Part shown: positions 1 through 64,000 of the stretch, one piece after another
Layout: every line of letters begins with the position of its first letter
How positions within the stretch are numbered: position 1 is the stretch's first letter
NCBI GenBank assembly: GCA_029953675.1
Contig: JAMWBK010000011.1
Coordinates: 1,302,001-1,366,000, forward strand
Direction: 5' to 3'
Origin: Rhodosorus marinus CCMP1338
Taxonomy: Eukaryota > Plantae > Rhodophyta
Length of the DNA stretch: 64,000 nt
Notes under the pieces: generated by a model
The model's input: the letters and a program-made list of their open reading frames with translations, nothing else
The model's database searches: none
Told to the model about the DNA's origin: nothing
Made by a program: the position numbers and the translations under genes

Positions 1-361
1 TACCGATAACGTCAGCAACCTGTCTTGTACATATGGAAGATTGCGAAAGACATTCACTGCTTCATATTTTAGATCTGTATTGCAACAAACTCACCGCGCC
101 TAACGCCTCAACCTCACACTCGTCCAATCGTGCTAATCTAGCCTGTACTGCATGGAGTAGATCTATCAAGCTATCTTCGCGCCGATTCTTACTCCTCCGC
201 TGAAGATCTGAGGGCTGACCTCGACTTTGGTGGAGACTATAAATAGTGGCCTTCAGTCTCAACAAATCCTTCTCGTTGCCAACCGCTCTAAGAACGTAAG
301 AAGGACAAGAATACCTGAGAGTTATATACTACGAGCAGTGAACCGAGAACGACGAAAAAAA

Positions 362-1051
362 ATGGCCGCGAAGATGTTGATGATAGTCGCAGCAGCGATG
401 CTGGCGATGAGCGCGTTTGGCGCTCCCGTTAAGTTGAATGATGCAGAGAGAATGTTCAACTTCCCCTGCAGTGGACGTGCAACTTACAAGGTCCAAGTCG
501 ACTACCTCTGGACCGGAAGGACCCACCCCAACGCCTATCCTACTAACGGAAGGTTCTCCCCGACCGTCATTGCATCCCACGGAAAAGGATACACCCTCTG
601 GACACCAATGGGCTACTCCACAAAGGGAGTTCAGGAGATTGCCGAGCTTGGACACCCCTACACTCTTATCAACGAACTTCGTGCTCGAAACTTCCGCAAC
701 GTTTTCGACCGTAATATGACCGAGGACGAGACCGAGGACGGATCGGAGACCGTCGAGCTGTACATCGATGTCCAAGGTCGTCGTCCGTACGTATCTGGAA
801 TCAGTATGCTCGTACCGAGTCCCGACTGGTTCACCGGCTTTGACAACGTCAACCTGTGCGACGTCGAGAACGGCGAGTTCTTGGAGTACTACGAGCAGAA
901 CCTCAGCGTATGGGATGCTGGTACGGACGCTGGAGAGGACTTCCTCTCTGAGGACGAGAGGCAGAGGCCAAGAAACCCGATTGTTTCCATCCTGGGCAGC
1001 CGATTCGACGGCATCCCGGTTGGAACTGTCAAAATTACGAAGATGGCATAA
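362..1051 (+). CDS. Secreted spondin_N-domain protein, copy A (229 aa, intronless)
   Basis: Hydrophobic signal peptide MAAKMLMIVAAAMLAMSAFG; spondin_N motifs 'FSPTVIASH', 'SMLVPSPDWF.GF', 'WDAGTD.G'. The ATG at 362 matches copy B; the ORF-track start at 227 is a non-ATG extension. Confidence 0.9.
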   Translation: MAAKMLMIVAAAMLAMSAFGAPVKLNDAERMFNFPCSGRATYKVQVDYLWTGRTHPNAYPTNGRFSPTVIASHGKGYTLWTPMGYSTKGVQEIAELGHPYTLINELRARNFRNVFDRNMTEDETEDGSETVELYIDVQGRRPYVSGISMLVPSPDWFTGFDNVNLCDVENGEFLEYYEQNLSVWDAGTDAGEDFLSEDERQRPRNPIVSILGSRFDGIPVGTVKITKMA

Positions 1052-1942
1052 GAGCTGGTTCACCAGCACGGGTGTGGCTCTTGTATAAAACCCCTTTTAT
1101 ATACTTTTTGTAGAGACATGGACTTTGCAATATAACGCTATTGGCTTCCACAAGCGAAGCCGTCTCGTTGTTGTTTACCCGTTTGAATCTTCTTTCATGG
1201 AGCATGAATGGTAGAGGTGCATTTTTCCCATTCCCGGCTAAAACCCCGGGATAACCATTAAAATTCACTTCTTACCCAGCCAAATGTTGAACGGACGCCC
1301 TGGAATCCTCCCCTATTCTCCACCATATTCGCACTAAACCTGCAGCACTACCCCAGATTTCTTCTTCTCCACCTAAGGTGGGGCAAAACCTTTGGCTACT
1401 TGACCGAACTCTACCATTTTACTGAGCGAGTTGAAGAGTTGAAAACCGCAGCAAGGGCGAGTACTATCTAGTTGATGATGGATTTCGAATGCCTACTTTC
1501 TCCTCGAAGAAATGTGAGAGAATTTCCTTGTTTTTCACCGAACCTGCCGAAGCCGTAGCACACCTAATCGGCGTTGTGAACAGGTGGGGAATCCGTTCAC
1601 CCAACACGGACGTCTAGCTCGCGGCTGAACCCGCGAGAACTGTCAACAAATGGATCTCTTGTGCGAACAGAGTTACCCCTTTCTTTTGCTTCCCATCCAA
1701 CTTTAAGCAGAAAGTAATTACTCTGCCCACCACCGCTATCGAAGGAAGGGGGGCCGGTGTGGGGTCGACGACAGGGAGGAGCTCAGAGTTCATCTCTACA
1801 CGAGTCTGAGCAAGACCTGTCTGAACTGTAAGCGTCGGGGCACCTCATAAAGGACTGTAAAGAACAGAGGAGCACTGAATCAGCAGGACCAAGGTACAGC
1901 GCAGCATTAAGGAGAACAAGCGTTGACACCACCTTGTCAACG

Positions 1943-1975
1943 GACTCAGGGGCATCGGATCATATGGTCAACGAC
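1943..1975 (+). mobile_element. Possible Ty1/copia protease relic
   Basis: Reads DSGASDHMVND, resembling the copia 'DSGAS.HM' motif; short and isolated. Confidence 0.4.
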
Positions 1976-2160
1976 GTGAACAGGGTCGCAACTGCTGAAT
2001 GTCCGTTCGCAAATGTGAAACGCACGGGCTCCGTCTCCTCTAGCGTCTGGAAGCAGTTGACGTCGTTGACTATGTGCCCCGATGCCCCTGAATCCATAAA
2101 CGTGCGTCAACCGTCGTAACACCGGAGGCCCCTCTGCGACGTCGAGGGTCTCATATGCCT

Positions 2161-2385
2161 ACGAACTTAGATCTACGAAGTGGTTACTGGTAGATGCGTG
2201 TCGTCGAAGCCGACATTCCGAAGACGGCGTTCGTGTGCGACTTGGGCATTTCGAATGGAGGGTAGCACCCTTTGGGTTGACTTCGTTATCATCCTATTTT
2301 TCGAAAATGATGATTGAAGTACCGAAGGAGTTTCTGGGCAACTGCGTCGTGGTGTACCTGGTTGACATCCTAATATTCAGCGATG
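2161..2385 (+). mobile_element. Degenerate Ty3/gypsy reverse-transcriptase fragment
   Basis: Reads TNLDLRSGYW*MRVVEADIPKTAFVC/GHFEW and EFLGNCVVVYLVDILIFS, versus gypsy consensus KLDLRSGYWQIR..DIPKTAF..GHYEF and FVVVYLDDILIFS. It has an in-frame stop at 2191, a frameshift, and YLDD mutated to YLVD. Confidence 0.78.
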
Positions 2386-3097
2386 AGACCGTGTAAAGGA
2401 ACCTTACAAATTTTGCCCCTCCGCTTCCCGAAAGACTCAAAACGGTAAGAACCCCTGAACAAAACTAATCAAGCCTGGTATCACTTTTACCCAGAATTCG
2501 TTGCTTTACTCTTCTTCTACCTTCCCAAGTTCGGCCTAGAGCAAGCTAGTATGGTCTTCCGCGATTCAAACATAGTTGCAGCTACTTTTAAGTAACTCCA
2601 ATGCATCCTTCAGCGCGGTTCAAAGCTGGCAACGGCTATTACTAATTGTCTCTAAAATTCCCCCAATTCAAGGTCGACGACTGTACAAAATAACCTCAAA
2701 GTCCATCCGATACTACGCCTGGTTGCTAATAAAGCCCGTTACCCCAAGGGTAAGCCTAAAATCACAACACCTAAGTGCGGAAATGAAGAAATGTGGGGTA
2801 GTGCTGAAGGTTTAGTGCGAATATGGTGAAGAATAGGGGAGGATTCCAGGGCGTCCGTTCAACATTTGGCTGGGTAAGAAGTGAATTTTAATGGTTATCC
2901 CGGGGTTTTAGCCGGGAATGGGAAAAATGCACCTCTACCATTCATGCTCCATGAAAGAAGATTCAAACGGGTAAACAACAACGAGACGGCTTCGCTTGTG
3001 GAGGCCAATAGCGTTATATTGCAAAGTCCATGTCTCTACAAAAAGTATATAAAAGGGGTTTTATACAAGAGCCACACCCGTGCTGGTGAACCAGCTC

Positions 3098-3787
3098 TTA
3101 TGCCATCTTCGTAATTTTGACAGTTCCAACCGGGATGCCGTCGAATCGGCTGCCCAGGATGGAAACAATCGGGTTTCTTGGCCTCTGCCTCTCGTCCTCA
3201 GAGAGGAAGTCCTCTCCAGCGTCCGTACCAGCATCCCATACGCTGAGGTTCTGCTCGTAGTACTCCAAGAACTCGCCGTTCTCGACGTCGCACAGGTTGA
3301 CGTTGTCAAAGCCGGTGAACCAGTCGGGACTCGGTACGAGCATACTGATTCCAGATACGTACGGACGACGACCTTGGACATCGATGTACAGCTCGACGGT
3401 CTCCGATCCGTCCTCGGTCTCGTCCTCGGTCATATTACGGTCGAAAACGTTGCGGAAGTTTCGAGCACGAAGTTCGTTGATAAGAGTGTAGGGGTGTCCA
3501 AGCTCGGCAATCTCCTGAACTCCCTTTGTGGAGTAGCCCATTGGTGTCCAGAGGGTGTATCCCTTTCCGTGGGATGCAATGACGGTCGGGGAGAACCTTC
3601 CGTTAGTAGGATAGGCGTTGGGGTGGGTCCTTCCGGTCCAGAGGTAGTCGACTTGGACCTTGTAAGTTGCACGTCCACTGCAGGGGAAGTTGAACATTCT
3701 CTCTGCATCATTCAACTTAACGGGAGCGCCAAACGCGCTCATCGCCAGCATCGCTGCTGCGACTATCATCAACATCTTCGCGGCCAT
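3098..3787 (-). CDS. Secreted spondin_N-domain protein, copy B (229 aa, protein identical to copy A)
   Basis: ORF track translation is identical to copy A; I found one synonymous difference in the CDS (gga aaa gga vs gga aag gga). Confidence 0.9.
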   Translation of the reverse strand: MAAKMLMIVAAAMLAMSAFGAPVKLNDAERMFNFPCSGRATYKVQVDYLWTGRTHPNAYPTNGRFSPTVIASHGKGYTLWTPMGYSTKGVQEIAELGHPYTLINELRARNFRNVFDRNMTEDETEDGSETVELYIDVQGRRPYVSGISMLVPSPDWFTGFDNVNLCDVENGEFLEYYEQNLSVWDAGTDAGEDFLSEDERQRPRNPIVSILGSRFDGIPVGTVKITKMA

Positions 3788-5744
3788 TTTTTTCGTCTTT
3801 CTCAGTTCACTGCTCGTAGTATATAGCTCTCAAATATTCTTGTCCTTCTTACGTTCTTAGAGCGGTTGGCAACGAGAAGGATTTGTTGAGACTGAAGGCC
3901 ACTATTTATAGTCTCCACCAAGGTCGAGGTCAGCCCTTAAATCTTCAGCGGAGGAGTAAGAATCGGCGAGAAGATAGCTTGATAGATCTACTCCACGCAG
4001 TACAGGCTGGATTAGCACGATTGGACCAGTGTGAGGTTGATGCGTTAGGCGCGGTGAGTTTGTTGCAATACAGATCTAAAATATGAAGCAGTGAATGTCT
4101 TTCGCAATCTTCCATATGTACAAGACAAGTTGCTGACGTTATCGGTACTCTGCGCTTTTTTGGTAGAGACTACTTAGCACGAACATCTCCGATCTCGCCC
4201 TTTTGCTCAATGGGCCACGTTGAAGAAACGTCTCCTTCAACCCATGAGGAAGAGCTTTTCGCCGTAGATCCGAATACTCGTCTCCGTCTCACTCCGAACC
4301 CAGAGAGACTTTGTGCTTACTGACGGCTACGTAGTTTCGCGAATGGGGCTACAAGGATTCCCCTCTCTTTTTATCTGTGGTAAGTCTAAGATTGTGGAGC
4401 TGGCTTTGTAAACGGTTGACTTATGTTGGGAACTGGTGGTTTTACTAAGTAAATTCAATTCAAAAAGAAATCAAACGCAGTTATCTACATTCGACAGAAA
4501 GAATTTCTCCAACTTTTTGCGAATCGGGACTTGTCCTCTCCCTGGGGAAGAAGGCGCCAGCGGTCCGGACTCAACCCTTTAGTACGTTGCCCGAGGATTA
4601 GTGGAACTATATCGGTGCCCCTACATTCAAGAATAAAAATCTGACACTGCTCGTGTTTGGAACAGCGAAAAAGTGAAATGGCCCTTCTCTCTTGAACCTG
4701 CAGAAGAATCATCCACAAAGAGTTTGGTGGGTCGGCAAGGACTCACATATCCAGTAAAACCAATTCGGTTCTGACTGTAAGCACAAAGCTATCTTCTTAG
4801 ACGACGCGTGTCAGACACGTCGGAACATACAATAGCACAAGTCTTTCGGTGATCGTCACCTAGAAAGTCCTCTGAAAGACGATCGAATACAAGATTACGC
4901 GTCAGCGAGAAAGTGATTTCTCCGCCTATTTTCTAAGCAACCTATATAGCATCAACCTCGGTCTGGGTTCGAAGTTCACACGACGAATCTCAATATACAT
5001 CTTCTCAAGGGATGTGTACAATCTAAAAATAAACCAAAAAACGTAAACCGACAAGATAGCTCCTCGTCACCCGCCAATGAAACTCGAGATTGAACGCCGT
5101 GAACGCCCTAACCAAACCGCACCGGTTAGTTATGTCCCACGAGACTCTATGGTAAAAATATTTCTGCCCATAAACCTCTTGTTTGTTTCCGCAAAAAGAC
5201 TTTTACGTCAAGCGTTTATATGCGATATTTGTAGCGATTATACTATTGAGGAGGTAGACTAGAAATGGGACAACAGGTGGTACAGGCGTAGAAACCGCTG
5301 ACGCGTGAAAAATATTGTGCCCAAATTCCTAACAACAAGAGTTTTATTCCCTTTCAATTCCTCACTTGAAGTACAGAAAGCAGGGTCCATTTTCTAGTTC
5401 CGCACTAAGCCCATTTAATGCAAAAAACCCTAAAGCTTTGTCATGCTCTATTCAAAAACTAGAATCTCCGCCGTTCTGGTTTCCATCAAAAGCTTTGATT
5501 ATCAACCCGAAGAGGTGATTGATGGTCTCATGCGACAAAACCGACAGCAAAGGTCCGACGAAGCTTGGTCAAGCTTCGATCCTTTTACGCTAGAACGTGC
5601 CTCTCCCACTGATGGTGTCACCAGATCCACTGTCATATTAGCCTCGGCACGGAGCCACAGCATGCATGAGTTTCGACCTCAAAATGAGAAAATTTGATAT
5701 CATGCTCAGTAGCGGAAGTGGAATGTCGGCAAGCAAGAAGTTTC

Positions 5745-7503
5745 TCGGAGACGAGTTCGGATTTAGGGCGAAAAGCTTTTGCTCGTGGGTTGAAGGAGAC
5801 GTTTCTTCAGCGTGTTTCGTTGAGCAAAATCACGAGATCACGGAGACTTTCGTGCAAAGTGGACTCTACCTAAAAATCAAAGGTACCAATAACGTCAGCA
5901 ACTTGTCTTGTACATATGGAAGATCGCGGTAGACGTTCACTGCTTCATACTCTAGATCTGTATTGGAACAAACTCACCGCGCCTAACGCATCAACCTGAC
6001 ACTGGTCCAATCATGCTAATCCAGCCTGTACTGCATAAGGTAGATCTATCAAGCTATCTTCGCGCCGATTCTCACTCCTCCGCTGAAGATCTGAGGGCTG
6101 AGCCCGACCTTGGTGGGGACTATAAATAGTGGCCTTCAGTCTCAACAAATCCTTCTCGTTGCCAACTGCTCTAAGAACGTAAGAAGGACAAGAATACCTG
6201 AGAGCTATATATACTACGAGCAGTGAACTGAGAAAGACGAAAAAAAATGGCCGCGAAGATGTTGATGATAGTCGCAGCAGCGATGCTGGCGATGAGCGCG
6301 TTTTGGCGCTCCCGTTAAGTTGAATGATGCAGAGAGAATGTTCAACTTCCCCTGCAGTGGACGTGCAACTTACAAGGTCCAAGTCGACTACCTCTGGACC
6401 GGAAGGACCCACCCCAACGCCTATCCCACTAACGGAAGGTTCTCCCCGACCGTCATTGCATCCCATGGAAAGGGATACACCATCTGGACACCAATGGGCT
6501 ACTCCACAAAGGGAGTTCAGGAGATTGCCGAGCTTGGACACCCCTACACTCTTATCAACGAACTTCGTGCTCGAAACTTCCGCAACGTTTTCGACCGTAA
6601 TATGACCGAGGACGAGACCGAGGACGGATCGGAGACCGTCGAGCTGTACATCGATGTCCAAGGTCGTCGTCCGTACGTATCTGGAATCAGCATGCTCGAA
6701 CCGAGTCCCGACTGGTTCACCGGCTTCGACAACGTCAACCTGTGCGACGTCGAGAACGGCGAGTTCTTGGAGTACTACGAGCAGAACCTCAGCGTATGGG
6801 ATGCTGGTACGGACGCTGGAGAGGACTTCCTCTCTGAGGACGAGAGACAGAGGCCAAGAAACCCGATTGTTTCCATCCTGGGCAGCCGATTCGACGGCAT
6901 CCCGGTTGGAACTGTCAAAATTACGAAGATGGCATAAGAGCTGGTACACCAGCAAGGGTGTGGCTCTTGTATAAAACCCCTTTTATATACTTTTTGTAGA
7001 GACATGGACTTTGCAATATAGCGCTATTGGCCTCCACAAGCGAAGCCGTCTCGTCGTTGTTTACCCGTTTGAATCTTCTTTCATGGAGCATGAATGGTAG
7101 AGGTGCATTTTCTCGTTCCCCACCCAAAATCTAGGATAACCATTAAAACTCACTTCCCACCAAGCCAAATGTCTACGGACACCCTGAAATCACCCATTCT
7201 TCTCCAGTTGCGCTCCAAACCCGCAATAGACCACCCAGTTTTCTTCTTCTCCACCTAGGGCGGGCCAAAACCTTTGGCTACTTGACCGAACTCTACCACT
7301 TCACTCAGCGAGTTGAAGAGTTTTGAAAACCGCCAGCAAGTGCGAGTACTATCTAGTTGATGAACGCTTACTCTCTCCTCGAAGAAATGTGAGGGAGTTT
7401 CATTGTTTTTCACCAAACCTGTCAAAACTGTGCAGCCTTTTTAACGCCGTTCTGAATGCGGGGGGTATTCATTCACCCAATATTGGCTTCGAGCTCGCGG
7501 CTG
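5745..7503 (+). repeat. Third copy of the spondin unit: direct repeat of 1-~1627 (offset ~5883) and inverted repeat of ~2770-4290
   Basis: 5884 'taccaataacgtcagcaacttg' matches position 1; 7261-7503 matches 1381-1627; 5745-5884 is the reverse complement of 4147-4290. Confidence 0.95.
6247..6937 (+). pseudogene. Spondin_N copy C with a +1 frameshift after the signal peptide (pseudogene or consensus error)
   Basis: 691 bp versus 690 bp; 'gcg tttt ggc' at 6301-6304 versus 'gcg ttt ggc' in A/B. It also has L>I and V>E (MLEPSPDWF) substitutions plus several synonymous changes. Confidence 0.8.
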
Positions 7504-8324
7504 ACGGAAAGCGTTATTGGAGTTGGTCGTTGATTCAGGCTACTGGGCATTTAACTCCGACGGGAGAGCTATCCTAATCCTGTGAAGTCACCTTCAACTT
7601 CGGGCTCAACTGAGTATCACCTGAAAGAAAATTTAAACCGAATCTGCCTACATTCCATTTGTATATCATGTCAACGTCGACCGCGTTCGCTTCTCGCTCT
7701 GTTTTATGGATCCTTGGTTGGAGCAAGGATGCACCTTATACAATTCTTCTCGTCAGAATCATGACTGTCAACTCCCGGAGCTTGAAGATGGAGCCAACTT
7801 TTGTGCATGTGTCCGGGGCTGCTGTTCGTTTCGGTTTTCTTGCTTGGAATAGCTGAAGTGACTCCGGCACCCTCCCTGACTTTCCAGAATCATGCAGCCC
7901 ACTAGATTGTGCTTGAGATAGACAGACATTGTTGTTAGCTAAGGTGATGACAGAATGAACTTACGACAAAGGCGCAACACTGTGTGTTTGACGTGATAGA
8001 AAAGCGGCTATGAAAACTGCGATGACAGTCGCAATGCACAGCACGTGACCTGTCCTCACAATCGAGTCCTTAGAGACTCCGACATGAATAATATTGCGCG
8101 CCGAAGCTGGCTCGTCATGCTCCTGTACCTTCTGGAATCTCTTTTCCGCTGGACTCCATCGAAAGTTTTCTCCGCGTAGTCCCGCATCGCTGACTTCACC
8201 GCATGGAAGCTAAAGTGACCGCCGTTGAAAAGTGAGTTCAACGCTGATATCTCGTTCGATTTGCGAAAAGGATTGGTCGGTGATACGGCTTGTGAAACTG
8301 TTTAGGCTGTACAAACCGGCGTCT

Positions 8325-9577
8325 ATGGTTCACTTGCCGACCTTTGTTGCGCCGGGGTTTAATGGTCCTGGCGTGCGAAAGCTTAGTACAATGCATATTA
8401 GTAGCGGGTCACGGCCCGTGTTGAAGTTTGGCGTGGTAGCTGACGTTCAGGTAGTGCAGGCCTCACAAACTTAACGAGAATATTCCTGTGCTTTGGCTGA
8501 CTGTTTCCTGTTCGCTTCGATTACAAAGTATGCGGACAAGGATGATCTCGTGAAAGAAAAGCCCCGAGAAGATGGCTCCAAGAGGGTGATGTTCTACCGG
8601 TCCTCACTGGACAAACTCCGGCGGGCCGTGGAGGATTTTAACAGACGCGATGTTGAGTTTGTTGTGCAGCTGGGTGATCTAATTGACGGCAACGTCTCCC
8701 AAGACCTCTCGGAGAAAGATCTGGGCACGGCGCTTGCCGCAACGGAGGAACTGGATGTAAATTTGTACCATGTTATTGGAAACCATTGCCGCTCGGTTTC
8801 GCTTCCTCACCTCCTGGCGGAGCTGCGGCTTGAGAAAGGATTCTACAGCGAGGTAGTAGCGAAAGGATGGCGACTTATTGTTCTCAACGCGGCAGACATA
8901 TTCAGAGGCGCAGTGGATGCCAACCACTCCGACCGGTCTGCGCTTAAAGCAATGTGCGACGAATACAACACTGTGGACGTGCCATGGGCGGGCGGAATCA
9001 GCGATGAACAGATGCAATGGTTTGACAACCAGCTGAGGATTTGCGCCCAGCAGCGGCAGAGGGCCATCATTTGCAGTCACTACCCGACCTGGGACGAGGC
9101 TGCCAGAGATACCCACACGATCGTCAATGCCCCGGCCGTATTGGAGATACTTGATCGGTAAAGAGTCTCCACTTATCCCAAGTGCAAAGATCACCTGGAC
9201 CAGCTTACATATCCGTGTCGTTCCATCCTTTAACTCAAGGTATCCGGGCGTTGTGGTCGCTTGGTTTAGCGGGCATGGTGAGTGTGATTACCGCCATCCA
9301 TCAGTATGCTCCCTCACAGAGCAAGGGAGTACCTCGCATGCGACTAACACAGATATTGTTCAACATAGACCATCTCGGAGGGTATTCGATCAGGAAAGGA
9401 GTCCATCACGTAACGTTTGAAGCTGTCGTGGAGAGCAGAGCCGATACTGCGCATGGGTTTGTCGGCATTTTCGAGGACGGATCGATTAGTATAGAAGGCC
9501 TAGGTGCAGTCTCATCTCGGGAACTCCGTGTCGAGGAAACTACCGGAGTTCCCCCAGTGTCTGGAGAAACCTCCTGA
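8325..9577 (+). CDS. ADPRM: Mn-dependent ADP-ribose/CDP-alcohol diphosphatase-like metallophosphoesterase (4 exons)
   Basis: Spliced motifs FGVVADVQ|YAD (intron 8451-8528), VVQLGDLIDG, HVIGNHC, IICSHYP, AWFSGH|DHLGGY; N-terminal extension resembles a transit peptide. Confidence 0.85.
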
Positions 9578-10406
9578 TCATCAATTCTATGCCGGCTATG
9601 AACCTATTGTCGATGTACTTCTTAGCCGCTGCCCAGCCGAAAGGTCACAAGATACCATCGCGCTACCCCGAAAACGGGCTCGAAAGATGGAGCACGATCT
9701 CAAACCAAGTACGGCCTTACAAAGTGACCTTTGTATGTAGTATTTTATGGATAAAGAAAAACACCACCTAGTATTAAACAAGTTGCGAAGCTTCTTGGAT
9801 CGGTCAGGTACAGAGCTAATGCCAAGAAGATAGTGCAAACTAGAGAATATCCCTCGGCCGTTGCATTGACTCTCATCAATTTCTTCTGGTCAGTACGAAC
9901 TCTAGGATGTTGCATGGACAGCCTCGTCTAAGCGGATGTTCAACCAAAACAGTTCTCCCCATGGCCAGCCCTGTCACGTCACAGCTGTCCAAGCAACGTG
10001 GTTATGAGGGCCTCAACTGATTCCTATATTGAATGAACGATGAAAGGAGCATAGATAAGGCGCGCCTGTTTTCGCGGATTGGCGGCTGTAGACAAGTTGC
10101 AACACTCCACTGATCTTGAGCTACACAACCACCAAACTCCATTAAGGTCAACACTAAACTCAAAGTAGACATTCGATCAAGGGTATCGTTTTGTACAACC
10201 GTGCCCGCCCCCACCAACGAGACTGCTCACATGGCCAGGTAGATACCATTCGTCTAAAACCCTTGAGGGGAAGGGACAAGCTGTCCCAGCAAAACTCTGC
10301 TCGAAGAGCTTGGTAGATGGTGGATTTGAATGAGGAGTATGTTGGGCGAGCAGGAGGTCCAATGCTTTTATCTTGTGGTCTCGGTTTGTAGATAGTGTCC
10401 TTGAAG

Positions 10407-11705
10407 ATGGCTATGAGGAGTAGAACCGCTCTGTTTGTCAGATTTAGGGAAGATGCGAGAAGGTCGTTTGCTGGTAAGGTCCAGAAAACGGGGGAAGGGC
10501 ACGGTGGTACTGGCGATGGGCTTGTTGAACTTGAGCTGGTAGATTTGGATAGTCGACCGGAGTTTATAACGCTTCACGATCAGCTTAGAAAGCATCTGGA
10601 TATTGTTGATAAACGCGTTCAGAGACTAACTGACCTACACGCGAAAAGGCTGCTGCCTGTAAGAAGATCCTGCATGCAAGATTTCGCGAAGGAGTTCTGA
10701 ACTTGCGAGAAATCTCACTTTACAGGGTTTTGCGGAGGAAAATGCTGACGAGCAAGATGAAGAAATCCAAGATGAAGCTGAGAGAATTACCAAGGAAATA
10801 CATGCTTGCGAGTACGACTTTTTGCAGCTTTCGGGCTTTCGCCGGCGTCGGTTACTGATTCTCTTGTAACTTGGTCCATAGGGTTGCAGTCAGGAGAATA
10901 CCAGCGTCGTCAGACAATCGAGTGTGGGCGAGCATGCAGAAGACTTTTGCTGCAGACTTGCAGAACGTAACGCTGAAATTTCGCACGCAACAAAAGCATT
11001 ATTTAAGGAATCTGGAGGTAAAGTTTGAAACGAGATCCACCCGATCGAAGCTTTTATGGCTGATGAAAATGCACGACTAATGAGCACGTTCGGTACCATG
11101 TCTCCTATAGAAACAAAGAGATCTCGTCAATAGCGCTTTGATCCAACAGAAAAACTCGCAGCTGGTTATGTTGGATGATGACCCGACTGAGAACGTGAAT
11201 GGTGGATTTTCACAGGAACAGTTGCTGGAAGTACGCCCCCTTCTTTGATGTATCCGCCAGACGTTGTGTGACTTTCCTTGTGTTGAAATATCCACCCATC
11301 CGCCTCTCAGGTCCAACAAGTCGATTTGCATCTCGACGAGCGCAACCAGGAAATAGACCGTATCGCCGCCTCAATTCAAGACCTCGCCACGGTCATGAAA
11401 GATATGAGCCAGCTGGTTATCGAGCAGGGAACAGTATTGGACAGGATCGACTACAACATTGAGGAATCCCAGTTCAAGACTCAGGAAGCCACTGAGCAAC
11501 TTCGACAGGCAGAGAGGTATCAACGACGTGGGTATGTAGTGACCGGCACCAGTAGGAACTTGACATCAACTCTTTGGGATCACCAGTCTGACCAATGCTG
11601 ACTCAACATGGCTCCACTATCAGGATATCCTTTGCAATCGTCATGTGCCTCCTTTTGGGCTGTTTCATCATGGGTATTATTGTAATCCTGAAACTTTTCT
11701 CCTAA
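10407..11705 (+). CDS. STX16: Syntaxin-16/SYP4/Tlg2 Qa-SNARE (multi-exon)
   Basis: N-terminal MAMRSRTALF peptide; SNARE motif 'ASIQDLATVMKDMSQLVIEQGTVLDRIDYNIE'; C-terminal TM 'ISFAIVMCLLLGCFIMGIIVILKLFS*'. Confidence 0.9.
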
Positions 11706-11991
11706 CGACCAGACAATCTTCGAAAGCATGGCCAAGTTGAACATAAACGCCGATCAACGGTCACGGTTTATTTATTCCATATATGAGCTGCGGTTGACAA
11801 CACAAGTTCCGTTGAACTAAACATATTAAATACTTGCAAATAACTTCTGGTAAACGAACCACATTGTAACTGCCAGATCTTTTCGAAAGCACTAGACAAG
11901 GCTGTAGGGAGTATCCACAACTTGAACCACAGCCTTGCGCCAGTCTTGAGGTTTTTGTCCCTGTGGGTTCGATTGAATGGCTCTCCACGCT

Positions 11992-14118
11992 TCAAGCAAC
12001 CCTTCCCCACGCCAGCGAGGTCACATACAAAAGGTCATTCCAATCTTCACGTATTTTGTGAAGAGGGCCATGGCTAGTTCTGGTACACCTCTGTTCCTCT
12101 CCAAAGCAGTGACCCCGGCTCAGGACGAAAGCGCTTTGGTCGTGAGTGCAAGCCACCGCGGTGACCATGTAGTTTTCATCCCATCGAGCGTGGACACTCT
12201 CGCTTGGGTACTGGAAGTCGAGTTCCACACATTGGTCCTTGTAGGGCGCGCCTCGGCTCATTACCACGCACCACTGCTGCTGAAATCGTCCCTGCGTCGA
12301 TATGGCAGTAATGAAGTATCCCGAGGACCACTTCTCGCTTACCCACTTGGAGGGGAAGGTCGCTGAGACAATGTAGCTCTGTTGCTTGTATTTTTTGCCT
12401 CTCTGCATCATCGAGCAGACTACTCCCCAGCTCGAATCGTTCCCAGCAACCGAGGTTATGAAAAATCCGTCATCCCACTTCTGTCGCACCCATTCACGTG
12501 GAAAGTCTGGGTCAGGGCAATAGTGGAGAGCCTGCTCAGTATACCCGCTGTTCTTCGCGTTCAGCACAGCAGTCCACATGCTCCCTGCGAAATTGAGCGT
12601 CGTGATCCGCATATTCTGACTCCATTTCTTCTCAACTTCCTTTGCTAGGTTTTGGTAGGTAGTGTGCGATGTATAGCACTGCGTATGAGGTGACTGAATA
12701 GAAAAACGATTTTGTAATAGAACCGGTCAGATGATTTCACTCACGTGCAGAAGGCAAAGCGCAAGCGGTTTGACCTAGGCCCTGCTCTTGAAGTGTGCTC
12801 CAGGCAAAATATTGCACATACGTTTCCAGTTCGTGCCGAGGTCGATATGATGACCCACTGATGGGTTTTTATCCTCTTCGGGACAACGAGTTTGTACTTC
12901 TTTGCAATTGGCTCCGCCTCAGGCTCCGCTGATACCTCGTTGTTAGAACGCTTTCGCTTTTGTCCCGCTGTCACAGTCGTTTCTTTGTCTCTGGAATCGT
13001 CCTCCCAGCTGTCCTTGTCAGTCGTTTCCGCGCTGCGTTGCTCGATCAATGTTCGCACTTTCCTCATCCCCCCATTGACCGAATCGAACAGCATCAAGAG
13101 GTAGTCGTATTGCGGACGATCCTCAAACTTGAGATTCTTCACGTAGGCAATATAATATTGCATGATCTGAAGCAGAGGACAATCGAGGCCACGTTGAATA
13201 TCTAAGTACGCAAAACCTCAAAGTTGTTGCTCAGCTTACTTCAGGTGCCCCACGGCACATTGACTCTATCGTCAATCTCCCCTTGGTCTCACAAACTTGC
13301 ATGTTTTTGTCATCACCGCAATAGCCTTGCCACGGAAGCGAGCCGTTGAACAGATACAAAAGCATGTAGCCCAGAGACTCCAGATCGTCCCGTCTAGACA
13401 GCCACCTTCCGAGATGTGCGTTAACTGAGGCATATCTGACCGTCCCCGAGAAATGATCTACTCTCTGCCCATAGCTGATGTGCCCGTTGGCACGGGAGTT
13501 GTCTCTCCACTTGCTGGCAAGCCCCAAATCTATCATATAGAGACCCTTCGATGGATCCGAGATGGTTGATCCCTCGCTTGGACTGCACAAAAAATTCTCC
13601 GGTTTGACGTCGCCATGTACGTAGCCCTTTGCGTGCAGTTTTCGAAGAAGCTCTACGCACTTGGTCTGAAAGAATGGACGTAAAAAAAAAGCACCACATT
13701 TAGCACATCAAGAAAATGGACTGTCTTTCTTGACGACGCTCCAGAAACCTACGCCAATAATCATCACTTGGTCAAAGCTCAAGTGCCTATTTGGCTTTGA
13801 TTCTAAGAGCCGCTGTAGAGTAGGACCTAGCAGGTCCATAACCATCACATAATACCTCCCGTGCATGCCTGTATAATAAACTCTCGGTGCCCCATTCCCA
13901 TCCATGGCCCTCATCACCTCCCATTCCCTCCTCGCAATCGAGCCGCTCCTATGTTCCAACTTAACCGCCACCTTCTTCCGGCTCGTATAATGTTGGCCCA
14001 TATAAACATCTCCAAAATGCCCGCTCCCGAGATGTGCCGTGCGAATTATCTCATACCGATTCCGACCATCCCCCACCTGAGGCGGAACCGGATCCTTCCG
14101 GCTCTCATCCTCCGCCAT
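11992..14118 (-). CDS. Casein kinase 1-like kinase of the MUT9-like/PPK/HD16 type (multi-exon)
   Basis: LGSGHFGDVY, HGDVKPENFL, IDLGLASKW, FSGTVRYASVNAHLG..SRRDDLESLGY, LPWQGY; C-terminal repeats 'QWVIIST', 'VELDFQYPSESVHARWD..Y.VTAVACT.DQSAFVLS' are characteristic of the MLK/PPK C-terminal domain. Confidence 0.88.
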
Positions 14119-15690
14119 ATTAACTCCAAACTCAACAACTATCTTCCACTGTAATCAAGACGCTCATTCACTAGTTTTAGCGCTCATATATCTATTGCTC
14201 ACATCCCTTTTCCCGCCCCCAACCCCTCAACCTGTCCCACCTTTCACATTCCATTCGAGCTCCTCACTCCCTCGTCCTCTGGGGTCACGTGAGCCCTTGA
14301 AAAACGGATCCACTTTTGGTTCGACGATAGAAGAGGGAGTTTTAGCAGCGTTTAAGATACATTCTCTATTTTGATGCGGTAAGGTTAGCTGTGAAGACTT
14401 TGCAGGTTGTGAGGAAGGAAGCGAGCAGGATTGTAGACACTCTGACACACGTAGAACATAGCAAGTTGATCAACTTTGAGAATTTTCCCGGCCAGGAATA
14501 TGCCCAGGTCTAGACCACTGTAAGCTGTTTCAGGTCGTTGTCTGCTAGCGAAGGCTCTGAAGCGGTCTAGTGGGGTAAATCCTGTGCTTGTCGTGAACTA
14601 AAATTCGCGTTGCATAACTGCTCTTCCTTCGCCGCCCAGACAGCGGCGATAAGGATTTCGCAGAGAGCTAGCTCGCCGTGGATCCTCGTCCTCCGTCATC
14701 CGGTTTGGAGAGGTCATGTCGCGTTCTGCACATACTTTGCAGAAGTTGTGTTGGGCTGCGAATACAGAATGCAGTACCCTTGGTTGCGATCAGAATCGAT
14801 TGGGGACTGCAGCTTTGCCATTTTAGCTGTGGAGGAACTATCATGACACGTCCGATTACGGACATAATTTAGACTTGATTGCCATTATTTTCTATTACAT
14901 CATGTACAATCGAATTAAGTATTAACACGCGTCTGTTTTCCAAGATCCTTACCATTATTTAGAAATTTTGGTGCGTTCTGAGTACGTGTTCAGTACCTCC
15001 CATGAGCAATGTATGGGAATACCGCCAGAAGAACTGCGAATGTTTTACATGAATCTTACTTTTCAATCCTAGCTAGAGAGCTACAGAGCTCCACAAGCGC
15101 CTGATTTCTACTACAACTCAGGTGGCGTCGCAGCCGGTCGCATATCCGAATTTCGAATTCGAAGTGAAATCGTTGACTACTAGAAGCTGTTTAGTAACCT
15201 CCCCGCGCATACTCTACGGATGCGCGCTCTGGATATTGCTAAGTCGAGTATCAATACAAACCAGCGGCGCTTTCTCCCCTGCGAGAGCAGAGCTGCGGAG
15301 AAACATTCTTGGTTGACTGAGTAGTTGAGTAGTTGACTAGTTCCCCTGTTGAGACGATTCAAGATATGAGCTTGGGATCTGTTCAAGTTCAGCAAACTAA
15401 AGCGGAGAGCCGGATCTGGAGCATCGGAATGTGGTGTTACCATTCCCATTCTGAACACACCATTATCGTCCCGGTGTCTGTTGAACCAAAACCCTGAACA
15501 GTCTTAAAAGGGGATGGGGGGGAGTTGGTAATTTTTTGAAATTTGCTTTCCACGACCGTCGAAGTAAGAGAGAGAGTTACTTTCAGTAGACTTGGCGTGA
15601 GCGAAGTATGCCTAGATGATGGTCACGAGCTGAAGAAGAAGGTCAGGTGGGTTGAGGAAGGTGTAGAGTCTGCGTCCTTGGTCCGAAACC

Positions 15691-17322
15691 ATGGGTGAGG
15701 TTGTGGCGGAACATCCCCTGCTTGGTGAGGATGGCTCTGAGGAACGAAGGAGTGCGAAACCTGGAGATGTCGAAAGTGGACCACGGGACGGGGAGAATGG
15801 TCATGCTGGTGACCGGCATGAGACGGAGGGAGTTGCTTCAGCCGCGCAAGGAGAAGAATATTTAGGCAGGTTGGGCGGAGATGGTGGTGGTGATGAGCGG
15901 GAAGCGAGTGAGGACCCAGCGGAGAAGGGATCTGCTGGGGACGGAAACGAAATCGAAGGCGACGATGACGATGTCGATGACGATAACAACGACGACGACG
16001 ACGACGATGACGGAGTTGTCGTACTGTTCAACGCCCCAGATGCCTCGGAGGGGTTGGGTGTAGATGGAAAGTCCGGATTGCTTCGTTTTCAAGGCTCGCA
16101 ACGAGGTTGGAACAAGCTCTCATTGAACACGACTGGCGGAGCAGCTGATGGAAGTGCCGGAGCAAGTAAAAACCAGTCGATTGTCTCTCTTTTAGCGAAC
16201 CCGACCATGACTGTCCCTACCAACCAAAAATCTGTCTACGATATTGAAATTGGAAAGCTCCCGGAGAAGCCCTGGCGGGAGCGTGGCGCTGATCAGAGTG
16301 ATTATTTTAATTATGGATTCACGGAAGAGACTTGGAAAATTTATTGCGAGCGGCAGGTGCAGATGAGACTGGAAGCGTTCATGTTGGCCAAGGTGAAGAC
16401 GGTGGAGGGAACAACGGAAGCACCAAAAGAAAGGGAGCCAGAGAGACCAGCAGCGCTTCCCCAACCTCCGCCTCCTTTCAACCCTGGTGCGTTCATGCCG
16501 CCAGGATTCCCGATGCCACCACCCCAACCATTGCAGCAGACCCCAGTGGAAACTTCAAAGTCCGAAAGGAAGGTCAATGACGAAGTCGTGATGTCTCTCA
16601 CTGGCGCGACTCCAGAAAAGGACAAGCAGGGAGACGAGGCATCGGCGCACGCGGAAAATGGTGCAGAACCTTCGGTACCGACTGACGGTGCACCGCCAGG
16701 ATTGCCCATGTTCAATATGGGGCCACCACCGTTCAATCCCGGCAACGTTCCGTTCCCCGGCGGAATGCCTTTCAACCCCTTTGGAATGGGAGGACCACCA
16801 CCTTTCTTCCCCGGAGGAGGTGGCCCCGGAGCGCCACCGAATTTCAATGCGTTGGGTGGATTTCCTGGGATGCCGCCTCCCCAGAATCCTGCTGGTGCAA
16901 ATTCTGAAAAGGACGAGGCTCGATCGACTAAACGTGATGAAGAGAAGCCAGGAGTCCGTGGGAGCGAGCGAGATGGAGGTGGCCATGAGAGTTGGGAAGA
17001 AAGGAGAAGGGGCTCGCGAGACGAAAGAGAGGATAGACGCGAGAACAACAACAGGTGGGATCGACGTGATGATACGCGACGAGATGAAAGGCGTGACGGA
17101 CGCAGAGACGACCGAAGAGATGACCGTAGGGATGACCGCAGGGATGACCGAAGAGATGATCGGAGAGAAAGGGGGCGGGAGCGATCACCAAGGGGCAGAG
17201 ACTATGATCGATCGAGGGATTCCAGAGATCGTAGAAGAGGTAGGGACGACGGCAAGGACCGGCGGCGGTCTCAAGATGACCGTTATGATGATGAGCGCTC
17301 ATCGAAGAGGAGCAGGAGGTAA
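15691..17322 (+). CDS. FIP1: Pre-mRNA 3'-end-processing factor FIP1 (543 aa, intronless)
   Basis: Acidic N-terminus; Fip1 motif 'LPEKPWRERGADQSDYFNYGFTEETWKIYCERQ'; Pro-rich middle; RD-rich tail with 12-bp RDDR repeats at ~17090-17165. Confidence 0.93.
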   Translation: MGEVVAEHPLLGEDGSEERRSAKPGDVESGPRDGENGHAGDRHETEGVASAAQGEEYLGRLGGDGGGDEREASEDPAEKGSAGDGNEIEGDDDDVDDDNNDDDDDDDGVVVLFNAPDASEGLGVDGKSGLLRFQGSQRGWNKLSLNTTGGAADGSAGASKNQSIVSLLANPTMTVPTNQKSVYDIEIGKLPEKPWRERGADQSDYFNYGFTEETWKIYCERQVQMRLEAFMLAKVKTVEGTTEAPKEREPERPAALPQPPPPFNPGAFMPPGFPMPPPQPLQQTPVETSKSERKVNDEVVMSLTGATPEKDKQGDEASAHAENGAEPSVPTDGAPPGLPMFNMGPPPFNPGNVPFPGGMPFNPFGMGGPPPFFPGGGGPGAPPNFNALGGFPGMPPPQNPAGANSEKDEARSTKRDEEKPGVRGSERDGGGHESWEERRRGSRDEREDRRENNNRWDRRDDTRRDERRDGRRDDRRDDRRDDRRDDRRDDRRERGRERSPRGRDYDRSRDSRDRRRGRDDGKDRRRSQDDRYDDERSSKRSRR

Positions 17323-17468
17323 ATAGGTTCTGTACGCAGTTATTATTTTGTTTTCCTATTTCAACGGTCTACCAGAGTTTTTTCATACAACAAACCAAAA
17401 AGCCGCAACTTCAGATCAGATAAATAAGCGATCCTCTGTGGAGGTGGCCGTCGAATTTCAAGCACATG

Positions 17469-18747
17469 TCACTCCTCCTGATCGGCTTCACCCTCTTCAC
17501 TACCCCCCTTCTGACGGAACCCCTTTGGCAGACTGTTGTACAGCGGCAGCGCTACAGACATCGCACTCTTCAAATGAATGGACTGAACATTGGCAAAACC
17601 TCCAGGGCACAGCTCAACGATTCGGTCAACGGCAGAGAGTATGTTGTCCGTAAGCTGCTTTGCCTTGAAGTTGACGAGTCCAACCTTCACCGCAAAGACA
17701 TTTCCAGTTCCGAGGTGGATGTACGTCGATGACACAGCGGTCTCCAGCTGTGTTTTTAGGTCACGTCGCATGTCAACAGAGGAGGGAATCCTGTAGGAGG
17801 GAGGGAAGAATTGCTCGCAATTTCAGTGACAGTGCATCAGCTACCATTGTACATTCCAGGCGTGGTGGAATCCAGCGCATGAGTCGGCCCAAGGAGAGAA
17901 AGCACGGGCTTTCATGCTACAGAACATGTTCCAGGTCTAAGCAAGACTTGCAACTTTGCCTGTCTGGAAGCAGCACGGGGGTTCCTCCCCTGCTGGTCAT
18001 GTCATGCCCTTCAAAACTAGTGGGTTAAGTGTTGCTAGATTTGCGTACTTTTTTGATCGAAAGAAGTGCTTGCCAAGCAGTTTTGGTAGCAAAGGGAGGA
18101 CACGATCGTCGGCAAGAAACAAGTCATACGAGTCACACAGCTGTCTCTTGGACTCAAACGTCTTATACCGAGCCTTGAGCTTCGACACTCCAAGTACCTG
18201 ACCAAGCAAGCAGTAGGTTTTCTAAGTTTCCTCCAGCAGCGAGAATGTAACCGGTAAGCCATCCATCTACATACCTTGGTCACCCCGCAGGACCCGTTCT
18301 CAATAAGATAGTCCTTCACAGTTCGCTGGGGGTCTTTCACAATAAAACATACCTCTGCGCTTTCCGACTTGTAAAGCGGCGACGTCAGTGGACTACAACG
18401 AAGAAGCAATGTAGAAATTAGCAAGGCTGGGTTCATAGCAGGTATCGGCGTACCGTGCTCCGCGTTTGGAAGGTAGCTTCTCACATTCTCTGCGGCTTTG
18501 TTTTCTTTGACTTCCTCACGCTCCTGACGGCCACCACAAGCGACACATACTCATCTACTGACGTTTCTTTTCTCTTCACATGCTTCAAAAGCGCCCTCGC
18601 CGCATTGAACGTCTGCGGCCGGTCCAAAACCTCGCTCGTAACCTTCTTCACTCCAGTCTTGCTCTTTTTCTTCTTCTTCCGCACGTCTCCATCCCCGGAC
18701 ATTTCGGTCCTTTCCGCCTCAACGCTCTTCACCTTCAATTTTTTCAT
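17469..18747 (-). CDS. RSL1D1: Ribosomal L1 domain-containing protein 1 (Utp30/Cic1-like; multi-exon)
   Basis: 'VCFIVKDPQ', 'YKTFESKRQLCDSYDLFLADDRVLPLLPKLLGKHFF', 'IHLGTGNVFAVKVG', 'NVQSIHLKSAMSVALPLY'. Confidence 0.88.
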
Positions 18748-18908
18748 CGTGCTCCTCCTAAAAACTCAACATTGATCTCTTTCCTACAGCCCTTCGCGCT
18801 CCTCAACATACCTCCACGGCTCAGAACATCAGCCCCAATACCAACAGCCAAATCCCCTATTAAAACCCCCCCTCTTCGCCGTTCGCACGAAAGACCCAAT
18901 GTCATCCT

Positions 18909-20516
18909 CTCCAAACCAAAGACGTCGAAATACATGTTACATCTAAAATTATTTTTTTTTAAGGTAACGGGAATTGTTCCTTTTTTGTTTTACTCTACAA
19001 TCTAAGTGAGACAGCTGTCCCATATTTGATGAAGCTTTTGCAGGGTGCATTCGCGTGGAATCGGGTCCAAGATGTCAGTTGCTGAAATCTAATCATCGAG
19101 GCCACCCTCCTTAGACCTGCCGCCAACAGTCCTGTCACGGTCACCTTGTCTCTCCCTAGTATAGCTTATTTTCGAGACCTGATGTGACTAGGTCATATTC
19201 CCACAATGGGCTACCGGCCATTGGGCAAATTGAAAGACAGACTTGACTTCTGTACGCGGGGCCCTTACCGGTCTAAGCAAGCTTCCCGTTCAATCTTGCT
19301 AAGCTGGATAAGACTATAGAAGATCGAGATAAAATGTGGACTGGAATAAAGAGCGCAAGGAGGTTTTCAGTTGCAATATAGGCTTTTCATCTGGTCAAAT
19401 TTCTCAAGGTTTTTTCATGGTTTGGTCTGCGACTGGTCAACGTGCCTCTCAGCATACCGAGAGGCTCACGTTGTTCTTGTACGCGGTTGCAGTTTAGACC
19501 CAACTCAATTAGAAGCGTTTCACGAATCCTCTCAAAGCCCTGCCATGAAAGGTCTCTTCGAAGCGGCAGAATTTGGTGTAGGGGTTGGATCCTGAGTCGA
19601 GACTAGCTTCTTACAGTGGTGACTGGCCCACGGAATACTTCGCAGCGGATTCTGAGCGTCTCCAAAATTGCCAGCGTATCTCAGCTTTGCATCGAATTCA
19701 ATGCAGCTCGCGATTAGCTTGTCTAGTTAGCCTCTGAATACGTGGGTGATCCGTAAACAGCTCCTAGGGGATCAAGGTGTTGAACGGCGCTCCGTTTTAC
19801 ATGGATGAGATGAAACGACTGTGATGCACGGACACTTATACGTGCCGTCTTCTTCTGATACATGTAGCCATCGCTGGTAACAGTTGATGATGAGATTGAC
19901 TGAAGGACGGCTATATAAAGGATGCAAGGGTCTATAGGAAACTCGCCTTTTGCGCGGTGCACAGTTTAATAGGTGCGCGTGCTTCCGCATGAGTTGCAAT
20001 TTTGCGTGATCCGGAGCCTGACTTGGACCACACGGGCAATCATTACGAATTCAATCATCGCTATCAATCAATAACAAAAGGATGGACTACCCCCATAATC
20101 AAGCGTCCTTGTTCGCGTCAATCACTTTGAAGCTAAGACTCCAAAAGCACCCACTCAAAACTGAAACGCAACCAGCCAAGACCTCGTCGCTTCAACACGG
20201 CCCAAACCCGGCGGCTTCAAAAGTCTTGCAGAGTCAAACTGCACGGCGAATGAACGTATGAACGAACCAAGTATCTTGTACCCATGCCGTCTCAGTGTCG
20301 CCTTATAGCGGTATCCTAGCAGCACGCTCACCAAGGCCAATGATCTAAATCCGAAATCTAAGCCCCTTTCGCGCGAACCAAACCCGAAGGCGCTTGCTCC
20401 AAACTAAATACGTCAGAATTACATTTGACTACTATATCTAAAATTATTTATTTTAGCGTAAAAGGGAGTTCGTTCCTTTTCGGTTTTACCATCAATCCAG
20501 GTCAAGACAGCTGTCC
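18909..20516 (+). repeat. Diverged ~115-bp direct repeat (18909-19020 and 20397-20516) in an intergenic region
   Basis: Shared blocks in the same order: ctccaaac.aaa.acgtc, tacat, atctaaaattatt, gg.a.t.gttcctttt..gttttac, caatc.a.gt.agacagctgtcc. Confidence 0.7.
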
Positions 20517-20849
20517 AGTGTGATGACTGAGTTGGCTTGACGCTCTGATGCTCTGGGTGTACTCGCTGTCTCTGCTTTCTCGAGAGGCTATGATGGAAGA
20601 GACAAAATTTTCTGGATCTACCGTTCATGTAAACATAGGGGGACGTTTCTTGCCGATACAGGGAGTTGGATGTTCTCACCGTTGTCCTCGAGATGTGGCT
20701 TGAAGAACTGGCCCCGGGTGTGCTGAGAGGAATCCGAGTCAGAATGATGGGCCCGGTGCTTGGTGGGATATGAAATGCCACGGAACGCTTGCAAGGGCAA
20801 GCTTATTTTTATTTACGGTGTCAAGGAGATTTCGAGTTCTTGTGGCTTT

Positions 20850-21965
20850 CTAATCATCGCGAATCTTCGCTTGCTCGAATCTCGAGCCGACGAGGGACAA
20901 TGCCTCGTAGCTATTGGCAAAGTCTTTGATGAAAGCCTTGCTGTTGGATGCGTACTTGGCCACCCACCCGGCGCTGGCAGGATCTGCGAGCATATCCTTG
21001 TCAAACTGGCTGAGGCTATCGGGGTTTTTCTTCTGGGCGTTAAGGACTTCCTTCAGATAAGACGAATCGAGCTTGGAGCCCGCGATCTGCAGGTTTGATA
21101 TCTGTGAATCCACGAGAACTGCACCTCTTCTTTTCCTAGCCCCAGCTGGCTGACCCGACCCCCCAACTGCACCATAGGTGAGGTCTCCCTTGTCCTTGAA
21201 GACGGATTCGCTGTCGAGATCATCCTCATCCACCGCACGAGCTTGCAGCTCTTCGTTCCTTTTCTCAGCGATTTGTGCCAAGGCCTGGATGGCGGTGTGA
21301 AAAACTACTGCATCCCGAGCACCGTCCCGCCCGGATCGATCGAGCGCGGCTTTGAAAGCTTGATACCCGGATGAGGCTGAAAGCGTTTTGTAGATTCCAG
21401 ACGTGTCCTTCTCTTCAGCATCTTCTCGGCCGATCTGGATGACAATTCTCGGACCACCTACAACTTCCGAAGCAACAGCCCCAGCAAAGGCGAAATAGTC
21501 TGCCGTAGACACCTCCTCCTTGGACTTTTGCCTGTATCCTTTGATCGTTTCGTACGCGTCAACGAGCACTGCGTTGTCGCTGCTACCAATCTCGTACGAG
21601 AAAGCTCCGTCCAGACCTCCTCCAGCAGTAGACTTATCGTAGCTTAGCGCATCCAGAACGGGCAGCATGATGAATGCCGGCAACAAAAGAGGGTTATCGC
21701 CAAGAGCAGTTCGAAGGTTCTGCTTGAGCCGATTAATTGTAGACACCTTCATCTCCTTGTCTCCATACCTGTCAATATCAACATTCACTTTCGCGAACGC
21801 CGCATTGGGAGCTACCAATCCCAAACCCAATACCCCACTCAGCCGAAGCACCTCCCGACGAGAACAATCCATGCTCATCCTAACGCTTCCCACACCGGTC
21901 CTCCCAACGACCCTACATCCTTCTCTACGACCTCCGAACCCAGCGCTTACTACGAAAGCCTCCAT
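20850..21965 (-). CDS. TL29: Thylakoid lumenal 29 kDa protein / APX4-like non-catalytic peroxidase homologue (371 aa)
   Basis: Bipartite transit peptide with Tat signal 'SRREVLRLSGVLGLGLVAPNAAFA'; APX-like 'DALSYDK..GGGLDGAF', 'STADYFAFAGAVASEVVGGPRI..GREDA'. Confidence 0.78.
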   Translation of the reverse strand: MEAFVVSAGFGGRREGCRVVGRTGVGSVRMSMDCSRREVLRLSGVLGLGLVAPNAAFAKVNVDIDRYGDKEMKVSTINRLKQNLRTALGDNPLLLPAFIMLPVLDALSYDKSTAGGGLDGAFSYEIGSSDNAVLVDAYETIKGYRQKSKEEVSTADYFAFAGAVASEVVGGPRIVIQIGREDAEEKDTSGIYKTLSASSGYQAFKAALDRSGRDGARDAVVFHTAIQALAQIAEKRNEELQARAVDEDDLDSESVFKDKGDLTYGAVGGSGQPAGARKRRGAVLVDSQISNLQIAGSKLDSSYLKEVLNAQKKNPDSLSQFDKDMLADPASAGWVAKYASNSKAFIKDFANSYEALSLVGSRFEQAKIRDD

Positions 21966-22914
21966 AGCCTTACCAGTATCCTCTCACGCTCCGTACTCGC
22001 TTTTATGATGCCACCTGACCCGATCCCCTCTCCATGCGTTGCCCTTCTCCCAGCCAGACGTCACCCGAATCGCACTTCAACGGATAGAGAGTATCGGCAA
22101 TACCACACAAACACCCTTAGTGGAGATATTCAGCTCCGTTGGTCAACGGTCGATTTTCCGGGAAATTGAGCGTCAGGGTTAGAATTTTTCAGGGTCAATG
22201 GCATCCGCTTGTTTGGTTTGGTGAGGAAATACTTCAGTAACGACTAGGGACACTCGGTCTTGATAATGGTGGTAGTTTTACTAGCATAGCCTGAAGCGCC
22301 ACGGAGGCCGAAAAAGGAACCAGGAACTAGGGAGAAAAGGTTGTAAGCCCGACCGGCGGTGGCGCACCTCGGCGAGCATGCTGCTAGAATATCGCCAGAG
22401 GGCGACACTTAGTGGCGTAGGAGTCTTGACAATGGCGCAAGGTTGTCGAAGCTTTTCTGGGCTGCACTGCTCGGATAATAGGATGCGCTTGAAGAGTTTC
22501 ACAATAGTGGCGAGGCTTTGATGCTGTTCGGATCTGGGTGTCCGCGCGGGAGGAGGATTCTTTGCTAAGGACTGTCTGGTCGACTGCGCACGTTATGGCC
22601 TGGTTTTGGGCTCGGATTAATTGTTTGGATAAACCGGCTTCTCGGTGAGGTTGATCATGTGCAGGAATTGGCCATCTAGCTAGATCGTCACTCCGTAGAA
22701 AGCTCTTCGTTCCCGTACATGAATATCAACCAACTATTGTCCAGGATGTCATTGTTTTGGAACCGCTGAACTTGGCCGTCTAGATGGCGCCAGTAAGCCG
22801 ATGTACCAACGGTGGGATGGTGTTACGTTAATTTCCAACGCCAGAAAAATATATAAGAGTCTTTATTACTGTACATAGAAGTGCTGATTGAGCAGCTCGC
22901 GCTCTGGACTCCGG

Positions 22915-23799
22915 TTATGCGTCCTTGCCGTTCCCATTTTCTATGTCCAGTTTCATAATGGCCTTGTGCTGTCCGTTAATTGCTCCTACCACTGCAGAGA
23001 GGAACGTCATGGACATGAACACCCCAGAAAATATTGGGTACCAAATCCAGCTCGGTTTGATCGGTTTGCCCAGGATGGCCGGGTGGAGTATGAGGCCTTT
23101 GTACACGAACGCCACGATGATATAGAAGACAAGCTCGGCGATAAAAATATCCTTCTCCTGGACTGTATCAGCTGATCGTATAGCGGTTACAAGCAGCGCA
23201 CAAAAGAGAACGAACCCTAGTGCGACCAGCAGCTGTAGGACTATAAAGTTCGCGTTGCCCATCTCCTGTAAATCAGCAAGTGGGTTTCGCCCGGTTGCCA
23301 GCCCAATGATACACAGCAGAGTTCCAATGCAAGTGTTGACAAAGTTGCCCAACAGGACAAAGTGTCTCACTGAAAACCTCTCGGACATTTTCCGCAGTCC
23401 GTAAATGGCGATCAGGAGTGGCATTGAAACGACCAGCAACGAAACAGTCCATGACAGTGCTCGGACATATTTGCTACTCACATATGCTTCCATTTCCTTC
23501 TCTACAAGGTGTTCCATGGGAACGAACTCGTCCCGCCCAACGGTCTCCAACGACTGAATCATGTTGGTTGCTTCCATTCTTCCGAATTTCAGCTTCTCTG
23601 CTTCCGTCTCCAACCAGGGCTTGTGTTTTTCAGAGCCAGAAACAATTTGCGCTTGATGTACGTCAATCAGGGCGCGTTCCTCGCTTCGTATCCCTTCCTC
23701 CTCCGTGTCCGCTGCAGTTCCCTCCGGCAAGACGATCGTTTGACACAGCAAACTCATGAGGAGGATAAAACGCAGCGAGACAACCATCGACGGCAACAT
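22915..23799 (-). CDS. Hypothetical multi-pass membrane protein (signal peptide plus ~5 TM helices), intronless
   Basis: Long clean ORF; hydrophobic N-terminus MLPSMVVSLRFILLMSLLCQTIVL; several hydrophobic segments in the C-terminal half; no family recognised. First ATG at 23799. Confidence 0.7.
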   Translation of the reverse strand: MLPSMVVSLRFILLMSLLCQTIVLPEGTAADTEEEGIRSEERALIDVHQAQIVSGSEKHKPWLETEAEKLKFGRMEATNMIQSLETVGRDEFVPMEHLVEKEMEAYVSSKYVRALSWTVSLLVVSMPLLIAIYGLRKMSERFSVRHFVLLGNFVNTCIGTLLCIIGLATGRNPLADLQEMGNANFIVLQLLVALGFVLFCALLVTAIRSADTVQEKDIFIAELVFYIIVAFVYKGLILHPAILGKPIKPSWIWYPIFSGVFMSMTFLSAVVGAINGQHKAIMKLDIENGNGKDA

Positions 23800-24734
23800 A
23801 TTTGTACAACAAAACGTCCTTCGAAAACAAATTCCTGAACGTTTCACCGTAGGCTCAGGAAACCCGTAACCCTCTCCAGCTCGTCTCACTATTTATCCGA
23901 CCTCAACCCCACTCAATACTGTGCTGTACACCGCTCGGACAGCATCATCATCCCCCAATATAGCCAGTACTAGCCCTAGCTCCGCTGAGCAGTGAAGCTC
24001 GCAGCGTCATCAAGCGTCTTTTTTCAGTCTGCGACCACTTTTGATTGCGTTTGTTTCATGTTTGGTGAACTATCTATATATTGAACCGTTGATAGTGAGG
24101 TGCATCCTTGTATGATGCTCAACAAGGTGGTTCGGCAGGACGGGCTGACAGTGTCGAAAAAAAAGTTACTGGTCCCCAGTCAAGTTTTCGCTGATTTATT
24201 AGCTTGAGGTCTGCAATAGAGAGAGCATTAGTCCCACATCTACGCGGCAAACAGAAACAGAGAGTTCGAACAAAGTGGTAGCCTCTGATAACCGAACTGT
24301 CACTTGAAAGTCGTTTCTGGTTTTGGAGTGCAGTTTCATTTCTCACGGTCGACAGCGTCACAAAAGACCGGTTCAGCCCCACTTTCGAGAGTCATCAAGC
24401 TCCGTTGCAGCTAGAAGAAACTCATAATGAGAGTTCAAGTTCACCCTATCCATGTTCGCATTGAGCAAGCTTGTGGTCGTAGTGTACCCTGGTTTCAGCC
24501 AGGGCCATTGTCACATGAAAAGTGGGACGTCCCATTAATTGTTGTGGGACATTTCGAGCTCGTGGACGAGTTCGCTTGGAAAACCATGGAGGCTGGAGAT
24601 GGAAACCAGCAATCCGAAATACTTTGGGTGCTGAGGGAGCCACAGGGTAAGATAATGGTGTCTGTATGACGCATGTTACTGGTGGCCAGAGGTACCGAGG
24701 TGGAATGAACATACTAAAGATGAGAGAAAAAGGA

Positions 24735-26167
24735 ATGAAGTTGGGCTTTTTGGTTACATCTGGTGGAGCATGGGGTGGAAAAGGACTGGAGGGAAATGTT
24801 CAGCAACGGAGGCTGTGCTGGACTAGCATGGCGGGGAAGGGGTTTGGTATGCGCCCACGGTTCAAGTACACTGGTAAGCTGCAGCCGGGAGAGTTAAGTC
24901 CGACGAGGACTGTTCCTTAAGGAGATTTTGAGGCCGAGTTATGCTGGTGATGGAATTCCAAAGGAGCCATCTCCCAAGGTTCCGTGGGATATTGAAGTCA
25001 AGTCGGAGGCGGATATTGAGGCTATGAGAGTATCTGGTCGATTAGCTAGAGAGGTTGGCTCGCCTAACGCAAGCGCACTAATCACATGTGTGAGAGTTTC
25101 GTTCAATTTGAACTCGCTACTTTTTCTGCTAGGTGCTGGACATAGCCGGGCGAATGGTTAAACCCGGAGTTTCGACCGATGAAATTGATGCTGCTGTCCA
25201 TGAAGAGTCCTTGAAGAGAAACTGCTACCCTTCTCCTTTGAACTACAGGGGTTTCCCAAAGTCGTGCTGCACATCGGTGAGGTTTTACCACGAGTACATG
25301 TCTTCGTGGCCAGAGATCGTTGCTGATACCTGCGTCTCTGCTGGGATAGATAAATGAAATCATCTGTCACGGTATTCCAGATACAACAATTCTGAAGGAT
25401 GGCGATATCGTAAACATTGACATCACAGTATACCACAACGGATATCACGGCGACTGCTCGGAGACGGTGCTCGTTGGGAACGTTGACGATGAAGGAAAAA
25501 AACTGGTTCGAGTGACCTATGAGTGCCTAATGAAGGCCATGGAAATTTGCAAGGTGAACAATGAGACTCTGGACTGTCCCCTCGAGCGCAGTAACTGACA
25601 CTTGGATTTGGGCCCTGTCCGTACTTAGCCCGGAGTACCTTATTCAGAGATTGGGAACACGATACAGAAACACGCAGACGACAGCGAACTGAGGGTAGTC
25701 ACCGACTTCATCGGCCACGGCATTGGAAAGGCGTTTCATACGACGCCGAACGTTTTGCACTTTGCGAACAACCAGAACAACGGCATTATGAAGGAAGGAC
25801 ACGTCTTCACCATCGAACCCATGATCAACGAAGGTGAGGTCCTGCAAAATTTGGTCTACCCGCAAATGGAGCTTTAGAGGAGGAAACCATGCCGCGCTGA
25901 TCCGATTCTGAAATTCCGCTCCCCGACAGGCACGATCAGGAACGTCATCTGGCCCGATCAGTGGACAGCAGCAACCAAGGATGGGAAGCGAAGTGCTCAG
26001 TTTGAGCACACATTGTTATGTATGATAGTCAAAACGAAAACATGGCTCGTCGCTAGCAGAGCATGTGCTAACGTCCGTCCTTGTTTACGTGCGCAGTAAC
26101 TAAGAACGGAGTAGAACCCTTAACTGGACGTCTGCCAGACAGCAATCCGCTGAGATTCATGGAATAG
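24735..26167 (+). CDS. MAP1: Organellar methionine aminopeptidase type 1, tandem copy A (multi-exon; apparent +1 frameshift at 24917-24918)
   Basis: [27 protein letters not shown]|[49 protein letters not shown]. Removing one T at 'cct taa gga' gives [10 protein letters not shown], collinear with copy B. Confidence 0.85.
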
Positions 26168-26897
26168 TGGTTCGAGAACTCGTCCGGAAACAATCCATCA
26201 AGCAAACTCTTGGGGGCAGTCGGAAGAGGTCTTGCCAGGAAACCGGAAGCATCAAAATCGAAACTGTGGATCTGTTTCGGGTCACTTATTAAAGCTTGAT
26301 CGCTCCTCATGGATTGCTTTTTATAGCTTCTGAATCATCTCAGGTCGCGGTCCAGGAGGTATTCAGATATCGCCTCGAAAACATGGTAGCAAACCTGATT
26401 CGCTGAGTTCGAACGAGGCAGCAAGCGGTCAACGCGCCTTCAAGTGAAATGGTATCCTCTGAATCGCGTTGGTCTTGAATTCGTGTCCTGGAAGGGCAGC
26501 TTTTCCTGAGCGTCCATCTCAAGGTTGCCGCTTCAGATAGGTCCTCTCTAGTGTTAGCACTGTCGAGCATGTCAAGGCAGGATACCTTGATCCGAAGGTC
26601 ATTCAATCCCCTGTCTGAACAAAGACTCTCGGCAGCTCTATTAGTTGGGTGCAGATTGTAGATTGGCATGTGAGAGTTCGAGCCCTATCTTCGAGCTCAG
26701 ATCGATATCTCTTGGAGAAGCTCGCTGCGATTGAGAGTGGTGCTCTGGCTACTGGTGTGGATTTAAGCGAACCCTTTTTGATGTGGGTTTTCGTGGGTAT
26801 GACTGTCTCAGGCATGGCGTCTTGACGTTGAGTGGGTTGCTGTTTTTTTCCGGGCAATCACCAGAGACCGATGGAACTAAGTCCTGAATACAGAGCT

Positions 26898-28410
26898 ATG
26901 GCGTTTGCATCGAGTTTACAATGCCTCCACCGTGGAGAGCCAAACCGTATCTCGGTACAGCCAACTCGGCCGTGCTCCACTAGGATGTCGACAAAGGGCT
27001 TTGGAAGGCCTCGACAAGTGTTCAAGTACACTGGCAAGGTTCGTCCAGGTATTGTGAGCCCGAAGAGATCTGTTCCAGGCGTTATCATGAGACCCAGCTA
27101 TGCTGATGACGGCATACCGAAGGAGAAGCAACCTCAGAAACCGTGGGAGATCGAGATCAAGTCCGAAGAGGATATCGCAGCCATGAGAATCTCTGGACGG
27201 CTTGCTAGAGAGGTACGAACCGATCAGACGATACAAGGCGAAGGTCATCGTCAGAAGCTCTGATACAAGTCTTCAGGTTCTTGATATAGCAGGAAGAACA
27301 GCCGTAGCTGGTGCCTCAACCGAGGACATCGACGTTGTAGTGCATGACGAAACTCTAAAGCGAGGGGCATACCCTTCTCCCCTTAACTATGGCGGATTCC
27401 CGAAGGCCTGCTGTACCTCGGTGAGCGAGATAAAGTACTCTGAAAACCCCGCGCAGCTTAGCGTGATTGAATACGCGTGCTCTGCTTGTCACGTAGGGTT
27501 GCTCCACCGTCCTTTCTAAACTCTAATGGTTCCGTTGCCACCGGCCAAGGTCAACGAGATCATAGGCCATGGAATACCAGATTCGACAGTCCTAAACAAA
27601 GGGGATATCGTTAATGTTGATGTAACTGTATACTACAACGGATTCCATGGCGATTGCTCTGAGACGTTTCTGGTCGGCGATGTGGATCCCGAGGCATCTA
27701 GACTGGTCAGAGTGACATACGAGTGTTTACAACTGGCAATCGCTATTTGCAAGGTAACGCCTGAGCAACAGATGAGGCAATCATGTATGTGGCTCTTGCT
27801 GAAATAATCCGTCGCTTGTCTCTTGTCTGGGTCAGCCTGGTATTCCGTATTCAGAGATTGGAAAAACGATTCAGAGACATGCAGATACCAATGGTGTTGG
27901 CGTGTTCAAGGACGGCGTCGGCCATGGAATTGGACAAGCGTTTCATACGACACCTGATGTTTTGCACTTTGCGAACACTGTGAATAACGGTGAGAATTTC
28001 TTATGCTCTTTTCCCAGTTTGTATGGCACTAAATTTTAGTTTTCGTCGAGGTGTCTCCTTTAGGAATTATGAGAAAGGGACACGTGTTTACAATAGAACC
28101 AATGATCAATGAAGGTATGTGGGCCACGACCACCATGCAAAGTCTCTGCCACCCTATCGCCATACGTAGTTTGTTCGCTCAAGCGAGATTATCAACACGC
28201 GAACGTAGGATCCGCGAGAGGCGTCATATGGCCAGATGGCTGGACCGCAGCAACGAAGGATGGCAGAAGGAGCGCTCAGTTTGAGCATACAGTGCTGAGT
28301 AAGTGAATCATTTTAATCCTGAACTTCATCGCGCTTGGCTCTCTGCTTCTAGTGAAGCGCTCACGGCTTTCGACGAGAAGCGCCCAGCGCAGGATGCGTT
28401 CAACAGATAA
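26898..28410 (+). CDS. MAP1: Organellar methionine aminopeptidase type 1, tandem copy B (multi-exon; last exon uncertain)
   Basis: MAFASS transit peptide; [68 protein letters not shown]. The terminal exon does not splice cleanly into the 'EALT' frame. Confidence 0.83.
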
Positions 28411-29573
28411 ATGGGAGAAGTCCAATCACTAGATTGGTTTCGCAGTTCATACTGCTTGTTGTTTCTAACCGCCTGCTCACACTTCTTGTGGACGACTGTA
28501 ATTCCGTTTAGTAACCGAAGGGGGTGCAGAGCTTCTGACCGCTCGACTACCAGGGAGCAACCCGCTAATGTTCCTCGAAGAAAAGCATTGACGAGCATTC
28601 CAGTCCTGAGAGTTCCCCAGTAGAGGCGTGGTGCATTCGGTGATGAGCTTTATTCACCACAAGCACGATGCTATTGCTCTTGGGTAGCGATTTCCATATG
28701 ACCGATTGATGGTGCACTTAGCAGCCTCAGATGTGGTTTCATTGTCAATAGAGAAGCGGTAGACTGAAGGTGGAAATGTCGAAGCGATGTCGCTCCGACC
28801 AAACCGGATGGTGACTCTCACGTGTGGGGACCTTGTGCTTTGGGCTTTTAGTGGTCTCTGAAAGCTCATCAGTCTTTGACTGTGATGCTGTAAGGCGAGG
28901 GGCTAATCAGTCTGTGATTAGTTGCCGATCATGGAGAAGACCTGAGAATTCATTTTGCACGATGTTTCACACGTCCGAAATGCGGGAACTCCTGTTTGAG
29001 TGACCCGCAGCGGATATCACGGATAAATCGGAATCCTTGACAGTAGCTTGCGCACCGATTTTCAGTGACGTGAAAAACAATCGGATACTGGGGTTGAAAC
29101 TCAGAGTCCGATCAGGAAGTTGTAGAAATGAACTTTCATAATACTCGTCCGGGAAAAACATTGTATCTTACCATCATCAGTTCCGCCACGACTCATGGCA
29201 AAAATATCAGATCCGACCACGTTTGTCACCAAGACCTTGAATCTGGAGTGGATCGAACCATTCGAAGCGTTCCACACCTTTCAAAGAGCAACATCTTAAA
29301 AAATTCGCTTTCGAATACATACTAGATGCTGGTCTAGGAAGCACCTAAAGCTCCGTCCCCGAGCACGTGTGCGTCTGACACTACAGCCGTTGGCTTAGAA
29401 AACCTGTGGACGGGATTGTCAGGAGTATCCGGAGATTGAAGAGGATCGATCCGTAAATGATTGAGTGCAGGCGCTAAGCATTCGCTGAATGACATCACTA
29501 GGGGTAGCGTTTCAGTCTCTCAACGTGTGCATCGTGGAAGCAATACACTCTGAGACTTTGTTAGGACGAAGAG

Positions 29574-30328
29574 ATGGCTGGGTTTGTGGAGGGAGTCGGG
29601 TTGCCGGGAAAATCAGCTTCTGAAAGGGATGTTTGCGTCTGCAGAGCTGAAGAGATATCTAGGAGAGCTGTTTTGGCGGCCATTGGGATAAGCTTGGTTC
29701 GCGTTCCTGATGTCAATGCAGTAGTAGAAGACATTCCTGCGATTCGTGGCCGGCAATTTGGGAAGGAGAGGATTCTGTACAAAGATTTCAGCTTGACACC
29801 GTCTGGGCTGCAATATAAGGATGTGAAAATCGGAAGTGGAAACTCCCCAAATGATGGAGACCGCATTGTTGTGGACTGGGAAGGGTACACGATTGGATAC
29901 TATGGAAGAATTTTTGAGTCGAAGAACAAGGTGAAAGGTGGAGCATTTGAGAACGACAAGGACTACTTCCGGTGGGTCCAAGGCAAGCATACGGTTATCC
30001 CAGCCCTCGAGGAAGGAGTTAGGGATATGAAAGCGGGCGGAATACGCCAACTGATTATTCCACCAGAGATAGGATATCCAGACTGGGATCCGCGGCACGA
30101 CAAAGTCGGGCCAAGACCAACAACATTCTCAGGTCAGCGGGCCCTCGATTTCGTCATCCAAAACCAGGTGAGACATCCACCCAACTTTATTTTAATCCAA
30201 TAGCCAAGCCTTGAATCGTCAACTGATCCTCCTCATCCCATTCATAGGGCCTTGTTGATAAAACGTTGTTGATCAACGTTGAACTGATCAGAGTCGACCG
30301 TCCAGGGGATAGGGGCTTCAAGGGATAA
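29574..30328 (+). CDS. FKBP19: Thylakoid-lumen FKBP-type PPIase FKBP19, copy A (2 exons)
   Basis: Tat signal 'SRRAVLAAIGISLVRVPDVNA'; VVDWEGYTIGYYGRIFE.KNK.KGG, GPRPTTFSGQRALDFV..NQ|GLVDKTLL.NVEL match the plant FKBP19 pattern; intron 30168-30247. Confidence 0.9.
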
Positions 30329-30779
30329 ACCCCAAAGCCCCAAAATTCAAAGAACAACTTAACATACCCATTAAAAACATATCCGTAGGATCTCGAGCTC
30401 AGTAGAAAGCATAGAGCACCTCAGCTCAATAGTCGACAGCTGTAACCCCGTTTCCCCTTCGATTGACCCAGTGATCATACAGAAAAGTCCTCTTATAAGT
30501 TCATCCAAGTTGGTATGAAGTCTTGCTCTTCCTCATGATTGCAGCAAAGATGATGTTCTCAGCCACATCTGCTTGCTGGGGTTGACGAAAGGAAGTCTGC
30601 ATCGTCCGAGCAGTCCCAATCCCGACCATTATTAAGAAGGGACAAAAGACTGGTGGGTTTCTAAGCTCGAATCGGTTGTTCGCCCTCTGGGATCATTCGG
30701 TTGGAAGGAAAAACCAGTTAACGGCAGACTCTGGAGCTATGCCTGGGTCCATGGAGTCTATACTTTAACGCTCCTGATC

Positions 30780-31572
30780 ATGAGTAGCTTTGGTGAGGGA
30801 GAGGCCTTCTTGAGTACTCTCTGGGCTTGTTCTACTCGACGGTCCGGGAGATCGGTTTGTGCAGTATCGGTAGACAGATCGCGTCGACTTGTTCTACTGG
30901 GAATTGGATTGGCTGTTTTGCCGAATCCTTCTTTGACGGCTGAAGCTGGGAATGAGAGGGGCACGATCGCTGACAAACCAGAAACAAAGTACCCAGATTT
31001 TCAGGTGACCGAATCTGGACTTCAGTATCGTGATGTTCGGGTTGGAGGCGGCCCTTCCCCAAACGTGGGAGACCGCGTTGTGGTTGACTGGGAAGGATAC
31101 ACACTCGGGCACCAAGGCCGACCGTTTGCTGCAAAGAACAAAGTTAAAGGCGGTGACTTTGAGGGTGACCAGGACTTTTGCAGGTGGGTTCAGGGCCAGC
31201 ACACTGTGATACCAGCCCTCGAAGATGCGGTCAGCTCCATGAAGCAAGGCGGCGTTCGTCAAGTTGTTTTCCAGGGAAGTGGACAGCTGGGCTACCCGGC
31301 TTCCGATCCGAAACATGAAAAAGTGGGACCAAAACCGAAGACTTTTGCCGGAATGCAAAGGCTGGATTTTGTACTTACTAGCAAGGTGAGCTCTCGATTC
31401 GCAACATTCACATTCTATCATCTTCCTAGATCTAACCCAACCCGGCAAGGTTCTGACCAGATGCAAATCCATTCCCCTCGCCATTTTGTAGGGCTATGTC
31501 GACAGCACCCTTCTCATAAACGTCGAACTCATTCGAATCGATCGTCCAGGAGAACGAGGGTTCAGAGGGTGA
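30780..31572 (+). CDS. FKBP19-like paralogue, copy B (2 exons, same intron position)
   Basis: Tat signal 'SRRLVLLGIGLAV'; VVDWEGYTLGHQGRPF, GPKPKTFAGMQRLDFVLTSK|GYVDSTLLINVELIRIDRPGERGFRG*. Confidence 0.85.
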
Positions 31573-31708
31573 GGTGCGGTGGCACTCAGCTCTGGAGGAC
31601 ATCTCATGCTGAGGGAGCTCGCAGATCGGTAGGGCCTAGGTCTCCGCCACAGCAATTTATCGAGAGGGCTCGTTCCGTAGTTTCTATAATGATCGCTTGA
31701 TGACAGAG

Positions 31709-32819
31709 TCAGCCCTCCGCGTAGTTCGAGTGAGCAGTTGCCTTCGTGTGGTCTAGAGCGCCTTTCTCGCCGTATACGACAGCACTGCAGTCCTGGCATT
31801 TCAGCTTGAAGTTGGCTGTGTCTGTATACGCCTTACGCTTGTTTTCTCTTTGCGCGAGGGCGATAGCTTTAGTCTGCGCCACGACGTCGTTGCTTGCGAA
31901 GAGCGTCACGTCCAAATCCCGGTTGCTCTCACCACCCAGCGCAAGGGCGATAGCATCATAGTGGATGCCGTCATACAAAAGGTAGCCTCGTAGCTCGTAG
32001 TCTTTGCCCTCGCCGTAGCAATCCATTCGTGTCGTTTTAACATCAATCGCTGCGATCTCCGTCTTGAAATGATCTGCAAGGATTGAAAGCTCGATTGCTC
32101 CTCCCCAAGATGTCTCCCTCAGGATCCAACTCTGATACTCTTGGGAGCTCTTTCCAAGAGTCACCTCCGTATAAAAATGCGGCTTATCCCTAACTCCGTT
32201 GGCGACGTTCCTTCGAAGAAACTCTGCAGTGTGACTCTGTCCGATGACAAGGCTCACTGCTCGGAAAAGGCACGAGTTGTCATCGGGGACTACCCTCCGC
32301 ACGAAATCTGCCTCATCTGCGATTGAGCTTGCCCCTGCTGACTGGCTAGGGGCAACAGCAACGTGACTTGGCTCGCTTTCCTGGTCCTTACTATCCGCTC
32401 TGTCATCTTCCACAACTACAGAGTCTCCTACACTCTGCTTCTTTGCAGTTTCCTCAACCACAAGAGAATCTCCTTGTCTAAAGATCGATTTCACGTTCTC
32501 GCCGCCATCCAATGTCACTTCAGTGGGTGGAAAACCGCTCTTAACTACCGAAATACAGGATAAGCGAAATTCAGTGAGTGGGGAGCAGTATAGCTCGTCG
32601 CAGGGTAGATTAGCACCTCACTCTTTATTCTATCCACATCAATACCAGAGACCTCGGAGATGGACTTGAGCAGCTCATCCTGTGTCCAGTCATCACCAGC
32701 TTTCACCTGCGAAACACCGTTTCTAGTTCGAACTCTTAACAACTGCGAGCGAGGAAAACACAGCGGGCTAGTTAGCTGTGCATTGACGAGAAATTAACAG
32801 TCCGATCAAGGCCTACCAT
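31709..32819 (-). CDS. OTU1: OTU1/YOD1-like deubiquitinase (Ub-like N-terminus, OTU domain, C2H2 finger)
   Basis: VPDDNSCLFRAV, WGGAIEL, LYDGIHYDA, C-terminal KLKCQDC...H...H. Exon 1 is only the ATG at 32817-32819, followed by a 74-bp GT-AG intron. Confidence 0.9.
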
Positions 32820-33214
32820 CCTAGCAACAAGTCTTGTTCACCGTAGCACCTAGTCAATCCCGCTCCATCAGCCTTCAAGCTAACGGCTTGACAATCCCAT
32901 TCGAAAAGTCAAGATAATAGATTTTTCCTCACATGGCGAGACCGTCAATGCCATGCCTTACCAGACAGTGCTAAACAGCAAGATTGACCTGCGCGTCAGG
33001 TTGGTTCTCATACATTCATAAAGTACTCATGGAGGGTCTCGTTACTTAGCGGGTGAGCCGGGACGGGTTGCAACCCAGTGGAATTGGTCCATGATCAACC
33101 TACAGTTGCACGCGCTATCTGATGAAAAACCGGAATGAAGAAATCGAAGAATCAAGAGGCCATAGACTTTACTGCAACGTTGAATGAAGTGGTCGCTAAG
33201 TGATTGTCAGATTC

Positions 33215-34052
33215 TTATTCTCCGCTGGGGTCTGGATCGATGGCCTGCGAATTGCCGGGAATTTTCGTATATTTGAATCCGTATTTGGCGCACAGCGCTG
33301 AGCAAGCTGACAGATGCTCTGCTAGATGATGTCCTGGCTCGGCTGAGGCTAAGGAGCTGCTTCCGTTCTAGGAGTATGGATCAAAAGCAAAGCGATTCTC
33401 TCCTCAGGTTTACGTACAGATAACGTATCATGTTTTTGGACTGTGTTGTACCTCCACGTAGCTCTTGAGTGACAATTTGAAGAGGTCGAGCTGATGCTTA
33501 TCTCCTGCATCTAGCCAAGCGGGGAAAGTTTTGAATCGAGGTTCAGTATCGAGATATTCAGGCCAAGGACCAAGGCCTTAGCATACTGTGTACTTTTTTC
33601 TCAGGTGCGGGGCATACCAACACTTAGCTTCCCGTCCCCTGATAGCTTCTGGATTACAACTACAACTCCGAGCCTTTTTATCGAGCAAAGAATTAGCAAT
33701 TTAAATCAGATTGACTCAATGAGACCAGGGGAGACGGGTCTAGCCATACCAAAATCCCAGTTCCTCGGAAGCCTGTACGCCTCTTTCAAATCCCTTCTCG
33801 AATCCTTCCTATAGATGACAAAAGCGGTTGCACATATTACCAGTGCGCGACAGTACATCAGTTCCCTGTGATTATTGATAAACGAACTGTAGCTAGTTTC
33901 CACACCTGAAGGGCCTGCTCCTTGGTCGACGCAAATGCTTCGCGATACCCGCTCGCCCTGAACCGCCCTTGGACTACCTCAAGCTCCCTCTGTCCAGCAG
34001 TCTTCTCGTTGGAATCGCTCTGGCTCCCGAAAAAGTCATCCTCCTCATCCAT
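33215..34052 (-). CDS. Yae1/Lto1-like protein (multi-exon; 3' exons approximate)
   Basis: MDEEDDFFGS...RFRASGYREAF...ALQ|EGFEKGFERG...GFW matches the Yae1_N 'GYREG...QEGF..G' pattern. Confidence 0.6.
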
Positions 34053-34287
34053 AACTGCAGTTTCAAGCAGCAGTTGTTCAGCAGTCAACAGCCCACAGAC
34101 ATTGCATTTGCATCCACGAGACAATTAGGTGATCGCTACTGGGTCTGAACATATGGTATGGGGCTTTTTGTCAATCTGTCAATCCCGATTTTATTCTTCT
34201 CAAGTTAGTTTTTTGTTTTCGAAAAGTGGTGGCCGTCGAAGCCTCAAGCTCCTCCTGGCCTCCCTATCTTGGACAAGGATTCAGTCA

Positions 34288-35109
34288 TTAGGTTTCGTAG
34301 AACTTGTTCAAGATCGCTTGAACCGCAGTTTCAACGGTCTTCTCGTTCAGTTTCACGTTTGCTCTAAATTCTTCTTCCGTGAGGGTTCCTCCGACCAGTC
34401 CATTAGCGTAGTTGTCAATCATACAAATCACTGCGTAATCCATGCTCAGCTCCAGAGCCAGGACGGCCTCTGAAGCTGCTGTCATGCCAATCACATCTCC
34501 TAGACTAGACAGGAACCGGACCTCTGCCTTCGTCTCGAATCTGGGTCCAACGGTCTGTACGTAGGTGCCAGAGGTGACGGTTTTTTCTGTGCCTGTCTCA
34601 CCTAATGCCGTAATAATCGTTTGGCGGACTTTCTCGCTGAAGGCGGGAACGAGATGACCTCTAGCATCGTCGAAGTAGGTGGTGCTCATTTGATTGAAGA
34701 AGTCATCAGGGACTACCAACGTACCAGTATCGTATTCTTTCGTCAGACTTCCTACGGAACATACCCCAAGGATCGTTGATACGTCCTTTTGAAGATTTCA
34801 CGTCGTGAAGATTCAGTCATTGACAAGATAGGGCGAGTACATGATCTACACTCAGCTTACCAGACTTTTGAGTGCGGCAATGTATGACTTTTGGTTCATA
34901 ACGTGAGGTGGATTATACACTTCAGCGCCTTTAGTAGCATCCGCATGGTGTCGCTGAACAAACAAAGTGGAATATTCCCGAGTCTCGTCCTCGTACACGA
35001 TCACATTACCGTGTTCAGTTTCCACGACCTTTTCCTTAAAATGATCAAATAGCTTGCTATGCAAGAGCGATGTCCCTCCAATCACAGCTACACGCCCATA
35101 TTTTGTCAT
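34288..35109 (-). CDS. MTAP/MTIP-family purine nucleoside phosphorylase (2 exons)
   Basis: VAVIGGTS, RH...PPH.MN..SYIAAL, CSVGSL...LVVPDDF, GTYVQTVGPRFETKAE, DVIGMT..SEAVLA.EL, MIDNYANG. Confidence 0.85.
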
Positions 35110-35275
35110 GATGGTCAAAAGCTGTAAAAAAATTCCCTCTCTGTACCCTATCCGCCTCTCTCATAGCTCACCATTCAGATATCCATCCTACCAAGATCCA
35201 TTTACAAAAGCACTAATTTCAATGTAAGCGCATTCCATTCCAGAAACCATCCTCCCCATCAGCTAATGCTGCCGC

Positions 35276-35383
35276 TATCGAAATCACTATTGTTTTGGCG
35301 TATAAGAAAACTTCGCTCTTTTGCATCATTGGGATATCGAAATCACTATTAATTAGCATAAGAAAATTCGACTATTTTGCATA
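35276..35383. repeat. Two diverged tandem copies of a 59-bp AT-rich unit upstream of the MTAP-like gene
   Basis: 'tatcgaaatcactatt...ataagaaaa.ttcg..t.ttttgcat' starts at 35276 and again at 35335. Confidence 0.75.
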
Positions 35384-35893
35384 TTTATGGTTTTGTTTAG
35401 TTTCTCAGTCGAAGATGAGCCGGCTTTGCAGTTGAATTAAGTCTGGCAGAACTGATCATATTTCTATGAGAAATGATTGTTGACGGGGACAAACTTCGTT
35501 TGTGACCTGGGAAGCCTGAACAGTTTTATAGAGGCTATCAGTGGGAGAATGAGCCCCGTTTACAGTATTTTGTACGCTTTTATGACTGATCGTGATTACT
35601 GATAACCCGTTCATCGCCGTAACGATGTTCTACGAACATTCCTGACGCCCACAATGCCTTCAACTTGAGTACTGGCTGTTGGTCTAGCTGCTCTGTGGGA
35701 ATCTGAATAATTGGCACAAGGTGTTCGATCTCATGTCTCTCTTCTTTGACGATGTTTGATTGTGTTCACTTTGCTGTTATCTCAAATCTATTTCTCTAGT
35801 ATGTACATCGGCACAGCATTACTTTTGCGCTAAATTTAGGGGCCGCCGGGCGCGAAGCGACCTCAGAAACGGGTGCGGGGCTTACTTGGGCAC

Positions 35894-36679
35894 CTACATC
35901 TCTCCGCATTGCGTGATAACGGAGTTCAACCGAGGTTTGCTTTGTGGACCGACGGGGACGTTTTCTATCTTTCTCACAACCAGCATACCCTCGACCACCC
36001 GCCCAAATACAACGTGCTTTGAATCCAGCCAGTCGCACACCTTTTTTCATAAGTGCAGCAGGGGTAAATCCATTATTTGATCATAATCAAACTCTTGCAA
36101 AATGCCGGTTTTGTACTTACCGCGCACGTAATGAAAAACTGGCATCCGTTTGTGTCCGAGCCGCTGTTGGCCATTGACAGGAGACCACCGCCAGTGTGTT
36201 TTAGGGTGAAGTTCTCGTCTTCGAACCTGTCCGATCGAAAACAACAGTCCGGACTTCAGTACCACATTACCGTGTCGCCAACTTCCGTCCAAACGTAAGA
36301 GCTTACTTTGAGCCGTAGATGCTGATCTTTCCCGTTCCATCGGCGTTAACGAAATCACCTCCCTGTATCATGAAATCCTTAATCACTCTATGGAAGGGCA
36401 CTCCCTTGTAGCCAAGAGGACGTCCATCCTTCTTAAATTCGCCTGTGCAAAACTGTCTAAAGTTCTCAGCCGTTTTTGGGACAATGTCAGCGAATAGCTC
36501 CATCTTTATTCTTCCGGACGGCTGATCGCCTATGCTGACGTCGAAGAATACGACCTAACCGAGAAGAAGCACTTCACTTTCAGCTTCATCTCAAGATAAA
36601 TAAGTCCAGAGAAAGTCCAGAACCCTACCGGATTGGAAGCATTGTGATGCTGCAATGGATCCAACGATTCGTCAACCAT
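35894..36679 (-). CDS. PPIH: Cyclophilin H-type spliceosomal PPIase (multi-exon)
   Basis: NP|[94 protein letters not shown]. Confidence 0.9.
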
Positions 36680-36899
36680 GATGCAGGTTCTTAAATCCCT
36701 CCCTGCAGCGCTTGTTGAACCTCTCCTCAACACCTCTCACCATCTGCTGTGCCCTCGATTGGCAAGCTTCAATCTTGATAACTGGTAAAAGAACCAGACC
36801 ACCTCGTGATCCGGAAACCGCCCTCAAGCAAGGGATGAGGTCGCTCCACCCCTGAAACGTGAACGTTTTGAGCATGGTCAGTATTGTCTCGTCTCAAGT

Positions 36900-38515
36900 A
36901 TGAGTGACAAGGTCGGTGAGCAAATAGTGGATGTGGAGACAGAGGACGGTCGGAATGAGTCGGAGTCGGACTCGACCAGACTTCGGAAGCGACCTCGTGC
37001 CCAGCCAAATTCGCCTCTAATCGTAATTGAATCGCGAGGGGTTAAGAAAGGACGTGATTCCCGACCTGAGTTTGGGTTTCAGCTGATGGATATTGAGGGC
37101 CTCCCGAGCATCAATACGTTCAAGCTGGATGAGCACATCCTCCCGAATGCTCAGCTGGCTGTTCTTTGCGACTACCAATTTGATTTGGAATGGCTATTCG
37201 GGGAACATCCGATCCTCCTCGGCGCGAGGAGGCTAGTGATAGTCCATGGGGACTCTGATTCGACAGCTGCTTCCAACCAAACTATAATTGACAACCTCGG
37301 TCTGGAGTCGAGGATAAAGATGCACAAGCCCTTTCTTCCAATTCCCTACGGGACTCATCATACCAAATTGATACTGTTCTTCTACGAGCAAGGACTGCGT
37401 GTAATCGTACACACAGCCAATATGGTTGCCTCGGATTGGAAAACGAAGACACAGGGCATGTACGTCCGTGATTTTCCCTTGATTTCATCGGAATCTTCCA
37501 TCGACTCGGAGTTTTCGCTTTATCTTCTCCGATACTTACAAAAACTGGGAACTCCGCTCGACGAAGCGCGGAAATTGCTTCCAAGGTACGACTGCTCGAA
37601 TGCTGGTGTGTCCCTGGTCGCTTCCGTCCCTGGACGACACACGGGACTTGACTTAGACAGGTACCGACGTAAAAAAAACAACAGGCTGCACCACAAATCG
37701 CTTGCAATATATATAGCGATTTCTTCCTCTCACACCTTTTGGTCCTGAACGGCAGGTTTGGGCATATGAGAGTACGAAACTTGCTATCAAAGGAGCAAAT
37801 GGACGTGGAAGCTGAAAACGCTCCTCTTGTCTGCCAGTACTCGAGTCTCGGATCGCTTCAAGAATCGTGGCTATTGCACGAGTTCAAGACGAGCCTTAGT
37901 TCACGCAAGGGCGGCGGAATCAGAGCAAATAGAGCCCCAATACAACTCGTGTGGCCAACTGTTGAACAGGTGCGCACGAGCCTGGCGGGCTACAGCTCTG
38001 GGGGCTCGCTTCCATGTCCGCAGAGAAACTTGAAACCGTTCTTGTCACCCCTGTTTCATCGATGGGACGGGTCGGCAAGCAACCGCACGGAAGCGATGCC
38101 GCACATAAAAACGTATCTCAGACACTCTGACGGGAAGCTTCACTTCTTCATGCTGACCTCCGCCAACCTGTCCGGCGCGGCTTGGGGGAAACTTGAAAAA
38201 GGTGGAAGTCAACTATTCGTACGCTCCTATGAGCTGGGTGTACTTTTCCTTCCCTCTTTCTACACGGAGTCATCGTTCTCCCTCTCCGCGAGCCGACCCT
38301 GCCGTGGATTGTCCGACGGCAAATACGAATTTTCCGTCGCGTTTGGGGAACATGCCGAGCGAGCCAAGCTCACATCTACGGAGAGAACGATAGTCCTCTT
38401 CCCTGTGGCACACAAACTGCCACCTTTGAAGTACACTCCATCAGATCGGCCCTGGTACTGGGATGGCGTATTCTCCAAACAGGACCGCTTCGGTATGAAA
38501 TGGCCAATGTACTAG
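36900..38515 (+). CDS. TDP1: Tyrosyl-DNA phosphodiesterase 1 (2 exons; intron 37661-37755)
   Basis: Two HKN-type motifs (GTHHTKL...HTAN; AMPHIKTY...SANLS.AAWG), 'LIASVPG', 'QYSSLGSL', 'RSYELGVLF'. Head-to-head with PPIH across ~220 bp. Confidence 0.93.
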
Positions 38516-38994
38516 CGACTGCAGCGTGTGCGAGTAAAAGCGAGCCATGTTGGAGGTGGGGGCCAACCTCCCAAGTATCCTCACGAAGGAAACAAGCCGA
38601 AAAAGATTTTTTCCGTTATTTCGACCAGCCAATGAAGTGTCAGTATCTCCTCTGCTCCAATTATGTAGTAGCACGCGTCTGATGACATATAAAAGTTTAT
38701 AATATATTAAGTACACTAGATTTTAATAAACATTATATATATATACAGGCGAATGAGAATGCAGGCCGTCTTCTGAGATGTCGTTGGGTACGGGAATTAC
38801 GCGGGTTTCTGCAGGTTTCACCACGCTTAGGAATTTAGGTCCAATTTGAGTTTGGGTTGATGCGACATCATGCGCTCGGGGTTTGCTGGCGGCTTTTACT
38901 CCGAGCTGAACGCGAGTCTATTCGGAGTAGATTGTTTGGCAGATGTACCCCAGATATATTAGCAGTGACTTTTTTCTCGGAATTTGATGGTCAC

Positions 38995-39609
38995 ATGGGT
39001 TTCGTGGTCAGCGGAGTATCAGCAAGTAGCCGATCCAGGAGCCGGTTAAATGCTCACGGCAGGAATGGGAGTGGAAGAAGGGGGCGGTCAGATGACGACA
39101 TATGCAAGGTAACTGGTTGTATTGAGGAAATCCGGTCGGAGTTGCACCTTTACTCGACCCTGACCGCTGCTCCAGTCAAGAAGAAGCGGCATCCACGGAG
39201 CACAGGACGGTTGGTAGAGGAGGCACAGTTGACAGTGCTTGCGACATACTCTCCTGCTTCTCTTTCCTACCAGCGGGTGAAGTCTGAGTTTTTTAATATA
39301 TGTCAACGCCATCCAGATGTGAAATTCCTCATGATTGAGGCCGAAAAGTTTCCGGTAAGAACATGAAGTCATGCACCATACGTGAATGCTCTCGGGGCTC
39401 TTCGCGGTAGATCTGGAAGTCAACGGGGCCCGGCTTCTCACGGTTAATAGGAATTAACGCCCTAAAACTACCGCTAGGAAATAGTACGGAAACAACTTCA
39501 TGTTCGAAGCGTGCCCACTTTCATCCTGTTTCGAAATGGTGAGCGCATCGACCATTTTGATGCTCGCGACAGAAAGACTATGGAGCAAATTATAGAAGAC
39601 AACAGCTGA
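38995..39609 (+). CDS. Thioredoxin-fold protein lacking the CxxC motif (2 exons)
   Basis: C-terminal Trx signature 'HPDVKFLMIE...VRSVPTFILFRNGERID'; 'YSPASLSY' occupies the active-site position; MGFVVSG transit-like N-terminus. Confidence 0.7.
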
Positions 39610-39652
39610 ATATGGCCAACGTCGGCGGAAGAAGGTAAAAGGGAAACTGGGT

Positions 39653-40686
39653 TCAGCGCTTCTTCGCTCGTTGACCCTGCTTGGAACTTTTGCGCCCTCT
39701 GGTTGAACTATGTTTTCCTTTCGCTAAACCTTGTCTCCCTTTCTTCACTGTCTTTCTGACATCAGGCTTGACGTCGCTCTCCTTTTTCTGTGCTCTCTCC
39801 ATAGGGATTCTCGGGGCAATGCTTGACTCCATCTGCTCGACAGTAACTCTCACCTTACCTCCCTCATGATTCTCATACATTCTCTCATCTGAGCGTATGA
39901 AATTGACATGGTATGAGGTCACAACTTGGAATGCAGTTTTGTGCAAAGTGTTTTGTACATAGCCGTGCCCAGGAAAGATGCATACTATAAACACAACTCT
40001 AGGAAACACCGTTGACCCCGTGAGAACGAGCGCTATTTGCTCACCTGTAGCGAGGTTGTCCTTTTCTCTCGAGCCCTCTTCTGAGCGCCTATCATCATCA
40101 GCAAAATCTGCGCCAGTACAGTGCCCACAATTTTAATTAGTCGGCTTTGAGTGACCCGCGCCATAGGGTAAAATTTTTTACAACCAAGGCAGCTATGAGA
40201 GTCTCTGGGAACGTTCTATTACCATGAATGCCGCGAGCTTGCCTCATTTTCTTGAACAATTGGCGCTTCTCCTTCCGCTTTTCAATCCTGTCCTTTCTGG
40301 CTTGTTCCGCAAGCTCGTCCTCAGCTCGTCGACGACGTTCATCCTGCAAATGAGTAATCTCTTGAGCTAAGTTTCAAAAGGGCAACGGTCACGCGCTAGT
40401 AGCGACCCGTGAGAAAAGAGGAACTCTCGTTCGCCGAATCCTACCTTCCGTCGCTTGAAACCCGTAACAAATTCTCGGTGGTCAGCTGCGTCGTACACGA
40501 CCTCCTACAAATCGATGAGGAGCGGAGAGCCACGATGTCGAGAGAAAGCTTAGACGACATTCAATCAAATTGTGCCTTGCAGAGGAAGTTCCAATTCTTT
40601 TCGCCGTATCATCGCACCTCAGGCCGAGCGGCAAATTTTCTGCTGACCTTCCCGCGGCGACTGAGTTGTTTGCGGTCGCCTCTCAT
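39653..40686 (-). CDS. NOL12: Nucleolar protein 12 / Rrp17 (multi-exon)
   Basis: Spliced N-terminus MRGDRKQLSRRGKVSRKFAARPE|EVVYDAADHREFVTGFKRRK|DERRRRAEDEL fits the Rrp17 pattern 'EV.FD...R.EYLTGFHKRK.ERR'; basic C-terminus. Confidence 0.8.
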
Positions 40687-40699
40687 AGTTAATTTTCCT

Positions 40700-42277
40700 C
40701 TACAGTTTAGCAGTTAGCGATCGCCGGATCTCATCCTTCAAGACTTTCCCGTTCGTGTTCCTCGGCAGTGACCAGATTGAAAAAAATTGTCTGGGAACCT
40801 TATAATGAGAAAGTCGTTCCCTGAGGAACGAACGTAATTCCTCTTCCCAGCCAGTTCTGGCACCTGATCTTAGTACAACCGCAGCACAGACAATTTCACC
40901 GTATCTGGCGTGAGGCAGACCAAGGACTGCGCACTCCGCTACGATGGGGTGTTCTGCAAGTTCCCTTTCCACTTCTACAGCATATACGTTCTCTCCCGCA
41001 GTCTTGATCATATCCTTCTTCCTCCCCCGCAGGATTAAGCTACCGCTGTCGCTGATTAAACCCAAATCCCCGGTCAGAAACCACCCATCCTGAAGCACCC
41101 CCTGTGATTCCCTGGGACGTCCCATGTAACCTTGCATCACGTGTGGACCTTTCGTAGCAATTTCCCCGGTTGATCCTTGGTCCTGGTTTCGAGATTCATT
41201 TCCATAGACAATTGAAAGTCGAACGTGTGAGGGAGGCCGTCCAACGTCGCCCGAATCGTCGCGGTCACGCGCGGTGACGTCCGCAAACGTGATGCTTGAC
41301 GCCGTCTCGGTCATACCATAGGCGACAATAATTGCGGCTGCGGGAAAAACTGAAAGGACTTGGGTTTTCAGCTGTGGGTCCAGTGCGCCACCACCAACGA
41401 GAATTTTTGACACTGTGTCGAAGGAAGACACCTTCGCAGATGTATTGAAGGCCTTGTCGACGATGTTCCCGAGCATAGTTGGAACTGCCGCAAACGCTGT
41501 AACCTTAAATTTGTTGATCAGGCGCATCACCCGAGCTGCTGAAAATGCGTGGGAGTCGTCGACAATATGCGTGCCTCCAGCGATTAACACAGCCACAGCC
41601 GAACTGGCGCCGCCGACGTGAAACAGTGGAACCAGGTGTAGATAGACTGTGTTGATGTTGTATCCGACGTGTTCAAGCTTGGCGGCTCCTTGGACAAAGA
41701 AGCTCTCATTGGAAATGATCGCTCCTTTGGACCGACCAGTAGTACCGCTTGTAAAGAAAATCCCGCATGGAGTCTGTGAACCATTTGCCTTGGTTTCAAT
41801 ACTACCTCCTGAACCCTGCTCAGGATACGTTGCCGTGTCCGCACGGACTACTTCTATCCGGTGCCCATATTTCGATCTTATCGCATCCACGATACCTTCA
41901 TAGACGGGATCGTACACAAGCGCTATGGGCCGTGTGTCTTCCAATGCGTTTATCATTTCTCGTGTACTCCAACGGGTGTTTAGCGGTACTTGCGTTAGAT
42001 TTAGCTGCGACACAGCACACATCCACAGAATTGGGAGGTCTCCACCCAAAAGAAGCGTTGCCACACATCCCAGCTGCTCTGCGTTGGGTTTCACTGGGTA
42101 TATCAATCGTGACATCCCGTTGACCCTCCGACGAATGTCCTCATAGCTCTGAAAACCACGCTCCGAGCGAATTCCTCTTAATTTCGCTGTTCTAGAATGT
42201 TCAGAAACAATCCGCAACTGCTGAAATACTGTCCATTCGCAATCGCGCCCGTTTTCATCCCGAATTGGGTGTCCCAT
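40700..42277 (-). CDS. menE: AMP-dependent acyl-CoA ligase, o-succinylbenzoate-CoA ligase (MenE/AAE14)-like, 525 aa, intronless, with PTS1
   Basis: FTSGTTGRSKG, 'AKLEHVGY...VYLHLVPLFHVGGASSAVAVL.AGG.H' (AAE14-like), AYGMTETASS, TGDLG, GRKKDMIKTAGENVY; ends in -AKL. Confidence 0.82.
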   Translation of the reverse strand: MGHPIRDENGRDCEWTVFQQLRIVSEHSRTAKLRGIRSERGFQSYEDIRRRVNGMSRLIYPVKPNAEQLGCVATLLLGGDLPILWMCAVSQLNLTQVPLNTRWSTREMINALEDTRPIALVYDPVYEGIVDAIRSKYGHRIEVVRADTATYPEQGSGGSIETKANGSQTPCGIFFTSGTTGRSKGAIISNESFFVQGAAKLEHVGYNINTVYLHLVPLFHVGGASSAVAVLIAGGTHIVDDSHAFSAARVMRLINKFKVTAFAAVPTMLGNIVDKAFNTSAKVSSFDTVSKILVGGGALDPQLKTQVLSVFPAAAIIVAYGMTETASSITFADVTARDRDDSGDVGRPPSHVRLSIVYGNESRNQDQGSTGEIATKGPHVMQGYMGRPRESQGVLQDGWFLTGDLGLISDSGSLILRGRKKDMIKTAGENVYAVEVERELAEHPIVAECAVLGLPHARYGEIVCAAVVLRSGARTGWEEELRSFLRERLSHYKVPRQFFSIWSLPRNTNGKVLKDEIRRSLTAKL

Positions 42278-42785
42278 CCTCTCACATCGAACCCCTCTAC
42301 ATAGCCTCCAAACTCATCATAAACCTCACCTATAACGAGTCAACATGCTCCTCAGTAAAGACGGTACTGCGGATACTAACAAATCAAGTCTACTGCTTTA
42401 TAAAAACAAGATACTATTCTCAATAGATGATGCAACCCGCTGAGCGCCCAAGCCGGAGAGGAGCTGCTCACCAGCTTCATTTTCAAGCCTGCAAAACAAA
42501 TTGCTGCATTGAAACAGCCCGTCTGACACCTGAGAAAATCGACCAAGTCATCTACGGGGTTCCAAATCTCAGAAATCTGTCTTAAGCGTCTATTCGACAT
42601 TTCGTGGGGTTATATCTAAATGTGCGTGGGGTGTTGTCAGCCCCGTAGCAATTGTTACCGCTATTCGATTCGCGATTTACGCGAATTGGCCAATGTTCCA
42701 TAGTGATCGTTGGCCATGTATTGTTTTCGGATATTCGTAGTTGTGTGTCAGCCGATGACATGAGATCTAGGAATTTGAGTTTGGA

Positions 42786-42807
42786 GGTTACGTTAGTCTG
42801 CGGTTAC
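42786..42807 (+). repeat. Isolated copy of the 16-mer associated with the CRE elements, with terminal redundancy (GGTTAC-GTTAGTCTGC-GGTTAC)
   Basis: 42788-42803 'ttacgttagtctgcgg' is a 15/16 match to TTACGTTAGTCTGGGG at 57956-57971 (minus strand). Confidence 0.7.
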
Positions 42808-42939
42808 CCCGCGCGAAGAAATCCTGCGGGGCAGAACTTTGGGAGGGAGAAGGGTAGACTGTTGCTCTCAGGAGATAAGCAGTGGAGCTCGTGTGATTTT
42901 GGGTTGTGAGGAACGTGTCTAAGCTTGGAGCTCTTCAGC

Positions 42940-44723
42940 ATGAGTCGAGTTCAGGGGAGTTTTCAGGTGGGACTAAGCCGTCGAGGTGTTGGATTACGTT
43001 TGTGCAATGCGCGTACACTTCGTGGTTGACGTATCGTTCCAATATTGTGAAATTAAAGGAAAAAGCCAGGGCTCGAGTTGAGGTATCTGGTCTGAGAAGG
43101 TGCCCTTCTTTTAGAAAGGGAACCTCAATTGATTGGAGAGAGTCCACACGTGAATGCTGTCAAGGCTCAACTCAAGCCGGGAGTTAATGTCGATGTCAGT
43201 TGGGTAGCGCGGGAGCTTGAAAACTTGGTGCTGAGCTTTGCAATGATCAGAGAAGGAGAAATAGCTATCCCAAAGTCCTCGGTACGTAATAGACCTCCCA
43301 CCGTACTAATATACATTGCTGAATGGATTCTGAAATTGATGATGACAAATTCTGGAGGAGTTGAGCACATACCTTGAAGAAGCTGTCCTTTCTTGGATGG
43401 AGCCAGAGAAAGTTGTTGCTCAGGAGCTCATGTTTTGGCAAGTAGCACTGCACATTCATACATATATCCTAAAGGATGATGTTCAAACAGGTAGTGCCAA
43501 AAAAAAGAAGTGTTGTATCCCCGTTGGATTTGATTCTAAGAGTTCGTCAAACGCTAATAATCCTCAGATGATGCTTGCGGTGATGATGAGGTTGCTGGTT
43601 TCAGTATGTGGACACTTCCATCGAAAAACTTCCGAGGTAGGAGCGCGTTCGTCAAATCGCCCGGTACACGTTTTCTCTAAAGTTGTTCGAGTCAACAACT
43701 TGATACCAGGTATTTGGGAGAGTTTGATTTTGGAACAGGACATTAAGAACGATCTCGTCAGATACTGTCTAGCGGCCCTCGTATTCTCCAAAATGGACGT
43801 AAACACGAACCTGGTCAGTTGTAACAGGCTGATCCTTCTGCACGGCCCTCCAGGGACAGGGAAGACCTCTTTATGCAAAGCTATGTCGCAAAAGCTGTCA
43901 ATTCAACTGCAAGATGAGTACGCACATGCACTGTTATTCGAGGTCCACACACAAGGATTATTCTCCAAGTTCTTTTCAGAGTCCGCCAAACTCGTGGGGA
44001 AGACCTTCTCGAGGTAAACACGCCTAGTGGTGAGGTTTGAGTAGTTTCCATACTCTGATGACCTTCGGCGTACTTACCCTCAGAATCCAGTCCTGCGCCG
44101 CGGATCAGACTACGCTCGTATTCGTTCTCATAGACGAAGTGGAATCCCTGACTTCGTCACGTGAAGCAGCGCTGTCGGGGTCCGAGCCCAGCGATGCGGT
44201 TAGGGTCGTGAACGCCGTCCTCACTCAAGTAGATGCCCTGCGAAGATTCCCAAACGTATTCATGATGACGACGTCCAACATCACGGGAGCGATTGATACG
44301 GCTTTTGTGGACCGCGCTGACATAAAACAGGTGAGAGACCAACCCAATGCTTCCATCCAGATGAAAAAACTCAACGCCGTTATCCACCAGTTCATTGGAC
44401 CCCCGTCAAAGCTTGCGAGAAGAAGCATTTTGTCCGGAGCTCTCGCTGAGCTGGCAAGGGCTCAAATAATTGATGACTTCTTCCCTGAAAAAGGGACGAA
44501 GGAACTTGATCGGCTCGCGGAGGCGACAAACGGCTTTAGTGGAAGGCTGCTTAGAAAGCTCCCGTTCCTCACCTTCTCCAAGTTTGCGTCTGCGTATGAT
44601 AAGCGGCCGATACCCAGTATCCAGTTTCTCTCTGAAATGGCTGGCGTTGCCGAGACAGAAAGGACTGTGCGTGGTGAGCTCGCTTCAGTCGAACAAAAGC
44701 TACGGGATAGCCGGGGATGCTAG
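42940..44723 (+). CDS. PCH2: Pachytene checkpoint 2 / TRIP13 AAA+ ATPase (multi-exon; 5' exons uncertain)
   Basis: NRLILLHGPPGTGKTSLCKA.SQKL, LFSKFFSESAKLV, VFVLIDEVESL, SEPSDAVRVVNAVLTQ.D, TSNIT.AID.AFVDRADIKQ. Confidence 0.9.
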
Positions 44724-44924
44724 GCATTTGGGTCAGTACGACGCTAATAGCTGTTGGGAAGCCATCGCTTGGCAACGATGATGTATCGTACTTGGTTCCG
44801 CCGCGACATGTGTGCTTCGCATCGAATAGAGTGTTGCAAATCAAACTTTGTAGAACGGTGACGGGGTGTTGCGAACTGTTCCTAGGTTTTGCGTGTATGA
44901 CCTGATGTTCTTCCGTTGAATAAA

Positions 44925-46895
44925 ATGTCTGGGGAGGGGTTGCTTCCACTGGATAAGGATGGATTTCGGACCAAGCAGTATTGGGAAAGGTTCTTTAAAA
45001 AGCGCACGAGCGCTTTTGAATGGTATGGAGGATGGAACGAACTGCGGCCCTTTCTGAGAAACGAAATCGGTAATGAAGATAAGGTCTTGATTGTTGGATG
45101 TGGCAACTCCGACCTCAGCGCCAACCTGTACGATACTGGGGTCCATGGAATCACAAACATCGACTTCAGCGAGCGAGTGATCAAGGACATGCGACGAAAA
45201 TGTCGCAAGCGGACTGGCATGTCGTGGGAGGTCATGGACATGACTTGCATGCGCTTTGAAAGCGGTGTCTTCAATGTCGTTGTTGACAAAGGTGCTCTTG
45301 ACGCTCTTGCATCCAGTGATTCCGATTTGGTATTTAAAGACGTTAACAAATTCTTTGATGAGGTGAAGAGAGTTCTACAGGCCGGTGGCAAGTACATCTG
45401 CATGTCTCTTGGAGAGGACTACCTCCTCAAATGGCTGCTAGAAGGATTCCCGATGAGTGGGGGATTTCTCACCGAGATTTCGACGTCAGCACATTCGTCC
45501 AAACGGAGCGAATACTTTCCGCTTGTCATAGCGATTGCCAAGCAGGCGATGAAGCTTCCGCGGGTGTTCTTCAACGCAAAGTTTTCCTTTGATCAAACTG
45601 GGAAAGCTCTCAACGAAACTACCCGCAAAGAGCGGAAGAAGATGGTTGTTGCGGGCCCAACGACGGATCCGATTGTTGCGCACGTCAACGGAGCCCGAAC
45701 CGCTCACCGGATCCGATCATCTCTCGGTGCTATAACCCCTGGTCGGCTGGAGGAGTACGAGCTCCGGGACCGTGACGCACGGGTGAGGTTTTCGTTGACG
45801 GTACTCGATGTACAATCGCGTGAAGCCGTACCTTGTGGAGTCTTCATCGTACCTCACGGTCGAGAGCGAGACTGGATGTTTCAAAACGGCGAGGGTATGC
45901 AGGAACTGGCCGGAAACTGTAATGTGCAGAGGCTGATCGTTGTCAAGATGATGCCGGGCTGCGATTTTATAGGCTTGAACGAAGTGAAGGACGAAATATC
46001 TGCCACAGTCGCCAACTTTGCCCCCAGTGGGTCTAGGAACGAGCGAATTCCAATCATGTCCTTGGGCAGCTCGCTAGGTTCCAGAAAAGAAGTGTACAGA
46101 GGGGATCTTTTGGGTGGTATGGGTGAGTTTCTGGTAGAGGAGGTGGAGGTCGACGAGTCACAGTATAGACGGCTCGTGTTTCTGAACAATCCAAGCGTGA
46201 TCCAGAGCGAGGCCCGACTTGCGCAAGACGGGTCAGTGGATTCGAAGCATCTATGTTTTGAATATCACCAAGCTATGTTATCCGGAGTAGCCAGCTTAAA
46301 AGCGCGAATAGAGCGAGCGCTTGTCGTCGGGCTTGGAGGAGGTGCACTCGCGGGCGCATTTGGTCACTACTTTCCGAATTGTTCCGTTGAAGTCGTTGAA
46401 TTGGACGAGCAGGTCGTAGGAATGGCGCGAACGTATTTTGAGTTGAAAGAATCAGAACGACTGAAGGTGAGCATTGGGGACGGACTTGAGGCGGTAGCGT
46501 CGACTTCAGACCTTTTCGATGTGATTGTGATCGACGTGGACAACAAGGATACTTCAATAGGGATGAGCTGTCCACCGCCTGCTTTCGTGAGTGTTGAGTT
46601 TTTGAAAGAACTTCGGAATAAATTGACACCGGATGAAGGCTTGATGGTGATCAATGTGGCAACGAGGTCCAAGGATGCTCTCGATTCCGCTCTGGAGAAC
46701 ATCGGTCGAGTTTTCGAGAAGGACCTGTTGTTCAAGCTCAAACCGTCGGTGGATGATGTGAACATAGTTCTTTTTGCAGGGCGTGGGAATACGAAGCCGA
46801 AGGCTGTGCCGAGTGTGTTGAGAGAGGCAATAGGTGTAAAAGCGTGGGAAGACACGATTGCTATGGTGGAAGACCTAGAATCGATGACACTGTGA
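44925..46895 (+). CDS. METTL13: Dual eEF1A lysine/N-terminal methyltransferase METTL13 (intronless)
   Basis: N-terminal MTase (F...YWERFF, FEWYG, VLIVGCGNS, DKGALDAL) and C-terminal spermidine-synthase-like MTase (RRLVF...IQSEA, VVGLGGG.L, VIDVDNKD..GMSCPP). Confidence 0.92.
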   Translation: MSGEGLLPLDKDGFRTKQYWERFFKKRTSAFEWYGGWNELRPFLRNEIGNEDKVLIVGCGNSDLSANLYDTGVHGITNIDFSERVIKDMRRKCRKRTGMSWEVMDMTCMRFESGVFNVVVDKGALDALASSDSDLVFKDVNKFFDEVKRVLQAGGKYICMSLGEDYLLKWLLEGFPMSGGFLTEISTSAHSSKRSEYFPLVIAIAKQAMKLPRVFFNAKFSFDQTGKALNETTRKERKKMVVAGPTTDPIVAHVNGARTAHRIRSSLGAITPGRLEEYELRDRDARVRFSLTVLDVQSREAVPCGVFIVPHGRERDWMFQNGEGMQELAGNCNVQRLIVVKMMPGCDFIGLNEVKDEISATVANFAPSGSRNERIPIMSLGSSLGSRKEVYRGDLLGGMGEFLVEEVEVDESQYRRLVFLNNPSVIQSEARLAQDGSVDSKHLCFEYHQAMLSGVASLKARIERALVVGLGGGALAGAFGHYFPNCSVEVVELDEQVVGMARTYFELKESERLKVSIGDGLEAVASTSDLFDVIVIDVDNKDTSIGMSCPPPAFVSVEFLKELRNKLTPDEGLMVINVATRSKDALDSALENIGRVFEKDLLFKLKPSVDDVNIVLFAGRGNTKPKAVPSVLREAIGVKAWEDTIAMVEDLESMTL

Positions 46896-47249
46896 CGAAA
46901 AGTCAATCTCCTAACGGATTGTAGAACAAACGACTGGTCTCTAATACGACGACGTGTAAAGAACGGGGCCAGATTGTGATGTGAGGGCTATCACGAGGCC
47001 AGTTCACTTTTCTTCTCGATTCATGTGCTCCTTCGGCGTACATATTTTATTCATTTCGAGTTGAGTCCTAGGAGCGCAGTACGTTTGGGGCTGTTAGTTG
47101 AGTCTGCATCAATAGGTTAGTTGAGAAGCCCTTCTGAGAAACGCTCGCCTCCCGTGATTTGGTTAGGGGACTGTTCCGAAGACACGCGGGCAGATGAAAA
47201 TCGTTACAGCCTGACCGCACAAAGCGGTTGCTCGAGCTGAGGGGCTCAG

Positions 47250-48185
47250 TTAATCCATAACGAGTCCTCCGTTCATGTCAATAATTTCTCCCGTGATAAA
47301 ACCCGCCTTTGGGGATATCAGGAATTCCACCGTGTGCGCGAATTCCTCCGGCTCGCAAAATCTTCCCACGGGTATGTACTTGAGGAGCATGCTCGACATA
47401 TCCGCAGGAAAGCTCTCGTTGGCAGCAGTTCTCACGTAGGCAGGGGCGACCCCGTTCACAGTGACATTACATTTCGCACATTCCCTTGCCAACGCAAAAG
47501 TCAAGCTGTGCAAGGCACCCTTGGAGGTCGCAAAGGATACTCCAGTGGTAACACCTCCAGTCTTTGCAGCAAGACTACAAGTGTTAACGATCCTACCCCA
47601 CTTCCGTTGCTTCATTCCTGGTAGCAGTTCTTTGGATAGCAGGAACGCAGAGTCAACGTTCGCCGCAAACACCCGATGCCACTCCGCAAGGGACGTCGCG
47701 TTCGTGGGCTCCTGAGAGTGGGTACCAGCATTATTAATAAGAACGTAGACTGTAGAAAACTCCGAGTCGATTCTCTTGCAAGCCGCAGCTACAGATTCCG
47801 GATCCGTTGCGTCAAAGCAGATCGGGTATAGATTATCATTCGTTGCCTTTTCACCTAGGTTTGCGACCATTTCATTGAGGGCATCTAGGTTGCTGTCGTG
47901 CACCACAACCTATACGTATAATTTGACAGTACAGGGAGTCAAAGCACGTCAAATGCGCGGTTTAGGAACGTGAACGTTTCCGCAAGGGGATTGCTCACTT
48001 TGAAACGAATTCTGAGCAACATATCGACTACGGCCCTTCCGAGCGCTCCAGTGGCACCGGTTACCTACGATTGGGAAAGCGGTCAGCAACGTTAAAATGT
48101 TCAGACCAAGTGGACTCAAATACCCACTCGAAAAGCTCACCATCGCGGTCTTCATGTCCTCACTAAGCTCTCTAATGGGGCTCAT
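47250..48185 (-). CDS. Short-chain dehydrogenase/reductase, FabG-like (3 exons), catalytic Tyr replaced by Phe
   Basis: MSPIRELSEDMKTAM|VTGATGALG...FK|VVVHD; LINNAG; 'CSLAAKTGGVTTGVSFATSKG'; VTVNGVAP; PVGRFCEPEE; FITGEIIDMNGG. Confidence 0.85.
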
Positions 48186-48767
48186 CGTCGCGAGAAAGCG
48201 AGCGGAGAGCCTACTTGAATTCCAGCCAAGCTATCCTCCTCTTACGCAGAAAATTCCTCTCTACAACAACAGAAAAGTTTCGCTATGGGAGTATCCTCGT
48301 CCAAAGCTTTCACGTTCGATGCCAGAACGTGTCCCAGCAAGACAAGGTAGGGCGAGATACTCATAGGCATCTCGCCAATAAGGCCGGACCGCGGGTCCGG
48401 TTCCGCTCGTGATGGAGACGTCTGCTTGGATAAGCTGGTATTTGCGTAACCAACCAAAAGCTCTTGGCCTTTTCTGGTCAATTCTGAGGCTGTGAGAGTT
48501 TGGTTTGCAACGCAACTGGCTCATCTTTTTGACAGATTGTAGAGCCCGAGGGCTTAGCTCGAAATAGTCTACAAGGTCTGCCTCATTCTGATTTTCACTA
48601 CGTTATTTGCTCTGTGAATGTGGTCGCTGTTTCAACGAACAATCACAGCGCCTCAACTCGGGTTTGCCTTTGACATGAACCAACCTCCTACCAAATTGGG
48701 TCCGGCTGGCTGATCAAACGGATGACAGCTCCTATTGATGAGATATACTTGTTTATGTTGCATACGG

Positions 48768-49384
48768 TTAGGTTTCTGGTGTTTTAGCTGTCCATTGTCG
48801 AAGAAGAAGTCCTACTGCTATTATAAGAACGGGGACAAGGAACTTTGCGACTTTCTGGATGAAGCTCTCGTCGTCGTTTTCGGAGGAGATGATACTCTTG
48901 CTTCTTCCTTCCGCGACGTTCTTTTCATGTTCTGCTTTTTCCTCTTCCGTTGGTTCTCGGAGTGTCCCCAAGTATAGATCCTTGAGAGAGTTTCGCGCTT
49001 CGTTTGAGTGCCCCACATCCTCAAACTCTCGTGTCGCATCACGCCCTGGATGGAAAGCACGGCTTTTGTCAGTAACAAACGGTGGAGAACGTGTTCGGCT
49101 AATTCTAACCGTGTCTAAACGTTGGATTCGCAGTTTTCCGAGAAACGTGTGATGGACGCACCTGATGTTTCTACCAAAATATCCTCACCACCTGGGTGGT
49201 CCAAAAGGAAACTGGTTACATCGTACACCTTCCCGTGAATCACCATCCAGCAATCTTTTCGCTTGTTATGCTTTGCGACCTATTGTGAAGAAAAAGAGGA
49301 TTTAAAACCCCTCCAGTAGACGCGGTACTCAGCAAGATTTTAGAACCCCACCTCAAGCAACGAATGCTGCTTCTCTTCGCCCAT
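48768..49384 (-). CDS. CYB5: Cytochrome b5, tail-anchored (3 exons)
   Basis: EVAKHN.RKDCWMVIHGKVYDVTSFLLDHPGGEDIL, DATREFEDVGHS.EAR, C-terminal TM 'FLVPVLIIAVGLLL'. Confidence 0.9.
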
Positions 49385-50159
49385 TTTCGAGGACAGGCAC
49401 ACACCTCCGTCCGAACCTAAACCCAAACTGCACACCAGGAACCCCACTCTTCCCTATTCACGAATATATATGTTCTTGAACTTGAAACGAGAGTCGCCCT
49501 ATCCTGAAAGTCACTATGTCCCAATTGGCGATCAAAACCAGTAACTCAAGATGACATTTTCTGGTTGGCACGGTAATGGCACACCGCGCTCAATAACGGT
49601 TGGCGCTCTACTAAAGTATTGACCAGCCGGGGTTACCTACCTACAACGCGACATTGCGCTCGAAGTCCAGGTCAGGGGTGGAAGTCCTCATCTTATTATG
49701 TTCTCATCGAAAAACATTTTTGGAAGGTTGACTATCGATGAGAGCCAAAAGCGTGAACTGGATATTTCCTGCTTCCGCCTTCAGCGGACGGAGTTGTAAA
49801 AGTATTTCGCGTCTTAAAAGCCCACTATCTGAACAAACCTTGCCGGAGTCAATCCTGACCTAACCGAGACGCCGTGGAATAACCAGATTCTAGCTGTATT
49901 GCGCTGAGTTTGCATAGAAAGTGCAAGAGGCATGGCCGGAACTCGAAAACAAACAAGAGCTTCAGGTATAGACAATTACCCCTACCGAATGCGCCTGAAA
50001 ATTGGGACGATTGTTGCTCCCCCGTTTATCTACGAAGGCATAGTGTCTTTAGAGATGGGTTGAAGTGGGTGCGTTGGCGAGCGGGGGAGGATGTTTGGTG
50101 CTGGTTATCGGTGAAGTTCTTGTTCGATAGTCGTTGTCACCATAGTTGGTGGTATCATC

Positions 50160-52276
50160 ATGGTGTCCAACGACAGCGACACATTGAGGTCGCTTGCTTT
50201 GGAGAACATGAAACGGACCGTTGCGTTCTTTGGTGGGCATGCGTCGGATGGAAAGGGGGATGAGGGCGAAGATGAGGATGCGAAGATGCTGAAGCTTAAA
50301 GTAAAGTATAACTTAAACTTCCACCAGAGCAATGTGGCCATGGCCGCCATGAGAGAGCATGATCGGAGGAGCAAGTCAAGGAAACAGGTTCGTGCTACGA
50401 GTGGGAAGCAAGATGACGAACATCCCAGCGCAAAGAAGTTAAAAACTGAAGAACCAACCGATGAGGAACCATCGCTAATCGATGATAAAACAATCGAACA
50501 AATAGAGACGGCTTCTTTGGCGAAGGACTTGGTTGCTGGTGGGTCGGCTAAATCGAGCGCAGGGAACACCGCGTAGGTTCCTCCAGACTCTTCTCAAGGG
50601 TGGCAAGCACCTATCTGAAAATTCTAACGTTCCGAGTTTGCGTTCGTCCCTTTTCCCCTTGCAAACAACAGACTGACCGTGCTTACAAATCCAAAGAACT
50701 TTGGGCGTGTGAAGACGGAGAACCCCGGAGTTACCAACGCTCTGGCAATTGCTCAGGACAGACCGGACTGGCACCCACCGTGGAAGCTCTATAGAGTATT
50801 GATGGGACACCTTGGGTGGGTACGTTCCGTTGCAGTCGATCCGGCCAACGAGTGGTTTTGCACAGGCGCGGCCGACCGGACGATAAAGATATGGGACCTA
50901 GCATCTGGAAAGCTCAAACTTACTCTCACAGGTAAGGTTGATCCCTTGAACATTGACGAACATGGCGGGCTTCTTTTGGATTGAAGAGAGGGTCATTCTT
51001 GAATTGTGCACACAATTTCAATCGTATTGAACCCTTAATGTTGTTTTCCGGGCGTCGCCCAGGTCATATCGGAGCTGTTAGAGGGTTGGCTATTTCCGAC
51101 CGTCACCCTTATATGTTCTCCGCTGGGGATGATAAGCAGGTCAAATGTTGGGACCTTGAATATAACAAAGTCATCCGGAACTATCATGGACATTTGTCAG
51201 GTACGTTTTCGTGCCTGGCCTGATTGCTCGCTTAAACTTGACTGCCGTGCGGGCTGTTTCAACACACACTACTTTGGGGCGCACCTCTAACGTGCAAATG
51301 GTATTCGTTCCAGGCGTCTACGCTGCGGAGGTACATCCTAGTCTAGATCTACTTGTGACCGGTGGACGCGATGCAACTATCCGTGTTTGGGACATGCGTA
51401 CGAAAGCGCAAGTATTCGCACTGGGTGGGCACCGGCATACCATCAACTCGATTCAAACGCAGAAGGTGGATCCTCAAATAATCTCGGGATCAGCAGACTC
51501 TATGGTACGACGAAATTCGAGATAGAAATTGATGCACTTTTTCTACCGTTGCAGCCGTCAATCTCACGAAGTTTCTGCATTCATCAGATACGTCTGTGGG
51601 ACCTTGCGGCAGGGAAGAGTATGTCAACTCTGACAAACCACAAGAAAGGCGTACGAGCGGTTGCCTGCAATCCGAGGGAGTTCTCGTTTGCTTCGGCGTC
51701 TGCTGACAACATCAAGGTTGGCGTTTTACCTCTCCTGCACTTGTTTTTTCGTTGCGCCTGCCCAACGGTGGAGCTCTGATTCTTTTTGTTTTCATATCGT
51801 GTAGACCTGGCGACTTCCCGAAGGTGTGTTCATGCGCAACTTGAGCGGACACAACGTGATCGTGAACTCGCTTTCCGTAAACGACGTAAGATAACCAATC
51901 CAGAGGACTGCGTGTCAGCGGGCTAGATGCAGGGCGAAAGCTCGAAACATGCAATTCTGAAATTTAATTTATATGGTTCTTCACTGTCGCCTTGAACTGC
52001 TAGGATGGCGTCATGGTCTCCGGCGGCGATGACGGTACTTTGGCCTTTTGGGACTACCAGTCTGCACATGAGTTTTATCGTACGCAGACTCAAGTCCAAC
52101 CCGGCTCGCTTGACTGCGAGGCTGGTATCTTCGGCTCTGCGTTCGATATGACTGGCACCAGGTTGATCACTGTGGAGACTGACAAAACTGTGAAAATGTG
52201 GAAGGAGGACAACCAGGCCACACCAGAAACCCACCCACTCAGCTGGAAGCCTAACATACTCCCGCAACGATATTAA
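50160..52276 (+). CDS. PLRG1: Pleiotropic regulator 1 / Prp46 WD40 spliceosome protein (multi-exon)
   Basis: [86 protein letters not shown]...FD.TG.RLIT.E.DKT.KMWKED..ATPETHP. Confidence 0.95.
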
Positions 52277-52356
52277 TTGTAAACTAACAAAACCCCCCAA
52301 GGCAAAGCATTTTTGATAATGAGATCACTTGAAGCTTCCGAATAGCAATGGCATTG

Positions 52357-53490
52357 TCAAGCACAACCTCCCCGAGAGCCCCGACAAGTACAACCGCATT
52401 TTCCAAACGCCAGGTTTCCGGTGCAATCAGCGGAAAGCGAAGCCCCGGCCTTTTCAGGCACGACCGCCTGCTTTGAGGCCGGTGCTTCGTTGCTTTCTGC
52501 CATGTACATTGTACTTCGGTGGTCGTCGATGAGCTCATTGTCCGTTTTAACTTTGACGTCAAGTTCCTGAAGAACCGACTGCTGTTGCTTGCGCACATAC
52601 TTCCTTCTAATGTTCGGGTCCAGTAGTGGGTGGCTCATAACTCGCCAGTGGTAGACTTCCCTTTTTATGGCCATAACTTTCGCGTCAGACTCCATCTTGT
52701 ACCGGCAGAGCTCCTCCAGGTCCGCGATGAGCTGCTTGTTGGCATCGTCTACAATTCGACCAACCAATGGTGGTGGCGCTTTACCAACCCCAAGCTCGGC
52801 TTCGGATGCCTTCCTCTTTCGACTTGTTGTACGAGTACTTGTCGATCCCTTCTCACCCTTTGGGCCGGGCGACATAAACCCCGGAGCTTCCATGACCCCC
52901 AAGACTCCTCTTAAGATATCCCCATCGCCACGTTGACCCGGACTATGGGTACCGAAACCTAATTCTTGCTGAGCCATCTCAGTGGCAGGCCTACCAGATA
53001 ATACATTCTGACTTCTTAAGTATCGATATGCAGCCAAGTGGGGGTAGCTGGGCCCTGAAACATCGTCGACCAAGTATGCTGCCTGAGCTTCGGACAGGTT
53101 TCCGCCTCGGTTGTACAAGTGTGTAGCAATCTTAATCTTCTCATCCGGTGTGGACTGGTATAAAAACTCACTCCCGTCCATCTCGACGGCGAGAAGTTTT
53201 TCGTGAAACTTCAGGGTCGCAGCGCTTATCTTCAGCCACGCCTTATGGCATGCCGTTGGTGTCCTCGACTCCCAGTGCACTGTTGTATTAAGCTCTTGCA
53301 ATATATCAGCTTCTTTCAATCCAACCAAGGCCTCGCGTTTTGGTTTGTGCTTGAGGAACGCGTCCCGCAACCGCACCGCATACGAGCTGGTCTCGGGCTT
53401 GGATATCACAGCATCATTACCAGACAGCCGTATAGCGGCCTTGCAGAGAGCAATCTCTTCAGTCTCAGTCCATCTAGCAGACCTCCCCAT
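52357..53490 (-). CDS. Myb/SANT-like protein of the NAM-associated / Harbinger ORF1 type (377 aa, intronless)
   Basis: 'WTETEEIALCKA...' followed by 'RTPTACHKAWLKI...KF...SG/ST.DE.IKIA..LY' helical pattern and a basic NLS-like 'RKRK'. Confidence 0.55.
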   Translation of the reverse strand: MGRSARWTETEEIALCKAAIRLSGNDAVISKPETSSYAVRLRDAFLKHKPKREALVGLKEADILQELNTTVHWESRTPTACHKAWLKISAATLKFHEKLLAVEMDGSEFLYQSTPDEKIKIATHLYNRGGNLSEAQAAYLVDDVSGPSYPHLAAYRYLRSQNVLSGRPATEMAQQELGFGTHSPGQRGDGDILRGVLGVMEAPGFMSPGPKGEKGSTSTRTTSRKRKASEAELGVGKAPPPLVGRIVDDANKQLIADLEELCRYKMESDAKVMAIKREVYHWRVMSHPLLDPNIRRKYVRKQQQSVLQELDVKVKTDNELIDDHRSTMYMAESNEAPASKQAVVPEKAGASLSADCTGNLAFGKCGCTCRGSRGGCA

Positions 53491-54740
53491 CCCTCATCCA
53501 ATGCTAGCTAGCCCTACCCACGTACGTTATTTTTTCGCTATCCCTCCCAAGCCCAGCGCCGACTTTCCTCCCCGTCTTCTCTTGCCACAATCGAAACTCA
53601 TGAACATGAACGAATCTCGAGAGGCTTTCATGGATTCCGGTATATACCAGAATCCTATCAGAGGCCTCCAATTTCGGGTTTGAGGATCTGGTCGAGGGCC
53701 CGACGGGTTCCGTACCAAAGCTGCCACCCGCTTGAGCTTTGACTTATAAGATGCAGTTCAGGATACTTGGTAGCGAATAAGATGAGCGTACTTGGAAGTC
53801 CAGTTCAAGCTGCGAACGGCATCCGAGCGAGAAGGGCAGAATCTGATGGAGTAACACAAACCCTATGATTTATGACTTCAAGGTGACTGACGCTCCTTAC
53901 AAAATAGTTTTTCTTGAATTTGGGTTATTTTAAGGTAGTTTCTGGTTGGCACAAATCGCGATTTGCCGCAGAGTGGGGATACTAGTTGACCATCTGACCA
54001 GCTGGGCCGATGCCCACCAGTGGTTGGGTGGTTGCTCGCATTATGCAAACGTTATAGTTTCCTTGTACGTCCTTGTGATCTTCCTAAGAAGTGAAACTGC
54101 AGTGGTTCCTTGACGGGAGCACTTGCTGAAGAATGGCTAGTGGAGAACCGGTTCGATTGCCTGACGACCAGTTCTCGTTCTGGGGAGGTCAAGGACGAGG
54201 CTAGGTCAATTTTGCGTTTGAAATCTGGCTTGACTGTTGAGCAATAATTTCACTAATAGCGCATGTCTGTTTTGAAGTGCTCGTCACCGGTCTTAGAAGT
54301 GCTCCCCCAGGTTTCCGAACCGGCATGCCCTTGCACGAAAGAGCTGCAACGCACTCGATGAACAAGAGGTAGAAACTAGAACCCGTACTAGTGTCAGCTC
54401 ACAGACCACCGTGAACGACCGATCAAAGCCTATTATCGACTACAAGCAGCGGATGTATCGACTGAACTCAGGTAGGTGTCCAGAGCGCCAAACTGCGCCT
54501 CTGCAGATGGAGTTACGGCTTTACAGTTCGCAATCACCGTACAAGCAATACACATCCATGCTGTTGACGAAGAGCGCGTCCGTGAAGGCTTGTGCTCTTT
54601 ACTGTACAGGCAGGCTCCTACCAATCACCTTGCCCAAACAACTACTATTCGCGGCGGGTCGGTTTCGATCGCTTGGAACCTGCACTTGGCTCGAACGGAG
54701 CGAGCGTGAAGTTCGGCGCGAGCGTCATGGACTCAAAGCA

Positions 54741-56723
54741 CTAGCCGATTGGAACACCGTCCACAACATCGTTCCCACTGCCACCAAAATTGTAATCTGT
54801 TCCCGATCCACTGATAATCGTGTCATCTCCACCGCTTCCCCGGTTGTAGTTGATTCCTGATTCTTCCTCTATTAAGTCGTCCCCATTCCCTCCGTAAGAC
54901 CGGTCATCGTCTGAACCGCCGTACAAACTATCCGAGCCGGATTCTCCGTACAAGAGATCGTTGCCGCTGTTTCCTGCAATGTTATCATCCCCGCTACCGC
55001 CACGGAGCTCATCGTCATCCTCCCCACCCTCAATAAAGTCCGCACCGGAGCCACCTTGAACGAAGTCGTCGCCCAACCCACCGCTGATCGTATCAGTACC
55101 CTTTCCCCCGGTTATTTCATCATCTCCGTCTCCACCGTCAATGGAATTGTTTCCGTCTTCATCGTAGATTTGGTCATCACCGTCCCCACCAAAATTACGA
55201 TCGTCAAGCGGGCCAGAGCGAATGAAGTCGTGTCCAGCGCCACCATAATTGGAGTTGGATCCTTCGAGGTCAATGATCGCGTCATTCCCTCCCCCCCCGA
55301 ACGACAGGTCATTCGCTGCGCCACCGTATAGGCGGTCCATTCCCTCGCCTCCGTAGAGGGTATCATCTTTGGATCCTCCATGCACCAGATCATTTCCTTC
55401 TCCGCCAAAGACTCGGTCGTCGTCAGCGCCTCCATAAAGCAGATCATCACCCTCGTCCCCGTACACGAGATCGTCTCCAGCGTTGCCCAGAACTATGTCC
55501 TCGTCGTGACCTCCGCGAATGAGGTCTGCGCCCTTTCCGCCGTGGACATCATCCCGTCCATATCCACCAATGATGATATCCTCGCCTTGGCCAGCTCTCA
55601 TAAAATCGTCCCCTTCGCCCCCAGACAGGTAATCATTGCCAAATCGACCCCATATTCGGTCGTTGCCATCACCTCCGTACATTAAGTCGTTTCCAGATGA
55701 TCCATCCAAAGTATCATCACCCTCACCACCCAACAATGTATCGTCTCCAAGTCCGCCATCCAACAAGTCATCACCCTCGCCTAACTCCAGAACATCATTC
55801 CCTTCCTCCCCATAAGCCGAATCATCACCAAGACCCCCAGAAATAGTGTCGTTACCAATGCCACCCTGAATAAAGTCGTCTCCGTCTTCACCGAGGAGCG
55901 TATCGGAACCCTCTTCACCCGAGATGGCGTCGTTTCCGTGACCACCGAAAATCTCGTCATCTCCTTCTCCTCCAAAAATTATGTCGTTGCCGCCCAGACC
56001 GTACATCTTGTCATCCCCTCCAAGTCCATAGATCAAGTCGATTCCTTCTGTTCCGAATATGACGTCCGCATCTTCGCTGCCGTATATCTTGTTCATGCAA
56101 GAGAAGCTGACTGAGCATAGGCTGCCACCAGATTCATCTTCGTCGTTCTCGCAATCCTTGTTGTCAACTGGTCTGGTCATAACCGAGCTGGAACCGTCGA
56201 TCATCTCCGCCTTTGCGATTATGCATGTATCTGTGTTGCAGCAGTCCCCGGAGGCTGATGCAATTTGGTCCAGGCAGATGTCAACTCTATTGGCAATCGG
56301 GTCGAATCCCGCCATCGAGTCGTCAAGAGTGATGGGGAATCTGTGCGGAACAGTGGGCAGGTCCTCATTATTGCAGCTTTTGAACACGCCGAGCGCGACG
56401 CTCACAAGAGTAGCTCCATTTCTTGCCCCGAACCTGACCCGAACACATGGAGTGTCATCTTCCACCACCGATTTGATGCATAAACTACCAAGCTTGGTTC
56501 CGTCCGCCGTCTTCATGCCCACACAGTACTCCTGAAAGCTTGCTCCGAAGGCACCCGGAACCCAGCTCTCTGCACATGTTCCACCCAGCTGTCTAGAATT
56601 CCATTCTAAAGGACGAGAGCTGCGCAATGTGCTTCCAGAATGGGTCAGCACCAGCCCTTCTATATCCAGGATCAAAGCAGCAGCGCCAACGGCTAGTAAC
56701 ACTGCTTGAGAGAGGACCTTCAT
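54741..56723 (-). CDS. Secreted RTX/hemolysin-type Ca2+-binding repeat protein (660 aa, intronless)
   Basis: Signal peptide MKVLSQAVLLAVGAAALIL; Cys-rich ~160-aa domain; then ~440 aa of near-continuous GGxGxDx(L/I)x nonapeptides to the C-terminus. Confidence 0.9.
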   Translation of the reverse strand: MKVLSQAVLLAVGAAALILDIEGLVLTHSGSTLRSSRPLEWNSRQLGGTCAESWVPGAFGASFQEYCVGMKTADGTKLGSLCIKSVVEDDTPCVRVRFGARNGATLVSVALGVFKSCNNEDLPTVPHRFPITLDDSMAGFDPIANRVDICLDQIASASGDCCNTDTCIIAKAEMIDGSSSVMTRPVDNKDCENDEDESGGSLCSVSFSCMNKIYGSEDADVIFGTEGIDLIYGLGGDDKMYGLGGNDIIFGGEGDDEIFGGHGNDAISGEEGSDTLLGEDGDDFIQGGIGNDTISGGLGDDSAYGEEGNDVLELGEGDDLLDGGLGDDTLLGGEGDDTLDGSSGNDLMYGGDGNDRIWGRFGNDYLSGGEGDDFMRAGQGEDIIIGGYGRDDVHGGKGADLIRGGHDEDIVLGNAGDDLVYGDEGDDLLYGGADDDRVFGGEGNDLVHGGSKDDTLYGGEGMDRLYGGAANDLSFGGGGNDAIIDLEGSNSNYGGAGHDFIRSGPLDDRNFGGDGDDQIYDEDGNNSIDGGDGDDEITGGKGTDTISGGLGDDFVQGGSGADFIEGGEDDDELRGGSGDDNIAGNSGNDLLYGESGSDSLYGGSDDDRSYGGNGDDLIEEESGINYNRGSGGDDTIISGSGTDYNFGGSGNDVVDGVPIG

Positions 56724-57095
56724 GCTTCGCTGGCCTTGGTTAGAAATCCCCGCTAACCGCCTTGCCCCACAACATCGACTCGCTTTCCTTCCACATCCAA
56801 CTCACGCTTGAATGCTCCTTGCAGTACCTGTCCGTTCCGCAAGTGATGGTAAAAACGTGCATTTATAACACTGTTATTTAACTTCTGGCTTTTTGCTCAA
56901 CTAGCATTTAAGCACATGCAAGTCTGTGCACTCAAGCCTCTATATTTCTTGTTATTTTTACGTATTTTCATGTTTTTAAGTTATTATTTCATGTTCATTC
57001 TTGTTTCTGATGCCTTATTTTCGTGCTTTGGGGCCCAGATTTGCACAACTTTAGCTTATTTTTAGGTGCTCGAAGCTCTTATTTGATTTTAAGGT

Positions 57096-57130
57096 TTACG
57101 TTAGCCTGGGGTTACTACGTTAGTCTGGGG
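57096..57130 (+). repeat. Two tandem copies of the 16-mer TTACGTTAG(T/C)CTGGGG at the left edge of the retroelement cluster
   Basis: 'ttacgttagcctgggg ttac tacgttagtctgggg' read directly. Confidence 0.85.
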
Positions 57131-57136
57131 TAAATC

Positions 57137-57635
57137 GATCGTGAACGCAGAGCCAGAATACGCTCCGCTGCAGGAGCCGGTTCAGGCGCATGGCTACGAG
57201 CTTTACCACACTTTGGCCTGCGCAAATTGAGCGTTCCGGGAATGCAGGTGAGTATTCGACAACTGTTGGGGTTGCCGATTCCAGGATTACGGACGACGGA
57301 GAGGTGTACTACTTGTCTTAGTACGTATCGTACTAATGGCGTACAAAGATTTCACCACTGTCGTACCTCGACTGAGCTGTGGCAAAGGCGCCATGATGAG
57401 ATATGTACTGAGCTGGCGAGATGGCTTAACCGTTGGCAATTTCGAGAGGTCAAGCAAGAACCCATAGACTACTTTACGAACTCGAATCTACGACCTGATC
57501 TAGTGAGTATCCACCCTAGGACATGGCAACGTTTTGCCGTTTTGTGACAGTAATCTCACCCCTCCAAGCACGGCACCTACCTAAGGGCCACGACACCAAC
57601 GGATACGCCGTGAAACATGCTGAGAGATGGAAATC
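57137..57635 (+). mobile_element. 5'-truncated, degenerate CRE-like (RLE) non-LTR retrotransposon fragment, family B
   Basis: RARIRSAAGAGSGAWL...QVSIRQLLGLP...CTTC...HHC...RRHDEICTELARW...LRPDLV, i.e. CCHC finger plus start of a restriction-like endonuclease; homologous to 58400-58900 on the minus strand. Confidence 0.85.
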
Positions 57636-57665
57636 CCTGGTCACTTTCACGCCAGGAATCGATAA

Positions 57666-57954
57666 CCCCAGACGAACGTAACTGTAAGCTTTCTTGGGCA
57701 GCCGCCTATTGCGGCGTAACATTACGTCTATCACTATTTAGGGAATCGCTTACCGCAACCCCGCTACCGGGGTCTCATGCTACGTTCAAAAGAAAAAACA
57801 GGGACCAGTGGATTATCCAGCTGGTCCACACGCAAAGCGCCCGGGCCAATCGCCGCGTTTCCGAGCCATAACATCCTGTTCAATTGAGAACGCAAGTCAC
57901 GTAGCTCCTCGTTTCTATTCAACAGGTGTTTGCAACTATCCCGCAGGAAATCTT
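57666..57954 (-). mobile_element. Short (~290 bp) 5'-truncated 3' end of a family B CRE-like element, in tandem with the next copy
   Basis: Diverged direct repeat of 57956-58272 (e.g. gctaccggggtctca.gctacgttcaaaagaaaaaa, agctcctcgtttctat..aacaggtgtttgcaact); ends in the 16-mer. Confidence 0.85.
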
Positions 57955-57955
57955 A

Positions 57956-59040
57956 CCCCAGACTAACGTAACCGTAAGCTTTTATTGGGCAGCTGCCTAC
58001 TGCAGTTAGCTTTTATTGGGCAGCTGCCTACTGCAGCGTAACACTACCTCGAACACTATCTAGGGAAATGCTTACGGGAATCCCGCTACCGGGGTCTCAA
58101 GCTACGTTCAAAAGAAAAAATAGGGACCAGTGGGTTCTCCAGCTGGTCACGCAAAGCGCAGAGCGCAATCGTTGCGTTTCCCTGCCATAATATCCTGTTC
58201 AAGTGGGACCGTACGTCGCTTAGCTCCTCGTTTCTATGCAACAGGTGTTTGCAACTGTCCTGCAGGAAGTCTTGCGTCATCTTCCCGCTCCGCCCAAAGG
58301 TCTCTATGGCTATCGGGATGAAGTCGTCATCCGGTTTCCCTATAGTCATCGCCTCCTTGTAGTGTGCGATTTTCCAAGTCTCTGCTGCCCTCGCTGCGTA
58401 TCCGTTCTCGGCTTGGCTACGCCTCAGATGTTTCCCTGTAGTGGTGAAACCACCGTTATATCCAACGCGTACCGTTGCCTTGTCCTCGGATGTGTAGCAA
58501 TAATGTCAGGCCGAAGTCCGTAGTTGTCAAAGTACCGCTCAGGTTCTTGTTCGACGTCTATAAAGTTCATCTTCTCAGCCACCGCGCCAACTCGGTGCAG
58601 ATTTCGTCGTGTCTCCGTTGCCAAAATCCAGTAGAGGTAGGGCAGTGATGGAACCTTTGCACTCCAGTAGGACCGTGTTTACTCCTGCAACTAGTGCACT
58701 TCTCGGTGGTCCGCAATCCGTAACCCCAGAATTGGCAAGCCCAACAGTAGTCGTATGTTCACCTGCGTCTCAGCCGCATTCAACTTCTTCGGTGTCAGTG
58801 TCGGTATTTCCCGTATCCAGACCCCTGATCTGCAGCCGGCGGCTGACCGTATTCGAGCTCGGTTTTCAGGGGAGATCCGCGGATTGCTGACCAAGCGTTG
58901 GAATGCACAATGGTGTGCCTCTCGAGAGAGGGTTTGTTGTATAGAACCATTATTCCAAGCTGCAGTCTCGTCTGCCGCGCCTCGCTGTGGCGCTGCTTGC
59001 GTTTGTTGCAGGGTAGTGAGTCTCAAGATCCTGGGCGGGG
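57956..59040 (-). mobile_element. 3' portion of a family B CRE-like non-LTR retrotransposon (CCHC, RLE, 3' UTR), frameshifted
   Basis: NRARIRSAAG.RSGVWI...QVNIRLLLGLP; RRHDEICTEL; GLRPDII; LDITVVSP; GYAARAAETWKIAHY; FIPIAIETFGR; stop at 58086; duplicated AATAAA (31-bp period, 57977-58036) followed by the 16-mer. Confidence 0.88.
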
Positions 59041-59044
59041 TTTC

Positions 59045-59600
59045 AGGGAGAAGTCTCTGTTGTACTGGGCGCTACAAAATAAGCGCGACAAACCGTTCGA
59101 AGAAATCGCGAAACTACACCAACAGGAGCTCAACACACAAGTCGCCCTGTTCAGGTTCTGCGCGGAACACGGCTCGACTACGCTCTAATTTTGTTTAGCC
59201 TACCAGTTTGGAAGAACGCTTGCACGAGAGGGGGACAAGATGATGCCATATCATCTGGAAATTCTATTCGGAGGCCTCGCCACTACGGCCACAGAGGCCA
59301 CTACGGCCACAGAGGACGACGAGTACGTACAAATGATTTCGGACCAGATTGCACTGCCCGGCCGCTTGGGGGGGGGGCTGGGATTTGCTACCCGAACGCG
59401 TGTCCAACCTATCGCGTTCTACTCGGCATGGAGAAACACTTTCCGCAGCAATCAAGGCGACTGGCCATACATAACTGCGCTGGAGCGGGAGGTCTCGGCA
59501 GAACGCACGTCACCAACATCCCCACGGACAGAGCTAGAATGGTCAACTGCACAGCTCGCGGACCAGATCTGCACATCAGCGCTAGCAATACAACAGAGAC
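59045..59600 (+). mobile_element. CRE-like RT thumb fragment in opposite orientation to the adjacent 3' portion
   Basis: 'TQVALFRFCAE' and 'DQIALPGRLGGGLGF...AFYSAW' match the post-YxDD region (Q..LP.RLGGLG) also seen in ORF 60369. Confidence 0.75.
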
Positions 59601-59781
59601 TTCTCCCTGACCAACATCCCCACCGACAGGGCTAGAATGGTCAACTGCACAGATCGCGGACCAGATCTGATCTGCACATCAGCGCTAGCAATACAACAGA
59701 GACTTCTCCCTGACCAACATCCCCACCGACAGAGCTAGAATGGTCAACTGCACAGCTCGAGGACCAGATCTGCACATCAGC
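59512..59781 (+). repeat. Tandem repeat, ~2.7 copies of a 98-bp unit
   Basis: Units start at 59512, 59610 and 59713 (accaacatcccca..gacag.gctagaatggtcaactgcacag..cgcggaccagatctgcacatcagc...); the second unit carries an extra 'gatct'. Confidence 0.92.
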
Positions 59782-59949
59782 CTTCACTCCTGTTGGATGT
59801 AATGTCGGCTGCCTATGGGGATGGAATGTATAGTAACTCCTTCTCTGGTCGCTTGTACCCCAGGAATCTCACGATTGACCACTCGCGTGGTAGTCAGTGT
59901 TCGCCCGTACACTGTGCACTTGCCGAGTTGCAGCCTTGCTCCGAGTGCA

Positions 59950-61950
59950 GGAAGGACGGTTTACCCCCATGCTAGGGATTCCTTTAAGGCTTGTAGCGGC
60001 CCCACAATGGTGATATCATCGTGAATAGCGACGATGCTTTCATTGGGGAACTTGGTGCGCAACGCCCTTAGGACGGGCGCCAGGGATAGGGCATGCAGAA
60101 AAGGACCCAGTGGGTCACCCTGTTGAACTCATACCACGACGACGTGTGCCTCCTGGGGCCCCCTGATACTCTAGCGCTCGCTTATGATCGTCTCCGCTCC
60201 TTGACTTCGCGGGTTGACTTGGAGGTTAATCATCAGAAATCGTTCTAGTGGGGAGGTGTAGCTGCACAAGAGCAGCAGGTACCTGCGTCGTTCCAGGATA
60301 TTTGGAGACCGGATGGTTTTGTCCACTTAGGCATCCCCTACGGGTCGCCGTCCTTCGTTGAAGGCGAGTTGCTGCAGCTCCTCGGTAAGCACAGACAGCT
60401 GGTTGCAGAGCTTCGACGGCTCCCTCCGGGCTTTCTCCAGTGCGCGTTGTTGCTGTTTCGGTATTGTTGCAGTCAGCGGTTAACCTATTGGCTTCGCTCA
60501 CTTCCAACTCATTGGGGCCGTTGGTTGGCCACTCGTGCGGATGCTGAAAGTTTCCGTGACCTGGGGTATTTTCTCGATGAAGAGCTGAGCGCTCTGCCGC
60601 GACCCACCTGTGATGTTGTGCGCGCCCAGGTAGGCCTCCCATTGCGATTGGGGGGACTGGGCCTCTGCAATCGTGTTGTGGTCCAACCCGCAGCCGCAGT
60701 AGGGGCCTGGGGAACCGCACTTCCCACTTTGAGCAGCTTGGGTATCTCGAAGTTCCGCAATTTGATGGCGAGCCTCTCGCGGGGTGTCTTGCTTCCCAGC
60801 GTACCGGAAAGCGCCCAAGACTTGTTTCTGGAGCTCCAAACCGCCCTGAATTCCTGTACTAGTCTCCCCGAAACCGTTCAACCCCGTCTTCCTGACTGGC
60901 GAGCTGTATTTGACCGCTCTCGAGGCTCCGCCCCGGGGATTCGTCCTGCGCCTGAACCTGTTCTAGGGGAGATTGACCCAGTGGTTGCCGCAGAAGAAGA
61001 AGTTCCAGTTGATCCTCCTGATGATTCCCAGCGCGCTGGGAGCCGAGTTCAAGCACGCACGGATGCGCTGCAAAATATCCTTTCTTGGGACTTGCACCGT
61101 GCTGCATATGGCCGACTCCTCGCGCAGATGGTCTCATCTTCCCGCGCTCGCGCCCGCCTACGTAGTCTTGGAGGGGTTATTAGCTCTCAGTGGCTCATGA
61201 CCGTACCAGCCTTTCCGCCACTCACACTGTCGGATTTCGAAGTGCGTACTTCACTGCGCTTATACCTCGGCTTACATCAGCCCCCTTGGCCGTACGAGAT
61301 GGGTTCGTCGTGCCCTCTCTGCTCTCAGACTGAAGACAACGCAGATTTTGGCGCCCACCTGCTCGCTAGTTGCCCGGCGGTGAAAGGTGCTCGAACCCGC
61401 CGCCATACACGGATCTTGAACCTGTTATACCGGGAACTTCGGCCTATAGTCCGGCAAGCCCGTCTGGAAATCGAACGTGAGAAACCTTTACCCGTCGCGG
61501 ACTTTCAAAATGATGAACGCCGTGTAGCCGACCTGGTGATCACCTGTGACGACAGCCGCCGTACCACATACGTTGATCTTGCTGTTCCTAACCCTCAAGC
61601 TAGTCGTTATCTCCCGGCTGCGGGGGAGCGCCGTGGATCTGCCGCCGCCAGCATGAGACGCCGCAAAGAGATCAAATACGCGGGGGCTTTGTCTTCCCCT
61701 GGTGTTCGTGCTTCGGCACTAGCACATCGCTTGGTACCCCTGATCATTGAGTGCTTTGGGTTCATGGACTCTGTTGGTTCTCGCTGGCTTCGGGAGTTGT
61801 TCCGCGAACGCCCTGACCGTCTTCAATCGTTGTTTACCCGCTTAAGTTTCCTGCTGTGGCGCATGAATGCCGCTTTGATGTTGGAGGCGCGAGTACTTCG
61901 CCGCGCTTAGTCTTTTTTTCCCCTCGGGGTTTTTTTTTCAGCCTCCGATT
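59950..61950 (+). mobile_element. CRE-clade non-LTR retrotransposon, RT C-terminal half plus CCHC and RLE endonuclease; 5' part decayed
   Basis: SYHDD at 60129-60143, in frame with ORF 60369-61910 apart from one stop at 60246; GFVHLGIPYGS..FV; QVGLPLRLGGLG; CPLC...HLLASC; RRHT; RRVADL; YVDLAV; RRKEIKY; LVPLIIECFG. Confidence 0.92.
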
Positions 61951-61962
61951 AAACCATTCGTT

Positions 61963-64000
61963 CGTTGAACTCCCGTTGCTGCTTCTAGCGTAAGGCGGGA
62001 AGTTTGGGTCTGACCATGCGGAGTTCACCAACCACAGAGCGTGGGTGTATCCATGTCGTCGCTTCCGTAACCGAGTCGATATGCTGCCGCCAGCTCTGGG
62101 AAGTGTTTGTCGACAAGCTTCTTAGCCACGCGTCGATCAATTCGGTTAAATGCATTCTCAAGGTCAAGCCTGAGGACCACTGAATCAGGTTCGCATGACA
62201 AGTGGGCCTGGATCGCATGCAGCGAGCGTTCACACCCGCCGCTGACGCCAATACCGAGTTGTAGTGGCACCAGGAGCTTGCGCACCCCGTCGACTACAGC
62301 GCGAAGGGCCCGCTGCGTCGCTAGCTTTCGTAGAACCTCTGGTACGCCGATGGGCCGAACGCCGGGGTTTTCCTGGGGTGCTGATCCTTGCTTAGGCTTC
62401 GCGAATGGTAGGAGTCTGCTGCTGCGAAGGGCGCGAGTCAGAGTCGGGGAGAATTTCTCCGGAGCGGATGCGAGTTGTCGCAGTGTGGACGCGCGTCATC
62501 AGCGTGTTGTCTCTCGCTTCTCAGGGTAGTTAGCCTCTGAATAAACGGATCATCATCACTCGAATCAATGCCACTTGTGTCTGTTCAGTTCCACCTTGTG
62601 TTTGTTCCGCTCGGAGTCCGCTAGGGCCCGGGCTCTTGACCCTGAGGGAGACGTGCCACAACGGACAGGAGTCCCTCTTCAGCCGCCGTTGTCGGATCCG
62701 ACCTGTGCTTAAGGGCGTCGGTATCCAGGTTGAGGGAGTTCAGCTCTTGTGCGACCTCGTCGGGAAGGTCACCCCCGGCCGGGTCGGGAAAGAGCGCTTT
62801 GAGTTGGCGCCAGGTAGCCTCCGCAAAAGGTGCCATCTCGGTGGCCTGTAGTCGACGGGCAGCATCTGAGAGCCGCCCCAAATGTGCTAGCTTCAAAGCT
62901 TGCTTGTGGCGCCCCAGAATTTGGCGTCGAAAGGCGTCAGCTCCTTCCAGTGCGATTGTATGCGGCAGCGTAGACGCCTTGTCTTCTAGCGCGCTCCATA
63001 CCGTAGAGAATTCTCCTTCAAGTACGTGCGTTGCCTGAGTGCCAGGATCAAGTGCAGAGTGTCCAAGCACGAGGCCGGGAAGTCCGACAAGAAGCAGGCT
63101 GGCGTTCGGTGGTGCGCTGCTGTCCATGGCAAGCTCTAGTGCCGCACGGAGAAGGCGGTTCCACGTATTGACCTGGGCGCGTGGCAGGAATCGCCCTGTG
63201 GGCACCGGACAGTGTGTAAGACGCGTCCACTGCCTGCCTCCTTCCGTCACGTCGTCGACGAAGTCGCTCCACCGTTTAATCCAGTCTTGAAGATCCGAGA
63301 AGAACCTAGGCTCGTCGCGGCGTCGCTTCATTCCCCTACTTCTGCTTGGCATTATTGCGTTGTGTTTTCCTCGCGATCCTACGTGTCCATTGCGTGTTGG
63401 TTAGGGTGAGTATCCGCCTGGCTCACATTCGTATTCTTCGGGGTCTCCATTGATACCGGGGTCATCTCTGTATCTGGTCCGGGGCCAGCAGCGGATACTC
63501 GCTGACGCTTCTGTTGAGGTGGCTCCGGAAGGTTGCAGGGGAGTTCCGCGTGGGGATTGTCCTCGCGGTCAGTCTCCGCCGGTACTTGGGATGTTGCCCC
63601 GGAATCACCCTGAGTGTCAACAATCGCACGGGCTGCCTGTGCGTCACCCTGAAGAGACGAGGCTTCAGCGTCTGAGCTCGTTGCGGCTGCAGGCTCTGGG
63701 GGTTCCGCGCTCTCCCCGGGTACCGCGGGCGGAGATTGTCTTGCTTTGAGGAGTTCCAGTCGTGCCTCAAGATACTCGTGGAGCGCTGCGAGAGTATTGG
63801 AGGAGAGATGCCGCCGGCGGATCTTCGAACGAGTCCAGATAAGCTGTTCGATGGCCCGCTTCAGAGTTTGGGCCGCAATATCTGCGGGGCAATACCTTGG
63901 CGTTCTAGGTAGCCGAGCAGGTTGTCAGGCTACAGAGTCTCGCCAGTGTACAGGCTCACTTGACAATCCGCGTGTCGCAGGGTAAAGGATCCGAAAATCC
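61963..64000 (-). mobile_element. 5' portion of a CRE-clade non-LTR retrotransposon, frameshifted, truncated at the GVQ motif
   Basis: PGPSGLRAE, SSRLLPFAK, GVRPIGVPEVLRKL, QLGIGVSGGCE...HA, LRLDLENAFNRIDR, FPEL...Y, ATGVQ, after which similarity stops; continues beyond the window end. Confidence 0.9.

What the first reader, a model, noticed from the sequence alone, without database searches (positions are those of the whole stretch)
54741..56723. Eukaryotic secreted protein built from a Cys-rich domain fused to a very long bacterial-type RTX beta-roll
Seen: ER-type signal peptide, a domain of about 160 aa with roughly ten Cys, then about 440 aa of GGxGxD nonapeptides; no introns; located at the edge of a transposon graveyard. 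Established: RTX repeats are Ca2+-binding beta-rolls typical of type I-secreted Gram-negative and cyanobacterial proteins. Inference: a chimeric HGT product rerouted to the eukaryotic secretory pathway, perhaps a Ca2+-dependent matrix, adhesion, mineral- or ice-binding scaffold. The repeats are diverged at DNA level, suggesting long-term protein-level selection.
Basis: partly seen in the sequence, partly recalled or inferred. Interest (0 to 1): 0.7.

Follow-up and report, generated by a model that had tools for sequence, protein, structure and literature searches.

The report
Red-algal secreted protein with RTX rod
A nuclear gene of the red alga Rhodosorus marinus encodes a secreted protein that joins an alga-specific 12-cysteine head domain to 49 bacterial-type calcium-binding RTX repeats, most likely a calcium-stiffened rod of the cell's extracellular matrix, and it has not been described before.

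Summary
Window 54741-56723 (-) is an intact single-exon ORF of 660 aa. It has a hydrophobic N-terminal signal-like peptide and a roughly 160-aa domain with 12 Cys. Then come 49 consecutive GGxGxDxUx nonapeptides (aa 213-653) in one 9-residue register (Pfam PF00353, E 2.6e-85). AlphaFold models them as one continuous beta-roll (pLDDT about 90-98).

The window is Rhodosorus marinus CCMP1338 nuclear contig JAMWBK010000011.1 (1.44 Mb). Neighbouring genes carry annotated introns, and codon usage matches the host, so this is not contamination.

The Cys domain has no Pfam or PDB match. In 1.84 billion representative proteins, its only credible relatives are other R. marinus proteins. One paralogue repeats the module (Cys-RTX-Cys-RTX). 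Two others join Cys domains to several hundred residues of (PTPS)n, a mucin/HRGP-like matrix architecture.

The protein lacks the C-terminal type I secretion signal and cap that define bacterial RTX proteins.

Best reading: a head-plus-rod extracellular matrix or surface protein whose rod is a Ca2+-folded beta-roll, exported through the ER. A bacterial origin of the repeats is likely and ancient, but no donor can be identified. I found no transcript for this gene and no publication on the family. It is a new variant of a known kind, of moderate-to-high interest.

The parts
54741..56723 (-). Complete single-exon CDS, 660 aa plus stop; the annotated hypothetical gene of Rhodosorus marinus contig JAMWBK010000011.1 (record positions 1356741-1358723)
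56655..56723 (-). aa 1-23: N-terminal signal-like peptide (MK, hydrophobic core VLLAVGAAALIL, then DIEG). The cleavage site was not predicted.
   Evidence: Hydropathy; helix at aa 2-15; aligned with the paralogue's N-terminus. No SignalP run was possible.
56088..56585 (-). aa 47-212: 12-Cys all-beta head domain (Cys 50, 67, 82, 93, 117, 150, 161, 162, 167, 191, 203, 209). It ends in a C-x-N-x-I junction that runs straight into the first RTX repeat.
   Evidence: Alignment A1; Cys positions; AlphaFold pLDDT 60, all strands; no Pfam or PDB match; relatives only in R. marinus
54765..56087 (-). aa 213-653: 49 RTX nonapeptides (U-x-G-G-x-G-D/N-D-x) in one unbroken register; predicted continuous Ca2+-binding beta-roll; net charge about -98 at pH 8
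54741..54764 (-). aa 654-660 (VDGVPIG) plus stop. This short native C-terminus has no type I secretion signal, no cap domain, no KDEL/HDEL motif and no hydrophobic tail. The first RTX block of the paralogue ends with a similar motif (GNDLVDQGPVTP).
   Evidence: no RTX-like coding after the stop in any frame
56724..57130 (-). A/T-rich 5' flank, presumed promoter and 5' UTR; no upstream in-frame extension
   Evidence: inference only
57134..63400 (.). Gene-free stretch with decayed non-LTR retroelement fragments on both strands. This is context, not part of the gene.
   Evidence: RVT_1 E 0.013, below threshold; other motifs seen by eye

Best explanation
This is a real nuclear gene of the unicellular marine red alga Rhodosorus marinus. 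It encodes a secreted 'head plus rod' extracellular matrix or cell-surface protein.

An N-terminal signal peptide takes the chain into the ER. There a 12-cysteine, all-beta head domain, found so far only in Rhodosorus, is locked by disulfides. The 49 RTX nonapeptides that follow bind roughly one Ca2+ per repeat and fold into one continuous beta-roll rod. By standard beta-roll geometry the rod would be about 12 nm long. It should stay rigid in seawater at about 10 mM Ca2+.

Paralogues attach the same head to a proline/threonine/serine-rich rod instead. The RTX roll is therefore best read as an alternative, calcium-dependent rod or spacer in a family of matrix building blocks. It possibly also bridges anionic wall or mucilage polysaccharides through Ca2+.

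The protein has no C-terminal secretion signal or cap, and it enters the ER N-terminus first. I infer that the head domain, which is fused without a linker to repeat 1, nucleates or caps the roll from the N-terminal side. That is the reverse of the C-to-N folding of bacterial RTX domains.

The RTX segment most likely came from a bacterium long ago. It was already fused to the head before the paralogues diverged.

Shown: the gene, its architecture, host linkage, family membership and age. Inferred: ER export, Ca2+ binding, matrix location, N-terminal capping and bacterial origin.
For: Architecture and fold:
- ORF and domains.
- PF00353 E 2.6e-85.
- AlphaFold gives one strand every 9 residues from aa 211 to 660, with pLDDT 89-98 over aa 211-600.
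- The nearest solved structures are RTX beta-rolls.

Host gene:
- 1.44-Mb contig with neighbours that carry annotated introns.
- Eukaryotic genes across the window: Fip1, Tdp1, peroxidase.
- Codon-usage correlation with host genes 0.78, within the host range 0.67-0.86. Gly codon shares are close (GGA .34/.34, GGT .28/.28, GGC .19/.23, GGG .20/.15).

Family:
- Paralogue NDN08_004411 on contig 7 is collinear from signal peptide through head into RTX, 33% identity over 417 aa, and repeats the module.
- All credible head-domain relatives are R. marinus. They include MMETSP transcripts, so the family is expressed.

Matrix context:
- L005 and L006 carry uninterrupted 932-aa and 1186-aa frames with 3 and 2 head domains followed by hundreds of residues of (PTPS)n/(TP)n.

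Calcium and solubility:
- RTX net charge is -98, matching 49 x 2+. No transmembrane segment.

No bacterial export features:
- The protein ends 7 aa after the last repeat, and nothing RTX-like follows the stop.
- Bacterial RTX domains need a C-terminal cap and fold C to N (PMC9120197, PMC12874523, found).

Age:
- No DNA repeat, and synonymous sites are saturated.
Against: - No transcript or peptide evidence for this particular gene. Its exact protein is not in the 15-billion-sequence collection. No protein more than 28% identical to its head turned up in the exhaustive search, although R. marinus MMETSP peptides are in that collection. Six 8-aa patterns found no transcript in the JGI contigs.
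- The signal peptide was not checked with a dedicated predictor.
- The head domain is modelled only at pLDDT 60 alone and below 50 in the full-length run. Its packing against the roll, and so the N-cap idea, is untested.
- Matrix location rests on analogy with paralogues.
- The gene borders decayed retroelements and a 10-kb gene-free stretch.
- Bacterial origin has no phylogenetic support. Identity to bacteria (38-42%) equals identity to the algal paralogue's RTX (40-43%).
Confidence: 0.55

Rival explanations
1. Bacterial contamination or an assembly chimera: the RTX ORF belongs to an associated bacterium and was mis-joined to algal DNA.
For: RTX repeats are overwhelmingly bacterial. The 120 best whole-protein matches listed are all bacterial or unnamed environmental proteins. 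The gene is intronless.
Against: - It is embedded in a 1.44-Mb long-read contig, 3-8 kb from genes that carry annotated introns.
- Codon usage cannot be told apart from host genes.
- The N-terminal 212 aa are a domain found only in R. marinus, including in poly(A)-derived MMETSP transcriptomes of other strains.
- A collinear paralogue sits on another 2.2-Mb contig.
- It has a eukaryote-style N-terminal signal peptide and no T1SS C-terminus.
Confidence: 0.02
2. A silent or decaying relic: the ORF is intact but no longer expressed or used, stranded beside retroelement debris.
For: No transcript or matching peptide for this gene in the collections searched, although other family members have MMETSP transcripts. 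A 10-kb gene-free, retroelement-littered stretch lies upstream.
Against: - A 1983-nt open frame survives in DNA where other frames close within about 150 codons.
- Position 8 is Asp or Asn in 49/49 repeats, and the register is perfect although synonymous sites are saturated. This needs long purifying selection.
- All 12 Cys are retained.
- MMETSP covers only one or two culture conditions and different strains.
Confidence: 0.12
3. A high-capacity luminal Ca2+ buffer or store (calsequestrin-like) in the ER, Golgi or secretory vesicles, rather than a matrix protein.
For: About 49 predicted Ca2+ sites and a net charge of -109. The protein is very acidic, soluble and targeted to the secretory pathway.
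Against: - No KDEL/HDEL-type C-terminus; the protein ends in VPIG.
- Paralogues place the head domain in mucin/HRGP-like extracellular architectures.
- Known RTX sites hold Ca2+ structurally rather than exchanging it quickly (general knowledge of RTX proteins, not tested here).
Confidence: 0.08
4. A surface-fibril, adhesion or gliding protein analogous to cyanobacterial oscillin, possibly inherited from the cyanobacterial ancestor of the plastid rather than acquired later from a proteobacterium.
For: Oscillin is a rod-shaped extracellular RTX glycoprotein of 646 residues with 46 repeats that forms surface fibrils (PMC3034196, read). That is nearly the same size and repeat count as here (660 aa, 49 repeats). 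Cyanobacterial RTX proteins are among the hits.
Against: - The oscillin sequence could not be compared here.
- The named top hits are mostly Rhodobacterales, and repeat composition gives no lineage signal.
- No head-domain or RTX relative was seen in other red algae. That argues against inheritance from the primary endosymbiosis, unless the gene was lost widely.
- Motility of Rhodosorus cells was not examined.
Confidence: 0.15
5. The nonapeptide array arose inside the alga by convergence and internal amplification, with no gene transfer.
For: Short Gly/Asp repeats are simple. No donor can be identified, and identity to bacteria is only consensus-level.
Against: - Full nine-position agreement with the bacterial profile, including the hydrophobic positions (PF00353 E 2.6e-85; NCBIfam RTX models E down to 6e-66).
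- 42% identity over 503 aligned residues to a bacterial protein.
- No trace of recent internal amplification.
- To my knowledge (not tested here) the motif is very rare in eukaryotes.
Confidence: 0.05

Closest known systems
Oscillin of Phormidium uncinatum (cyanobacterial surface-fibril RTX glycoprotein)
   Same: Extracellular, rod-shaped, and made mostly of Ca2+-binding nonapeptides. Almost the same size and repeat count: 646 aa with 46 repeats (PMC3034196) against 660 aa with 49 repeats here.
   Different: Bacterial, with no ER signal peptide and no 12-Cys head. S-layer-type RTX proteins characteristically lack cysteines (PMC3034196).
Long continuous-RTX 'calcium-binding proteins' of marine Rhodobacterales (Paracoccus, Pseudorhodobacter, Loktanella, Roseobacter) and other bacteria
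   Same: These are the best sequence matches: E down to 1e-114 and 31-49% identity across the listed hits (38-45% for most named Rhodobacterales) over the repeat region. They have equally long in-register runs of nonapeptides: median 41, maximum 62, and 40 of 120 with 49 or more.
   Different: They are about 1000-1150 aa long. They have different N-terminal domains (peptidase M10 C-terminal domain, Hint, glycosyl hydrolase and others). After the repeats they carry a C-terminal extension, named a type I secretion target domain for P0022, that is missing here. None has the Cys domain.
RTX domain of the Bordetella adenylate cyclase toxin (closest solved structure, PDB 7usl chain C)
   Same: Same nonapeptide beta-roll: phmmer E 1.9e-38 and Foldseek E 1.7e-8.
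   Different: The toxin's RTX domain is split into five blocks. It needs a C-terminal cap and folds C to N (PMC9120197, PMC12874523). It sits behind hydrophobic pore-forming and acylated segments. The algal protein has one unbroken block, no C-terminal cap or signal and no hydrophobic segment, so nothing suggests toxin activity.
Pherophorins of Volvocales (PF12499), head-plus-rod matrix glycoproteins
   Same: Secreted, with globular Cys-containing domains joined to an extended rod. Two Rhodosorus family members with (PTPS)n rods are auto-named 'Pherophorin domain-containing protein' in UniRef. The role as a matrix building block is analogous.
   Different: PF12499 detects real Volvox pherophorins (E 8e-42 and 1e-60) but none of the Rhodosorus proteins, even at E up to 10. 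Profile-profile comparison gives probability 1%, E 0.054. Pherophorins have no RTX repeats.
RTX S-layer proteins (RsaA of Caulobacter, SwmA of Synechococcus)
   Same: Acidic surface-layer proteins in which Ca2+ bound to RTX repeats is proposed to mediate assembly or anchoring (PMC3034196). RsaA appears among the weak structural matches.
   Different: They have few RTX repeats (five in RsaA), are exported by T1SS, lack cysteines, and form two-dimensional lattices on a bacterial outer membrane.

Membership tests
RTX proteins in the sense of Linhartova et al. 2010 (PMC3034196) and PMC6891781 | Tandem Gly/Asp-rich nonapeptides, GGxGxDxUx | tested here: met
   PF00353 E 2.6e-85 over 15 stretches. 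49 in-register units, with Asp or Asn at position 8 in 49/49.
RTX proteins in the sense of Linhartova et al. 2010 (PMC3034196) and PMC6891781 | Parallel beta-roll fold | tested here: met
   This is a prediction only. AlphaFold pLDDT is 89-98 over aa 211-600, with a strand every 9 residues. Foldseek and phmmer find solved RTX beta-rolls.
RTX proteins in the sense of Linhartova et al. 2010 (PMC3034196) and PMC6891781 | Ca2+ binding that drives folding | not testable with these tools
   Ligand positions are conserved, and the net charge of -98 matches 49 Ca2+. A Ca2+ titration of recombinant protein is needed.
RTX proteins in the sense of Linhartova et al. 2010 (PMC3034196) and PMC6891781 | Uncleaved C-terminal type I secretion signal after the repeats | tested here: not met
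   The protein ends 7 residues after repeat 49 (VDGVPIG, then stop). No coding continues past the stop. The bacterial hits carry a C-terminal extension after the repeats.
RTX proteins in the sense of Linhartova et al. 2010 (PMC3034196) and PMC6891781 | Export by a dedicated T1SS (ABC transporter, membrane fusion protein, outer membrane factor) of a Gram-negative bacterium | tested here: not met
   The locus is eukaryotic and nuclear. Its neighbours are WD40, cytochrome b5, a short-chain dehydrogenase and a methyltransferase, and the protein has an N-terminal signal-like peptide instead.
Pore-forming RTX toxins (leukotoxins, haemolysins) | Hydrophobic pore-forming domain and acylated segment N-terminal to the repeats | tested here: not met
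   No hydrophobic segment beyond the signal peptide (maximum 19-aa hydropathy 1.06). The NCBIfam RTX_toxin model scores 223 bits against a cut-off of 1000, and its best match lies within the repeats.
Pherophorin (Pfam PF12499 / DUF3707) | Match to the pherophorin domain profile | tested here: not met
   No hit at E up to 10 for the window protein or any Rhodosorus relative. The positive control with Volvox phII and phV2 gave E 8e-42 and 1e-60. hhalign probability 1%. UniRef nevertheless names two relatives this way, so a very remote link is not excluded.
Rhodosorus 12-Cys head-domain family (proposed here) | Domain of about 160 aa with a shared cysteine framework (C...C...C...C-x-R-x-(R/K)-F...C...C...CC-x3-C...C...C...C), preceded by a signal peptide | tested here: met
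   Alignment A1. An HMM built from A1 scores the window gene at E 2.4e-62 and finds 2-3 copies in L002, L005 and L006. Phmmer hits: P0122 at E 3.4e-23, P0124 at 2.6e-8.
Rhodosorus 12-Cys head-domain family (proposed here) | Head followed by an extended rod (RTX roll or Pro/Thr/Ser-rich tract) | tested here: met
   RTX in the window gene and P0122. What look by eye like degenerate RTX-like repeats in P0124/P0131 (Pfam finds no RTX there). (PTPS)n in L005 and L006. P0125 and P0129 are the head alone.

The most novel reading that the evidence does not exclude
This would be the first characterised eukaryotic lineage to have domesticated the bacterial RTX beta-roll and reversed its logic. Instead of post-translational, C-terminus-first export through a type I system with a C-terminal folding cap, the roll enters the Ca2+-rich ER N-terminus first. 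It is nucleated by an N-terminal disulfide-locked head fused directly to repeat 1. This yields a calcium-stiffened rod that the alga uses interchangeably with polyproline-type rods to build its extracellular matrix.
Probability: 0.3. Interest if true: 0.75.

Novelty: new variant of a known kind. Interest (0 to 1): 0.6.

Why it matters
RTX beta-rolls are textbook bacterial modules. Their biology is explained by type I secretion: they stay unfolded in the low-Ca2+ cytosol, leave C-terminus first, and fold from a C-terminal cap.

This is a eukaryotic, ER-routed RTX protein with no C-terminal cap and an N-terminal disulfide-rich head. It gives a natural test of whether a beta-roll can be nucleated from the other end and can fold during N-to-C translocation in a Ca2+-rich lumen. 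That bears on RTX folding theory and on the engineering of Ca2+-switchable beta-roll scaffolds and hydrogels.

It is also a clean candidate for ancient bacterium-to-alga domain transfer followed by domain shuffling. It points to a previously unrecognised family of red-algal matrix proteins (12-Cys head plus rod), in a group whose extracellular matrix proteins are, to my knowledge, almost unknown.

Tried and rejected
1. A word-indexed search with the head domain alone found nothing. With the profile A1 it returned only two R. marinus proteins.

2. The whole-protein search was swamped by long bacterial RTX proteins and gave no eukaryotic hit in the top 120.

3. Three hits of the exhaustive search were rejected as repeat-driven false positives: P0123 (7139-aa repeat protein with no shared Cys framework, which reads like an animal stereocilin/otoancorin-type protein), P0126 (ROCO/COR-B protein) and P0130 (low-complexity repeat).

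With the single head domain it found no relative.

5. The pherophorin lead from UniRef names was tested with real Volvox sequences taken from PMC9818292 Table S1. It was not supported.

6. A Foldseek search with the head-domain model gave only generic beta-sandwich matches, with TM about 0.3 and E of 0.06 or worse. The PDB sequence profile search gave nothing.

7. Donor inference failed. Identity to the algal paralogue's RTX equals identity to bacterial RTX. Position-specific repeat composition shows no taxonomic ordering.

8. I first thought an unbroken run of 49 repeats was exceptional. It is not: 40 of the 120 best bacterial hits have runs at least as long.

9. I first took the spliced models of NDN08_007381 and NDN08_000642 as proof of introns in head-domain genes. 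The loci carry uninterrupted 932-aa and 1186-aa frames, so those models are probably wrong, and I dropped that argument.

10. I looked for higher-order periodicity or recent internal duplication of repeats. There is none.

11. I looked for RTX coding beyond the stop codon, which would indicate truncation. There is none.

12. Ice binding was rejected. The variable turn position is mostly Glu, Ser or Asp, unlike the Thr-rich ice-binding turn I recall from the bacterial Ca2+-dependent antifreeze protein. That protein appears only as a weak structural match.
Full report
**1. What is in the sequence**

The minus strand of window 54741-56723 carries one ATG-to-stop ORF of 660 aa. No other frame in the region stays open for more than about 150 codons. 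The protein has four parts.

(a) aa 1-23: MK followed by an uncharged hydrophobic core, VLLAVGAAALIL, then DIEG. The 11-residue hydropathy mean reaches 2.8. Nothing later in the protein is hydrophobic enough for a membrane span.

(b) aa about 47-212: a domain with exactly 12 cysteines (50, 67, 82, 93, 117, 150, 161, 162, 167, 191, 203, 209). There are none elsewhere.

(c) aa 213-653: 49 nonapeptides of the form U-x-G-G-x-G-(D/N)-D-x in a single register with no insertion or deletion. Position 8 is Asp in 46 and Asn in 3. Gly3 is present in 42 repeats, Gly6 in 41, Gly4 in 32, and a hydrophobic residue at position 1 in 43.

(d) A seven-residue tail, VDGVPIG, then the stop.

Pfam scores the repeats as HemolysinCabind (PF00353) at E 2.6e-85 over 15 stretches. 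NCBIfam RTX models match at E down to 6e-66, all far below their whole-protein cut-offs, with the best matches lying within repeat regions. Only the 'ER-type' nature of the signal peptide remains an inference, because no dedicated predictor was available.

**2. Where the window comes from**

An exact look-up finds the 660-aa product as a called gene on NCBI assembly GCA_029953675.1, contig JAMWBK010000011.1 (1,442,050 bp). The window corresponds to record positions 1302001-1366000.

The accession belongs to the long-read, near-chromosome-level nuclear assembly of the unicellular marine red alga Rhodosorus marinus CCMP1338 (Stylonematophyceae). That assembly is 31 Mb, with 8392 genes and 24,821 introns (PMC10250338).

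Downstream of the gene, within 3-10 kb, lie called genes for a WD40 protein, a cytochrome b5, a short-chain dehydrogenase and a methyltransferase. For the first three, the genomic span exceeds the coding length, which implies introns. Elsewhere the window encodes typically eukaryotic proteins such as Fip1 and tyrosyl-DNA phosphodiesterase. The 10 kb upstream hold no called gene.

**3. Not contamination, and not recent**

Relative codon usage correlates with the pooled neighbouring host genes at r = 0.78. That is inside the leave-one-out range of those genes (0.67-0.86). The shares of the 139 Gly codons are close to the host's, and GC3 is 0.53 against 0.46-0.57 for neighbours.

Tandem Repeats Finder sees no DNA repeat even at score 30. 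At residues that are identical between repeats, the fraction using the same codon is 0.25-0.43 at every offset from 1 to 24 repeats. That is about the chance level, and no higher-order period appears. So the array is old. It has not been amplified recently, and it has been kept in perfect register with its ligand positions intact while synonymous sites randomised. That is strong evidence of long purifying selection on the protein.

**4. The fold**

A full-length AlphaFold run used 26 sequences: the algal relatives plus bacterial RTX hits. It gives pLDDT 89-98 from aa 211 to 600, a short dip at 606-612, and 67-84 to the end. There is one short strand every nine residues throughout. This is a single continuous beta-roll.

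Sequence and structure searches of the PDB return RTX beta-rolls first: the RTX domain of the Bordetella adenylate cyclase toxin at phmmer E 1.9e-38 and Foldseek E 1.7e-8, then lipase RTX domains. A Ca2+-dependent antifreeze beta-helix and the RsaA S-layer protein appear as weak matches.

With 18 residues per turn and about 4.8 Å rise per turn (standard beta-roll geometry, from general knowledge), 49 repeats would give a rod of about 12 nm. The RTX region has a net charge of about -98 at pH 8, which 49 bound Ca2+ would neutralise.

**5. The head domain and its family**

The N-terminal 220 aa gave nothing in a word-indexed search. An exhaustive phmmer pass over 1.84 billion representative proteins gave nine hits. 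I reject three as repeat-driven artefacts.

The other six all trace to Rhodosorus marinus:
- P0122 = NDN08_004411, on contig 7
- P0127 = NDN08_007381, on contig 2
- P0128/P0132 = NDN08_000642, on contig 6
- P0124 = an MMETSP transcript that shares a 90% cluster with NDN08_001264
- P0125 and P0129 = R. marinus MMETSP peptides

The alignment shows a shared cysteine framework and a conserved C-x-N-x-I motif that runs directly into the first RTX repeat.

The domain has no Pfam match and no PDB sequence match. It is modelled as an all-beta structure at modest confidence (pLDDT 60, pTM 0.59). Foldseek finds only generic beta-sandwich resemblances.

UniRef auto-names two members 'Pherophorin domain-containing protein', so I tested that link. 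PF12499 is present in the library and detects real Volvox pherophorins taken from PMC9818292 Table S1 (E 8e-42 and 1e-60). It detects no Rhodosorus protein. A profile-profile comparison of the two domain alignments gives probability 1%. Homology to pherophorins is therefore not supported, although the architectural analogy is real.

**6. What the paralogues show**

P0122 aligns collinearly with the window protein from the signal peptide through the head into the RTX region: 33% identity over 417 aa. It then repeats the whole module, giving head-RTX(23)-head-RTX(about 12). The head-RTX fusion therefore predates the duplication, and 'head plus roll' behaves as a unit. Its first RTX block ends ...GNDLVDQGPVTP, much like the window protein's ...GNDVVDGVPIG. 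This suggests the short C-terminus is native. Nothing RTX-like follows the stop in any frame.

P0124/P0131 has a head followed by what look by eye like degenerate RTX-like repeats, though Pfam finds no RTX there.

A six-frame search with an HMM of the head domain gave the most telling result. The loci of NDN08_007381 and NDN08_000642 carry uninterrupted frames of 932 and 1186 aa. Each has a signal-like start, three or two head domains, then several hundred residues of (PTPS)n/(TP)n. These frames are much longer than the annotated, apparently mis-spliced models.

That is the layout of mucin-like or hydroxyproline-rich extracellular matrix glycoproteins. The head domain thus belongs to a family of secreted 'head plus rod' proteins in which the rod is either a Pro/Thr/Ser tract or an RTX roll.

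**7. How it most likely works**

Shown: the architecture, the family, the host linkage and the age.

Inferred: the signal peptide directs co-translational entry into the ER. The 12 cysteines form disulfides there. The RTX repeats bind Ca2+ and fold into a rigid acidic rod. The protein is then secreted into the wall or mucilage, where seawater Ca2+ keeps it folded. There it acts as a spacer or strut, and perhaps as a Ca2+ bridge to anionic polysaccharides.

Bacterial RTX proteins are defined by repeats that precede an uncleaved C-terminal type I secretion signal (PMC3034196; PMC6891781). In the adenylate cyclase toxin, the best-studied RTX domain, folding starts at a C-terminal cap and propagates C to N (PMC9120197, PMC12874523).

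The algal protein has neither the signal nor the cap, and it would enter the ER N-terminus first. I therefore propose that the head, fused without a linker to repeat 1, serves as the folding nucleus or cap at the N-terminal end. The structure predictions could not test this step, because the head is poorly modelled in the full-length run.

**8. Origin of the repeats**

The 120 best whole-protein matches listed are all bacterial or unnamed environmental proteins, at E 1e-114 to 1e-71 and 31-49% identity. Those that carry names are mainly marine Rhodobacterales, with some gamma- and betaproteobacteria and cyanobacteria. Many of them have equally long in-register runs: median 41, maximum 62. So the length of the array is not unusual for that class of protein.

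Identity to the algal paralogue's RTX (40-43%) is no higher than identity to bacteria (38-42%). Repeat-position composition shows no taxonomic ordering. Ancient acquisition from a bacterium is the most economical reading, given how strongly bacterial the motif is. The donor, and the choice between later HGT and inheritance from the plastid ancestor, cannot be resolved here.

**9. Weak points**

I found no transcript or peptide for this gene. The exact protein is absent from the 15-billion-sequence collection. No close orthologue appeared in the exhaustive search, although R. marinus MMETSP peptides are included and other family members are found there. Six peptide patterns found nothing in the JGI contigs. 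The MMETSP strains differ from CCMP1338 and were sampled under few conditions, so this is only weak negative evidence.

The upstream 7 kb contains decayed retroelement pieces. There is a sub-threshold RVT_1 match at 62028-62495 (-), plus zinc-knuckle and endonuclease-like motifs that I recognised by eye. 'Transposon graveyard' is a fair description but rests on thin evidence.

**10. Comparison with what is known, and novelty**

Functionally and architecturally the nearest known protein is oscillin. It is a rod-shaped extracellular cyanobacterial RTX glycoprotein of 646 residues with 46 repeats (PMC3034196). By sequence, the nearest are the long RTX 'calcium-binding proteins' of marine Rhodobacterales.

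The algal protein meets the repeat and (predicted) fold criteria of the RTX family. It fails the two criteria tied to type I secretion, and it has none of the features of RTX toxins. See the membership table for each feature.

Six full-text searches found no paper describing an alga-encoded RTX family or this Rhodosorus domain. The genome paper does not mention 'hemolysin'.

I rate it a new variant of a known kind: a known repeat module in a new kingdom, with a new partner domain, a new export route and probably reversed folding polarity. Interest is 0.6. The gene and its architecture are solid and would surprise RTX specialists. Expression, location and mechanism still have to be shown.

Noticed in passing
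window 1-7322: Three copies of a unit of about 1.4 kb (two direct, one inverted; 92-99% identical). Each encodes a 229-aa protein with a signal-like N-terminus and a Spondin_N domain (PF06468, E 1.9e-38). This is a recently amplified gene for a secreted protein.
   Followed up: partly
window 57134-63400: Gene-free stretch with decayed non-LTR retroelement fragments on both strands. There is a weak RVT_1 match at 62028-62495 (-) (E 0.013). CCHC-knuckle plus restriction-like-endonuclease-type motifs are visible by eye in 57134-57544 (+) and 60249-61907 (+). A shared 'RARIRSAAG..G.W' motif occurs in three pieces. A 103-nt unit is repeated three times at 59463-59766.
   Followed up: partly
L005:7545-10340 and L006:7896-11453 (R. 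marinus contigs 2 and 6): Uninterrupted 932-aa and 1186-aa reading frames (signal-like start, 3 or 2 Cys head domains, then hundreds of residues of PTPS/TP repeats). They are much longer than the annotated spliced models NDN08_007381 (301 aa) and NDN08_000642 (327/449 aa), and called minus-strand genes overlap their ends. The published models look wrong.
   Followed up: partly
L002:10885-14079 and L005:120-1175: Genes with a glucose/sorbosone dehydrogenase (GSDH, PF07995) domain lie next to two different members of the Cys-domain family (P0122 and P0127). The one in L002 also has Big_5 and NPCBM domains. This could be coincidence or a shared neighbourhood of matrix genes.
   Followed up: no
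window 25627-28310: Two segments 74-75% identical, 2.2 kb apart. Their translation (…[23 protein letters not shown]…) reads like the C-terminus of a type 1 methionine aminopeptidase. This suggests a diverged tandem gene pair.
   Followed up: no
window 52357-53490 (-): A 377-aa called gene lies immediately downstream of the RTX gene on the same strand. It has no Pfam match, and its function is unknown.
   Followed up: no
L003:211-1329: The MMETSP transcript for the NDN08_001264 orthologue has an open frame that extends upstream of the called Met through a hydrophobic stretch (VWIGCFFIAVLVAL), with no in-frame ATG in this assembly. The genome-derived protein P0131 has a longer N-terminus, so the transcript-derived model probably starts too late.
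   Followed up: no
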